The notes beneath the pieces are model-generated. The model saw only the letters and a list, made by a program, of their open reading frames with translations, did no database searches and was not told the origin of the DNA. The position numbers and the translations under genes are program-made. This document shows positions 1-64,000 of a stretch of 64,000 bases of DNA, in pieces (the first letter of the stretch is position 1; every line of letters starts with the position of its first letter). Source of the stretch: a virus (lineage: Duplodnaviria; Heunggongvirae; Uroviricota; Caudoviricetes); the IMG/VR virus record IMGVR_UViG_3300020576_001396, positions 1 to 64,000 of that record. One strand, 5' to 3'.

Positions 1-137
1 AAATCTATTGTTTCAATAACAGGGCTGTAGAACCCGTCATCTTCCCTAGTGTAAAAGTGTACACCAACTGGGATATTCTCTGTGTTTGTTACTCGGTAAG
101 TATTACCGGTGTTCCAACATGATACTTCTTTATACAT
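1..137 (-). CDS. Partial CDS running off the left edge. Its N-terminus MYKEVSCWNTGNTYRVTNTENIPVGVHFYTREDDGFYSPVIETID... lies in the window. Hypothetical protein.
   Basis: Minus-strand ATG at 137..135 with an open frame to position 1. The overlapping plus-strand ORF 86..580 looks spurious. Confidence 0.25.
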   Translation of the reverse strand, partial: MYKEVSCWNTGNTYRVTNTENIPVGVHFYTREDDGFYSPVIETID

Positions 138-494
138 CCTTTTATTTTATTAATTTAATTATACAGGTGAATATACACACTTCAAGAGCTGGGGTCCATC
201 CTGTGAACAGGTACGCTAAGAAGCTTACTATCGCGATGTGTTCCAGTCTTATTGTGTATCCTTTACTTTCCCTGTCCAACATTTTTCTTTACGTATTGGT
301 CTGCTTTCTTATTAAAAGTCTGCTGACTCTTGGCATGTACTCCTGGCCTTTTATGGCGTGGCTTGGAGACGTGTTTGCCGATTGTTTGTTTAGCCATTTT
401 TATCTTTTAGTTTATAATACCAGGCTACAAGTAGTAGGACTAGTAACCCTAGCATTAAGCCTTGTATTAAATTACCTTCTGCTACTATACTCAT

Positions 495-2768
495 TTAACT
501 GCATTTTGTGTAGCCGCAGCTTTTACATACTGCACAGCCGTTTTCCATTACCATTCCGTTACCGCAGGTGTCACACTTGACCCCCTTAATCTCAGTACCC
601 TCTGGTATATATTGCTTGAGAATTCTAGCCATTGCTTTGGTGAAACTTGTTAAGTCCCCCTCAGTCTTGTTTAGTTGTTCAACTATAAACTTAATCTCAG
701 CACCGTGTCTTAATGAAGTAGATATTAAACGTGTGATGGCCGCCTGGTCCTCTGTAAGTTTCTCTGTAATCGTACCGTAGGTGAATTCACCGTCTTCCGA
801 TACAAGAGTGTACTTACCACTATCTATCTTCACTACATTATACTTATACGTAGTATTAAGTAAAAAGTTGTCTTTTTGTACATTAAAAGCAAATAATTCG
901 TAAGGTTTATTTTCAAGTAAGCCTATTAGAATGGCAAACTTGTCCCCCCTGACAGTCGCATACGCAAGCTTGCAGGGAAGTGTTTTAGGGCGTTTAGGAG
1001 CGCTATGACTTTCAAACTTACTTTGCTTCTTTGTTTCTTTGGTATTGAGTACTCCGTCCCTACACCCGTCTCTGTAGACAGTGATGCCTTTGCAACCTGA
1101 CTCCCAGGCGTAGACGTATATGGCCGCAATATCGCTTTCAGTGGCGCTACTTGGGAGATTGATTGTGGAACTGATGCTGTGGTCGATGTGTTTTTGGATT
1201 GTGGCTTGGAGCTCGACTCTAGCCCTGGGGCTGATTTCGTGCGAGGTGCTCCCTTTGTACGACGCCGGTTTGCCGTACTCTTCGTATTTTGGGTGGTATA
1301 CTGTATACTCTTCCCACTTGTCTCCATTTTTGTCAACGTATACTATATTATCTGAGTTATCTACTTTTCTTCTTCTTGTGTATTCTAAGCAAAATACAGG
1401 CTCTATACCACTGGTAATACCTGCTAATATTGCTAATGAGCCTGAGGGTGGTACTGTTAATAAAGATATATTACGCCTTTTTACAGGGTCTATATTTTTA
1501 TCATAGGCACCAAAAGCACCTCGTTCTTCTGCCATTGTTATACTGGAGCTGTAGGCAGCTTCTTTAAATGTGCCATACATACTATCCGCAAATAACCTAG
1601 CTTTCTCTGAACCGTATTTAAGATTAAGGCCTGCAAAACAATCAGCTAAACCTATTGCTGATAATCCTGTTCTACGACCTGATAGAAGTTTTTCTCTTAT
1701 TTTAGACCATAATAAAATCTCCCTTGACGTAGTATCTATGTCTTCATTACTACTGTCCAGTTTGTCTAATATTAAATCTATTTTATTTTTTTCAAGTTCT
1801 ATTACATCGTCCATCAAACGTTGTGCGTTTGTTGTAACTTCTATGAACTTATCTGTATCAAATCTTGCATCTTCTGTAAAGGGGTCTATTACAAAGCTAA
1901 AAAGGTTTATAGACATTAATCTACATGTGTCATAAGGACACAGCGGTATCTCCCCACAAGGATTTGTAGACACAGATTTGAATGCTTCATATTTATCCGC
2001 AGGACTATTATTTATAATAGTATCCCAGAATAAAACACCTGGTTCAGCAGTCTTCCAAGCCTGGTGTATCAGTTTACCCCACACACGTGTGGCGACTGCG
2101 TCGCCTGCTTGCATGCTTCGCATGAAGGCATCGGTAACCTTTACACTTATGTTACAGCCTGTTAGTTTGGTAAGGTCTGACTTAGATTCTATGAAGGCTT
2201 CTACGTCTGGATGGTCTACATTCATAGTAAGCATTAGAGCGCCTCTACGGCCACCCTGTGCCACTTCTCGTGTAGAATTAGAGTAGCGATGCATGAAAGA
2301 AACAGCGCCTGTAGAAGTGTTTGCTGCATTGTCTACGAATGAACCTGAAGGTCTTAGGTGAGATATGTCGTGACCTACACCAGCCCTACGTTTCATAAGT
2401 TGAACTTGTTCCTCATCGATTTTACAGATAGACCCATAAGAATCAGTAGTGTCACCAATGACAAAGCAGTTACCCAAACTAGTGTATGAATAATTATTAC
2501 CAATCCCATAAAGCATCGAGCCACCAGGGATAACGTATTTGAAATCTTTGAGTAACTCATATATATAGTCTTCTGTTAACGGGTTGGGATAGTTAGCTTC
2601 TATCCTAGCAAACTCTTTAGCCATCCTATGGAACATGTCGTCAGGAGTAGCCTCAAGATATTCACCTTCTCTATTCTGTAAGCAGTATTTATCAACCCAC
2701 ACGTTAGCTTGCAGGTCGTTACCTTTAAAATATTCTGTTGCTGTCCTTAATACTTGTTCTCTAGTCAT
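495..2768 (-). CDS. Ribonucleotide reductase catalytic subunit, probably class II (adenosylcobalamin-dependent, NrdJ-like). It has a C-terminal Cys-rich zinc-ribbon tail.
   Basis: 757 aa. NPCGEIPL active-site motif (class II NPCGE type) and an N-terminal ATP-cone-like region. C-terminal CDTCGNGMVMENGCAVCKSCGY cysteine cluster. No small-subunit (NrdB) gene is adjacent. Confidence 0.7.
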   Translation of the reverse strand: MTREQVLRTATEYFKGNDLQANVWVDKYCLQNREGEYLEATPDDMFHRMAKEFARIEANYPNPLTEDYIYELLKDFKYVIPGGSMLYGIGNNYSYTSLGNCFVIGDTTDSYGSICKIDEEQVQLMKRRAGVGHDISHLRPSGSFVDNAANTSTGAVSFMHRYSNSTREVAQGGRRGALMLTMNVDHPDVEAFIESKSDLTKLTGCNISVKVTDAFMRSMQAGDAVATRVWGKLIHQAWKTAEPGVLFWDTIINNSPADKYEAFKSVSTNPCGEIPLCPYDTCRLMSINLFSFVIDPFTEDARFDTDKFIEVTTNAQRLMDDVIELEKNKIDLILDKLDSSNEDIDTTSREILLWSKIREKLLSGRRTGLSAIGLADCFAGLNLKYGSEKARLFADSMYGTFKEAAYSSSITMAEERGAFGAYDKNIDPVKRRNISLLTVPPSGSLAILAGITSGIEPVFCLEYTRRRKVDNSDNIVYVDKNGDKWEEYTVYHPKYEEYGKPASYKGSTSHEISPRARVELQATIQKHIDHSISSTINLPSSATESDIAAIYVYAWESGCKGITVYRDGCRDGVLNTKETKKQSKFESHSAPKRPKTLPCKLAYATVRGDKFAILIGLLENKPYELFAFNVQKDNFLLNTTYKYNVVKIDSGKYTLVSEDGEFTYGTITEKLTEDQAAITRLISTSLRHGAEIKFIVEQLNKTEGDLTSFTKAMARILKQYIPEGTEIKGVKCDTCGNGMVMENGCAVCKSCGYTKCS

Positions 2769-2857
2769 GTCTATATTTTGGTATTTCTGTTTCTTTTACA
2801 CTTAACCCACATAGTATGCAGGTGTACCAATCCCCACTGGGGGTTGAACGCTCGTAC

Positions 2858-3172
2858 CTAAACTGATGCGTTTTGCAATCTTTCCTGTCCATTCTGTTTC
2901 TCTAACCACATCATAAATACTAGGCAGCAAGCAGCGTGACTTAGGTGTGTTTCACCTGAGTCTGGGTCTATTAACTCCCCTTTCCTATGTGCTACCAAAT
3001 GTCTCATCATAGCAGCGTAGTAACGTTCTTTACCGTTCTCAACTAACTGCCAGTTGTTTGGAGCATATTTGACAGCCCCTGAAGTTAGTACTTGTACTAT
3101 ATCTTCTATGCAATCCATAGGGAGTAAGTCCCAACGAAGTTTACCATTGTCTAGTTTCCTACCTTCTTCCAT
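2858..3172 (-). CDS. Conserved phage protein with a KLRWDLLP motif (DUF5664-like). This motif is found in phage proteins annotated as dATP/dGTP pyrophosphohydrolase-associated domains.
   Basis: 104 aa ORF. The KLRWDLLP...VLTSGAVKYAPNNW motif is recognised from memory only. Confidence 0.45.
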   Translation of the reverse strand: MEEGRKLDNGKLRWDLLPMDCIEDIVQVLTSGAVKYAPNNWQLVENGKERYYAAMMRHLVAHRKGELIDPDSGETHLSHAACCLVFMMWLEKQNGQERLQNASV

Positions 3173-3446
3173 TCTTTTTATTCTTCTTTTCTATTTTAAT
3201 TTCAGCTTTAACTGAGAAATATGTGCCTACCCAAGACCCTATTATAATAGGTATGATATTAACTAACCCCTCTGTTACGCATAAATATGAGCCTAGAATC
3301 CCTATTACATACATCATAGCCCCTGTGTTCGAGGCCTCTATAGGCTTTAGTTTGCTTGTAGCTATTGTGTTCTTGGTCCCTATATACTCGTATATGATAT
3401 AGGACGGGAGGATGGCTAACCACAGCCACAAGTTTATCTGCTGCAT
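3159..3446 (-). CDS. Small membrane protein
   Basis: 95 aa with two hydrophobic segments and a basic C-terminus. Overlaps an alternative ORF 3259..3468, which was not chosen. Confidence 0.4.
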   Translation of the reverse strand: MQQINLWLWLAILPSYIIYEYIGTKNTIATSKLKPIEASNTGAMMYVIGILGSYLCVTEGLVNIIPIIIGSWVGTYFSVKAEIKIEKKNKKNGRR

Positions 3447-3457
3447 AATCTTCCATA

Positions 3458-3655
3458 TTAATCCTCATCTTCTATTTCTGTTTCGAGTATCACTTCAGGA
3501 TGACGACACTTTGAACACACACTATTGTACTTGAAGTCAGCAATGAAAGATTGACCACACTGGGTACATTCCTGCTGTATCTCAAACCATTCACACTTAT
3601 CTACATCAAACATAACTATCGTTGTTAGTATATACTTATACGTAATGAAACGCAT
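3458..3655 (-). CDS. Small zinc-ribbon protein (CxxC...CxxC)
   Basis: 65 aa with CTQCGQ...CSKCRH pairs and an acidic C-terminal tail. Confidence 0.45.
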   Translation of the reverse strand: MRFITYKYILTTIVMFDVDKCEWFEIQQECTQCGQSFIADFKYNSVCSKCRHPEVILETEIEDED

Positions 3656-3671
3656 AAAGTTGCATTATTTT

Positions 3672-3698
3672 AAATAAAAAAGGCCCGTTACCGAGCCT
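3672..3698 (-). terminator. Rho-independent terminator candidate for the minus-strand gene 3697..3882
   Basis: Hairpin GGCCCGTTACCGAGCC (one mismatch) followed on the minus strand by a T-run (plus-strand AAATAAAAAA). Confidence 0.35.
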
Positions 3699-3882
3699 AT
3701 GTGCCTAAATCAAACTTATGACCTAGCTTATTTAAATATTCCCTTAATTCGTATTCTCGATTCTTGGCCCATTTACGTTGTCGCAGTTTAACAGCTTCCC
3801 CGTTCTTCCAATCATCTTTACGTCCTACCTCTTTCTTTATCCTCTTCTTCATTCTTTTCAGTCCTAAGCACAGGTACCCCAA
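3697..3882 (-). CDS. Small basic hypothetical protein
   Basis: 61 aa ORF, K/R-rich. Confidence 0.35.
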   Translation of the reverse strand: MGYLCLGLKRMKKRIKKEVGRKDDWKNGEAVKLRQRKWAKNREYELREYLNKLGHKFDLGT

Positions 3883-4109
3883 AGTAAACAGTGTCCTGAC
3901 TGTCTATTTGTAGTTTAGCGATGACTATTCTAAGTACTTGGTATTTAGCCTAACGCAACTATTCACCTTGCCACTTATGGGCTGTTGCCGTACTTTTTTA
4001 TTTCAACTCCTGTTGAGATAGAGGACTCCTCACTATGTGTGTTCACACCCCCTATGTTGTCTTTTCGGATACGAGCCCTACTCAGAGATAACACTACCTT
4101 ATACGATAT

Positions 4110-4138
4110 AAAACAAAAAAGGTTACACGAATGTAACC
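4110..4138 (-). terminator. Rho-independent terminator downstream of the GroES-like gene
   Basis: Perfect 7-bp stem GGTTACA-cgaa-TGTAACC followed on the minus strand by TTTTTTGTTTT. Confidence 0.55.
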
Positions 4139-4168
4139 CTTTACAGTTATTAAATTGTGATAACACAT

Positions 4169-4552
4169 TTAAGCTTTACCAACAAGCTCGTACCTACGTA
4201 GAAGCTTGGCATCTTTTAGAAGCTCAAAAGGCATCCCCGCGGTCCTAGGATAGAAGACAGTATCCCCCACCTCTAAGTTCCTTAAACGTTTTGGTACATC
4301 CTCGTCAGCATATTCAGTACCTAATTTGATAACAATACCTTTCTGTATGTTAGCTTCAACTTTTCTCTTCTCAAACTTAGGCTCAGTCTGTTCAGCCTCA
4401 TCTAAGTTGCTAGGCTCCTTGTCTAAGACAGGGAATTCCTTAGTTACCATTACAGGCTTCATTGGTTTAACCAGTATCCTGTCATCCATTGGCGTGTACT
4501 CTATCTTTATAGATAAGTCTTTAGCCAGTTGTTTATTATCTTGCATATACAT
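4169..4552 (-). CDS. GroES-like (Cpn10-fold) co-chaperonin candidate
   Basis: 127 aa. ILVKP...IQKGIVIKLGTEYADE...EVGDTVFYPRTAG...LLRRYELVG resembles the GroES beta-barrel pattern (mobile loop, then VGD.V.F). Confidence 0.45.
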   Translation of the reverse strand: MYMQDNKQLAKDLSIKIEYTPMDDRILVKPMKPVMVTKEFPVLDKEPSNLDEAEQTEPKFEKRKVEANIQKGIVIKLGTEYADEDVPKRLRNLEVGDTVFYPRTAGMPFELLKDAKLLRRYELVGKA

Positions 4553-5548
4553 GTATTTATAGTTATATATACGTAATATACTGTATAAGGTTACATATAT
4601 AGGTTATTTTTATGTGATATATCCGCATGCGTATGGTACCCTCATTCAAGCCTCCCCGATGCGTGAGTGGCGACGAGCACCCCCCACGGTCGACTCGCTC
4701 TTTCGATTGTTTCACAAATCTCAAATCGCTATGTCAACAAAATCTAAACCTTCCGCAAAAGCTTCAGCTTCAGACTTTCCTGACATCGACGGATGTGTCT
4801 ATCTCGGTAGCAGAGCTACACTCAACAAACACATTGCTCGTGTGCAACTACCTGATGGTAGTTACATCCAAGCATGGTCTGACAACAAACCCTCAATGCC
4901 TATCGGCAGTGAGTGTTCAGTCAACCATAACACAAGGTCAGACAGTTACAACTTATGGTCGTAACAGTCTTTGTCAGCAATGTTACAGTCCCCTAAAGGG
5001 GATTGTAACCTTTTGACACTATAGCAATTAGTCAATCATGGCTATCATTCAATGAATATATAGCACATGCAGGTAACAGGATGGGCTGACTGCATTTAAA
5101 AAGCACAGTACAGAAACAAACATTGTTATGCTTCAATGTATTATTCACAATCATTAACTACCAAACACAATAGTTGTAGGCGTATAAACTAGAAACCTTC
5201 ACAAACATTTATCTAAAAGCACTATTGAGACGACTATCAGAATCGAGATAGACTTAATAGTGCTTTACTTTGATTAGCCAATCACTCGCAATAAACGTTC
5301 ATCTGCCTAACAAGGCGTCTATTTATAATGTGTGGCAACATTATAGATATGATTACCACGATGTCGCGAGTGATTTAAAATACTATCAATACCAGAACTG
5401 TTATGAAACGTTACTGAGTATACAAATTCAATCAGCCTTGAAGTGACCCTGGTGCAGGTTATCCTAGACACAAATAAAAATACATAGGACACGTAACTGT
5501 GAATTGCACCCTTAATTGAAATCACTAATCAATTAAATATATATCGCT

Positions 5549-5902
5549 ATGAAACAAGCTACAACAACAAATGGTTTTGTTATCAGTACATTAGGTAATA
5601 TCAAATGGAATGATAATGAAGAACACCTCAATGAATCAACAGTTGAGATGAGTGAACGTAACTTTCGTATTCTATTAAGTCTTATCCCAAAGACTGATGA
5701 GAGTAAAGCAGTACACATTGATTGTCTTCGCTTAAGAGCTAAGATGAATGAATTAAGCTATAAAACAGATAGAACAAGGAAAGAATACAATGAAATCCTT
5801 GAATCTGAATTAGCTTATAGTATATTCGTTGAAGACATCAAAGAGTTCAATACACCTGACATTAAGATAGTCGGTAAGATTGACCTTAACAAATATGTGT
5901 AA
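5549..5902 (+). CDS. Hypothetical protein
   Basis: 117 aa ORF. First plus-strand gene after the 1-kb divergent intergenic region. Confidence 0.55.
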   Translation: MKQATTTNGFVISTLGNIKWNDNEEHLNESTVEMSERNFRILLSLIPKTDESKAVHIDCLRLRAKMNELSYKTDRTRKEYNEILESELAYSIFVEDIKEFNTPDIKIVGKIDLNKYV

Positions 5903-6345
5903 TGTCAAAAGACGTTATTGATAATTTGTGTATCTTTCTCAAATTATTGTATGAACAAACGAAAGATAAGGCTGTACCTATAAAGATATATGAAATGGCA
6001 AACAAATATAAATTGCCATACTATACTGCAATATCAACAGTATTAATATCCAAAGGTATAATTGCTAAAATAGGCTCTAATAGATTAGGATTCACATACA
6101 TGTGGATAACTACTACAGAACCAAATAAGCATATGGCCGAAGCCGTACTTAATGAGTGTAGAATGAAATGTAATCCTAAGAAAGTTACAGTTGACAATAC
6201 ACACATTGTTTATGAAGAACAAAAGAAATTACCAACAACTATTGACATGCTACAAATGTATGTTGATGAACTTAAAATGTCTTTAATTTCAATGGGATTC
6301 TCTAAAGAGAAAGCACTTGAGATAATAAAAGGACATTTACATTGA
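5902..6345 (+). CDS. Hypothetical protein
   Basis: 147 aa ORF, start coupled to the previous gene's stop (ATGTAATG). Confidence 0.55.
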   Translation: MSKDVIDNLCIFLKLLYEQTKDKAVPIKIYEMANKYKLPYYTAISTVLISKGIIAKIGSNRLGFTYMWITTTEPNKHMAEAVLNECRMKCNPKKVTVDNTHIVYEEQKKLPTTIDMLQMYVDELKMSLISMGFSKEKALEIIKGHLH

Positions 6346-6462
6346 TATCACACAAAGTGATAGTAGTGTAATCCTACAACGCTGTGGATAAGCGTTTAAA
6401 CAAGTATGTCCTACAAGTCCTTGTTCATATTCTATTTATAGAATTGTATACAGGGGCACCCT

Positions 6463-6534
6463 GTTCCCTTCGTCTAGTGGTTAGGACGTCACCATTTCAT
6501 GGTGGATACGGTTGTTCGATTCAACCAGGGAATA
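6463..6534 (+). tRNA. tRNA-Glu (anticodon TTC)
   Basis: Hand-folded cloverleaf. Acceptor GTTCCCT/AGGGAAT (one G-U pair). D-arm GTCT-AGTGGTTA-GGAC. Anticodon stem TCACC/GGTGG with loop ATTTCAT (U33, TTC, A37). T-arm GGTTG-TTCGATT-CAACC. CCA is not encoded. Confidence 0.8.
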
Positions 6535-6573
6535 CTAACTAACAATAATTACTAACAAACAACTATCGCTATT

Positions 6574-6768
6574 ATGAGTCAGACAGAAAGAACTTACGGC
6601 AATACCAGTCGCATGGAAGGTGTAATTCGTTCGCGTTTTACATCATCACATATGAATGCGACATATGGTAAAGACAATAACATTGTCCCAATAGACTGTG
6701 TTACATGTCAGAAGAATACAACGGGTAAAATACCCAAAGATAAAAAATGTAAACTAATTTGTGGCTAA
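6574..6768 (+). CDS. Hypothetical small protein
   Basis: 64 aa ORF. Confidence 0.3.
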   Translation: MSQTERTYGNTSRMEGVIRSRFTSSHMNATYGKDNNIVPIDCVTCQKNTTGKIPKDKKCKLICG

Positions 6769-7142
6769 CATTAACAACTATTAAAATGCTTACCTCTATT
6801 TTGTACATGGGTTGTGTATTCAGCTTATTAGTGTTTAGCTTAATACAAATTGACCTATTCAAGTCAAAAACACTACAGAACAACGACACAGCTATACGTC
6901 ATCGCAATATTGCGTTAATGTGTGGCATTCTTTGCATAGTCTTAATAATAGCTTTTCTAGCTAATATAGACGAATTCCTCAGTAATAACCAATCCAATAA
7001 ATTGTCTTATGAGAGAAGAACACCAATGCAAGAACACTCAATTCAAGCAATTGAATTGCGTAGCTCTCTTAAGATAAAACAGGATAACGGTCCACTTACC
7101 ACTGAGAGAGTTTATTACTTAAATCAACCAATCATCCAATGA
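6759..7142 (+). CDS. Hypothetical membrane protein
   Basis: 127 aa with two strongly hydrophobic segments. Confidence 0.45.
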   Translation: MWLTLTTIKMLTSILYMGCVFSLLVFSLIQIDLFKSKTLQNNDTAIRHRNIALMCGILCIVLIIAFLANIDEFLSNNQSNKLSYERRTPMQEHSIQAIELRSSLKIKQDNGPLTTERVYYLNQPIIQ

Positions 7143-7403
7143 TACTTCAATGGTCAGTCATTAGAGTTAAAGCAGTCAGAATAATGATTACTAAGACTAA
7201 ACAAACTACACATGTTACATTAACATTTGTAACTAAGACTCTACCATTAGAAGAAATGTATTTGTCGTAGCGATAGACAATGTAAATCGTGCTTAGGCTT
7301 AAACCAAACAGTTGTGGGAACTGGAGCCTGAGCCGATTTATTTAAATTAACGCTAAATTATTTCGAATCAGTCAACGTATTTATTAATATTAATCAACCA
7401 GTT

Positions 7404-7928
7404 ATGGAAAACGTATCTTACACTAACGACATACTCAAAGATGCAATCAGAAAGTATGAAAGTTTTGATGCTACTATCGAAGGCCCATTATCAGCCTCTA
7501 ATGATAAGCAGTATTACAAAGCCAAATTCAAAGCATCAACAAAAGATGATGACGGCTTCATAGGGCAGTCTAAACTGTACACCAAAGTATTCTTCGAAGA
7601 CAGCCATTCACTGTTATTCGCCGCAGCCGCTGACGCACTGGAAAACAATACACCACTCAAAATCAGAGCAGGTCGTGTTCAGATTCCTTGCAAACCATTC
7701 TACATCCTCGATGCAGACGGTGAAAAACAGAAAAAAGCAAACGGTGAATTCAGAAAAGGTAAAGTTATCACTCTCTTCCTCATCGCTGATGAGAACTGGC
7801 GTGCACTTTATGATGCACAGTGTGACCAGCTCACCAAAAATGGTGCGTGGGTACCTGAAGAAGTAGCCGATGAAGAAATCGACGTCGAAGAAGAAAAAGC
7901 AAAAGACGTTAAGAAACCAAAGAAATAA
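7404..7928 (+). CDS. Hypothetical protein with an acidic C-terminal tail. An SSB-like role is possible but unproven.
   Basis: 174 aa. GC and NNC-codon usage are distinctly higher than the neighbours. The C-terminus is EEVADEEIDVEEE. Confidence 0.55.
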   Translation: MENVSYTNDILKDAIRKYESFDATIEGPLSASNDKQYYKAKFKASTKDDDGFIGQSKLYTKVFFEDSHSLLFAAAADALENNTPLKIRAGRVQIPCKPFYILDADGEKQKKANGEFRKGKVITLFLIADENWRALYDAQCDQLTKNGAWVPEEVADEEIDVEEEKAKDVKKPKK

Positions 7929-8120
7929 TCCTCGCGGATTATACCACTGCGATGCTATCAAAGTACCGTAGTCTAAAGCCAGGTAACGCAGTCTACACAC
8001 CTCGTAGACTGCTTACTCTTTGGGCTTCGCACCAGAGATTACTTTAGGCTTTTACTAATAAGCTTCCCTTTGGGTTGCAACCAAGAACATGGCTCTAACA
8101 AAAATTAAACAACCATTAAC

Positions 8121-8564
8121 ATGGCTATAACAAAGAAATTATCAATCATTATTATCTTTATGTTATGTGCAATATCAACATTTGCACAAACATACATGAT
8201 ACAGTGTGAATCTGTTACAGTATCAAACTATAACAAATACACTAAAACATGGAACGACTTTGGTAAACCTACCGAAAACGACTGTATTATTACAGTTAAC
8301 CCTGAAAAGAATGTAGTTACCATATCAAATGGTTACAAGGATGCATTCAAATTAATAATAGTAATAGAAGAGCTTAAAGGTAAAGACCCTAATGATGGTG
8401 ACCCTTACAGGCGTTTCGTATATATTGCTATTGATAAGGAAGGTAGAAGTCTCAGAATAGTATTAACGTATTACGATTCGGGTGTACGTACATTAACTGT
8501 AGTATACAACGATATACGATATCAATATCAAGGACACTTAATTGATTTTAATACTGAAACATAA
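8121..8564 (+). CDS. Secreted or exported hypothetical protein
   Basis: 147 aa. N-terminal signal-peptide-like MAITKKLSIIIIFMLCAISTFAQ. Confidence 0.55.
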   Translation: MAITKKLSIIIIFMLCAISTFAQTYMIQCESVTVSNYNKYTKTWNDFGKPTENDCIITVNPEKNVVTISNGYKDAFKLIIVIEELKGKDPNDGDPYRRFVYIAIDKEGRSLRIVLTYYDSGVRTLTVVYNDIRYQYQGHLIDFNTET

Positions 8565-8791
8565 TGCCAAGAAAAGTATTTACATTCTATGGTGTACAAT
8601 TAATACGTAAACCTGCTCTTTCTAGCGAGGATTTCTGTAAAGGTTGCTATTTCCATAGAGAAGGTAAAAATGTCTTTAACACAAGACATCTTTGTGTAGA
8701 AAGACATACAAATAAAATGCCTAATTACCCATGTATAATAAAAGGTAAAGATGTTATCTTTGTCAGAAAGGATAAACATGGGAAAAGGTGA
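8564..8791 (+). CDS. Hypothetical protein
   Basis: 75 aa ORF coupled to the previous gene. Confidence 0.35.
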   Translation: MPRKVFTFYGVQLIRKPALSSEDFCKGCYFHREGKNVFNTRHLCVERHTNKMPNYPCIIKGKDVIFVRKDKHGKR

Positions 8792-8915
8792 TGGTAAAAC
8801 TAAACGCGGTAAGATATTCAAAAAATCTTATGGCCGTACTCGTCCAACTATTAAATCATTAAATAAAATCAAAAAAAATGAAAGGATTCAAAAGCTGGAT
8901 ACGACATCTACATAG
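8778..8915 (+). CDS. Ribosomal protein bTHX-like small ORF
   Basis: ORF below the track cutoff. ATG 8778 to TAG 8913-8915, 45 aa: MGKGDGKTKRGKIFKKSYGRTRPTIKSLNKIKKNERIQKLDTTST. The N-terminal GKGD-KT-KRGKI--SYG-RP pattern matches Thermus/Bacteroidetes bTHX as recalled. Confidence 0.45.
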   Translation: MGKGDGKTKRGKIFKKSYGRTRPTIKSLNKIKKNERIQKLDTTST

Positions 8916-9048
8916 TAGATTCTGGTGTTTATATCAGAGTTGTGGGGGTTATACAGGTACATATGCTAACTGTATTAATTGCCCTGCATATCATCCTAAC
9001 AAAACTAACTGCGAAATAAAAGATGATAAAGAAAATAATGAGACGTGA
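8878..9048 (+). CDS. Small Cys-rich hypothetical ORF
   Basis: Found by hand: MKGFKSWIRHLHSRFWCLYQSCGGYTGTYANCINCPAYHPNKTNCEIKDDKENNET. Overlaps the bTHX-like ORF in another frame. Confidence 0.25.
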   Translation: MKGFKSWIRHLHSRFWCLYQSCGGYTGTYANCINCPAYHPNKTNCEIKDDKENNET

Positions 9049-9235
9049 AACCAGGTCAATTCTAATAGACAAGGAAATATTCGATGAATATCGTAAAATG
9101 GAAGATACAATATATTTTTTAGGTATACGTATCTATCAGAAGAATTACGTACAAAATATCGATTATAAACAAGCTCAATTGGAGAATAAATCTATCGGCT
9201 TTGCTAAATCAAATCAAAATGAAAAAACAAAGTAG
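9023..9235 (+). CDS. Hypothetical protein
   Basis: 70 aa ORF. Confidence 0.3.
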   Translation: MIKKIMRRETRSILIDKEIFDEYRKMEDTIYFLGIRIYQKNYVQNIDYKQAQLENKSIGFAKSNQNEKTK

Positions 9236-9413
9236 TAATCGAATTAAACGAAAGAATTTAAATTCTCGTTTAAGAGCTAAAAAAGCTAACAAACATAAAG
9301 GTCAAAGTTTCGTTAAGAAAGTTATGGCAGATAAAATTGTCGTAAACGACTCAGTGAAACCAACTTCAAAGCACATCTGGCCAAATCAGGCCCAACCTAA
9401 AGGAGTATTTTAA
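9219..9413 (+). CDS. Small, highly basic protein. The start is chosen at the AAATCAAATCAAAATG motif rather than the track's non-ATG start at 9201.
   Basis: MKKQSSNRIKRKNLNSRLRAKKANKHKGQSF... K/R-rich N-terminus, loosely ribosomal-protein-like. Confidence 0.4.
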   Translation: MKKQSSNRIKRKNLNSRLRAKKANKHKGQSFVKKVMADKIVVNDSVKPTSKHIWPNQAQPKGVF

Positions 9414-9419
9414 TAGTAT

Positions 9420-18529: not shown

Positions 18530-18588
18530 GTTCAAAATCAAATGTATATAAACAAAATCAAATTGTTATGTCAAAATCAAATTTTAAA

Positions 18589-19002
18589 ATGCCTGTTATG
18601 GGTCAGCCTGTATGGGTAATATCGGAACAGCCTCTGGATGAGAGAATATCTGTAGTTGGAGAACGTGGAATTCTTAATACACTTGTGTATTTTGCTCCTG
18701 ACGCAATTATGGTTGTGAAGATGGATTTCGAAGACGAAACCATGACCAAACTCGTTATAAACCAGGGTCTTAAGCATAAAGATGATGAGACAAAATCTCT
18801 CGAGGTTCGTCTTGACATCAGAAAAGCAAGTGAAAAAGAACCGGATGGTACTTCAGTTTTCGCTGATGAAGATGAGGCAAATGCTGTTGCAATACGTCTC
18901 AACGAAAATCAGAAGAAACAGGCGAAGAAACTTTTCGACCTTTTCGGTAAAGCTTACAATGAGTATGACCAGATCAACGGTACACTCAGGAAATCGAAAT
19001 AA
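18589..19002 (+). CDS. Hypothetical protein. The start is moved to the motif-supported ATG 18589 (track start 18526).
   Basis: From MPVMGQPVWV. High-GC codon usage. Start context CAAAATCAAATTTTAAAATG. Confidence 0.55.
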   Translation: MPVMGQPVWVISEQPLDERISVVGERGILNTLVYFAPDAIMVVKMDFEDETMTKLVINQGLKHKDDETKSLEVRLDIRKASEKEPDGTSVFADEDEANAVAIRLNENQKKQAKKLFDLFGKAYNEYDQINGTLRKSK

Positions 19003-19028
19003 GTATTAACCTCTAATCTACATTTAAC

Positions 19029-19445
19029 ATGTCAGAAAAGAAAAATCCAAATTTCTCTTATATCAACGAGAGAATCGCCGAAGGAATCAAAAAAGAGGCA
19101 AATGACGGGGCAGTTGACCGCGTTGTGCAGAAAAGAGTTGAAGCTGAGATAGCACGGCGTGCCGACTTACTCGAGAAAGCTCTTGACAAGTACAATACTG
19201 CTAAGAAGGAACTTGCAAAATGCGGACCTGACCTTATTTCACACGGTGTCGTGGAAGATTCTGGTACACCAGTAAAACAGTTGGCTTACAGTGATAAACG
19301 CTGGAAAGAAAGAGAAGCTCTCGGCAAAACTATTGCAGACCTTGATATAGCTATCATGAAGGCAATGGGTGCTGAAGCTGATTATTCTAAACTTCAGAGT
19401 TTAATTGGTGGAGCTAAACCAAAAACTGATGGCTCAGCAGAATAA
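19029..19445 (+). CDS. Hypothetical protein
   Basis: 138 aa, high-GC codon usage, coiled-coil-like. Confidence 0.55.
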   Translation: MSEKKNPNFSYINERIAEGIKKEANDGAVDRVVQKRVEAEIARRADLLEKALDKYNTAKKELAKCGPDLISHGVVEDSGTPVKQLAYSDKRWKEREALGKTIADLDIAIMKAMGAEADYSKLQSLIGGAKPKTDGSAE

Positions 19446-19845
19446 AAAAGTATATGGGATTCCACTAATTGTATCCCTAAGAGTTAAGGAAATTATCAAC
19501 AATTCAAATGACGTAATTATTGAACGTGTTCTTGAACACATTGCAATTAAGGCACAACAATCAGATATGCGTATAGAATATGGTGTAAATGAAGATTGGC
19601 ATCAGCATCATACCATCGAAGGCATGAATGATAGAGGATGTGGGTGTTTATATTGTCAGACATTTCATAGGTATGTTAATACCAAGGTGTCTGCTCATCG
19701 ACTACGTAGGAGAATTGATGATTACGACTATATGTGTCGTCCTTACGAAGGCTCTACGGACTACAAAACTCTAAGTGATTTAGAGAAAGAGTGGGTCCGA
19801 CTGCGAGCGTTTAAAAATCAAATTAAACAGCTTACAGGATTATAA
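19405..19845 (+). CDS. Hypothetical Cys/His-rich protein
   Basis: 146 aa. CGCLYCQTFHRY...C cluster. Overlaps the previous gene by 41 nt. Confidence 0.45.
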   Translation: MVELNQKLMAQQNKKVYGIPLIVSLRVKEIINNSNDVIIERVLEHIAIKAQQSDMRIEYGVNEDWHQHHTIEGMNDRGCGCLYCQTFHRYVNTKVSAHRLRRRIDDYDYMCRPYEGSTDYKTLSDLEKEWVRLRAFKNQIKQLTGL

Positions 19846-19874
19846 TATTAAAGGCTCTACGGAGCCTTTATACT

Positions 19875-19947
19875 GCCGTCTTAGCTCAGTGGCCAGAGCT
19901 GTTGCTTTGTAAGCAACGGGTCGGGGGTTCGAATCCCTCAGACGGCT
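19875..19947 (+). tRNA. tRNA-Thr (anticodon TGT)
   Basis: Acceptor GCCGTCT/AGACGGC perfect. D-arm GCTC-AGTGGCCAGA-GAGC. Anticodon stem GTTGC/GCAAC with loop TTTGTAA. T-arm GGGGG-TTCGAAT-CCCTC. Discriminator T. Confidence 0.85.
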
Positions 19948-20016
19948 CTAATAATAAATCAAAGTAAAATAAAACCAATTGAACCAATAGATTTACTCAA
20001 AGAGAATCTAGCTGAA

Positions 20017-20334
20017 ATGAATAAAGCTATCGACAAGAGCACTGTATCAAACTATGCTACTGTCTCTGAAAATCTTAATCCTTGGATTGAGAAATACGAA
20101 GAAGCTATTAAAGTTCTGCAACTGTTAAATCAAAATCCTATAAAAAAATACAGATGGTTTAAAGATGGTATGGAACCAGCAATAAACGGTCAATGGGTTT
20201 TGTTAAAGGAACTTAAAAAAGAAAATAAAATAAATTTTCTTGTACTTTCTGATGAACTTGAAATAAAGAAACAAAAAGAAGGTAAAGGAGAAGAAATACC
20301 TGATCATAACAGTAGAAAAGGAGAATATGAATAA
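20017..20334 (+). CDS. Hypothetical protein
   Basis: 105 aa ORF. Confidence 0.45.
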   Translation: MNKAIDKSTVSNYATVSENLNPWIEKYEEAIKVLQLLNQNPIKKYRWFKDGMEPAINGQWVLLKELKKENKINFLVLSDELEIKKQKEGKGEEIPDHNSRKGEYE

Positions 20335-20452
20335 AGATATTTTAATTATAATTGCTATATGTGCAAGTATACTTGTACCTAGCGTCATTGCTTTTTTATT
20401 AGTCTTAGGAGTAAATAAACGCATAAAATCTAAAAATAATGAGCAGAGTTAG
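20327..20452 (+). CDS. Small single-pass membrane protein (41 aa)
   Basis: Hand-found ORF MNKDILIIIAICASILVPSVIAFLLVLGVNKRIKSKNNEQS. Confidence 0.3.
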   Translation: MNKDILIIIAICASILVPSVIAFLLVLGVNKRIKSKNNEQS

Positions 20453-20618
20453 AGTTACACAACCTGTTCTTGTACGTTCTACTACACCTGAAATCAATTC
20501 ACGTATAGTAAGAAAATCTAAAAGATTAATTAAAAGAATAGAAAAGCATCGTGCCGTTGGAGTCTTCATAAAAAACGCTTTTGGCGTAAAAGGAAGATTT
20601 GTATACATCGGTACATAA
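20439..20618 (+). CDS. Small basic hypothetical protein (59 aa)
   Basis: Hand-found ORF MSRVRVTQPVLVRSTTPEINSRIVRKSKRLIKRIEKHRAVGVFIKNAFGVKGRFVYIGT. Confidence 0.3.
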   Translation: MSRVRVTQPVLVRSTTPEINSRIVRKSKRLIKRIEKHRAVGVFIKNAFGVKGRFVYIGT

Positions 20619-21253
20619 TCTCAGCACAGAAACTTAAGCATGTCCAAGTCCCATATATGGTAAACCAACGCACACCAGCGTTGTCTTATGGATAGTTGTT
20701 ATGTTTGATTTCTGCCCTGTTTCTCGTGTCGGGCTTGCCCACACATTCAGCCATATATCACTCATCAATCAAAATTAAGTGTAATTACCTATTGTGGTCA
20801 GTTGACCAACAGCAATAGGAATGGACGAAGTATGATGAATTCTAGTTTAAAAAACGCAACCGTTTCTACTTTACTATGTAGCGTAATCATTCTATTAAAC
20901 ATGGACTTGTCTAGTTTAAAAACGTATTTAGCTAAAAGGCCACAGCCTTTGCGACAACACGAAAAAATGTTACAAAGCTTAGAAAAAGAGAAATATACTG
21001 TGGTTTTGCCAAATATGTATCTCCTTTCAGTGGAGAAAGATGTATACACAGGCATGTCTACATACGTACATAGTACGCTTGCAAGGACACAAACGACAGT
21101 GAATAATCTTCCCGTATCCAGTACGGATACAGACTGTAGGGGCAGTCCTTTAAATAGGTCACCCTAAGTAAACTTAAATTGTTTACATTCTGAACACTGA
21201 ATGGGTGTAGGCTTGCCTCACCCTTTCTATTATTAAATCAAAATAATAAGCCA

Positions 21254-21793
21254 ATGTTAACAAAAACATATAAAGCCAGACTAATCAAGGTCTGCAAAGT
21301 TTTGTTTCCAAAATATAAATATGTTAAGCTTGATGCTTTACATAGAAATGCCATTTTCTACAATTGTCGTATTCCTATAATATCATGGTTTACATCTTCA
21401 TGGAAGATAAGTATCACTGAACTTATTAAATTTCAGATACCAAATCAGCTTGCTGACTTTAAATATGGTAATACAAGGCTGATAAGTATAGTTCAGGAAG
21501 ATTTAGTAAGATGTGATATTACTAAGAAAAACGTAATTGATTACTTCCTTGAAGAAATCACAGAAGTTAAGTGTGCTGATTTGTACAAACAAATGAAAGT
21601 AGTACCTAAACTTATCAACATATCTGAATCTACTCCTGAAGAAGATGAGTTATACAGCACTATGTTTGAGTTCTATGAACAGAAAAGAGAAGTTAAAAAT
21701 AACAAATCTTATTATGTAAGTAAAGAAGCTGTTTTTTATAGTGCTTTATTTTTACTTGTGTTATATTCTATACTTAGAAATATGCATTTTTAA
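21254..21793 (+). CDS. Hypothetical protein
   Basis: 179 aa. Start context AAATCAAAATAATAAGCCAATG. Confidence 0.5.
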   Translation: MLTKTYKARLIKVCKVLFPKYKYVKLDALHRNAIFYNCRIPIISWFTSSWKISITELIKFQIPNQLADFKYGNTRLISIVQEDLVRCDITKKNVIDYFLEEITEVKCADLYKQMKVVPKLINISESTPEEDELYSTMFEFYEQKREVKNNKSYYVSKEAVFYSALFLLVLYSILRNMHF

Positions 21794-21795
21794 CC

Positions 21796-24285
21796 ATGTT
21801 TATACGAAAAGATAATCGAATTGACGTCACTATATTTGACGTTTCTAATAGTAGTATTCTTAGCAAGAAAGAGATGTATGATCAGGCTATACAAATGCAT
21901 GAAGAAAGTCTTAAATCTGCTACTGATATAAAAACTACTACACGGATTGTAATGCCTACTATCTTTAGCTATTATAATACAGAGTATATACATTCTACTT
22001 CGTGCTCACGTAAAGCTTTATTCAATGATATATTAGGTAGAGGATTAGACGTGGGTGAAAAAGAATGGGGTGATACAAGAATCGTTAATAAGAGAATATC
22101 TACCGACAGAAAACCTCAAAAACGTAGAGCAGGTATGTTTAATACACAAGTAAAAGAAAACGATGCTTTAATAAATGATACTAAAGCATACGATCTAATG
22201 CACAAGTATAATAAAAATACCTTAAAACGTTCCGGTTTAAATATCACATCTTCTTCTAATAGTGATAAGGCAGTAAAAGGAAGTTATGATTACTATCTTT
22301 ATGATGACTCCTCTATTCCTAAAAGAAACACTTTTAAAGAAGAAGACTCTGAATTACATCACGTTGATCGAGTACTAATTATTGATACTGTATACACTAT
22401 TAGTGAATTACCTTTATTAATAGATCAAATGTATGATTTATCTCGTATGTGTGATAATAGTTTAAACAGAATGGACTATTTAAATATATATCGAGATTTA
22501 ACACGCAGATTAACCCAACGTACTCTAAATAGAGAATTGTTAGGAAAGTATGGTATCAAAGACTCGCGTACCTGGAATAGACTAAACAAGACTAATACAG
22601 GAATAGGTTCAGAATATGGTACATACTATAAAAAAGTATTTGATTCTGTACATGAAGAAAACGAAGCTACTGAGACACTAACGTCTAATGTATTTATACC
22701 AGTGACTTACATTTTCTTTCTACAAAAATCAAATGGTTTATTTATGACTAATGATAGTATCATAAAAGAATCTCACGTAATTAAGAATCCTCAATTCTTT
22801 GTAGATAAAACACCTATTTCTGAAACTCTTGGTTTTCCAAGTTATAAAAGCGAAAGCTTTATACATAACGATAAAGGTAAATTAACGTTTAAAGTACAAA
22901 CTCATACAAGTATTTTACCTGAACTAACAACATCCAACTTCGATTTAAAAACAACACTAACAAGCATACCTAGTAGCTTAGCTGAACGCCTATTAAAATC
23001 AAAATTAAAAGCAGTTAATAATTATGCTACTGAAACAAAACAATACGAACATTATATGTATGATATACCAAAATCAATATTGGAATCAGACCTAATGTCG
23101 TCTTTTCATTTCTTCAATAAAGATCAAGTAAATCAAATTACTTTTGAGCAACGATATCATAATCATTTCTTTTATTATAAAAGAGTTGATGGTAGAATAG
23201 ACTTGTCTTACTACACCAAAAATATAAATGCTTATTTAATTAATAGATTTGCAAGTACCTTTTATGGTTCAAATATAAACATTGATGATATAATTATCAG
23301 TGGAGAAATAATGTTCAAATCAGGTGTATCACTTGAAGAACAGTATTCTAAACTTGAAAACAGACAAAAGATATTAGCTGAAAAGTTTAACGATTCTAAA
23401 GAGACTATTCTTACAGAGAACATGTTTCTTTATGAAAAGACCAATCTTTTGTTTATGTATCTGCTAAAAAAGACAAACCATTATATTTGTATGGACCCTA
23501 AAAACAGAACTGGGGATTCCTCATTCAATAGATTTAAGATTTTAATCTGTAATAACAATTACATTTTTAAAAAGGAGTCTATAGACGCTGCCTTAACCAG
23601 CGATATAAAATGGTTAGAAATAAACAGTGTACATAAAGCTCATTTATATGAGTATTTGTTTGTTTATGTAAAAAACCATTCGAAAGAAGAAATTCTAAAG
23701 AAAATTCAAGATGTATTAACAGGTTTTATCACTACAATAGAAAACGATGCTATAAAAGCAGTATCTACGGATAAATTAGTAGATATCTTTATCGAGCTTG
23801 TTTCTAAGAGAGGACCTGTTCACAATATTTTTGCAGATTTTTATAATCGTTTCTATAAGTTAGTAAGGGTTCATACATCAGTAAATGCAACTCTTTTAGA
23901 CATTGTAAGTAGAGGTCAATCAGAAGACTATATACTTAAGATAGTACATGATGTAAGTATGACTACTTATTTGGATAATATCATGAGAATATTTAGTTGT
24001 CTTTCTCTATTAATAAGACTATTTGTAGAATCTAACTCTACTTATGTCATTGATGAGAAAGGTAAATCTTATGATTTTCTACTAAATAGCCCTGCTTTTG
24101 CTCGTGCTCATCAAAATTTCTATATGTACTATGGAGGACGTGAATATCAATTTGAATTCATTAAAAATAGTATTGTGACAAATTCAACATCAACAAAAAT
24201 AGACAGTCTTGAAATATTCACCAAGCTACTTATTAATAACTTCTCTAAAGAATACTTTGGTACTCTAAAGAAAGACAATATGTAA
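21796..24285 (+). CDS. Large hypothetical protein (829 aa), AT-rich and N/K/Y-rich
   Basis: Long uninterrupted ORF. No motif recognised. Confidence 0.65.
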   Translation: MFIRKDNRIDVTIFDVSNSSILSKKEMYDQAIQMHEESLKSATDIKTTTRIVMPTIFSYYNTEYIHSTSCSRKALFNDILGRGLDVGEKEWGDTRIVNKRISTDRKPQKRRAGMFNTQVKENDALINDTKAYDLMHKYNKNTLKRSGLNITSSSNSDKAVKGSYDYYLYDDSSIPKRNTFKEEDSELHHVDRVLIIDTVYTISELPLLIDQMYDLSRMCDNSLNRMDYLNIYRDLTRRLTQRTLNRELLGKYGIKDSRTWNRLNKTNTGIGSEYGTYYKKVFDSVHEENEATETLTSNVFIPVTYIFFLQKSNGLFMTNDSIIKESHVIKNPQFFVDKTPISETLGFPSYKSESFIHNDKGKLTFKVQTHTSILPELTTSNFDLKTTLTSIPSSLAERLLKSKLKAVNNYATETKQYEHYMYDIPKSILESDLMSSFHFFNKDQVNQITFEQRYHNHFFYYKRVDGRIDLSYYTKNINAYLINRFASTFYGSNINIDDIIISGEIMFKSGVSLEEQYSKLENRQKILAEKFNDSKETILTENMFLYEKTNLLFMYLLKKTNHYICMDPKNRTGDSSFNRFKILICNNNYIFKKESIDAALTSDIKWLEINSVHKAHLYEYLFVYVKNHSKEEILKKIQDVLTGFITTIENDAIKAVSTDKLVDIFIELVSKRGPVHNIFADFYNRFYKLVRVHTSVNATLLDIVSRGQSEDYILKIVHDVSMTTYLDNIMRIFSCLSLLIRLFVESNSTYVIDEKGKSYDFLLNSPAFARAHQNFYMYYGGREYQFEFIKNSIVTNSTSTKIDSLEIFTKLLINNFSKEYFGTLKKDNM

Positions 24286-24351
24286 CTTTTCAACTGTTTA
24301 TATCGTATAACATGGTACTCGCCTGGTTTTTGTTAAACCAAAATACCTGTT

Positions 24352-24798
24352 ATGAAAAAGCCAATATTAGCTTTTTTTCTTTTTATGTCTATGATATGTA
24401 CAGCGATGGCTCCTCCGAGTAACGTTTTAAATATCATTGTAGACAGTACACCCATCATATCTTATGAAATAGGCAACTACAATCCTTTAATCGTAGGTAT
24501 GTATAAATACGAGTGTAATGGAATTGATACTCTTGTAAACGAACATGAACAAGCGTATGGTCCTCTACAAATTAGACAATGTCTTTTGGACGACTACAAT
24601 AAGTTAAATCACACAAAATATGTATTAACTGATTGTTTTAATTATGAATTAGCTGCTAAGATATTCTTATATTTTACAAACCATGACAAAAAAGGTAACT
24701 TGATACCAAATAAAACTTGGGAGCATGCTGCTAAAGATTGGAATGGTTCTGGTCCAAAAACAAATAATTATTGGAAAGAAGTTAAAAAACTAATTTAA
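24352..24798 (+). CDS. Secreted protein, possibly a lytic transglycosylase/lysozyme-like fold
   Basis: 148 aa. Signal peptide MKKPILAFFLFMSMICTAMA. EHEQAYGPLQIRQ resembles the SLT catalytic-Glu and GLMQI region, weakly. Confidence 0.4.
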   Translation: MKKPILAFFLFMSMICTAMAPPSNVLNIIVDSTPIISYEIGNYNPLIVGMYKYECNGIDTLVNEHEQAYGPLQIRQCLLDDYNKLNHTKYVLTDCFNYELAAKIFLYFTNHDKKGNLIPNKTWEHAAKDWNGSGPKTNNYWKEVKKLI

Positions 24799-24855
24799 AA
24801 TATTACTTACTTAATATCGGATTCATGGTTATTACTAACCATTAATTACAAACTC

Positions 24856-25380
24856 ATGAATTTCAAAAATCCCTTTACGAAAACATCAAGTATCACATTA
24901 AGTAAAGCGCTCGAGTTAAAGGATATTCTCCAAAACAAACTTAAATCAAATCATAACATTCTGAAACTAGAAAATAGCGTATTCGTAGGTCAGAAAAGAA
25001 ATTATGATCTGAAAAAGATTGTCAAGGAAAGTGAAAGTGTACAGGAACAGTTAATCACCATGAAATTAATAATTCAACAGGCGAATCTAAAAGTTGTTGA
25101 AGGTGAGAAACATTGTATTTCCCATTATGTATATGTTCTTTCTGAAAAGAAACAACAGATACTAAATCTAACCAGCATGCTCAAGGAAGCCTTTGAGGGT
25201 ACAGGTAAAGATAAACAGGGAAAGACTGTCACTTATGCTAAACCGATTTACACACGTCCAGAACTTGAAGATTGGATAAACAAGTTACGAAAAGAATGTT
25301 ACGAGATTGAAGACACAAAGTTGACAACTCTTAACAATCAGATCATTGTCGAACTTCCATTCAAAACCAACTTAGTATGA
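24856..25380 (+). CDS. Hypothetical protein
   Basis: 174 aa ORF. Confidence 0.5.
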   Translation: MNFKNPFTKTSSITLSKALELKDILQNKLKSNHNILKLENSVFVGQKRNYDLKKIVKESESVQEQLITMKLIIQQANLKVVEGEKHCISHYVYVLSEKKQQILNLTSMLKEAFEGTGKDKQGKTVTYAKPIYTRPELEDWINKLRKECYEIEDTKLTTLNNQIIVELPFKTNLV

Positions 25381-26087
25381 ACATTGCAGTAGTCGGTTCT
25401 TGTGCTGATTCTAATAACTTAGCGAAAGAACTAAACAAACGTTTAAATGACTCGATTATAGCAAGAGTTGACCTTTTGAAAAATATAAAGGAGCTTTTGT
25501 TGCAGGACATGAACGTTAACACGAACGAAAACCTTGGTACTTATGTTGGAGATGTAGAGTCTTATGATTTTTCTAAGATTTCTACAGCACAACGTGCAGA
25601 TATTCTGAAAGCAGCTGAGACTATAAATAAAAATGTAGTTGAACTGAAAAAAGGATATTCACGCTCTCCGTACAAACTAAGTACCTTTGACGCTCTTACG
25701 AACAGTCTTCCTACGGGAACCTATTCGTTTATCAAAGTCTATTCCGGTATTATTGATGACTCTCGTATAGAAGCTCTGATAAGAGACGAGTCTTTTCTAA
25801 CCAGTACAATATTCGTAAAATTTACATCCCCAAAAGATGTTATTCTTCCGATAAATGTTTCTCAAAAACATATTGATACTATAAAAAAAGATGGTTTTGC
25901 ATATGTTGAATGTGCAGACTTACAGGAGATATTCAAATCTGAAGTATTTCAGTTACTATTCGAAACAGGCAATGAAAAAACATCTGTGAAAACAGAAGTA
26001 AAAGAAGAAGTTGTTATGGAACAGCCGGCAATAAGACCTGGCCAAGGCCTAATCCATCATTTAAACGTGGTGGCAGAAGCAGCTTAA
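25377..26087 (+). CDS. Hypothetical protein
   Basis: 236 aa, start overlaps the previous stop. Confidence 0.55.
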   Translation: MNIAVVGSCADSNNLAKELNKRLNDSIIARVDLLKNIKELLLQDMNVNTNENLGTYVGDVESYDFSKISTAQRADILKAAETINKNVVELKKGYSRSPYKLSTFDALTNSLPTGTYSFIKVYSGIIDDSRIEALIRDESFLTSTIFVKFTSPKDVILPINVSQKHIDTIKKDGFAYVECADLQEIFKSEVFQLLFETGNEKTSVKTEVKEEVVMEQPAIRPGQGLIHHLNVVAEAA

Positions 26088-26114
26088 TAATACACATAAT
26101 GAATCATGTGATAA

Positions 26115-26146
26115 GGGGGTATCGAAAGGTATCCCCTTTTTATTTT
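26115..26146 (+). terminator. Rho-independent terminator
   Basis: GGGGGTATC-gaaag-GTATCCCC followed by TTTTTATTTT. Confidence 0.55.
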
Positions 26147-26159
26147 AAAACCAATCAAA

Positions 26160-26429
26160 ATGGAAACATTAACTTTATCAGAAAGTATCAAAGGTCTGAT
26201 GACTAGCCTCGTAATCGAAACAGAGGATAACATCAAAGACTACATGAATGAAAAAATAACCAAGGAAACCAAAAAGGTTCAAATTGGTAGTAGCGTAGAT
26301 ATAGCAGCTTTACGCGCAAAAAGACTCATAAACACTACAATCACTGAAGTTGTTGAAGAGTTAAGGAAAGAACGTGTAAATTATGCGGTTATAAACCGTA
26401 TTACAGACCTTATCAATGGAAAACTATAA
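26160..26429 (+). CDS. Hypothetical protein
   Basis: 89 aa. Start context CCAATCAAAATG. Confidence 0.45.
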   Translation: METLTLSESIKGLMTSLVIETEDNIKDYMNEKITKETKKVQIGSSVDIAALRAKRLINTTITEVVEELRKERVNYAVINRITDLINGKL

Positions 26430-26769
26430 CATTACACAGATAATGGAGTATATAGTAAATTGTGGTGATACTTTAACTACAGACGTATTTATACTTCCAA
26501 GTAATGTTTATTGTCGTCTTGTTAAAACTGATTATCACATCATAAAGCATTTTGATAGTTCTACATTCAAAGAAGTAAACTACAACGTGTACTTATGTTG
26601 GAATTATGAAACAGGTTTAAAAAGATTTATTACTTTTGATGAGTTTAACGTTCAATTCAAAGCGTACTGTCTATTTAAGACGCACGATGACTTTCAAGAC
26701 TGTTTAATACAGGAAATACTTGACAAAGATTTATTCGAGATCGCTGCTCAAAGCGAACATATGTTCTAA
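26416..26769 (+). CDS. Hypothetical protein
   Basis: 117 aa ORF. Confidence 0.45.
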   Translation: MENYNITQIMEYIVNCGDTLTTDVFILPSNVYCRLVKTDYHIIKHFDSSTFKEVNYNVYLCWNYETGLKRFITFDEFNVQFKAYCLFKTHDDFQDCLIQEILDKDLFEIAAQSEHMF

Positions 26770-26836
26770 AAAAGAAACTTGTTGTAACCTTTACTTTTTC
26801 ATATCGTAAAAGTAGAAACAACTTGTTAAGTATGTC

Positions 26837-27160
26837 ATGAAAGTTAAAGTAAAACAATCAATCTTCGGTAACTGTAGCTCGGGAGAACATCCTATGAGAT
26901 TACATGCTGATGAAGGCGATTCTTTAAAAGTTATATTTCAAAATCCTACACATTTTATCTGCGAAAGTAAATACTATGAAGGATTAGAAGTTGTAGTCTT
27001 TCCATCTCAAGTAGCTGAAGTTATAAGAGAGAAAGATATATATACTGATGAGTATGACATTGAGAAGTATTACCATGTCTATGAAGACAAAAACAAAACT
27101 AATCTAGATGATCCATTTTGTACAGCATTCGAATCTGAGGAATCAGACGAACTTATTTAA
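26837..27160 (+). CDS. Hypothetical acidic protein
   Basis: 107 aa ORF. Overlaps the polymerase start by 53 nt. Confidence 0.4.
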   Translation: MKVKVKQSIFGNCSSGEHPMRLHADEGDSLKVIFQNPTHFICESKYYEGLEVVVFPSQVAEVIREKDIYTDEYDIEKYYHVYEDKNKTNLDDPFCTAFESEESDELI

Positions 27161-29096
27161 AAATGTTAGTACTACCATTTCACTAGATGACGCACTTGAA
27201 TTACTAAGTAAACACACATTACTAGCTCTTGATACTGAAACTACAGGACTGGATACTTTAACTACTGATTTGATTATGTTACAGATCGGTACTATAGAAG
27301 GTGACCAGTTTGTGTTTGATATGCGTAATATCGACGTAGAACGATTTAGAGGCCTGTTAGAGGCATCTACTCGTACTTTCATCGGGCATAATATCAAGTT
27401 TGATTACAACGTCTTAAAATCAAGGAAAATATTATTAAGTAACGTATACGATACTATGGTAGTAGATCAAGTTATTTATAACGGTCTCTACGATATGCAA
27501 TATATACGTAAGAATCATAGATTCTCTTTAGCAGGAGTGTACAAACACTACTTCAATGAGAGTATAGACAAGGAAACACGTCAACAGTTTCATAAGGTTC
27601 AACAAGAGCCCTTTACGGAACAACAGATTGTATACGGTGCATTAGACGTGGTATATCCATTTAAGATAAAGGAAAGACAGGATGTAGAAGTCAAGAAATT
27701 GGAACTACAGCCATGTATAGACCTTGAAAATAAAGTAGTCTTAGCCTTAGGCGATATAGAGTACAATGGATTTCACCTTAACCGTACAAAGTGGTTACTA
27801 CTTAATAGTCAGTACAAGATTAAAGCGTTGGAGACTGAACACAAATTGGATGAATTGATTTTAAATCAGGGAGTCCGATGGGTTAATAAGTATAAACTTG
27901 ACGCACGTCAGACTGATCTCTTTGATTCCTCTTTTGAAACTAAACGGTTGACCACCATCAATTGGGGAAGTGATAAACAGGTTTACACAATATTAACAAA
28001 AGTTTTTAATTTATTACCTACCGATAAACATGGTAAGCCAAGTTCTGGAGCTAATGCTATAGAGCTACTACCAGCGAAGCATGAAATAACATCATTGTTA
28101 TTACAACTTCGTAAGGAAGAGAAGGCTGTAAATTCATTTGGTGAAGAATACTTGAAAAAGTTTCAGGACCCAGATGGACGTATTCGTACTCAGTACAACC
28201 AGATTATTGAAACAGGTAGGATTTCTTCTCGTTCTCCTAATCTACAACAGATACCTAAGGAGATCGACTTTCGTGCTGCTTTTGAAGCCCCACAAGGACG
28301 CTTAATCATTACAGCTGACTATGCAGCCCAAGAGGCACGAATAATTGCTGACAGAGCAAATGACAAATCGTACATTGATTTCTTTTTACACGGTTCAGGT
28401 GACGTACATTCGTTCGTTGCTACCAAGATGTTCTCTGCCGCATTCGGTAAAGAATTCATTGTAACATCTACAAATGAGAATAAAGCTTATCGTCAAAAGG
28501 GAAAGATACTTAACTTTTCTATTTCTTTTGGTGCTTCAGCTTTCACTATTGCACAGTCTCTTAAGATTCCACAAACGGAAGCTCAAGAATTACTGGACTC
28601 TTTTTTCAGGGGATTCCCTGAATTAAAACAAATGTTTGACGCTAACAAGGCCTTTGCCTTAAGTAATGGATTTATCCGCACTAATGATATTACTAATAGA
28701 ATCAGACATTTCAGGTATTGGAGTGATTACCTTAAGCTAAAAGCAAAATCATATACAACTCGCGAGGAGTCCTCTAGTTTGATGAAAACTCAGGGGAACA
28801 TAGAAAGACGAGCAATGAACACTCCTATTCAAGGTACTGCATCAGATATGACAAAAACTGCAATTGTGTTGATACGACAAAGATTACTTGAAAGAGGAAT
28901 AATGCCGTATGATCGCAATGCTATTGCTAAACTTGTCAGTGTGGTGCATGATGAAACTAGCATAGAGTGCATTGAAGAAGTTGCGGAAGAGATTGCCAGC
29001 ATTCAAAAAGAATGTATGGAATCTGCTGGAGCTATATTCGTAAAGAGTATGCCTTTACCAGCTAACCCAGTGATTAAGAAACATTGGGACCATTAA
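27108..29096 (+). CDS. DNA polymerase, family A (Pol I-like) with a 3'-5' proofreading exonuclease domain
   Basis: 662 aa. Exo I LALDTETTGL, Exo II HNIKFDYNVL, Exo III YGALDVVY. Polymerase motif A ITADYAAQEARI, motif B RQKGKILNFSISFGAS, motif C VHDE. Confidence 0.9.
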   Translation: MIHFVQHSNLRNQTNLFKNVSTTISLDDALELLSKHTLLALDTETTGLDTLTTDLIMLQIGTIEGDQFVFDMRNIDVERFRGLLEASTRTFIGHNIKFDYNVLKSRKILLSNVYDTMVVDQVIYNGLYDMQYIRKNHRFSLAGVYKHYFNESIDKETRQQFHKVQQEPFTEQQIVYGALDVVYPFKIKERQDVEVKKLELQPCIDLENKVVLALGDIEYNGFHLNRTKWLLLNSQYKIKALETEHKLDELILNQGVRWVNKYKLDARQTDLFDSSFETKRLTTINWGSDKQVYTILTKVFNLLPTDKHGKPSSGANAIELLPAKHEITSLLLQLRKEEKAVNSFGEEYLKKFQDPDGRIRTQYNQIIETGRISSRSPNLQQIPKEIDFRAAFEAPQGRLIITADYAAQEARIIADRANDKSYIDFFLHGSGDVHSFVATKMFSAAFGKEFIVTSTNENKAYRQKGKILNFSISFGASAFTIAQSLKIPQTEAQELLDSFFRGFPELKQMFDANKAFALSNGFIRTNDITNRIRHFRYWSDYLKLKAKSYTTREESSSLMKTQGNIERRAMNTPIQGTASDMTKTAIVLIRQRLLERGIMPYDRNAIAKLVSVVHDETSIECIEEVAEEIASIQKECMESAGAIFVKSMPLPANPVIKKHWDH

Positions 29097-29106
29097 TGAT
29101 TAGAAT

Positions 29107-29679
29107 ATGATAGTCACTATAGATACAGATAAGATGTTTAAATTAGGTATAACACCTGATGAATACACTTTACTGCAACTTATACAGAATAGAGCCTTAG
29201 TAAGTGCTGCGAAGCTAATACAAAAGGTTCCAACACTAACATCTTCTACTTTAGAAAAATTAGTTGACAAACGACTAATACATAATACTAATCAGGATGG
29301 TAAAATGGATGTAACACGTATCATGTTGCGTAACACATTCGTCGGAGAGGTCAAAAAAGATGATCTCTTCGAAGAACTGTTACTTGAATATCCAGGTAAG
29401 GTTGTAAGACCTGACGGTACCAATGACTATTTAAAGACAGACTTAACCAAATGTCGTAAACTATATATCCAACTAATAAAGAAGGATGAAGTTTTACATA
29501 AACAAATTATGGACTGCTTGAAACTTGAAGTTCGCGAACGTAATAGAACCAATAAAATGGGCTATATGAAGCGGTTACCTAAGTGGCTACTCTCTGAAGA
29601 GTGGAAGACTTGGCAACAACAACTTGGAGAATCAGATGTCGAGACAATTGATTTAGGTTATGGACTTAAACTAGAATAA
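29107..29679 (+). CDS. Hypothetical protein
   Basis: 190 aa ORF. Confidence 0.5.
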   Translation: MIVTIDTDKMFKLGITPDEYTLLQLIQNRALVSAAKLIQKVPTLTSSTLEKLVDKRLIHNTNQDGKMDVTRIMLRNTFVGEVKKDDLFEELLLEYPGKVVRPDGTNDYLKTDLTKCRKLYIQLIKKDEVLHKQIMDCLKLEVRERNRTNKMGYMKRLPKWLLSEEWKTWQQQLGESDVETIDLGYGLKLE

Positions 29680-30645
29680 ATGGTACTACCTTATATTCAC
29701 ATCGCAGATGCAGCTGATGAGATTATATCCTACATGGACAAACGTCGAGTAGGGAAAATAAGATCCCTTAAGACTAAGTGGGAGAGATTTAATAACCAGT
29801 GTATGGGCGGAATTGAACCTAATTCAATTTATACATTTGCTGGTATAAGCGGTAGCGGTAAGTCTTCATTTCTAAATACATTAGAGTCAGATTTGTTCGA
29901 GTGCAATCCCGAAACAGATTTCGTGATATTATCATTTAACTTTGAGATGTTATCTAGTAGACAGGTTGGTAGGAAACTATCTAACAAGTTGAACAAGACA
30001 ACCCAGGAGTTATATAGTGGTTTATCACAAGAGACTTTCAATGATGAAGATATGAAGAATGCTCAGCGTGAAGTTGAGAAAATTAAGAAGCTACCAATTT
30101 ATTATATTGACCTACCTGGTACAGTCGACGAGATTCGTGAAACTATCCTGGCATTTTCTAAGTTAGATTTTGTTAGGAATAAGTGGTTAATCATCACCCT
30201 GGACCACACCCTTTTAACTAAGGGTAAATCAGGAGAAAAAGAACGAGAAATTTTAGCCAATCTTCAATATATGTTCATGGAGATTAAAAAGTTTGCTAAG
30301 AACACAGTTATTCAATTAAGTCAGATGAATAGAGAGATAGAAAGTACGGATAGGCTTAGCAACCCATCAATGCACTTTCCAACTCGTAGAGACATATTCG
30401 GTGGAGAAAGTGTCTTTCAAGCATCTGATTACGTAATTGTACTACATCGACCTGAGCTCCTACTCCTAAAGGTGTATGGACCCGCGGGCTGGCCTGTCGC
30501 CAATCGTGTATATATGCATTTCCTAAAGAACAGGGAAGGAGAGCTTAAAGTGCTTACCTTTACCAACGACTTAAAGTACAATCGCATTGTTGACTATGAT
30601 CCATCTTCAGCAAATCCTGTTAATCTTCAACTTTTCAATTATTAA
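29680..30645 (+). CDS. Replicative helicase candidate (SF4, DnaB/T7-gp4-like RecA-fold ATPase)
   Basis: 321 aa. Walker A FAGISGSGKSSFLNT, Walker B LIITLDH. Sits between the polymerase and the primase. Confidence 0.65.
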   Translation: MVLPYIHIADAADEIISYMDKRRVGKIRSLKTKWERFNNQCMGGIEPNSIYTFAGISGSGKSSFLNTLESDLFECNPETDFVILSFNFEMLSSRQVGRKLSNKLNKTTQELYSGLSQETFNDEDMKNAQREVEKIKKLPIYYIDLPGTVDEIRETILAFSKLDFVRNKWLIITLDHTLLTKGKSGEKEREILANLQYMFMEIKKFAKNTVIQLSQMNREIESTDRLSNPSMHFPTRRDIFGGESVFQASDYVIVLHRPELLLLKVYGPAGWPVANRVYMHFLKNREGELKVLTFTNDLKYNRIVDYDPSSANPVNLQLFNY

Positions 30646-30662
30646 CATTAAACTTTAGACTT

Positions 30663-31241
30663 ATGTTACCTTACGCACGCAGAATCGTTTTCGAACCTGA
30701 ATTCAGACTTCCAAACTACTCTTACGAGGCACTTTACGTGAAGAAAGAAGAGAAACTCATCAACAACAAAGGTGAATTCTTTGTACATCTCGACGAAAAG
30801 ACACCGTACCTGAAAGAACTTGTTCGTCAGGCACAGAACCTCAACCTTACTGTTTCCGGTGATGGTACAGCACCTGTCAAAGGTGGTGATATCACTGAAG
30901 CAAGAAAAGGCGACCTTATTTCTTTCGGTTCAAGTTCACGTTTCGACATGAACTGGATCAAAAGAGACCAGTACGCTTGTAAAAAAGGTGTTACACCTGT
31001 TTACGAAGCAACAAAAGACTGGAACAAGATCGAGAAAGCTCTGAAACAGTTCGCTGATCAGAAGAGAACGATCAATACCGTAGACGGTACACGTATCAAT
31101 TTCCACAGCCGTTTCATGATGGTTGACGGAAGGTGTATACCTTATACAAACAACCAGGTTGCAGTTCTTCTCCCGGCAGTAGCCTTGAGAGATCTTGTAA
31201 ACCAGTACGAAATCGAAGTTAGGATTATCCGTAACTTCTAA
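30663..31241 (+). CDS. Hypothetical protein, probably highly expressed
   Basis: 192 aa. Strong NNC-codon bias. Followed by a strong terminator. Confidence 0.55.
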   Translation: MLPYARRIVFEPEFRLPNYSYEALYVKKEEKLINNKGEFFVHLDEKTPYLKELVRQAQNLNLTVSGDGTAPVKGGDITEARKGDLISFGSSSRFDMNWIKRDQYACKKGVTPVYEATKDWNKIEKALKQFADQKRTINTVDGTRINFHSRFMMVDGRCIPYTNNQVAVLLPAVALRDLVNQYEIEVRIIRNF

Positions 31242-31249
31242 TTGTACAA

Positions 31250-31277
31250 GGGGGGTGCTTGCACCCCCCTTATTTTT
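31250..31277 (+). terminator. Rho-independent terminator, GTGCTTGCAC-core family
   Basis: GGGGGGTGCTTGCACCCCCC followed by TTATTTTT. Confidence 0.65.
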
Positions 31278-31410
31278 AAATAATGTTGCTCTTAATTGAG
31301 TAGGAAAACATGGATGGGTATCGTAACCTTAGGGTTATAGATGACTAAGCACGGTAGAGAAAGACCTCGTGACAACATTATTTATTTTTAATTATTCATA
31401 AAAGTGATTT

Positions 31411-32121
31411 ATGGCCAATAAAGTTTTAATTATGGGTCACCCTGGTAGTGGTAAAACATCATCAGCACGTGACCTCGACCCTAAATCAACTTTTATTATA
31501 TGCCCTGACGAAAAGGCACTCCCTTTTAAAGGATGGAAGAATAATTACAAAACCACTTACGATGATAAAGGCAAACTCGATCTTTCGAATACAAACCTCT
31601 ATCACACCACTAATCCCCAAGTTGTCAAACAGCTTTTAAAAGCTATCTCTGAAGGTAAACCTGAGACTAAAGTAGTATTAATTGATACTATCACGTCTCT
31701 GATGATTTCAGAGGTAATGAAACGTATGGGCGAGAAAGGCTTTGAGAAATTCAATGACTTTGCCGCTGATACGTATCAGATTATAAAAATGATTGATGGA
31801 CTTCGCGCAGACCTTACAGTTATTGTCGTAGCACATGTCGAAGAGAATTACGATGCGGAGGGATCACTTAGAGTATCATTTATGGTACCTGGTGGTAAAC
31901 TCTTAAAGGAGAAAATAAAAGTTGACGGAATGTTTACTACTGTGCTCTACACTGAAGTAGAGGTAAAAGACAGTAAACCTAGTTACTATTTTCTTACGCA
32001 AAATAATGGAAAAAATAGTTGTAAGTCCCCAGAAGGCATGTTCAGTGAGATGAGAATTCCTAACGATCTTAAATTCGTTTTGAACCGTATTAAGGAATAT
32101 GATGAAGGTGACGACAATTAA
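31411..32121 (+). CDS. AAA_24 / Sak4-like RecA-fold ATPase
   Basis: 236 aa. Walker A IMGHPGSGKTSSA, LIDTITSL, Walker B-like VIVVAHVEE. Confidence 0.65.
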   Translation: MANKVLIMGHPGSGKTSSARDLDPKSTFIICPDEKALPFKGWKNNYKTTYDDKGKLDLSNTNLYHTTNPQVVKQLLKAISEGKPETKVVLIDTITSLMISEVMKRMGEKGFEKFNDFAADTYQIIKMIDGLRADLTVIVVAHVEENYDAEGSLRVSFMVPGGKLLKEKIKVDGMFTTVLYTEVEVKDSKPSYYFLTQNNGKNSCKSPEGMFSEMRIPNDLKFVLNRIKEYDEGDDN

Positions 32122-32141
32122 TAACTGATAATATTACGAGT

Positions 32142-32795
32142 ATGTTATATACTATAACCCCCGATATACAGAAAAAAGATGTAAGTAATCGGTATATGTC
32201 GACTGGAATTCACAATGATTGTGAACTAGTCTCCATAGAATATAAAAAAACAGATAAAGGTAGTGAGCTTATAGCCTTCTATTTTGAAAATGCTTTTCAA
32301 GAAAAGCTTAATCATACAGAATGGCGTGTAATGCCTACTAAAGATATCAACACAATGGGAGAAGCTGAATCTAAGATATACCTTAGTTTAGTAACTGCCC
32401 AGATTAGGCGTATCAATGCTATAGCAACCACATTCATCTCGGAAGAGGCGTTCAGAAAAGTTAAAGGTAATACCTTTGAAGAGTTCTGTACTAACGTGAT
32501 TGCAGCTATTGGTGAATCCTATAAAGGTGTAAAGGTTCGTATTAAAGTAGTTTACGATAAACGTAACTTTACCGCACTTCCATCGTATACCAATTACGAA
32601 TGGATTGAACTCATGACTGTCCCTGTTGAAGATTCTAAAATTAAGATTCTTCCTAAAGACAAGATGACCAAATCCGCACCTAAGAATTTAGCAGGTGCTG
32701 ACGAAAAAGAGAATGAAATAGAAATTGAATCCATCACTGTTAAAGAAACTACTATAAACGTAGCGCCTCAAACAGAAGATGATTTACCCTTCTAA
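32142..32795 (+). CDS. Hypothetical protein
   Basis: 217 aa ORF followed by a terminator. Confidence 0.5.
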   Translation: MLYTITPDIQKKDVSNRYMSTGIHNDCELVSIEYKKTDKGSELIAFYFENAFQEKLNHTEWRVMPTKDINTMGEAESKIYLSLVTAQIRRINAIATTFISEEAFRKVKGNTFEEFCTNVIAAIGESYKGVKVRIKVVYDKRNFTALPSYTNYEWIELMTVPVEDSKIKILPKDKMTKSAPKNLAGADEKENEIEIESITVKETTINVAPQTEDDLPF

Positions 32796-32851
32796 TCATA
32801 TAATGCCTAGTAAAGCCTCTTCCAGTAGGAACGTAACTAGGTAAGTGAAAC

Positions 32852-32878
32852 GGGGCTCGAAAGGGCCCCTTTTTATTT
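32852..32878 (+). terminator. Rho-independent terminator
   Basis: GGGGCTC-gaaa-GGGCCCC followed by TTTTTATTT. Confidence 0.55.
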
Positions 32879-32894
32879 ACTAATCAAAATCAAA

Positions 32895-33278
32895 ATGAAA
32901 AAAGTAATAACAGGTTTTTATAATACAGAAATACTAACAAAAACAAAACAAAAAGCTTTTATGGAAGAAGCTATCTTTTTAAGTTATAAAACTATCGTAG
33001 AATCAAAATACGTTAGAGAGAGTTCAAGAACGACAGAGCCTGATATAAGTATTAAAAAAGCTCTAAAAATATGTCACTCTTTAAAAGCTGTAGATAGAAG
33101 TATACAATTTGGAATGTTAGAACCTTATGGAGAAGTAAGTTTAATTACAACTTACTTTAAACATCCTACTATAAAAGATACTATCTATAATGACAAGGGA
33201 TGGCTACTACTATATTGTTATTTAACAATTGAAAATCTTGATAAACTTGCAAAGAAATATAATTTAATTAAAACCTAA
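32895..33278 (+). CDS. Hypothetical protein
   Basis: 127 aa. Start context AATCAAAATCAAAATG. Confidence 0.45.
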   Translation: MKKVITGFYNTEILTKTKQKAFMEEAIFLSYKTIVESKYVRESSRTTEPDISIKKALKICHSLKAVDRSIQFGMLEPYGEVSLITTYFKHPTIKDTIYNDKGWLLLYCYLTIENLDKLAKKYNLIKT

Positions 33279-33289
33279 ATCAAAATAGA

Positions 33290-34291
33290 ATGTCTAAAAA
33301 AAGAATATTTAATGAAGAATCTCTGAAACGTTTTATTAAACGTGACTCTCGTTCTTTACTCGAAATTGCTGAGTATTTCAACGTAACTCCAAAAGAGATA
33401 AACAAGTTGTTACTTACAATGAAAGAAAATAAATACAACATACTTGAAGATTCTAGTCCTATGATTGCATTAGGTACTGATATGAATACCGGTGTTGTAA
33501 CTCATCCGTTTGATCCACGTATGTGGCAGGGAGATACTCTTAAATTTGGATTCTCTTCAGATAATCACATGTGTAACAATAATAGCAGGGAGGATGTAAA
33601 TAATCTTCTGTATGATATTTTTGCATCTGAAGGAATTGAAGTTGTATATAACGGAGGTAATTGGATTGATGGAGAACATCATTTCAATAAAAATGAAATT
33701 TTTATACGTGGATGTACTAATCAATTAAAGTACTGTGCGAAAAACTATCCTTATCGTAAGGGTATTATAACGAAATTTATAGCTGGAGACGATCATGAAG
33801 GTTGGTATGTCCAGCGTGAAGGTATTAATGTGGGTGAATATCTTGTAAAGCACCGTAGAGATTTAGGTATGAATGACCTTGAATATCTCGGATACGGTGA
33901 AGCAGATATTTTACTTAATGAACCTGATCAAAAACACGAAAGTTGGTTAAGAGTATTACATCCTGGAGGAGGTTCAGCTTATGCATTATCGTACACAATG
34001 CAGAAATTAGTTGAAAGTTACCAAGGAGGAGAAAAGCCAACAATTATATTAGCAGGACATTACCATAAACTTGATTATTCTTTTCCTCGTGAAGTACATG
34101 CCATCCAGTTGGGTACTACTTGTGATCAAACATTGTTCATGAGAAAGAAAAAGATACAAGCCATGGTTGGTGGTGGAATCGTGGAAGCACGTAGAGCCGC
34201 TGATGGTAGTATTAATCGAGTAAAAGTAGAATTTATTACTTTCTACGATAAGTCTTTCTATATTGGTAAAGATAAATACTTTAAAGGATAA
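33290..34291 (+). CDS. Calcineurin-like metallophosphoesterase (Mre11/SbcD-like nuclease)
   Basis: 333 aa. Motifs FSSDNH, AGDDHEGW and AGHYHKLD match the DxH / GDxxD / GNH(D/E) / GHxH phosphoesterase signature order. Confidence 0.7.
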   Translation: MSKKRIFNEESLKRFIKRDSRSLLEIAEYFNVTPKEINKLLLTMKENKYNILEDSSPMIALGTDMNTGVVTHPFDPRMWQGDTLKFGFSSDNHMCNNNSREDVNNLLYDIFASEGIEVVYNGGNWIDGEHHFNKNEIFIRGCTNQLKYCAKNYPYRKGIITKFIAGDDHEGWYVQREGINVGEYLVKHRRDLGMNDLEYLGYGEADILLNEPDQKHESWLRVLHPGGGSAYALSYTMQKLVESYQGGEKPTIILAGHYHKLDYSFPREVHAIQLGTTCDQTLFMRKKKIQAMVGGGIVEARRAADGSINRVKVEFITFYDKSFYIGKDKYFKG

Positions 34292-35352
34292 TGATATATG
34301 ATGTAGCATTTGCAGTAGACTCAGCAACAGATTTGCGTAAAGCAATACTAAACAGTGTCACTGAATATGAAATCTACAGTTATTACCTGGGGCATGCCTT
34401 TCAAATAGGCGTGCCTTTCAGGTCCCCCTTCCATAAAGATGATAAACCTTCTTTTGGAGTCTTTCAATCACGATACTATAATGGACTACTTCATAAAGAC
34501 TTAGCCGATATTAGATTCATGGGAGATTGTTTCTCTTTAGTAGAGCAACTACACACAGGTTATACCTACAGTGACGCTATACACAGAGTACATCGTGATT
34601 TAGCTTGTGGTAATCTCAAGCCTTATCTTTGTTTTATGGATAAAAAACCAACAGAAAAGAATACCAAACTACGTAAGCTTATTCAGTATGAACCTAAGTT
34701 TCTACTCTCAGACTTTGAAAGAAAGTACTGGGAAGAGATAGGGATTACAGAAAATTGGTTGAAGTTCTTTAATGTTCACACAGCTTACCGTTTATTCGTA
34801 GAAGATACGGAGACATGGTTAAGTAGTGCAGAGAATCCTATTTTTATTTATAAAGTATTTGATAAGATTAAAGCTTACAGACCTTTAGAAGAGAACAAAT
34901 CTAAGAAATGGATTTCTAACTGTTCTAGATACGACATACAAGGATGGGAACAATTACCATCAATTAACGAAACAGATACTATTATCATAACTAAAGCGTT
35001 AAAAGATGTCATGGTTCTCAGAACACTAGGATATCTTGCTATTGCACCACCAGCAGAATCAGTAATGATACCTGCTACAGCCATGAAAATGTTATACGAA
35101 CAGTATGGTATACGTAAGTTTATCATATTGTACGATCGTGATCATGGGGGTATGATGGGAGCAAAGAAGATGTTCACAGCCTATCGAGGAACTTATAATA
35201 TCACATTTAAGTTCATAGGTAGAGGATTCCCTAAAGACGTTTCAGCGTTTAGAAGGGAGTTTAACGAAAATATTACTAAACGTTACTTAACTAATTTATT
35301 TAACTATGTGCCCAATGCGAAGCTCAGTGTACTTTCAGCCAATGCAGCATAG
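34291..35352 (+). CDS. DnaG-type DNA primase (zinc-binding-like N-terminus plus Toprim domain)
   Basis: 353 aa. FRSPFHKDDKPSFGV resembles the DnaG CPFH.EKTPSF motif. Toprim ...E...ILYDRDHGG (DxD). Confidence 0.65.
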   Translation: MIYDVAFAVDSATDLRKAILNSVTEYEIYSYYLGHAFQIGVPFRSPFHKDDKPSFGVFQSRYYNGLLHKDLADIRFMGDCFSLVEQLHTGYTYSDAIHRVHRDLACGNLKPYLCFMDKKPTEKNTKLRKLIQYEPKFLLSDFERKYWEEIGITENWLKFFNVHTAYRLFVEDTETWLSSAENPIFIYKVFDKIKAYRPLEENKSKKWISNCSRYDIQGWEQLPSINETDTIIITKALKDVMVLRTLGYLAIAPPAESVMIPATAMKMLYEQYGIRKFIILYDRDHGGMMGAKKMFTAYRGTYNITFKFIGRGFPKDVSAFRREFNENITKRYLTNLFNYVPNAKLSVLSANAA

Positions 35353-36226
35353 ACCATTGCCTGATATACGTAAATATGCTCTTGTTACTAATCAACAGAG
35401 TGAGTTCTACGCAGTCGTAAAACCTGGAGGTATAGATGTTTACATCAATAGCGGAAAGATATACGATATGAATCATAATGAATTGCAAAACGAATATCTT
35501 GCATTTCATTTTGAGAAACTATTAAAAGTTTCATTGGATAACAAACTTACTGCACTTGGAACATTAGTAAGTCCTGACCTAACAAGTCTCTTACAGTGTC
35601 GCCATGCTCTTTACAATAAAACAAAATCTCCGTTTACGAGTTTAAAGTTTATTGTATATGACGTAGTATTTCCTGTATTCAATACAGATCATATCTATAA
35701 ATGGAGATATGATATTGCAAACAAAGTTGTAGGTTCATTACCTAATTGCGGTACCGCATCCAAAGGTACTGTAAAAGACGAAATCGAGCTACAAAAATTC
35801 GTAGCTGAGATATTCAGTATAGACAGTTCTACTACCATTCTTGTATACAAGTTGGAAGGAGAGTTTGTTCCTGGACCATCTCAACTCTATTATGATGACG
35901 TTGAAACAGTGTCATATAAGATAGAGGCAAATCAGAGATATCGCGCTCATATTAAAAGAGTAGTATCAACTACTGTGCGACTTGAAAATGGTGATAAAAC
36001 AGAGGTAGCCCTCATGATTATAGCACGTTTCAAAAAAGAAAACATTGAAATTCCCATTAATCAGAGTAATCGAGTACTTTGTAAATTTATATGGGATAAT
36101 CGTCATTCACTAAAAGACAGTTCTTTTTGGTTTACTGGATACACAATACAGGACCGTAGAGATAATAATATAGTATATATAACTATCATTAATGAATTTT
36201 TATCTTTTATACATAATATAACTTAG
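35342..36226 (+). CDS. Hypothetical protein. A weak ligase/nucleotidyltransferase-like pattern is not asserted. Start chosen at the internal Met to limit overlap with the primase gene.
   Basis: About 294 aa. VVKPGGIDVYINSGKIY and KLEGEFV faintly recall ligase motifs I and IV. Confidence 0.4.
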   Translation: MQHRPLPDIRKYALVTNQQSEFYAVVKPGGIDVYINSGKIYDMNHNELQNEYLAFHFEKLLKVSLDNKLTALGTLVSPDLTSLLQCRHALYNKTKSPFTSLKFIVYDVVFPVFNTDHIYKWRYDIANKVVGSLPNCGTASKGTVKDEIELQKFVAEIFSIDSSTTILVYKLEGEFVPGPSQLYYDDVETVSYKIEANQRYRAHIKRVVSTTVRLENGDKTEVALMIIARFKKENIEIPINQSNRVLCKFIWDNRHSLKDSSFWFTGYTIQDRRDNNIVYITIINEFLSFIHNIT

Positions 36227-36227
36227 T

Positions 36228-38144
36228 ATGGCAACTACTGTTAAATTTGAAGAAACAAAATTCGTAAATGAGTTATTTCCTATTAAAAAGGATAAAGAAT
36301 GTACTGTGGTATTTAAACCTACAGGTCTTATAAGTACTTCAAATCTTCGTAATTATTTTTCTACAAGAAAATATATAACAACATCTCAATTAGACATGCT
36401 TGATTATATGTTTGGAAATAACTCTCATATAGAGACTAATCCAGTAATTGACCTTGAAGATGAAGACTTTAATTGTATACCAGATAAACCTGTTTTTAAT
36501 GTACCTGGTGAAGCAAGATTAAAAATATCTACTACAGGAAAAGATGAAAACGTACTCGCATTTAATTGGATACGTTACGAATTTCCAAAATCAATTACCG
36601 TTTTAAATAATTTTATTAATTTCATTTATTACAACGACGGAGTATTCTATGGAATCCAACTACAAGAGTTTTGTTCCATGTTAAAAAGTCTTGGTTACGA
36701 TAAAAGTAAACAATCTTATGATCACAATACTTTAAAAGAATTGTATAATGAATTCAATAGTGATACCTATCACTCTGAAGGAGAAGAAATACTCGAAAGT
36801 TTTAATCTTAAATCTAAAAAGATTACACTTTCTAAGATTCTAATATCGTTACTACCAGATTTGGATATGGGTAAAATCGTTGAAATATCTGATTTTATTA
36901 ATTCAGAAATGCTTTCTTCCAACAAAAATAAGGATGAAATATCAAAAAACATTTTTGAGTTAAAAGGGGAATTGATTACGTATTTCTACAATTCAAAGAA
37001 TTATTATTACAAAGAAGACGGTTCGTTAGGTGGTAGCTGTATGAGACACGACAGTACTACAGAACAGATTCGATTCTATGCCAATAATCCTGACCATGTT
37101 TCTCTACTTTCTTTAATTGAAGATAAGAAACTATTAGCACGAGCTGTGCTTTGGGAAGGTGTTGATGGAATAAAATTCTCTGATCGTATATACTGTGCTT
37201 CTTCGAAGCATGGTGTAAAGCTTGCAGCTTATTGTAAAGCTAAGGGATATCTCACAATCCATAGTACAACTAGTTCAGAGTATGGTATACCACTCTCTCA
37301 TAACTGTATAGTTAAATTAAACACGATTGAATTAAAAGCAGGTACAGGACCTTACTTAGATAGTATGGCCTATATAGATGTTATTAATAAATATCTATCG
37401 CCTGATTTTAAGTATATATCTAACTATCTGGAAAGCACAAATTTAAATTATGTTGTAAAAAGCGTTAATTATATAGGTGGTATAGGTATGTATACTGATG
37501 CGGAACATAAATTTCGCTGTAACAACAGTAAGAAATTAAAGTTTTTAAAAGACTCTTATGGCAGTGATATTATGGGTAGTCTATATAAGTATGCTATCAT
37601 TAAAAAACCTAAACTTTCCATTGTTGATCGTAAACTTATAATTACAATCAATGAGAATGAACGTACTGATGCAGAATGGTGTGAAAATACTCTAATAAAG
37701 AAATACAATTCCATAGTTCCTACTCTTTTAGTAAACAAAAACATAAAAACTTCCCATCTCTATAGGTATGTAATACACTACTATGATAAACAATTCGTTG
37801 TGTATTCTACGTATCATAAAATGCACATATTGAAAAGAGACAGTGAGTACGTATCTTCGATACGCTCTTATGTACTAAAAGATATTATAAAATCTAATAG
37901 TTTTCAATCCTTTATAAAGGTAGCTATATACAAAAGAATGTATGGTGGAAAACTTGTCCGGATAACTCCAGAATACCTAAATGAACTTAAATCTCAATTA
38001 GCTATTCTTCCTTTCAAAGAATCTCTTATGGACATACGTAAATCAAGAGTTTACAATATATCTATTAAGAATATTCATTGTGATGGTGTAACAATCAAGG
38101 GTATCAAAATACCTTTTAAACATCTAAGATTTGTTAAAAAATGA
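36228..38144 (+). CDS. Large hypothetical protein (638 aa)
   Basis: Long AT-rich ORF, N/K/Y-rich. Confidence 0.6.
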   Translation: MATTVKFEETKFVNELFPIKKDKECTVVFKPTGLISTSNLRNYFSTRKYITTSQLDMLDYMFGNNSHIETNPVIDLEDEDFNCIPDKPVFNVPGEARLKISTTGKDENVLAFNWIRYEFPKSITVLNNFINFIYYNDGVFYGIQLQEFCSMLKSLGYDKSKQSYDHNTLKELYNEFNSDTYHSEGEEILESFNLKSKKITLSKILISLLPDLDMGKIVEISDFINSEMLSSNKNKDEISKNIFELKGELITYFYNSKNYYYKEDGSLGGSCMRHDSTTEQIRFYANNPDHVSLLSLIEDKKLLARAVLWEGVDGIKFSDRIYCASSKHGVKLAAYCKAKGYLTIHSTTSSEYGIPLSHNCIVKLNTIELKAGTGPYLDSMAYIDVINKYLSPDFKYISNYLESTNLNYVVKSVNYIGGIGMYTDAEHKFRCNNSKKLKFLKDSYGSDIMGSLYKYAIIKKPKLSIVDRKLIITINENERTDAEWCENTLIKKYNSIVPTLLVNKNIKTSHLYRYVIHYYDKQFVVYSTYHKMHILKRDSEYVSSIRSYVLKDIIKSNSFQSFIKVAIYKRMYGGKLVRITPEYLNELKSQLAILPFKESLMDIRKSRVYNISIKNIHCDGVTIKGIKIPFKHLRFVKK

Positions 38145-39433
38145 ATCAAACAGAAAAAATCAAAAATAGGATTGACTTTAAAAAGTTGACATCAACCTTA
38201 GCAATCCAAACTAAATCCTACAAAGATGAAAATATGATATCTTTCATACGTGAAAGACTTAGTCATATGGAAGTCACTGTACAGGAAGATACATATGGTA
38301 ATATCTATGTGACTAAAGGCGAAGCTAAGGGATATCCTTGCGTTATTGCACATACTGATACTGTCCACGATGTATTAAAAGAAGTTAGCATCTTCAGAGA
38401 TGGAGATACTATGTTTGCATTTGACCCTATTAAACGCACTCAATGCGGTATTGGGGGAGATGATAAAGTAGGAGTGTATATCACGTTACAACTACTTGAA
38501 GACATTTCTGTAATGAAAGCTGTATTCTTCAGAGATGAAGAAGTTGGATGTAAAGGTTCAACTTATTCCATGAAACATCACAAAGACTGGTATAATGATT
38601 GTAACTTTGCACTTATGGCTGACCGTAGAGGTAACAGTGATACTATTACTGTCTCTAACGGTATTGTAATATCAAGTAAAGAATTCCTTGAAGCCTGTGA
38701 TCCTATATTAGAAAAGTATGGTTATAAAGATGCTATTGGTATATATACTGATATTGATGTACTTACATCCGGAGGTATCGGAGTTAGTACTACAAACCTA
38801 TCATGTGGTTATCATAACCCACACAGTAGTATAGAATTCGTTTCTATAAGTGATGTTAATATATGCTACAACTTAATGTATGACATCCTTATTGAACACG
38901 GAGAAAAAAGATTTGATTACGTAGCGAATATTCCTACGTATAAATATACCTATAAAAAAGCCGGTCAGACAATTCGCGATAGTTTACTTAGCGATGTTAT
39001 CAAAACCGGAGCTGCTACACCTATTGGTCAACGGCAGTTAAAATGCTTTCCTCCTTTAACTTTTGGTAATAATTCTAAGCAATATGATTTATTTGCTGAG
39101 AATGATGTTATTAAGGGTAAGTATAAGATTTATTCGTATAAAGGCTCTAGAGCTCTTATGTTAACCGGTGAAGCTCAATGCAGTAAATGTAAAAGCTCGG
39201 TTATAGAAAACGTTTATTTCTTACCTTATGAAGGAAGAATGTACTGTACCATATGTAATGATTACGTTAACGATACTAAAGTTCCCGCTTTATTGCAGAA
39301 ACTTGAAGTTGAAGATGGCGGCACTACATTTGTATACAGTTTGTATTCCGATGGTTGGCTCATAAAAGAGGACGCCAAATGGGATACTAAAATATCATCC
39401 TGGGTCTCGACCCAATTACCTTTTTTAACCTAA
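38141..39433 (+). CDS. M42/M28/M20-family metallopeptidase-like protein with a C-terminal zinc ribbon
   Basis: 430 aa. AHTDTVHD, GGDDKVG, DEEVGCKG and GYHNPH match the His/Asp, Asp-Asp, Glu-Glu, His metal-ligand order of co-catalytic zinc aminopeptidases. C-terminal CSKCKS...CTICND. Confidence 0.5.
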   Translation: MNQTEKIKNRIDFKKLTSTLAIQTKSYKDENMISFIRERLSHMEVTVQEDTYGNIYVTKGEAKGYPCVIAHTDTVHDVLKEVSIFRDGDTMFAFDPIKRTQCGIGGDDKVGVYITLQLLEDISVMKAVFFRDEEVGCKGSTYSMKHHKDWYNDCNFALMADRRGNSDTITVSNGIVISSKEFLEACDPILEKYGYKDAIGIYTDIDVLTSGGIGVSTTNLSCGYHNPHSSIEFVSISDVNICYNLMYDILIEHGEKRFDYVANIPTYKYTYKKAGQTIRDSLLSDVIKTGAATPIGQRQLKCFPPLTFGNNSKQYDLFAENDVIKGKYKIYSYKGSRALMLTGEAQCSKCKSSVIENVYFLPYEGRMYCTICNDYVNDTKVPALLQKLEVEDGGTTFVYSLYSDGWLIKEDAKWDTKISSWVSTQLPFLT

Positions 39434-39438
39434 AATAA

Positions 39439-39858
39439 ATGAATGTGAGTGGTGAAGAAAGCCACTCAACATCCAACAAGAAGGTAAAAAATGCCACTCC
39501 CCTTGAATATGACAGTGTCAACTTCAAAAGTAAGTTGGAGATGTACTGTTATAAGCTCTTAAAAGAAAACAACATACCTGTCGAATATGAAGTGGTTAAA
39601 TTTCAAATACTTGATCCGTTTGTCTACCAAGATGAAAAGGTCAGGGGAATGATTTTTACACCTGATTTCGTAGGTGATAATTTCGTAGTAGAGTGTAAAG
39701 GCTTCATGAATGACGCGTTCCCACTTCGGTGGAAACTATTTAAACATCATTTAATGACGCATAAACTCCGCTACGACTTATATTTACCTAGGAATAAGAA
39801 AGATGTTGAGAAGGTTGTATTAGAAATAGTAAATAACTTAAAAGGTAGGTTATTATAA
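39439..39858 (+). CDS. Small PD-(D/E)xK-fold nuclease candidate
   Basis: 139 aa. TPDFVGDNFVVECKG matches the PD...E.K core. Confidence 0.35.
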   Translation: MNVSGEESHSTSNKKVKNATPLEYDSVNFKSKLEMYCYKLLKENNIPVEYEVVKFQILDPFVYQDEKVRGMIFTPDFVGDNFVVECKGFMNDAFPLRWKLFKHHLMTHKLRYDLYLPRNKKDVEKVVLEIVNNLKGRLL

Positions 39859-40949
39859 TGAATGAAAAGAAGTATTACTCAGTTCCCTATATATCAAACT
39901 CTACTTTAACTTGGTTTAAAGTTTCTCCAAAATATTGTTGGAAAAGAATGAATCGTGAAATTGCTGATGAAGAGAAGTCATATTCTTTTTTAGGCAAGCA
40001 ACTTCATTTGAGTTTGTTAGAACCAGAGGAATTTGAGAAGATGTATACTTACTTAGATTTTAAAGCTCCTACGAGTAAACAGCAACTAAGTTTCTGTGAA
40101 GATTATATAACATATACTAAAACAAAAAGTGCTTTAGATATTGATGAGAATGAAACCTTATCACACGAAGCTTCTCTAGTTTATGCGTATGAAAGTAATT
40201 ATATAGCAGAAAAAATGACTCCAGTTGCTAAATTAAAAGCTGCCGAAAAGATTTACGAAACTAACTCAGAGTATATAAAATACCTCGAAGTTCGAGGAGA
40301 CTACCGTGAAGTACTAAGTAAGTCACGAAAAGAGTTAATAACAACCGTCACAAATGCAATTAAAAGTCATAAAAAGGCTAACACTCTTTTAAATGACGAT
40401 TTGATCCATGCTGCTTTTTCCCGCAACGAATTTGCAATATACTGGGAATACCCAATCTATTACAATGGAGAAGCTTTAAAGTGTAAATCGCTTATAGATC
40501 GGCTTGTCGTCGATCGTATAAATAAGAAAGTTACTATAGTCGATCTAAAGACTACGTCAACTTTGGGAGATATGACAGACCAAATATCGAATCGACATTA
40601 TTGGAGACAATTAGCCTTTTATAGACTTGCTGTCCAACATTCAAAACAAATTCCAGACGATTACGAATACGAAGCCTACATAGTGTCAGTGAACACGCAA
40701 GACCCATACGAGTGTCGTGTGTATAAACTTTCTGATGCAGAATATAATAAGCAAGTTCATGAGATTAATACCCTTATGACACAGATAAGTTGGCATTGGT
40801 TTACCAACCAGTGGGAATACTCACGCGCTTACTATGAAGGTGACGGTACTGAAAATCTTATAGATGAATACAGTAACGAATCGAATGAAAGAATTGAGTA
40901 TGACTCAGGCGACCCGTTTCGTGTTGCCGATGTTGTATTCGAAGGATAG
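39858..40949 (+). CDS. PD-(D/E)xK nuclease (RecB/Cas4/YqaJ-like recombination exonuclease)
   Basis: 363 aa. LIDRLVVDR...VTIVDLKTTS matches the D..(D/E)xK motifs. Confidence 0.55.
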   Translation: MNEKKYYSVPYISNSTLTWFKVSPKYCWKRMNREIADEEKSYSFLGKQLHLSLLEPEEFEKMYTYLDFKAPTSKQQLSFCEDYITYTKTKSALDIDENETLSHEASLVYAYESNYIAEKMTPVAKLKAAEKIYETNSEYIKYLEVRGDYREVLSKSRKELITTVTNAIKSHKKANTLLNDDLIHAAFSRNEFAIYWEYPIYYNGEALKCKSLIDRLVVDRINKKVTIVDLKTTSTLGDMTDQISNRHYWRQLAFYRLAVQHSKQIPDDYEYEAYIVSVNTQDPYECRVYKLSDAEYNKQVHEINTLMTQISWHWFTNQWEYSRAYYEGDGTENLIDEYSNESNERIEYDSGDPFRVADVVFEG

Positions 40950-41409
40950 GAATGATAATTTCTTCATTACAAAAAATTTCGAAAACTGTTACATAGGTGA
41001 TGGTAACCATCCTCAATTAGGTAAGAAGATATTCTTACTTTATGATTATAAAATGACTGTCGAGTTCGTAAAATTCGAAAGAAAATTAGAACTTATGTCA
41101 GATTTTAATACAGACTATGACTATGGTGATGAAAACCAAGTTATGTATGTACTTGATATACCTGAAGAACATGTTGAAGACTTTCAACTGTTTTTAAAAG
41201 GTAAATATTCTCAATTCAGTAATGATTTGAAACTCAAGATATTAAAATTCTGGGATATCAAAGACGAAACTTCTACTATTTATAGAGTTCTTTACGCTAA
41301 CGAATCTATAAAAGAAGGAGAATTAATCATTGATAGTGACAGTTGTGCTGAGAATGAGTATTGGCCAAAGCCAGTTCTGTCAAGAGAAATTTACATGAAT
41401 CCGAATTAA
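40864..41409 (+). CDS. Hypothetical protein. The track start overlaps the upstream gene by 86 nt, so the true start is probably an internal Met.
   Basis: 181 aa ORF. Confidence 0.4.
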   Translation: MNTVTNRMKELSMTQATRFVLPMLYSKDRNDNFFITKNFENCYIGDGNHPQLGKKIFLLYDYKMTVEFVKFERKLELMSDFNTDYDYGDENQVMYVLDIPEEHVEDFQLFLKGKYSQFSNDLKLKILKFWDIKDETSTIYRVLYANESIKEGELIIDSDSCAENEYWPKPVLSREIYMNPN

Positions 41410-41500
41410 GTAAAAGAAAGGAGAAAGACTAGAAGATTGTGCGTTAAAGTCGCCCTTAAGGAATCCATACTTCACTTTCTCCTTTTTATTATATCTCTTT

Positions 41501-42298
41501 ATGAACAATTATGATCGATTAATGTATCTAATACTCGGCCGAATATTAACTTTATTTGGCATGAGAATAGCGGGTGAGAAACGAATTGTTTTCTTATACC
41601 GTATACGAAATTACACAAATGCTTATGGAAAGAAAGAGACTGTTAAAGTAATCACACTTACAGAAGATATATCAGAAGCCTTTGCTTTCTTAAACATGGA
41701 CTATGACGACTACAAAAAACAAGAATTTAAAACCATTTTCGATTTCACATCATGGGTGACAGACAATTGCAAATACTTAACTGTAGGTGTTATTCGTAAC
41801 ATCGAACGTGAAGTAAATACGACACCGAAAGGCGAAAGAGATGAGATACTCTCTATGGCAGGTCGCTTTGCAGAGACTGTGAAAATAGGACATGTTGTCC
41901 TACGAGATTTTCAATATGCTCCTTTAGTAATGTATGATAACTTAAGAGAGAAAATTGTGAGAAACTTCTTTTATGAGGAGAAGGTTCAGAACGAGTTCAT
42001 TAATCTTAAGTTGATACATTTAAAAGAAGTTGAACTTCCGGGGAAATTTTCCCCGTTGCAAGTAGTTAGTTGGATTAGACCTTTACGGGCTAAGCCGATT
42101 CTAACAGGAATTTTTACTACGTCTTTTGTTAACTATATTACACAGTATGAGACTGCAAAGTTTCCGCGTTTCTTAGTTGACGCAGATGTAGCAAGTATTA
42201 AAAAAGAGGTGATAAGTTACTACTATAATATTTTTCCGCAATCTGAAATGTATCGAGCATACGTATTAGAACACAAGGAAGAGAATGAAGTAGAATAG
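41501..42298 (+). CDS. Hypothetical protein
   Basis: 265 aa. Last gene of the plus-strand block. Confidence 0.55.
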   Translation: MNNYDRLMYLILGRILTLFGMRIAGEKRIVFLYRIRNYTNAYGKKETVKVITLTEDISEAFAFLNMDYDDYKKQEFKTIFDFTSWVTDNCKYLTVGVIRNIEREVNTTPKGERDEILSMAGRFAETVKIGHVVLRDFQYAPLVMYDNLREKIVRNFFYEEKVQNEFINLKLIHLKEVELPGKFSPLQVVSWIRPLRAKPILTGIFTTSFVNYITQYETAKFPRFLVDADVASIKKEVISYYYNIFPQSEMYRAYVLEHKEENEVE

Positions 42299-42334
42299 GC
42301 GTTTCCTGGTTATACGTTGATAATAAATGAAAAA

Positions 42335-42366
42335 GGGGATTCTGCTTCTGGTTGAGCGGAGTCCCC
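42335..42366. terminator. Bidirectional terminator hairpin at the convergent junction
   Basis: GGGGATTCTGC...GCGGAGTCCCC hairpin, flanked by AAAA upstream and TTATCATTTT downstream. Confidence 0.5.
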
Positions 42367-42390
42367 TTATCATTTTAAAAATAATATTTT

Positions 42391-42828
42391 TTATATATTT
42401 TCTAAATATAAAATAGATTGTTTTAAAAGATGTATATTATCTTTTACATGCCCTAATAATAAATTACATTTTCTACAAAGAAGACCTCTTACTTTTAAAG
42501 TTTTATGATCGTGATCTACAGCTAGTGATATATTTAAATTAGATTGGTGCTCTTTACAAATAGCGCAACATCCCTGTTGTTCTGTAAACATATTATTATA
42601 ATCTTCTAAAGTAATACCATATTTTATTTGTAATATACGATTACGTCTTGAATATTTAGAAGGATATAGAGTTTCATCACACTTTAAACAATGTTTAGAA
42701 TATTTAAAATCCCCATTTTTATGTCTTCCCTTACAACGGACTTTATTTTTATTACATAATACGCATATCGCATTTTTAATATTTTTACGTGGATGTAATT
42801 TCATGTTGAGCCTGCCTCTTTTCATTTT
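42391..42828 (-). CDS. HNH endonuclease of the endonuclease-VII type, with N-terminal zinc fingers
   Basis: CAICKEHQSNLNISLAVDHDHKTLKVRGLLCRKCNLLLG motif. The start is set at the internal Met (MKRGRLN) so it does not overlap the 1555-aa gene. The track ORF is 42391..42987. Confidence 0.7.
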   Translation of the reverse strand, partial: KMKRGRLNMKLHPRKNIKNAICVLCNKNKVRCKGRHKNGDFKYSKHCLKCDETLYPSKYSRRNRILQIKYGITLEDYNNMFTEQQGCCAICKEHQSNLNISLAVDHDHKTLKVRGLLCRKCNLLLGHVKDNIHLLKQSILYLENI

Positions 42829-42838
42829 ATATGATGAA

Positions 42839-45800
42839 TTACTGTTGAAACCACGATAATTGGTCACCGATATTCGTAACTCTATCCCATTGCTTATACA
42901 CGGGTAAAATATTATTAAAGGTCTTTGCAAGCTTAAGATGGCCCTTCCACGATCCTTGCTGATACTCTTGAAATTCAAGCGTACCACTATATAAAGGATA
43001 CATTACCTGTCCCATAAGCTTTAAAGTATTTTCTAATAACGACATTGTAGCCATTGGTGATCGTAGAATCTGCATTGTAGCCATTGGGTTCAAGAAGAAT
43101 AATAACTCAGCACGTAAACGCATTGCTTGATAAGCAGCGTTGTTTAAAAATAGATTATCTTTATCATCATCGTCTGCTTTAGCTCTCATAAGTATAGCAG
43201 CCATTATAACTGTTATTGCGAAAGCTGTCATTTCCCCAGCCAAACGTACCATGTTAGCACGTTCCATATCCGTCATTTTGTACTTACCCTTTCTGCCCAT
43301 GGCTTCCATAGCCTCGAACTTAAAGTGCATGTAGTCAACCATAAACTGCTTAGCTAATCTACCAAAGGTTATGTAATACCCTTCAGTACTATCATCTAAT
43401 AAGTTGTTTATACCTTTCTTCTCCCACCTACGTTTGAATCCAGGTACTATAAACCTACGAAATAATATAGCCATACGTCCTAATGCCTGACGTTGTAGTG
43501 CTGATTGACCTATCTTGGAGTATTCCCCATGCATCGCTGTAAGCACTCTGTGCATACGTGCTGAAAACGCTGTCTGGTCTGCTTCAGTAAAGTTAGCAAC
43601 CTTCTCGTCGATTTTAAGTCTATTCGTTTCCTCGTCAACAGAAATATGATCGAGCATACTACCAAGGTCGTTACCATCTTTATCATATGCTTTAAGTGTT
43701 TTTAACATCGCTAACATGAACCTAGTCTGCATATAATGTTCACCAGCGTGTGATGTAAAGAACAGTGTATTAGTGTTCATTAAGTTAGCAAAACGAGAGT
43801 TGATGTTAATCTTACCGTCTATTTCCTCGTTTAAGGTGGTAAAGCGCTCGTTTAAGAGACTTACTATATTTGTAGGTCTCCTCATACCAATATCATTCAT
43901 GATGCCTCCTAGGTTCTTATAATAGTAACCTGTGGCATTTTTTAAGTCTTTAATTGTAGTGTACTGTCCTGCAAACGCTTCGTTAATCTGAGTAATCTCA
44001 CCTAAGTTAACGTTAGCTATACCTGCAACGAAGTTCATACCTAACATGTTAAGAGCAGTAAACGAGTTTAAAGCATCTAAAGCTTTAGCTCTATCCATGG
44101 TGAAACCAAATATATTTACATCTGGTTCCTCATCATGCTCCATACCGTATATGTTAGCCTTTAAGAAGTCTGCTACCTGAGCAGCAAGCATTGACTTACG
44201 TCCTGAATCTACAAGGGCTTTATCTCTAATGCTCTCCCCTATCCTACGTATCTTCTTAGCAGTAGCATCTGTGATAATGTTACCTTTAGCATCTCTACGT
44301 ATAACATCACGATCGTTAATAAAGTAGTTAGTCATTTCTAACTCGGCTAATACTTCGTACTTGTTACCGAAGTCTACAGCCATTTTTATGTAATTGAAAT
44401 ATAGTGAAGCTATATCAAAAGACTGATCGTATATAGGAAGTTTCTGACCAACATCATGGGTCTTATTCTGTGTGTAGTAAATAGGTAAGAAGTACACAGG
44501 CTCATTGGCTTCATTTACTAATTCTGATTTCTCAGTACCTTCAACAACACCCTCAGCCTTAGCTGCTTCCTTCTTCTCTTTACCTACTGCATTTAATTCT
44601 TCGTCAGGAGTGTTAAGTAATCCACCTTTATCAGTGTCAGTATTTTGCTTTTTAAACTTAGCGTTAAACTCGTACTTTAAGAAGTCTGCTTTAGACATTC
44701 CTAATGCACCAGATGCTTTATATCTCTGACCCATAGTCTTCATCATAGAAGGTAGTTCTGTAGTAAGAGAGTATTTACCTGGAAGTCTGGCTGCGGCTTG
44801 ATCTATTGTCTCTGTTATAAAGTCATAGAATTTAACTCTTTCGTCATTAGGGTTACTTTTACGTATGGCTTCTAACGCGTACCACTTAGCATTAATCTTT
44901 TTATAGTAGCCTGATGGATTTCTAAATGTCCACTCGTTACGTCTCTCAAAACTATCTACTATATCCCTAGCATTTTGTGTCTTAAATATCTTAGCTATAG
45001 GTACACGTACTTCTCTAGTAGTTACCTTAGCGTTACTGATGTATCTAGCTTTCTCCTTGTCTGTAATTATACCTTCTTCCTGTAGTTTATTAGCCAGCTC
45101 AATACGTGCATTAAGCCAAGCCTCTTTGTCTCTAGGAGCATTTTTCTCTTTCCACTCGTATATAATTCTACGTTTCTGATCGTCAGAAGGTTTTATACCG
45201 TTGTTGTTCTTATATGTATCCGACATTACCTGGTTATATAAATCCCAGAAGTCGTTGATAAGTTTAGAAGGTAGTGACGATATAATATTCTGTAATGGTC
45301 TACCTGTATCAGGGTCGGTCTCAATCATCCAATCCCAGAATTTCTCATCAGGTACACCTATGGTTCTACCTAACTGTTTCTCTAACGCTGTTACTCTATC
45401 TACAAACTGATACTTATACTCAAGTATCTGTAGATTAGATTTCTCCTGTATATCAAATACAGCTCTAGCTAAAGCAGAGGATATAACATCTCTACTATCA
45501 AGTATAGTGTCTATATATCTAGTTAAGAATCCTACATCTCCTTCAGCTTTACCAAGTTCACGTAGTATAAGATCACGCGTCTCTTTCTCAATTTGATGTA
45601 GATTCTCGTTAAGCTGCTGCATTATGTACTGAGCTTTAGTAAGACCCTTTTGTTCTTCAGGAGTCATGTCTAACCACTTTCTTTCGTACTCCTCACGCTT
45701 AAGTACTTTAACGTGATTAACATATGGAAATAGGTAGTCAACAATAAGTTCTTTACCTTTGTCTATATATAACTGTTGTATTTTATTCTTAACAGCGATA

Positions 45801-47506
45801 GCTTCATCAAGCATTGGTATAAGTAAATCAAGTATGTTAACTACTTTACCACCTGTAAGTTTCTTGAATTCCTTTTCACCTATAATAGCTTGTAACAAAG
45901 CTTTGTTCTCATAGAACATCTGTGTCAACGCTTTCTGGTCAGAAGCCTCACCAAACGCATCTACCTGTCCTCTAACATCGTCGTATAAGCGTCTAAGGTC
46001 TTCTAGCATATCCCATGAAGCAACTGATGTACGCCACTCTGATAGTAGCTTAGCAGTCATAGGTTCAGCATTAGGTATCTTACCTTGACTAAGTTCCTTG
46101 TTCTTAGGATATCTAACGTTCTTCTGATATTCAATATACTTATCATTCATCTGTTTAGTTGATTCAACAGCAAAACGAATCATATGTATCAAACTCTTTG
46201 TAGGATTAAGTCCTTGCAAACGAGGCATAGTCTCTTCCAAAGCTTTATACTCCGGTGTTTCTTTACCTTTCTTAGAATAGACTTCCAGTTTCTTACTTAA
46301 AGCTTTAACAGCCTTAGTCTGTAACTTTTCTTCCTCTACAATAAGTTTATCAATAAGTGTAAGAGAGTCGCCAAGTTTCTTACTATACTGGTCATATCTA
46401 GACACAGCACCTTGTATATACATACCAGCTTGCTTGTCCTCAACTGAAGCACGTTCTTTAGTCTTTACTTCCTCACCATATACTAGTCTTTGTGCAAGAT
46501 CAAGTACTACAGAACTCTCTATGCCTAACATGGCCCTAAGCCTACGCATGAAGCGTACAAGCCATCTAAGCCATTTATTCTGCTGTTCCTGGTCTTTAAA
46601 CAACTCTGCTACCTTTAAACCAACAGCTGTAGTAAGTATCTCTTTGTCTATTCTATCGTCATTACGCTGTACTAATTCAGGATAAGCAGCCATTACAGAC
46701 TTCTCTATGTCAGAACCTTTAAGCTGTTCTCTACCTAGTTTAATCATGGGGTTAGACATACCCCCTAGTATATCTATAAGTACGTGACCATACTCATGGC
46801 CTATTGAATCCGTAGTCATAAGTGTAGGGTTAATACGTATAGTCCTACCCCCCGCCTCAACTACCGCAATAGACATTATAGTCTCGTCATACATTACTGT
46901 GGTAATATAAGGTATAGCCTTCTGTAATACAGCTATCTTAGACTTAAGTCCTTCTTTAGTTTCTGGCTCTGTTTGTATACCTTGAAGTTTACGACTTTCT
47001 TCTGGCAACCCATTGGCTTCAGCATTACGTGCAGCGTCTTCTGCTGCGAGATCAGCACGCTGTTGATTGCGTACTATATGTAAGTTATGAAGTTCGTTTA
47101 AATCGCCTACAAAGCGTCTATCATAGGCTTTAACAGGGAACTTACCTTTTACAGGAGTACCACGTTCAAAGTACATCTCACCTTTCTCAAGAGCGTAACG
47201 TGTATTAAGTTCACGTACCATGTCATCAGCCTTCTTCCTAAAGAAATACTTAGTATCAGGTCTGGGTAACCCATCAACTGTAGACCACTTCTTAGTGTCC
47301 ACTAAACCTTCAGCTTTATTGACATCCCACACACGTTGGTTATGACCAGCGTCAAGACTACCTTCTTTTGCTAGGACGTTGAGTTCCCCTTCTGAGGGAA
47401 CCCTACCACCAAGCTGATCAAATATGATAAGAGCAATGTCTTTACCGTATTTAGTAACAGAATCCTGCCACTCTTTCAAATTTATATTAGGACATATACC
47501 TTTCAT
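42839..47506 (-). CDS. 1555-aa virion or ejected-cargo protein candidate with a zinc-metallopeptidase-like HExxH motif
   Basis: Uninterrupted 4.7-kb ORF in the late operon. IGHEYGHVLID encoded at 46785..46799. Confidence 0.75.
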   Translation of the reverse strand: MKGICPNINLKEWQDSVTKYGKDIALIIFDQLGGRVPSEGELNVLAKEGSLDAGHNQRVWDVNKAEGLVDTKKWSTVDGLPRPDTKYFFRKKADDMVRELNTRYALEKGEMYFERGTPVKGKFPVKAYDRRFVGDLNELHNLHIVRNQQRADLAAEDAARNAEANGLPEESRKLQGIQTEPETKEGLKSKIAVLQKAIPYITTVMYDETIMSIAVVEAGGRTIRINPTLMTTDSIGHEYGHVLIDILGGMSNPMIKLGREQLKGSDIEKSVMAAYPELVQRNDDRIDKEILTTAVGLKVAELFKDQEQQNKWLRWLVRFMRRLRAMLGIESSVVLDLAQRLVYGEEVKTKERASVEDKQAGMYIQGAVSRYDQYSKKLGDSLTLIDKLIVEEEKLQTKAVKALSKKLEVYSKKGKETPEYKALEETMPRLQGLNPTKSLIHMIRFAVESTKQMNDKYIEYQKNVRYPKNKELSQGKIPNAEPMTAKLLSEWRTSVASWDMLEDLRRLYDDVRGQVDAFGEASDQKALTQMFYENKALLQAIIGEKEFKKLTGGKVVNILDLLIPMLDEAIAVKNKIQQLYIDKGKELIVDYLFPYVNHVKVLKREEYERKWLDMTPEEQKGLTKAQYIMQQLNENLHQIEKETRDLILRELGKAEGDVGFLTRYIDTILDSRDVISSALARAVFDIQEKSNLQILEYKYQFVDRVTALEKQLGRTIGVPDEKFWDWMIETDPDTGRPLQNIISSLPSKLINDFWDLYNQVMSDTYKNNNGIKPSDDQKRRIIYEWKEKNAPRDKEAWLNARIELANKLQEEGIITDKEKARYISNAKVTTREVRVPIAKIFKTQNARDIVDSFERRNEWTFRNPSGYYKKINAKWYALEAIRKSNPNDERVKFYDFITETIDQAAARLPGKYSLTTELPSMMKTMGQRYKASGALGMSKADFLKYEFNAKFKKQNTDTDKGGLLNTPDEELNAVGKEKKEAAKAEGVVEGTEKSELVNEANEPVYFLPIYYTQNKTHDVGQKLPIYDQSFDIASLYFNYIKMAVDFGNKYEVLAELEMTNYFINDRDVIRRDAKGNIITDATAKKIRRIGESIRDKALVDSGRKSMLAAQVADFLKANIYGMEHDEEPDVNIFGFTMDRAKALDALNSFTALNMLGMNFVAGIANVNLGEITQINEAFAGQYTTIKDLKNATGYYYKNLGGIMNDIGMRRPTNIVSLLNERFTTLNEEIDGKININSRFANLMNTNTLFFTSHAGEHYMQTRFMLAMLKTLKAYDKDGNDLGSMLDHISVDEETNRLKIDEKVANFTEADQTAFSARMHRVLTAMHGEYSKIGQSALQRQALGRMAILFRRFIVPGFKRRWEKKGINNLLDDSTEGYYITFGRLAKQFMVDYMHFKFEAMEAMGRKGKYKMTDMERANMVRLAGEMTAFAITVIMAAILMRAKADDDDKDNLFLNNAAYQAMRLRAELLFFLNPMATMQILRSPMATMSLLENTLKLMGQVMYPLYSGTLEFQEYQQGSWKGHLKLAKTFNNILPVYKQWDRVTNIGDQLSWFQQ

Positions 47507-47509
47507 ATT

Positions 47510-50500
47510 CTAGATATTACAGTGTTTATAATTATCATTTGTTTCATCTATCTTCTGCTGTGTAAGACCGTCTACTTTTGTACCTACGGTTTCACCTGTT
47601 GTCTGACTATAGTCTTCAAGCAGTTCACCAGGTTCTAATAAATCAGACGTATCAAATATATCGTCTTCGCCTATAGGAACTGCTACTTGTGAGTTTAACA
47701 TACTCATAGGTTGGAATGAACGAAAGTCATATACTACTCTATCTGTACCCTTCTCTGTTCCTATTGAATCAGGATCAAAATCACCAGGTAAATCCTTAGT
47801 ATCATTACCTTCAATAACGCTTCTCTCCTGACCAAACTCAACTACCTTCTTACCAGCCTCCCAGTATCCTTTCTTCTTGGATATAACATATACAGGTTCT
47901 ACTACACCGTCTTTGGTTATGTAACCCATATACTTATAAAGTATAGGTTTCTGACCGCTTTCACCAACAAGTTTTACAAATGGTTTAAATACTCTTTCAC
48001 CAAAAGTGTTGTATCCTATGTGCAGGTTTTCTATAGTTGTCTTAAAACGTATGCTTATTTGCATAGGATACTTCTCTCCCCAACGTTCACCGTTTGGTTT
48101 ACGACTTTCCCCAACATCCGTGTGACTTACTCTAGGCACCATATCATCGTCATCCCAAGCATTCTGGAATATGTCGTCATGTACTGATTCAAGTAAAGCG
48201 TAGTTGTTAACGTCGTTAAACTGTACACGCATGTTCTTCATATACTTAGAAAATCCAATCTCTTTAAGATATACGGGGGGTACATAGTTGTATATAGAGT
48301 ATATTGACCTACTAAAACCTGAAGTAAAGAACGAGTATGTAACTAAATCTTTAGCAAAATCAGAAACGTCTTTATTATCCGATGCTATTAACTCAGCCCA
48401 CCCATCAATTATACGGTCTTTAGCCCATTTTGTTTTAACATCTGTGGCTGTAAAAGTTATAATTATATCTGGAATACCAGGTCTAAACGACATAGAAGGT
48501 TGTAATAATTTGATAAAAGGATTATCAGAATACAACTTATTGTTTTTAATCTTATTAAGTCTAGCTACCATAGTGTTATCACCATACAACATACTGCTAA
48601 GTGTATCAGGCTTTACACCCATGTTGTTTACCATAAATCTACCTACTATACCTGAGAATATATCGTCGTTTATAGAGTTAAGTATGTACAGTCCTTCTTG
48701 AGTTACATTATCGGCTTCACCTATCTCTTCCATGATACGATCGCTAAGAGCTGTTACACAATCACTAGCCATAACTGTGGTATCCTTGAATATAGACTGA
48801 CCAAGCTGTACACTGTTCTTATAGTAGTTACCTATGAATGTCATGTCAAACAGTTTATCCATGTTCTTAATGACATTATCTTTCAGTACCTTGTTTACAA
48901 GCTTTGTAAATCTACGTAGTTCAGATATGTTATTACCAAAACGTTTTGTATCAACTGTAGTGGCTTCTACTGCTTGAAACAAGTATTTACCTATATCATT
49001 TAGTTCAGCAAACTTTTCAAGTATTTGAAGTTGTCTTGCATAGAAGGCAGCGTCTTGGTTTGTATTTTCATTAATGTCTTTCTTCAGACGATCGTTATCG
49101 AATATTTCGTCATCGGATTTAACTTTCTTTTTAAGCTTTTCAGCTACAGTAGCGTTCCACAGTAACTTCTTATATTTACTAGTAATGTAATTAAGAGGTT
49201 TCTGATCAATAGCTCTAAGTTTTCCTTTGTAGTTATTCTTAGCTAATGCGTATTCTTTTAATATAGGCTGAGCAAGGAATAAGAACGCCTGTTCACCTGC
49301 ACCTGCACGCACCAGTAATTCCCCCACGCTGTAGGTAGCGTCGTTTACGTTCAAGCTGAAGATATAAGCATCTTTAGCTATATCCACGTGGGCGTTAATC
49401 AATGCTGAAAGCCAGTCAAGTATAGACTCCCTGTCTTTACCTACCTTACCTGACAAATCTGTTACCATACCATCTTCAGTCTCCATAGTATTACCTACAC
49501 CTATATAGGTTCCAAGATGTATACCAGCTATCTGACCTAAGATATGATGTACGTTAGCTCTAGCAAAAGGACCAATACCCTTCTTACCCCAAAGATACTT
49601 GTGTTTTACTTCACCTTGATATATATATGAAGCTGTATGTAGTGAAGGATAATTTCTAGAATGGCCTTCCAATTCTGATACTTTAGATGCTAAGTCTTTC
49701 AGTAATCCTGTAGCTGCATCAAGAGGCATGTAGTTATCTATGATATGATCGTTAGCTGTGAGTACTGAGAAGTATGAGTCTATTAATCTATTCTCAATAG
49801 CAGCCTTGGTATTCTGTTTCATTATAGACCAATCAAGGAAGTCTATAGCGTTATCGCTTATCCAGTTTAATCTCTCTTCCTCTATAGCCTCGTCAAGCTT
49901 TTTGCTCATCTTAGCTATCTCATCACTAAGGTTTCCAACCATACTAGCAATAGCCTTAGACTGCATGTTAACCATCTTGATGTATTCTGGAGACTTTGTA
50001 TCAATGTCTGACTCGTCAACCATCATACTTTCAGTATCATCTCTAAGCTTAGATAATATAGCTTTAAGTTCCTTACGCTTACCATACATTTGTTGTAGTG
50101 GAGCATACCAAGCCTTCTTCATCTGACGTGCTTTGTCAGCAATAGCTTCGTGAGAGTATGCCTCTATCCTCTTATCAACAGAGGAGTTCTCTTCTGTCAT
50201 AAACTGTACTCTAACCGGCTTACCACCTACTATTTTGTAGTTGTGCCTTATGAAGTACAACTTGTCAATGTCGAAGTCGGAACCGGTAAGTGTGGTAAAC
50301 TCTGAAGGAAGAACTACAGTAGCAGTAGAAGTCTCTGGTAAAAACCCTACAATCTTTAAAGGTACTGTAGATACAAGACCCTGTGTAGGAACCCTGTAAC
50401 CGATACCAACAAACATTGCGTTAGCATACTCAAGTCTTTCTGCATATGTCTTCTTAGCGTAGTCTGGTATAGCATTCCTGAATACTTCTATGGAAACCTT

Positions 50501-53500
50501 AGCTTCCATGTAACCATCCTTATCTATCAGTTGTAGACTATCGTCTTTCTCTGCTTTACGTAGACCGAAGTTAGCCATTTGTATCAAAGCAGTACCAGGC
50601 ATCTTCAAATCTACTGACCCTTTAGCAAGTGAGGATATCTGTGCAGACTGTACCCACTTTCTATCAGGTAAAGCATCTGTTTCAAATCTTTCACCATCAG
50701 CTTGTTTAGCAAGTGCGTCAACTAATGAATCAGGCATACCAGACATACGTGCTCTGGTACGTATAAAGTCATACAGCTTCTCTGGGTCTCTAGACATCAT
50801 AGTCTCCTTGTCAACCCCAATGATGTTTAAGAACTCATCTGTACCTCTGTCAGATAGTTCGTTCATCATTTCTTTATTCTGTTCTTTAAGCTCTTTACCA
50901 GTTAGTGTTTCATTACCAACTTTATATTTTCTATTATCGTCAATGTTCGATAAAGATACTTTTCTGAACTGTGTTTTTACTACATCCCTCAACTCATTAT
51001 GAGGCTCTGTAATAGTCTGTCTACGTAAGTACTGGAATGAAGCATTGCCTGTAGGCATGTCTTCAACATCAGAGATATTAACCAAGTCTGTGTTTGGTAC
51101 CCCATCCTCATCTGTAACATAGTACTGTATCTTAGGACCTACCCCCACCTTAACAGCCGAATCAAATAATACCATATCTATAGGGTCGCTTTCGCTAGTC
51201 ATCCTATCATACAGGTGTTGAAGCTGTGTGTCTTTTACAAGACGTGGTGTAAGTGTAGCTAAGGACATCTTATAGTACAGTGGAGAAGCTGAGTTAGGAC
51301 CCATTTCAGGGCCAAAGTAACCAAACTTCAACGGCTGCATAAACAAGTCGTCTACAATCTGCTGTTCTTTTAACGTAAGGTCTCTGTCGAGTTTAGATAA
51401 CTCGAAAGCCTCCTGCTTATCTTCAGTCCATTCACCAAGACGTATGCTTAAAGCCCTAAACATATCAGGTGTTATATAAGCCTGACCGTCAGTAGGGTCT
51501 ACTGAAGTATAGTTACTAAGAGCCTTCTCTGCACGTTTCTCTGCAGCTTCTGCTGTGTAACCATTCTTCATGTATATATTAATAAACTTCGGTAATAGGT
51601 ATTCCCTTACACTTAATGCGTCGTACTTCTGTGTAGCAAGTATAGCTGTGGTAAAATTATCGTTGTTGTGAAGCAGTCTATCGTTAGGTAGTATGCTATT
51701 AGGTATGTTAAGTCTAGATACTAATCCTGTAGAGGCAATAGCTGTATAACGTTTAATTTTATCATCAAGATTCTTATAGTAAGCAGGTGACATGAATACC
51801 ATCTTCTCTGCCTCTATAGTAGCCATTATACTATTTAACTGGAAGTTGGCAATCTTATTACGTAATGTAATATCCTGGTTACCCCCAAATTCTTTAGACT
51901 CACGTTTGATAGCGTCTATATCAAACATTTTATTTACAACAGAAGCAATCTTACCTTTCTGTTCAGATACGAGAACTATACCCTGCTTATGCATGTCACG
52001 CATCGCATCATTTATACGATCCTCAAGTACCTTCCTAACGTAACCTTTATATATACCAAGTTGTTTTACATCTTTAGTACCCAGGTCATATCCTTTACCA
52101 TTAAAGCCAGTAAAATGCTGGTACTTCAGACCGTTAGCATTCTTATAACCTTCTTCTGTTCTACCTTTAGAAGCGTCGAAATGGTAGTTCTCTTTGAGTA
52201 GATGCTCAGTACCTTTCTTCTTAGCATCAGCAATCTCCTTTTTAACCTTCTGTATCTGGTTGTACTCATCAACCGCATAGTAGAAGAATGTATCAACTAC
52301 ACTCTGTGGTAAGGTTAATTCACCAGTCTTATCATTGTACAGATAGTTAAACTTAAGTGGCTTAAGACCTGCCATTGTATATAGGTGACCCCTATCAGCA
52401 AGCTGTGGAAGTACAACAAGACCGGACTCAAACAGACCTATCTTAACCATTGTATCTTCAAGGTCACTAATATCTTTGTAAGACCTACCACGATCTCTAG
52501 CGTTAGTAACTGATAAGTATGAGAACATAACTACCTCTAGTTTCTTTCTAACGTCTGGGTCAGCAAGTTGTTTAAGATAGTAGGAATGTTCGTTATAACC
52601 TACTTTAGCTAATCTATTGTAGTTTACACCGTAATCTGGGTTATTACGTATAGCATGAAATAAGTCTGTGATGTAACTATTCTCTGACAGTAGATAGTAT
52701 GGATTACCGTCTGGTCCGAGTATAGTGTTGGTCTTCATACCTCCGTGTATCTCAACGTACGCAGGAGCTATCAAGTCTCTGAACAAGCTTTCATTCTTAA
52801 AGATGTGGTCAAGTAACATCTCACCACCTTTATTGTTTGTAACCTTACCCTGTTCTCTAAGTCTAGCAAACGAACCTGAGTTACCAAATACTGGGGCTGT
52901 CTTCTTTACAACAAGGAAAGTATACAGAGCTTTATTCCTATCAGACGAGTCTACTTTATCCAATATGTTATTAAGAGTATCCTTATCAATAGGAATAGAT
53001 ATCTTATTAAACAACGCTATTGTAGAATTGAATAGAGAATCGTAGTTAGGTATAGTACCATTATTCTTCTTATTAGTGTACTCTACTTTTACCTGATTAG
53101 AAAGTTTTGTATAATCGTGTATAACACTAGTTAAGAATGTCTTATTAGGCATACCGTTAGTAAAAGCTTCTGATAGCAGGAATGCCTGCCCCCATACAGC
53201 TGCTTGTGAAGCACCCATCTTCTGTGTCTCAGCATCAGCAATCTCAATACCAGCTTTACCAGCTTTCTTGTTTGCAAGAGCATTACGATACTTATATCTG
53301 TTCTTACGCATAGCGTGGAAGAACTGTGTTGTAAGAGTATCGAACGGGTCTGTCTCTCTGTCTGCTTTAAGTTTCGCAAGCAGGTCTTTATAAGGTATAG
53401 TAGTCTTTGTTTCTAGTGAGGCTATCATATCTTCTACGGAACCCATCTCACTTAAGTCTGTAAGAAGAGTATCAAACATAGAGTCATAGTCTACAAATTT

Positions 53501-56500
53501 ATTTAGTAAGGTTTCACTGTTAAGTTCCTCTGTTGCTCTTAATGTAGCTATTACAAGTTTAATAGCAGCCCCAGCATTGTCTCTACCATTTAATTCAAAG
53601 GCTGCCTTCTCATATCTACGGAAGTTATCCCCGTTCATATTGGTCTCATCCTCTGGATTCTCAGGTAGTATTGTACGTATACCTAATGCTTCCAACTGAC
53701 TCTTCATCAAGTCTAAGTAGATACTATAGTTGTCAACAATCTCCTGATAGAATGCTGCAAGATCATCATAGTGTCTAGCTGTAACTTTCTTAAGAGAAGC
53801 TCTAGCCTCGTCTGCCTTCTTAGTAGACCAAGCTACACGTTTCTGCATAGCCTCTCTAGCAACCATATAGTCAAGACTTCCAATGTCTTTGGTCTTAATA
53901 ACACCACTATGATTTATCATGGTGAATACTAAGTGGTTTACTATGTCAGTAAGCTGCGTTGTATTCTTAACTCTTTCTAGTTGTACGCCTTTAACTATAT
54001 GTGTATAAACATCACCACGTTTAAGTTGTTCGTACGAACTCTTTCTTGCCGTAGACCATCTTAATCTACCAGTCATACCTGAGCTCTTACCCATAACTCT
54101 AAACAAGTTGTTAACGTCCAGATTGGATATTCTTAGTTTACCTGTGAACACTGTAGCTATAAAGTCTATAAGGTCAGTAAAGAACTGTTTGATTTTACCA
54201 AACACTCCTTTAGCTCCTTCGATCTTCTCACCACGAGTTTCCATCTCACGGTAGTCTTCAGCAAGTCTTTCATTAACCTGTCTATCTGTAGCATCTTTCA
54301 TTTTGTACTTAACTCTAGCTTCAGCGTATATAGCCTGCTGCTGCTCTGGTGTTAAGTACAGTAAAGATACCCTATGGAAAGCTTCTTCATATTCAGTTCC
54401 TTTAGCTAGTTTCTTAGACAGTGTGATAGCGTCTTTCTCGAAAGTACCAAATGCCATTACGTTACCTGTTTCAGTTACTACACGTATAAGGTCTTCTTCG
54501 GTCTTGATGGTAAAACCAGGACCTAGTTTCTTACGTAGATTCTTTATAGCTTTGTCTAAGTCACCAGCTTCGTAAGGTTTACCTTCAACAACTGCGTGTG
54601 CAAAAGGGTCTACACCATCAATCTCATTTAATTCTTGTGTGTCAAGTTCTTCTAGCTTACCTAGTAATTCTTCTTTAGTTTCAGTAGTTTCCTTAGGTAG
54701 CTCAGCATATACTGGCCAGTTGAACTTATCTTTAAGTATAGTAGCAAGTCCTTTAACGTCTATCTCAGCACCGTCAAACTCCTCAAGTTTCTCACGATTC
54801 TTCTTCTTATTTGTAACAACTTTGAATACTACTTTACCAGCTCCATTGACAACAGTCTTAGCAAGTACTTCTACTTCTGTCCATTTGCTATCGTCTACTT
54901 CTCCAATAGGCTGATCGTTATCGTCAACAGCTTGTGTACCTCTAAGTCCTATAAATATCTCTGAACCTGCGGGTAGTGTAGCAAGTGTTTTTGCTTTAAG
55001 TTGTATAATCTCACCGGTATCAGTATTGGCTACAGCTTTAGCTTTTTTCTTCTCTGGTTCAGTAATCTCGTTCTTCTCAGGCTTCTTCTCAGTTTTCTTT
55101 TTCTTCTTCTCCTCTGGAGCTACAGTCTTAGTAGCACCGTAAGGATCAAACCAGAACATAGGTTTAGAGAATATAGTACCTGTAGCAGGGTCTTTAATAA
55201 GGTCTGTAAGTACCATACCATTCCTGAATAAGAAGGACTGATACGATTCACCTTTGCTACCTGTTATAGAACCTATTTTAAATGTCTGTGCGAGCTTTCC
55301 ACCAAGACCAGACTTATGATATTTATTCTCACGTTTCAATGGAACTATATAGTTCTTATTCATTGTTATGTGATCTATAAATTCATTCTCCTGTTCCTTA
55401 GTAAGTTTCTTACGTAAGTTTAATTCTTTATCCCCGAAGTATAGTATACCACCGTCTGAGTATAAAGTCTTAGAAACTAAGTGACCATGATACTGTACGT
55501 TAGTATCTTTGTTACTCTGATTAGTTATCTGTCCATCAAGAACTAGATAGTCTATAACCTCGCCTACTGTAAGACCTCCTTCAACTTCGTCTCCTTCGTA
55601 CAATGTATTCGGACCACCTTTAGAATTTACAAGTTGTTGATAAGCTTTAAGTAATATTCTAGCAGATTCCTCACTAACTTTAGCTACGTTAAGTTTGACG
55701 TTACGTGTATCACCATTAGCTGTTTCTTCTGTAGCCCATATGACGTTACCTGAAGAGGCTCTACCAGCTACTGGGTTAGGACCTTTACCATCCCATAATG
55801 TGTTTCTACCATCAGATATTGCCATAGTACCGTTATCAGCACTGTTAGTTACCTCAAGTATGTTTCTATTGGTACCTTTAGTCTGACTGATTAAACCAGC
55901 ACCCTTCTGTAGATTAGAAAGTACAACCTTCTTACCGTCCATCAAGTCCTTCATAATAGCCTTACGCTGTTCGCGTGTAGCTTTACGCTCCTCATCAATC
56001 ATTTTCTTCCTAGAGGCTTCGTACTTAACAGGGTCTACTTCAAATAATTCATATTGCTCCTCAGTTACAACTACTGTATCTTCATCCGCAAACGAACTTG
56101 TATGTAGGTACATGCCACCAAATGGCATCTTGTTACCGTTACTGTCTATAAGCGTTAGCTTGATAGGTACACGGTCTATAAGAGCTGTATAGTCCTCTTC
56201 ATTGAAACGATCTCTATAAGTCTTAGCTAAGGCTTCCCTAGTTATTACAGTACCCTTCTTCCAGTCGTCACCTTCATAGTTCTCGTCAACAGTAGCTACT
56301 AGTGTAAACCCTTTAAGATTGTTTGTAGGATTACTAAGATACTTGTCAAGGTCTGTATTGTCTTCAGCCTTATAAGCTACACCTGTAGCTGGATGAGCAC
56401 TACTGTGACTACGTTCTCTTTTTGTTCTTTCTACAGCACTGTCTAGTTCATCTTCTAGGTTCTCAGTTTCTATACCGAGTTCGTCTTTCTTATTAGTATT

Positions 56501-59500
56501 GTCGTTAGATAACTCTGGCTCCTTAGAAAGCTGTTCAGCCTTTTCGTCTACTATAGCTTCCTCGTCCTTGTTAGTCTTCTTACGACCTTTCTTCTTCTCA
56601 GGCTCAGGGTCTACCTCTTCGACATTTCTGGCATTGCCAGTTTTCTGTGTAGCTGTGTCTGTACTGGGTTGTCCATCTTGCCGTAGTGGAGTCCCTCCTG
56701 GGGTTTTAGCCACTGTTTGCTGTCCAGCTTTTTCATTCGATTCTGTTTTAACAACAGGTATCTCTGAAGTGCCGGGAGCTGTAATAATTTCTTCTTCAGT
56801 GGCGGGTCTAGTATTTCTAATAAACTCTTTAATTTCATCTTTAATTTTGTTTTTAATTGCAGTTCTTTCGTCGTTGGTTGTACGTTGTCCAGCTTCAATA
56901 TAAGACGCTGCAACCTTGTCAATAATAGAACCTAGATCATTAAGGTACAATCTAAGTATCTTGTTGTATTTAGGATTAGGCTTACCATTCTTTAATTTTG
57001 ATGGAAGCTGTCTAAAATTAATAGTTACAGACTTACCGTTATTCCAACGTTTCTTAGCTGGAAATACAAAGGTTGTCTGTGAAGCAGAGGTGTATACTAA
57101 AGGATTTTTATTTGTTTTAGTATTACTTACACTTTCATCTACAGTGTTATATAATATTTTATAACTACCATCAGGCATGTGATATACATTATACTCAATA
57201 CCGTTGCTAGGATCAGTAACAACAGCAAAATCCGACTGTAATGCTTTCTCACGTTCTTCAAGGAATGCTTCGTACGCTACCTCTCTAGCCTCGTGGAGTA
57301 ACTCTATAGTGTACGCTAACTCAGCAGCTAATACCTGACTTGTGAATGTCATAGATACACCGTTTACATCTTTAAGCGTAACATGTATCTCACCGTCTAC
57401 TTCTTCTATAGCTGAGAATAGGTCATCGTTATCAAGTACGTATCTTCTACCTTGTACTATTATACCTGTACCATCAGTATCAAGACGTATATCAAATATA
57501 GTATGTTTAAGAGGTATGATACCTAAGTCAGAAGCTTTAAGCTCGCTGAACAGTTCAGTATCTGTTGTCTTACCTATAATGTATTCTTTACCAGAATCCG
57601 TAGCTTTAAATACTACTTCATTGGTTTCTTGGTCTATGAATAAAGTACCATGCTGATTACCGTATACTACGTTAAGCTCGTCTTCCTTCAAAGGAGATTT
57701 GAATATCTCTTCCAAAGTCATAGCAGCAAGTGTACGATCTCCATATCTAGCAGCAAGTTCTTCACCTGTAGCTAACTTGAATACTTCTTCTTTAGTTTCA
57801 ACACCTGTAACTTCAGTAACATTACGGTTAGTGAGTTCATGTACTATGGACTCCTTACGAGCTTTGTTACGCTCCTCTTCGTCTACCTGAGCTTGTATCT
57901 CAGCTTCTCTAGCTTTAATCTCTTCATGTACTGTAGATGCAGGCTGTGTTACTGTACCACGCTCTTCCATCTCCTTATCTAAAGTAGCGAGATGCTCATT
58001 GATAGGAGTAGCAACAGTACCTGTAAGAACTATGTTCTTTGCAGTAGCTTCTTCAGGAGTATAAGTCTCTTCCTTACCTGTCTTTTTGTTTACAAGTATG
58101 AGCTTACCCTCCTTATCTTTACCTTGAAATGTGTACTCGTTACCATCTTTATCTCTAACAGTAACAAAGTCGTTGTCTGTACTTGTTTCAGTAGGTTTAG
58201 TTTCTGTATTAGAATCAGCTACTTCGAGTATTTTTTTCTTTTGATCGTTATATTCTTTCTGCCAATTCTTTTCGTTAAGTACTTCTTTTACTTGTTTCTC
58301 AGAAGCCTTAATCATTCCGTTAACAGCGTCTAAAGATTTCTGCAAACGTTCTACCTGATCCTTACCTAAGGCAGTTTCACCCACAGATGTAGCTTTAGTT
58401 TTAGCTATATCTAACTCTATTTCCCTAGCCTTGTCTACCCAAAACATCTGGTCTACACTAGCCATAAACTGTTTTAAAACAGCTTGGTCTTTTATAGTAT
58501 TAGCAAGATTATATAGGGCGGTGTCTTTAGCTTTATCACCTGTCTTACTTTCCTGAAAGTTATACAAACCAGCAAAGGCCTGTTGTACATTCTGAAATAA
58601 GGTTTTGTATTGCTGACCCTTAGCAATATACTGATTAGCTAACTTGTTTACTTCTTTCTCATCTATAGGCTCACCCTTAGCTTTGGAAGACTCAATCTTT
58701 TGTCTAGCATAGTTCTTCATTTCAGTAGAGAAGGCTTCTAGACCGTCTTCACTGTTCATGTAAGCATATGCTAATGAGGATACTCTTTCTTCTTCAAGCC
58801 TATCTGCCATTACTTGATTGTTTGAATTGGCAACAGCTAACATTTCTTTAGCATTAGCTTGAGTGTAGTAAGTAGCTACAAATACAGTAGCTAACTTGAA
58901 AGGGTCTACAACAGCTTCTTTTGTTTTCTCGTCAATAACTACTTGACCTTTATCATCTTTAAGATAGATGTCTTTCTTTGCAAGGTCTTTACTTACAGAG
59001 GCAATAGTATGACCTAACATAGTATGTAGGTACACATCATTCTGTCTATCTTCCTTAGCTTCTCTAACACCTGATACACCACCAGGTATCATACCTATAA
59101 TCATACCAAGGGCTATTGATTTCTGCCCCTCGTCTGTTGTCCAGTTCTTAGCCCAGTTACTAAAGATACCATCAATTTGTGAACGATCCTCTTTACCTTC
59201 AGCCTTCTTCTGCCAGTAATCCTGAACAGCTAATTGTATGTTTTCTTCCCAGGCACCTTCAGAAACCATAGACTCTGTCATGCCTTTACCAAAAGACACA
59301 GCACGTTGTGCATTGGTTATAGGTGCTACTTCAGATATAAGTCTACCATCAGGTCCAGTTATATTTTTTATACGACCAGACATTGTGTTAGCCTTACCAA
59401 AGAACATTGAGTTAGTAATGTAGTTAGGTACCATTAGTATACCCATGTTCCATAAGAATGTACCACGTGCAGCTTTAGCAGCTTCTTCTTTAGATACCCC

Positions 59501-60277
59501 CTGTTTAAGTAACTGATTGTATGTGTCCTTAGCTTCAAATCCAGCTTCTATACCAGAGTTAAGTGCAGACATTGTTACTAGGTCAGCCTTCTTAACCCAA
59601 TTAGCAAATTTAGGTAAAGCCTCAGCAGCTATCTTACCTTCACGTACTGCTTTAGTAGTATTAGCAAAGGTCTTAGCTAGTTTAGTAAAGGCTCCTGTAG
59701 CTTCTCCCAACATGCTTATACCAGCAGATTCTAAGTAAGCTGATACTAGAAAAGCAACACCGTCTATAGCGTCATCCATCCAGAAACCAAGAGTACCCAT
59801 CTGTTGAAAGATGTTACCTTGATTATATCTGTTTGTGTGGTATATAGGCATTGCATCCTTTACAGACTGCTCTGCATTCTCCCAGAAGTTAACCCAACCA
59901 TTATCAAACGATTCAGCTAATGACTTATCTGTTAGTAGAGCTTCCCCCATACCGTATAAAAACCCACCGCCTTCTAGTAATTTAGTTGCAGCTGTACCAA
60001 CAAGACGACCAGCTCCATATACAATTTCTTGTCCTATAGGCTGGTCTTGTGCTCTAAGTTCAGGATTATCAGCTCCTACTTTTAAGTGGAAGTTATATTT
60101 AGTAGGGTCAAGATTAGTAGGTTCACCACCAGGCATGGTTTGTGAATCATTAAATCTTAACTGTCCGATATTTTCTGTAGGAAGAGCTGGTGTTTTTTGT
60201 TTACCCTCCAACCCTGTTGAAGGTGATATTTTATTCTGTGAACTTATTAGGTCCCCACCAGGTAAAATGTTTGCCAT
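47510..60277 (-). CDS. Giant 4255-aa protein. A crAss-type virion RNA polymerase (DFDID double-psi beta-barrel metal-binding motif) is fused to about 3000 aa of N-terminal sequence.
   Basis: Single 12.8-kb ORF with no stops. GSDFDIDKLYF encoded at 50264..50278 (residue about 3334). The N-terminal part is K/E-rich and coiled-coil. Confidence 0.8.
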   Translation of the reverse strand: MANILPGGDLISSQNKISPSTGLEGKQKTPALPTENIGQLRFNDSQTMPGGEPTNLDPTKYNFHLKVGADNPELRAQDQPIGQEIVYGAGRLVGTAATKLLEGGGFLYGMGEALLTDKSLAESFDNGWVNFWENAEQSVKDAMPIYHTNRYNQGNIFQQMGTLGFWMDDAIDGVAFLVSAYLESAGISMLGEATGAFTKLAKTFANTTKAVREGKIAAEALPKFANWVKKADLVTMSALNSGIEAGFEAKDTYNQLLKQGVSKEEAAKAARGTFLWNMGILMVPNYITNSMFFGKANTMSGRIKNITGPDGRLISEVAPITNAQRAVSFGKGMTESMVSEGAWEENIQLAVQDYWQKKAEGKEDRSQIDGIFSNWAKNWTTDEGQKSIALGMIIGMIPGGVSGVREAKEDRQNDVYLHTMLGHTIASVSKDLAKKDIYLKDDKGQVVIDEKTKEAVVDPFKLATVFVATYYTQANAKEMLAVANSNNQVMADRLEEERVSSLAYAYMNSEDGLEAFSTEMKNYARQKIESSKAKGEPIDEKEVNKLANQYIAKGQQYKTLFQNVQQAFAGLYNFQESKTGDKAKDTALYNLANTIKDQAVLKQFMASVDQMFWVDKAREIELDIAKTKATSVGETALGKDQVERLQKSLDAVNGMIKASEKQVKEVLNEKNWQKEYNDQKKKILEVADSNTETKPTETSTDNDFVTVRDKDGNEYTFQGKDKEGKLILVNKKTGKEETYTPEEATAKNIVLTGTVATPINEHLATLDKEMEERGTVTQPASTVHEEIKAREAEIQAQVDEEERNKARKESIVHELTNRNVTEVTGVETKEEVFKLATGEELAARYGDRTLAAMTLEEIFKSPLKEDELNVVYGNQHGTLFIDQETNEVVFKATDSGKEYIIGKTTDTELFSELKASDLGIIPLKHTIFDIRLDTDGTGIIVQGRRYVLDNDDLFSAIEEVDGEIHVTLKDVNGVSMTFTSQVLAAELAYTIELLHEAREVAYEAFLEEREKALQSDFAVVTDPSNGIEYNVYHMPDGSYKILYNTVDESVSNTKTNKNPLVYTSASQTTFVFPAKKRWNNGKSVTINFRQLPSKLKNGKPNPKYNKILRLYLNDLGSIIDKVAASYIEAGQRTTNDERTAIKNKIKDEIKEFIRNTRPATEEEIITAPGTSEIPVVKTESNEKAGQQTVAKTPGGTPLRQDGQPSTDTATQKTGNARNVEEVDPEPEKKKGRKKTNKDEEAIVDEKAEQLSKEPELSNDNTNKKDELGIETENLEDELDSAVERTKRERSHSSAHPATGVAYKAEDNTDLDKYLSNPTNNLKGFTLVATVDENYEGDDWKKGTVITREALAKTYRDRFNEEDYTALIDRVPIKLTLIDSNGNKMPFGGMYLHTSSFADEDTVVVTEEQYELFEVDPVKYEASRKKMIDEERKATREQRKAIMKDLMDGKKVVLSNLQKGAGLISQTKGTNRNILEVTNSADNGTMAISDGRNTLWDGKGPNPVAGRASSGNVIWATEETANGDTRNVKLNVAKVSEESARILLKAYQQLVNSKGGPNTLYEGDEVEGGLTVGEVIDYLVLDGQITNQSNKDTNVQYHGHLVSKTLYSDGGILYFGDKELNLRKKLTKEQENEFIDHITMNKNYIVPLKRENKYHKSGLGGKLAQTFKIGSITGSKGESYQSFLFRNGMVLTDLIKDPATGTIFSKPMFWFDPYGATKTVAPEEKKKKKTEKKPEKNEITEPEKKKAKAVANTDTGEIIQLKAKTLATLPAGSEIFIGLRGTQAVDDNDQPIGEVDDSKWTEVEVLAKTVVNGAGKVVFKVVTNKKKNREKLEEFDGAEIDVKGLATILKDKFNWPVYAELPKETTETKEELLGKLEELDTQELNEIDGVDPFAHAVVEGKPYEAGDLDKAIKNLRKKLGPGFTIKTEEDLIRVVTETGNVMAFGTFEKDAITLSKKLAKGTEYEEAFHRVSLLYLTPEQQQAIYAEARVKYKMKDATDRQVNERLAEDYREMETRGEKIEGAKGVFGKIKQFFTDLIDFIATVFTGKLRISNLDVNNLFRVMGKSSGMTGRLRWSTARKSSYEQLKRGDVYTHIVKGVQLERVKNTTQLTDIVNHLVFTMINHSGVIKTKDIGSLDYMVAREAMQKRVAWSTKKADEARASLKKVTARHYDDLAAFYQEIVDNYSIYLDLMKSQLEALGIRTILPENPEDETNMNGDNFRRYEKAAFELNGRDNAGAAIKLVIATLRATEELNSETLLNKFVDYDSMFDTLLTDLSEMGSVEDMIASLETKTTIPYKDLLAKLKADRETDPFDTLTTQFFHAMRKNRYKYRNALANKKAGKAGIEIADAETQKMGASQAAVWGQAFLLSEAFTNGMPNKTFLTSVIHDYTKLSNQVKVEYTNKKNNGTIPNYDSLFNSTIALFNKISIPIDKDTLNNILDKVDSSDRNKALYTFLVVKKTAPVFGNSGSFARLREQGKVTNNKGGEMLLDHIFKNESLFRDLIAPAYVEIHGGMKTNTILGPDGNPYYLLSENSYITDLFHAIRNNPDYGVNYNRLAKVGYNEHSYYLKQLADPDVRKKLEVVMFSYLSVTNARDRGRSYKDISDLEDTMVKIGLFESGLVVLPQLADRGHLYTMAGLKPLKFNYLYNDKTGELTLPQSVVDTFFYYAVDEYNQIQKVKKEIADAKKKGTEHLLKENYHFDASKGRTEEGYKNANGLKYQHFTGFNGKGYDLGTKDVKQLGIYKGYVRKVLEDRINDAMRDMHKQGIVLVSEQKGKIASVVNKMFDIDAIKRESKEFGGNQDITLRNKIANFQLNSIMATIEAEKMVFMSPAYYKNLDDKIKRYTAIASTGLVSRLNIPNSILPNDRLLHNNDNFTTAILATQKYDALSVREYLLPKFINIYMKNGYTAEAAEKRAEKALSNYTSVDPTDGQAYITPDMFRALSIRLGEWTEDKQEAFELSKLDRDLTLKEQQIVDDLFMQPLKFGYFGPEMGPNSASPLYYKMSLATLTPRLVKDTQLQHLYDRMTSESDPIDMVLFDSAVKVGVGPKIQYYVTDEDGVPNTDLVNISDVEDMPTGNASFQYLRRQTITEPHNELRDVVKTQFRKVSLSNIDDNRKYKVGNETLTGKELKEQNKEMMNELSDRGTDEFLNIIGVDKETMMSRDPEKLYDFIRTRARMSGMPDSLVDALAKQADGERFETDALPDRKWVQSAQISSLAKGSVDLKMPGTALIQMANFGLRKAEKDDSLQLIDKDGYMEAKVSIEVFRNAIPDYAKKTYAERLEYANAMFVGIGYRVPTQGLVSTVPLKIVGFLPETSTATVVLPSEFTTLTGSDFDIDKLYFIRHNYKIVGGKPVRVQFMTEENSSVDKRIEAYSHEAIADKARQMKKAWYAPLQQMYGKRKELKAILSKLRDDTESMMVDESDIDTKSPEYIKMVNMQSKAIASMVGNLSDEIAKMSKKLDEAIEEERLNWISDNAIDFLDWSIMKQNTKAAIENRLIDSYFSVLTANDHIIDNYMPLDAATGLLKDLASKVSELEGHSRNYPSLHTASYIYQGEVKHKYLWGKKGIGPFARANVHHILGQIAGIHLGTYIGVGNTMETEDGMVTDLSGKVGKDRESILDWLSALINAHVDIAKDAYIFSLNVNDATYSVGELLVRAGAGEQAFLFLAQPILKEYALAKNNYKGKLRAIDQKPLNYITSKYKKLLWNATVAEKLKKKVKSDDEIFDNDRLKKDINENTNQDAAFYARQLQILEKFAELNDIGKYLFQAVEATTVDTKRFGNNISELRRFTKLVNKVLKDNVIKNMDKLFDMTFIGNYYKNSVQLGQSIFKDTTVMASDCVTALSDRIMEEIGEADNVTQEGLYILNSINDDIFSGIVGRFMVNNMGVKPDTLSSMLYGDNTMVARLNKIKNNKLYSDNPFIKLLQPSMSFRPGIPDIIITFTATDVKTKWAKDRIIDGWAELIASDNKDVSDFAKDLVTYSFFTSGFSRSIYSIYNYVPPVYLKEIGFSKYMKNMRVQFNDVNNYALLESVHDDIFQNAWDDDDMVPRVSHTDVGESRKPNGERWGEKYPMQISIRFKTTIENLHIGYNTFGERVFKPFVKLVGESGQKPILYKYMGYITKDGVVEPVYVISKKKGYWEAGKKVVEFGQERSVIEGNDTKDLPGDFDPDSIGTEKGTDRVVYDFRSFQPMSMLNSQVAVPIGEDDIFDTSDLLEPGELLEDYSQTTGETVGTKVDGLTQQKIDETNDNYKHCNI

Positions 60278-60297
60278 ATGTTATTTTATTAATCCAC

Positions 60298-62493
60298 TTA
60301 TTTTGTAGAATTTGCTGGTAGATAATCTCTCATATACCACTCTATAATTGAACTTAAATCTGTTGCTAAGTATTCCTTCTCTCCTTCAAATCCTGTAGCC
60401 TTATATTGACCTGTTTTAGGGTCTTGTACTTTTTCAATACCCTTTCCTATAACTACGTATTTAGCCTCTGTTGGTGAAAATCCTGCATCGGAAGGTTCTA
60501 ACTTTCTTACTTTCAGAGACTGTTCTCCGAATCCAATTGTACTTTCTTTATCGTAGTTACGTTCAAGTCCTGTTAGTTGCTTTCTTATTTCAATACCTAC
60601 TGCGTTTTCCCAACCAGCGTTTATAAGTTTTGTTTCAACACCGTGAGGTGCGGTTATTACTACAGGGTCTCCGTATACTATATTATTCTTGGTATCTTTT
60701 TTATAAGGTCTGTATACAAGCAATAAACTTTGATCTGTAGAACTATATGTCACACCCTCAAACTTAGCAGTGCCTGATAGTTTACCATACTCTTTTGAAT
60801 CTAAGGGTTCCATAGTTTTCATGTCTCTTACAAGCATAGAACCTCCTCCTAGTCTGGTTCCTTTACCGTTCTCAGCTACCCAAGGACCCCATTGATCTTC
60901 CATGTACTGTGAATCAGCTTTGGATGGAAGGTTACTTACACCTACAACTTCAGAAGAAGCGGCAGCATCTGCTTTTAGAGCGTCGTTTAATCTTTTGTAA
61001 TTTCTAGATTTATTCTCAAGTTTCTTAGTGAGTATATCATTGTACTTAGACTGTGTTTTACTAAAGTCTTGACCAGCTCCTTTTGTATCTTCGCTTCCAG
61101 GTTGTGCTTCATTCCAAGCCTCTTCCTTGATCTTAGACATTTCCTTTTCAGTAAAGTCCTGCTCTACCTTCCAGTTTGTAAGACCTAACTTATCTTTTAT
61201 TTTAAATAGTTTATTGTCTATAGCAGCTTTAGTACGTTCGATTTGATCTTTCTCTTCTTTGAACATGTTCATTCTGGCACCTACTTCTACTCCATCCTCA
61301 TCAAGTTGCCTACCTACTATTCTTCCTTTGGCATCGGGTTTATTAAAATCAAAGGTATCAACCACTCCATACTTAGACATAAAAGCTTTCATACGTGTGT
61401 CTACATCTGCAGCTTGTTTATCAAGGTCGTTAGTTTTTACATTAATAGCTGTCATGGAGTTTAAGTCACTCTTAGGTACACCCATCGATTGAAATTGTAC
61501 AAAAGGAGTTTGTTTATCGTCTTGACTCCGGTTATAATCGGATAGCCATTTAGGATCATAAGATATGTTATACTCACCTTTAGTATTTACTCTTTCATTA
61601 ATGGCGCTACCTATTTGAGAAAAGTATTTCTCCGATGCTATTTGCATTACATCTCCACCGTTCTTTGCAGCTTCTGCTTTAGAATCTCTAATAAGCTGTT
61701 CCCCTTCAGGAGTAGATAAGAAATCAGACATAACACGTACAGCACCTCCTGTATCAGACAGTTTGTATGTTGTTTTACCTGTAGCAGGGTCTTTCTCTTT
61801 CACATAAGTAAGTCCGTAAGGAGCTGCTAAGGCATTTAAAGATTTACCAGCATTAGACTGGTCTATTATATAAGCTCCATTAGCATCTGTTTTAAAAGTA
61901 TCAAACTGATTGGATGACTCAGTTACGTTATCAACGTATTTCTCAATACCTGCTTTTATATCCGAGTTACCAAACCAATTACCTGGTGTCCATTTGCTGT
62001 TACCAGCCTCTTTCATCAGACCTACTGTACCTCCTATATTATGTATATCCTGTAAGGATTTATCTAATTCGTAAGTATTTGCCATAGTTGCTTTGGCTTC
62101 TCTCGCGTCTTGTTTAGACTTCATTGCAGTTTGATACTGACCAAGATTATATTGCATCCCCCTTAATACAGGGTCCATAGCCATTTCAGTACGTAGCTTA
62201 GCAACACCACGTTTAAATTCATAATTACCTGGTCCACCAGCGTTAGAGTATAAATCGTTAAGTTTATTCTCATAACTTTTTCTAACATCAAGATAATTCT
62301 TTTCGTCGAAGGGGGCTACCTGAAAATTAGACAGAGAAGCTAGTGTGTCATTAGCCATTTTATCTCCTTCTTCTACAAGAGACTGCTTCATCATACCTAT
62401 CTTAGCCATTTGGTCAAATGGAATAGGTACATATGTATTTATAAATTGTGCCTGTGCAGGCGTATCATATCTGTTTATCGCGGCCATGTCCAA
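60298..62493 (-). CDS. Structural protein (tail or cargo-associated), 731 aa
   Basis: Large ORF in the late operon. Start overlaps the upstream gene's end by 19 nt. Confidence 0.7.
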   Translation of the reverse strand: MDMAAINRYDTPAQAQFINTYVPIPFDQMAKIGMMKQSLVEEGDKMANDTLASLSNFQVAPFDEKNYLDVRKSYENKLNDLYSNAGGPGNYEFKRGVAKLRTEMAMDPVLRGMQYNLGQYQTAMKSKQDAREAKATMANTYELDKSLQDIHNIGGTVGLMKEAGNSKWTPGNWFGNSDIKAGIEKYVDNVTESSNQFDTFKTDANGAYIIDQSNAGKSLNALAAPYGLTYVKEKDPATGKTTYKLSDTGGAVRVMSDFLSTPEGEQLIRDSKAEAAKNGGDVMQIASEKYFSQIGSAINERVNTKGEYNISYDPKWLSDYNRSQDDKQTPFVQFQSMGVPKSDLNSMTAINVKTNDLDKQAADVDTRMKAFMSKYGVVDTFDFNKPDAKGRIVGRQLDEDGVEVGARMNMFKEEKDQIERTKAAIDNKLFKIKDKLGLTNWKVEQDFTEKEMSKIKEEAWNEAQPGSEDTKGAGQDFSKTQSKYNDILTKKLENKSRNYKRLNDALKADAAASSEVVGVSNLPSKADSQYMEDQWGPWVAENGKGTRLGGGSMLVRDMKTMEPLDSKEYGKLSGTAKFEGVTYSSTDQSLLLVYRPYKKDTKNNIVYGDPVVITAPHGVETKLINAGWENAVGIEIRKQLTGLERNYDKESTIGFGEQSLKVRKLEPSDAGFSPTEAKYVVIGKGIEKVQDPKTGQYKATGFEGEKEYLATDLSSIIEWYMRDYLPANSTK

Positions 62494-63959
62494 TTATTTT
62501 TAGGAGCTAACTCAATTTGATTGCTTGTATTAAAGGTGTTATCGGGTTGTACCATGCCTCCTCTGTAAGGACGTATAGCACTAGGGTTAACTCCACCTGG
62601 AGAATTATATCCTACGTTAGATGTATCAGCTTTGTTAAAACCACCAGTTCCACCAGAGAACATTTTCATCCAACTCATGTATTGATTCATCATCATATCA
62701 TCACGGGACTTCTGGTTGTTCATCTGCTGCTGTATCTGTGAGTACTGACTCAACTGACCTGCTGCAGCTGCACCAAAGTTACGCTGTGCTGCTTGGTTTC
62801 TAGCATTAAGGTCTGACACCATTAGATTAGTATCAGCCATCTTCTGACCAAGTGCTCCCTGTGTCTGCCCGTATTCACCAAGGTACTGATTACGTTGCTG
62901 TTGTCCCTGTGCGTATATGTTAGACTTGTTAGTCATACTTGCGTTCTCTAAAGCTATCCTACCAGCCATGTATTGACCACGACCAGAAGCTGTAGAACGT
63001 ATGTTAGCGTCAGCCCCTGCTACTGCCGCATCACTGGCCTGCAGAGCAGGTGTCATGTTAGGCTGACGATTTCTCATCGTATCTAAGGCAGAGTAGGCTA
63101 AAGGATTCTGAAATGCAGCCGGGTTAAGATTCTCAGCAGGTTGCATAGACCTACCCATATTGTATAATGTAGGGGCTAACTGTGCAGCACCTTGAAGTAA
63201 GTCTTTACCGTTATTCTTCAAGAACGTTTTACCCGCTCCCATTATAGCTCCCCAGTCTGCTGCTCCACCACCCATAGGTGTACCACCTTCTTGCACACGT
63301 TTCTGTGCATCAGCTACTATCAACGGTTGGTATTCAGCTTTAAGTTGTTCTAGTCTCCTCGAGGCTGTCTTACGCTGTAATGGAGTAGCTGAGTTACTGT
63401 TAAGTACCTTATTCCATTTAGTTATCTCAGGCTTCTGCCTAGCAGCAATAGCCTTAGCTTGTGCTGTATTCTCAGGACTTACAATGACAGTACCATCTTC
63501 TAGAGTAACAGTAGTATCATCTACTGGTCTTCTAGCACCAACTTTCTCAGTAGGTAAAGCAGTACCATCAGGTCCTATCAACATTTCTTTATTACGTAGT
63601 TTAACAGGGCTACCCCCTTGTACTACACCGCCTTTAGCTGCCATCCATGGATTTGTAAAATTGTTTAAAGAGCCACCAGCATTTACTTGAGCTGCGCCCA
63701 TCTGTTGAGCGACTAAAGCTTGCTGTGCTTCTTGTTGTCTCTCTAATTTCTTTTCTTTGAAGTGGTCTACTAAACCTGTAGCTAGTCCTGCAACACCGCC
63801 TATAATAGCACCAGGAACGGATAGTACCCCTCCCCCACCTATAGCTCCAGTGCCAGCTCCTACAGCAGTACTTGTAAGTATACCACCTAAACTGTACTGA
63901 GGTATACCACCACTATAACGTACTGGCTGCCTTAATATCTTTTCTCTTCTCGTCTTCAT
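62475..63959 (-). CDS. Structural protein with a Gly-rich N-terminus and a Q/N/M-rich C-terminus, 494 aa
   Basis: GGIPQYSLGGILTSTAVGAGTGAIGGGGVLSVPG... low-complexity N-terminus. Confidence 0.65.
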   Translation of the reverse strand: MKTRREKILRQPVRYSGGIPQYSLGGILTSTAVGAGTGAIGGGGVLSVPGAIIGGVAGLATGLVDHFKEKKLERQQEAQQALVAQQMGAAQVNAGGSLNNFTNPWMAAKGGVVQGGSPVKLRNKEMLIGPDGTALPTEKVGARRPVDDTTVTLEDGTVIVSPENTAQAKAIAARQKPEITKWNKVLNSNSATPLQRKTASRRLEQLKAEYQPLIVADAQKRVQEGGTPMGGGAADWGAIMGAGKTFLKNNGKDLLQGAAQLAPTLYNMGRSMQPAENLNPAAFQNPLAYSALDTMRNRQPNMTPALQASDAAVAGADANIRSTASGRGQYMAGRIALENASMTNKSNIYAQGQQQRNQYLGEYGQTQGALGQKMADTNLMVSDLNARNQAAQRNFGAAAAGQLSQYSQIQQQMNNQKSRDDMMMNQYMSWMKMFSGGTGGFNKADTSNVGYNSPGGVNPSAIRPYRGGMVQPDNTFNTSNQIELAPKNNWTWPR

Positions 63960-64000
63960 TATCTATAACTTACTCGGTATTTAACAGTTACATAAGGTAC

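What the first reader, a model, noticed from the sequence alone, without database searches (positions are those of the whole stretch)
47510..60277. A single 4255-aa ORF fuses a crAss-type virion RNA polymerase module to about 3000 aa of extra sequence
The minus strand carries a 12,768-nt ORF with no stop codons. Near residue 3334 (nt 50264-50278) it encodes SDFDIDKLYF. This is a DxDxD variant of the DxDGD metal-binding loop of double-psi beta-barrel RNA polymerases, as recalled for crAss-like virion RNAPs of about 2200 aa. The motif sits about 920 aa from the C-terminus, which matches the position in a stand-alone crAss-like RNAP. The extra N-terminal roughly 2400-3000 aa would therefore correspond to what are normally separate cargo genes. 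Whether the gene is truly fused, or separated by an unseen frameshift or assembly join, changes how the ejected proteins are made.
Basis: partly seen in the sequence, partly recalled or inferred. Interest (0 to 1): 0.8.

Follow-up and report, generated by a model that had tools for sequence, protein, structure and literature searches.

The report
Fused ejection-protein and virion RNA polymerase gene
The 4255-codon gene is real: it joins a crAss-type virion RNA polymerase to the cargo protein that other crAss-like phages encode just upstream. This joined form is the usual, already described arrangement in a large branch of these phages, so it is an ordinary member of a known kind.

Summary
Window 47510-60277 (-) is one 4255-aa ORF, and DFDID sits at aa 3334-3338 (nt 50264-50278). 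The C-terminal ~2150 aa are an end-to-end orthologue of the solved phi14:2 virion RNA polymerase gp66 (PDB 6VR4, E=1e-57).

The extra sequence is about 2000-2100 aa, not 3000. It is the orthologue of the neighbouring cargo gene: phi14:2 gp67 (E=4e-36) and crAss001 gp47.

The fusion is not an artefact. An exhaustive protein search found 22 cluster representatives of 3187-4972 aa that span the junction in the same order. One 4302-aa protein aligns end to end at 55% identity, on an independent 96-kb contig.

The fusion is also not new. All eight Suoliviridae RefSeq genomes sampled carry a 4272-4946-aa gene of this kind, and the literature describes such polyproteins.

One added detail: a conserved zincin-like HExxH domain sits at the module junction. 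Here and in the nearest relative its first histidine is glutamate (EEAFH).

Whether the chain is cleaved cannot be decided from sequence. Verdict: a new, divergent member of a known kind, of low interest.

The parts
47510..60277 (-). Whole giant ORF, 4255 aa, ATG start, TAG stop
58670..60127 (-). N-terminal conserved domain (aa ~51-536), orthologous to the N-terminus of phi14:2 gp67. AF2 model of aa 45-430 is all-alpha, made of long helices.
59066..59122 (-). Only strongly hydrophobic stretch (aa 386-404, KSIALGMIIGMIPGGVSGV). Gly-rich; candidate membrane-inserting segment.
   Evidence: Kyte-Doolittle scan. Conserved as LGALIGLxPGG. Its resemblance to the HA2 fusion peptide is not significant, E 3-7.
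56378..56815 (-). Long low-hydrophobicity, charged linker (aa ~1155-1300) inside the poorly conserved region aa 400-1300
55118..56380 (-). Conserved middle domain (aa ~1300-1720), collinear with cr4_1 gp26 aa 1402-1597. Only non-significant similarity to gp67 around aa 1090-1230.
54998..55102 (-). Lys-rich linker (aa ~1726-1760)
54053..54580 (-). Zincin-like domain at the module junction (aa ~1900-2075). This is the best conserved block of the N-terminal half and is orthologous to the C-terminal domain of crAss001 gp47.
54374..54388 (-). EEAFH (aa 1964-1968) at the place where 24 of 26 relatives have HEAFH, HEAYH or HEGFH. The first zinc-ligand His is replaced by Glu (codon GAA).
54269..54271 (-). 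Invariant Glu 2003, 35 residues after the second His. Candidate third metal ligand (gluzincin pattern).
47528..54010 (-). Virion RNA polymerase module (aa ~2090-4250), end-to-end orthologue of phi14:2 gp66 and crAss001 gp50
   Evidence: phmmer vs 6VR4, E=1.2e-57. BLASTP. Profile mapping puts gp66 aa 102-721 on query ~2089-2665. gp50 match.
53573..53719 (-). Region aligned with the gp66 cleft-blocking domain (gp66 aa 196-233 = query aa 2187-2235)
   Evidence: MAFFT mapping. Domain limits from the paper. Local alignment is weak here.
51044..51640 (-). First (beta-like) barrel region, just before the connector (aa ~2880-3078), with invariant PLK..FG (aa 2982-2989), K3003 and K3043
50585..51043 (-). 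Connector between the two barrels (gp66 aa 1095-1238 = query aa 3079-3231)
50219..50401 (-). Second (beta-prime-like) barrel core with GYR.P.QG and TGSDFDIDK. DFDID is at nt 50264-50278.
49538..49630 (-). Bridge-helix equivalent (gp66 aa 1529-1559 = query aa 3550-3580)
49310..49426 (-). Trigger-loop equivalent (gp66 aa 1598-1636 = query aa 3618-3656)
42839..47506 (-). Downstream partner gene, 1555 aa. Orthologue of phi14:2 gp65, crAss001 gp49 and cr4_1 gp27. HEYGH at aa 237 (nt 46784-46798).
60298..62493 (-). Upstream gene, 731 aa. Its N-terminus is similar to cr4_1 gp25, the gene in the same position.
62475..63959 (-). Next upstream gene, 494 aa, similar to cr4_1 gp24

Best explanation
This is the standard giant gene of the transcription/cargo block of a crAss-like podophage (order Crassvirales) whose block has the layout seen in Suoliviridae. 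One reading frame encodes two modules. Module (i), aa 1 to about 2080, is the orthologue of the virion cargo protein that phi14:2 encodes as gp67 and crAss001 as gp47. It comprises an N-terminal helical domain with one hydrophobic Gly-rich segment, a fast-evolving middle with long charged linkers, a conserved middle domain, and a C-terminal zincin-like domain. Module (ii), aa about 2090-4250, is a complete orthologue of the two-barrel virion RNA polymerase gp66/gp50, with the catalytic DFDID, connector, bridge helix and trigger loop.

Shown here: the ORF, the homologies, the gene order, and conservation of the fused state.

Inferred from work on phi14:2 and crAss001: the protein is made late, packed into the capsid as cargo, and pushed partly unfolded through the tail ahead of the DNA. 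The polymerase part then transcribes the early genes, presumably the plus-strand block of the window. Fusion would guarantee equimolar synthesis and co-packaging of the two modules.

My best guess (about 0.55) is that the chain is separated near the junction during maturation or ejection. This would be done by the zincin-like domain at the junction or by the HExxH domain of the downstream 1555-aa protein. The alternative, that it stays whole, gets about 0.35.
For: The ORF and motif are as stated. The only PDB sequence match is 6VR4, at E=1.2e-57, covering gp66 from about aa 224 to 2091 with DFDID identical. gp66 structural elements map in order onto the query. The DxDxD motif is kept in all 20 aligned giants.

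The N-terminus matches gp67 at E=4e-36. The junction block matches the gp47 C-terminus at profile E=4.5e-33.

Gene order 494 / 731 / giant / 1555 aa equals cr4_1 gp24 / 25 / 26 / 27 and phi14:2 g069-g065.

The fused state is conserved. 22 of 29 representatives from an exhaustive search are 3187-4972 aa and span the junction. P0002 (4302 aa) aligns over query 1-4219 at 54.6% identity and lies on an independent 96,205-bp contig that also carries a crAss muzzle gene. Eight of eight sampled Suoliviridae genomes have a 4272-4946-aa gene here.

Composition and codon usage are uniform along the ORF.

The literature describes virion packaging and early-gene transcription by gp66, mentions fusion into a polyprotein 'likely cleaved', and reports cargo storage and ejection in crAss001.

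Against: There are no data on the protein itself. Packaging, ejection, activity and cleavage are all carried over from phages in which the two modules are separate genes.

Family placement is open. Identity to any reference phage is only 25-31%. The DNA polymerase's best hits are mostly crAss001-like (Kehishuvirus, Steigviridae) phages rather than Suoliviridae.
Confidence: 0.88

Rival explanations
1. The chain is never cleaved. The ~480-kDa protein is packaged and ejected whole, and the polymerase works while tethered to its ejection module. This would resemble the single ~3500-aa virion RNA polymerase of N4-like phages, whose flanking domains serve packaging and ejection.
For: The fused state has been kept across relatives that share under 30% identity. 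The junction block is a folded, highly conserved domain rather than a loose linker. In this lineage the junction HExxH has lost its first His. Giant single-chain virion polymerases are known in N4-like phages, and a tape-measure-fused one in P23-45 (abstracts).
Against: In phi14:2 and crAss001 the two modules work as separate proteins; in crAss001 they are even encoded on opposite strands. Covalent linkage is therefore not needed. Long charged linkers and two HExxH domains in the block offer means for processing. The authors of the gp66 study expected cleavage.
Confidence: 0.35
2. The long ORF is an artefact: two genes joined by an assembly chimera, or by a sequencing error that removed a stop or frameshift.
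For: None was found. The only grounds are that read coverage could not be inspected and that the exact protein is not on record elsewhere.
Against: The same fused order and similar length occur in 22 independent representatives. One is a 4302-aa protein that aligns end to end at 54.6% identity on another contig. Eight reference genomes show the same arrangement. Alignments run straight through the junction. Composition is uniform and there are no repeats at the junction.
Confidence: 0.02
3. The terminal TAG is read through or recoded. The giant would then continue into the in-frame 1555-aa gp65-like gene, giving a 5812-aa triple fusion of the kind reported for some crAss-like phages.
For: The stop is TAG, and the next gene's ATG is in the same frame, separated only by TAG-AAT. 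TAG-to-Gln recoding of late genes is known in this group: cr4_1's giant has 38 in-frame TAGs. The literature mentions fusion of all three proteins.
Against: There is no other in-frame TAG in about 7000 late-gene codons of the window. TAG ends several plus-strand genes. No suppressor tRNA is in the window. In the nearest relative the two genes are one base apart and not in frame. Being in frame has a one-in-three chance.
Confidence: 0.04
4. The polymerase module is also, or instead, translated separately from an internal start near the junction, so the fusion is only apparent at the protein level.
For: None directly. Internal starts cannot be excluded from sequence, and Bacteroidota-type translation and promoter signals are not covered by the available scans.
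Against: The junction region is continuous, conserved coding sequence in all relatives, with no conserved Met at a fixed position. There is no intergenic-like composition.
Confidence: 0.05

Closest known systems
Giant transcription-block genes of Suoliviridae (delta-group crAss-like phages), e.g. cr4_1 KNV51_gp26 (4491 aa), cr55_1 (4551 aa), cr118_1 KNV30_gp14 (4946 aa), cr114_1 (4272 aa)
   Same: One ORF of 4.3-4.9 thousand codons, with the polymerase module in the second half. It has the same flanking genes and the same junction HExxH block and DFDID.
   Different: Only 25-31% identity, and the N-terminal ~1400 aa are barely alignable to cr4_1. cr4_1 reads 38 TAG codons as sense, whereas the window uses the standard code. 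The references have HEAFH where the window has EEAFH. cr118_1 has about 1000 extra C-terminal residues.
Cellulophaga phage phi14:2 gp67 + gp66 (virion RNA polymerase, PDB 6VR4) + gp65
   Same: The N-terminal domain is similar to gp67, and the polymerase module matches gp66 end to end with identical DFDID. The downstream gene resembles gp65, with HExxH at a similar position. The gene order is the same.
   Different: phi14:2 has three separate genes (1797, 2180 and 1421 aa). Neither gp66 nor gp67 has an HExxH string. Whether they have a degenerate counterpart of the junction domain was not tested.
Bacteroides phage crAss001 gp47, gp50, gp49 (RNA-polymerase-associated cargo proteins)
   Same: The gp47 C-terminal HEAFH domain matches the junction domain. 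gp50 matches the polymerase module and gp49 matches the downstream gene. All three are virion cargo by mass spectrometry.
   Different: They are separate genes, and gp47 is on the opposite strand from gp49 and gp50. gp49 has no HExxH string.
Virion RNA polymerase of N4-like phages (~3500 aa) and the tape-measure-fused polymerase of Thermus phage P23-45 (5002 aa)
   Same: Each is a very large single chain that combines a packaged, ejected RNA polymerase with ejection or structural functions (abstracts). This is a functional analogy for 'polymerase fused to delivery module'.
   Different: The N4 enzyme is, from my own knowledge, a T7-like single-subunit polymerase rather than a two-barrel one. 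In P23-45 the polymerase is the N-terminal part of a tail tape measure. Neither gave a sequence match here: N4 vRNAP structures, if among the PDB chains searched, were not hit.
Zincin-like metallopeptidases (M34 Pro-Pro endopeptidases and anthrax lethal factor, M32, ArdC, CapP, IrrE, SprT/Wss1)
   Same: The predicted fold of aa 1879-2113 is a small sheet, then a helix carrying the motif, then helices carrying a conserved Glu. Relatives carry HExxH.

Membership tests
crAss-like virion RNA polymerase (gp66 family, two-barrel) | Catalytic DFD[I/V]D metal-binding motif | tested here: met
   DFDID at aa 3334-3338, aligned with gp66 aa 1361-1365. The motif is kept in all 20 aligned giants.
crAss-like virion RNA polymerase (gp66 family, two-barrel) | Homology over the whole enzyme, including the first barrel, connector, second barrel, bridge helix and trigger loop | tested here: met
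   phmmer E=1.2e-57 against 6VR4, in two long collinear stretches. BLASTP. Element-by-element mapping. This was tested by sequence, not by a 3-D model of this protein.
crAss-like virion RNA polymerase (gp66 family, two-barrel) | Position in the conserved cargo/transcription block next to a gp65-like gene | tested here: met
crAss-like virion RNA polymerase (gp66 family, two-barrel) | Packaged in virions, ejected, transcribes early genes; Mg-dependent RNA synthesis | not testable with these tools
   Known for phi14:2 gp66 and, for packaging, crAss001.
gp67/gp47-like virion cargo protein | Conserved N-terminal domain | tested here: met
   aa 75-536 vs gp67 aa 70-535, E=4e-36. gp67 vs the gp47 N-terminus gives E=3e-9.
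gp67/gp47-like virion cargo protein | C-terminal HEAFH domain as in crAss001 gp47 | tested here: met
   gp47 aa 2076-2220 matches the junction profile at E=4.5e-33. The domain is present, but the motif reads EEAFH.
Fused giant of Suoliviridae type | Both modules in one ORF of about 4-5 thousand codons, flanked by the same genes | tested here: met
Family Suoliviridae (taxonomic membership) | Clusters with the family on conserved genes (terminase, portal, capsid) | tested here: inconclusive
   Those genes are outside the window. The transcription block is nearest to Suoliviridae at 25-31% identity. The DNA polymerase's best hits are mostly crAss001-like Steigviridae, at ~28-29%.
Zincin-like metallopeptidase | HExxH motif on the active-site helix | tested here: not met
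   The query has E1964-E-A-F-H1968. 24 of 26 homologues have HExxH.
Zincin-like metallopeptidase | Third ligand downstream, and the zincin fold | tested here: met
   [not shown]
Zincin-like metallopeptidase | Proteolytic activity | not testable with these tools
   -
TAG-recoded late genes of crAss-like phages | In-frame TAG codons inside conserved late genes | tested here: not met
   There are none in the four late ORFs of the window. The sole TAG is the stop of the giant. cr4_1 has 38.

The most novel reading that the evidence does not exclude
In this lineage (the window's phage and the 4302-aa relative on contig SRR32538017_25028) the junction zincin-like domain has lost its first metal-binding histidine (HEAFH to EEAFH, two nucleotide changes, shared by both). 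If that domain is what separates the polymerase from the cargo module in other phages, these two phages would deliver an uncleaved ~480-kDa ejection-protein/polymerase chain. That would make them a natural test of whether cleavage is needed to activate a crAss-type virion polymerase.
Probability: 0.12. Interest if true: 0.5.

Novelty: new member of a known kind. Interest (0 to 1): 0.2.

Why it matters
Mainly it settles the flag. Very long ORFs in crAss-like contigs are expected and should not be treated as assembly errors or as new fusions.

Three points have modest value. First, the sequence is a deep-branching representative: at most 31% identity to any reference phage and 55% to the nearest metagenomic protein. 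That makes it useful for alignments of the fast-evolving polymerase. Second, the analysis places the module boundary at about aa 2000-2110, directly after a conserved zincin-like domain. That gives a concrete place to look for processing. Third, the His-to-Glu change at that site offers a simple mutational and proteomic test of the long-standing untested statement that these polyproteins are 'likely cleaved'.

Tried and rejected
**Searches that returned nothing useful**
- Word-indexed protein search with the full protein: timed out.
- Same search with the junction region: nothing, probably because low-complexity Lys/Glu stretches filled the candidate list.
- Same search with the polymerase core: one 693-aa fragment only.
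- Exact-sequence look-up: not on record.
- IMG/VR pattern scan: no relative.
- Megablast of 22 kb of the window against phage genomes: no match.
- Pfam on the whole protein and on neighbours: nothing.
- PHROGs: one weak, irrelevant hit.
- Profiles of the junction and N-terminal domains against PDB sequences and Pfam: nothing significant.

**Resources not available**
- p-crAssphage accessions are not in the collection, so I could not verify a three-way fusion in a record myself.
- The 2018 paper that first described the polyproteins is not held.
- The AlphaFold-database fold library was not available.

**Ideas considered and rejected**
- TAG recoding of late genes: no internal TAG.
- Chimeric join: conserved architecture and uniform composition.
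- The second D.D.D string at aa 4166 as a second catalytic site: it is in the unconserved tail.
Full report
**1. The observation.** The window carries an ORF at 47510-60277 on the minus strand: 4255 codons, ATG start, one terminal stop. The other two frames of that strand hold 313 and 656 stops over the same stretch, so the open frame is not chance. The gene is packed tightly between neighbours. The upstream 731-aa gene ends 20 nt before the ATG, and the downstream 1555-aa gene starts 3 nt after the stop. There are no Ns and no meaningful repeats. GC, GC3 and codon usage are even along the ORF and match the neighbouring genes.

**2. The polymerase half.** A sequence search of all PDB chains returns one entry, 6VR4, the virion RNA polymerase gp66 of Cellulophaga phage phi14:2. 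The E-value is 1.2e-57, in two long collinear stretches, with TGSDFDIDK identical. BLASTP against native gp66 agrees.

In a four-sequence alignment the elements named in the gp66 structure paper map in order (limits, mapping):

| gp66 element | gp66 aa | query aa |
|---|---|---|
| cleft-blocking domain | 196-233 | 2187-2235 |
| connector | 1095-1238 | 3079-3231 |
| DFDID | 1361-1365 | 3334-3338 |
| bridge helix | 1529-1559 | 3550-3580 |
| trigger loop | 1598-1636 | 3618-3656 |

The stretch before the connector, where gp66 has its first barrel, keeps invariant PLK..FG and two further lysines. All 20 aligned giant homologues keep the three aspartates; one has DYDVD. I did not model this half in 3-D. 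The evidence is sequence homology to a solved structure.

**3. The extra half.** tblastn of the first 2000 aa finds phi14:2 g067, the gene immediately upstream of g066. BLASTP gives aa 75-536 against gp67 aa 70-535 at E=4e-36.

In crAss001 the orthologues are gp47 (gp67-like), gp50 (polymerase) and gp49 (gp65-like). All three were detected in virions as RNA-polymerase-associated cargo.

A profile of the region around the junction matches the gp47 C-terminus (aa 2076-2220, E=4.5e-33, then on to aa 2306 of 2341). It matches gp66 from aa 102 onward at query position ~2089. The boundary between the two modules therefore lies at about aa 2000-2110.

The extension is thus about 2000-2100 aa, comparable with gp67 (1797 aa) and gp47 (2341 aa). 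It is not 2400-3000 aa, and it is one cargo gene rather than several. The neighbours also agree. The 494- and 731-aa genes resemble cr4_1 gp24 and gp25. The 1555-aa gene resembles cr4_1 gp27, phi14:2 gp65 and crAss001 gp49.

**4. Is the fusion real?** An exhaustive HMMER search of 1.84 billion representatives with aa 701-1900 gave 29 hits. Of these, 22 are proteins of 3187-4972 aa that align on both sides of the junction in the same order. P0002 (4302 aa) aligns over query 1-4219 at 54.6% identity. P0003 (4317 aa) aligns at 39-50%. P0002 sits on a 96,205-bp contig from another data set, with a crAss muzzle gene upstream and a 1653-aa gp65-like gene downstream. Independent assemblies with the same architecture, plus uniform composition, leave essentially no room for a chimera or a lost stop.

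**5. Is it new?** No. Every Suoliviridae RefSeq genome I looked at has one gene of this kind:

| Phage | Giant gene (aa) |
|---|---|
| cr4_1 | 4491 |
| cr55_1 | 4551 |
| cr118_1 | 4946 |
| cr50_1 | 4774 |
| cr114_1 | 4272 |
| cr10_1 | 4460 |
| cr60_1 | 4494 |
| cr109_1 | 4328 |

Steigviridae keep the modules apart. [quoted passage not shown] A review calls RNAP genes of up to ~6000 aa a hallmark of the group. The 2021 comparative study describes the block as several large multidomain proteins.

What is particular here is only divergence. There is no nucleotide-level relative in the phage collection and no close relative in IMG/VR. Identity to reference phages is at most 31%. The signal for family placement is mixed.

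**6. Anatomy of the extension.** A 21-sequence alignment of giants shows three conserved blocks in the N-terminal half: aa ~51-400, aa ~1300-1700 and aa ~1900-2050. They are separated by poorly conserved, partly charged or low-hydrophobicity stretches at aa 1155-1300 and 1726-1760.

I conclude that a zincin-like domain ends the cargo module and directly precedes the polymerase. A zincin-like protease domain in this block is mentioned in the literature for gp65 orthologues. I could not check whether its presence at the junction has been described.

**7. A lineage-specific change.** In the window and in P0002 the motif reads EEAFH. The first His is Glu, codon GAA in both, two changes from a His codon. 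The catalytic Glu, the second His and the distal Glu are kept. The change is inherited, not a sequencing error. Its effect is unknown: Glu can bind zinc, but this is not the canonical site.

**8. How it most likely works.**
- *Shown:* one translated chain is encoded, and both modules are orthologous to virion cargo proteins.
- *Inferred from phi14:2 and crAss001:* late expression, storage in the capsid, ejection in a partly unfolded state, refolding, and transcription of early genes by the polymerase module. Fusion would ensure equimolar synthesis and co-packaging.
- *Open:* whether the chain is cut. In favour of cutting: the modules work separately elsewhere, there are linkers, and there are two HExxH domains in the block. 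Against: the junction is a folded conserved domain, gp47 carries that domain without anything to cleave off, and the site is altered here. I put cleavage at about 0.55 and an intact chain at about 0.35.

**9. Side observation on the stop codon.** The giant ends in TAG and the 1555-aa gene follows in the same frame after one codon. Readthrough would give a 5812-aa triple fusion. I consider this unlikely, for four reasons. There is no other in-frame TAG in the late genes. TAG is used as a stop elsewhere in the window. There is no suppressor tRNA in the window. The nearest relative is not in frame.

**10. Verdict.** This is a divergent new member of a known kind of gene.

Noticed in passing
window 47504-47512 (-): The giant ORF stops at TAG, and the next gene's ATG is in the same frame, separated only by TAG-AAT. 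Readthrough would yield a 5812-aa three-module protein. The nearest relative (L012, 20907-20913) is not in frame.
   Followed up: partly
window 54374-54388 (-); L012 gene 8001-20909, aa 1872-1877: The HExxH of the junction domain reads EEAFH in the window and in its closest relative only. The codon is GAA in both.
   Followed up: partly
L003 8524-21999 (cr4_1 KNV51_gp26): The reference giant contains 38 in-frame TAG codons (recoded late gene). The window's giant and cr118_1's (L005 2691-17531) have none.
   Followed up: yes
[not shown]
   Followed up: partly
window 27108-29096 (+) versus 42839-60277 (-): The family A DNA polymerase's best hits are mostly crAss001-like (Steigviridae) phages, at ~28-29% identity; the top-ranked record, cr111_1, was not checked for family. 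The transcription block is nearest to Suoliviridae. This suggests a deep branch or a mosaic genome.
   Followed up: no
window 6463-6535, 10856-10931, 19875-19948 (+): Three tRNA genes (Glu-TTC, Leu-CAA, Thr-TGT) lie in the plus-strand early/replication region. None is a suppressor.
   Followed up: no
window 42391-42987 (-) and 42839-47506 (-): A 198-aa ORF overlaps the 3' end of the 1555-aa gene by 149 nt, right at the strand-switch point near 42.3 kb. It may not be a real gene.
   Followed up: no
window 495-2768 (-), 29680-30645 (+), 38141-39433 (+), 39858-40949 (+): Other recognisable genes in the window: ribonucleotide reductase large subunit, DnaB-like helicase, a peptidase (phrog_4191), and an exonuclease VIII-like PD-(D/E)XK nuclease.
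   Followed up: no
P0015 aa 1476-1480; P0009 around the catalytic site: One relative has an extra DFDGD string in the acidic linker before its junction domain, probably by chance. Another has DYDVD instead of DFDID at the catalytic site.
   Followed up: no
L001 22361-24142 (phi14:2 g070): The phi14:2 tail protein gp70 has two HExxH strings (aa 234 and 461). It gave a weak structural hit (E 0.066) to the junction-domain model.
   Followed up: no
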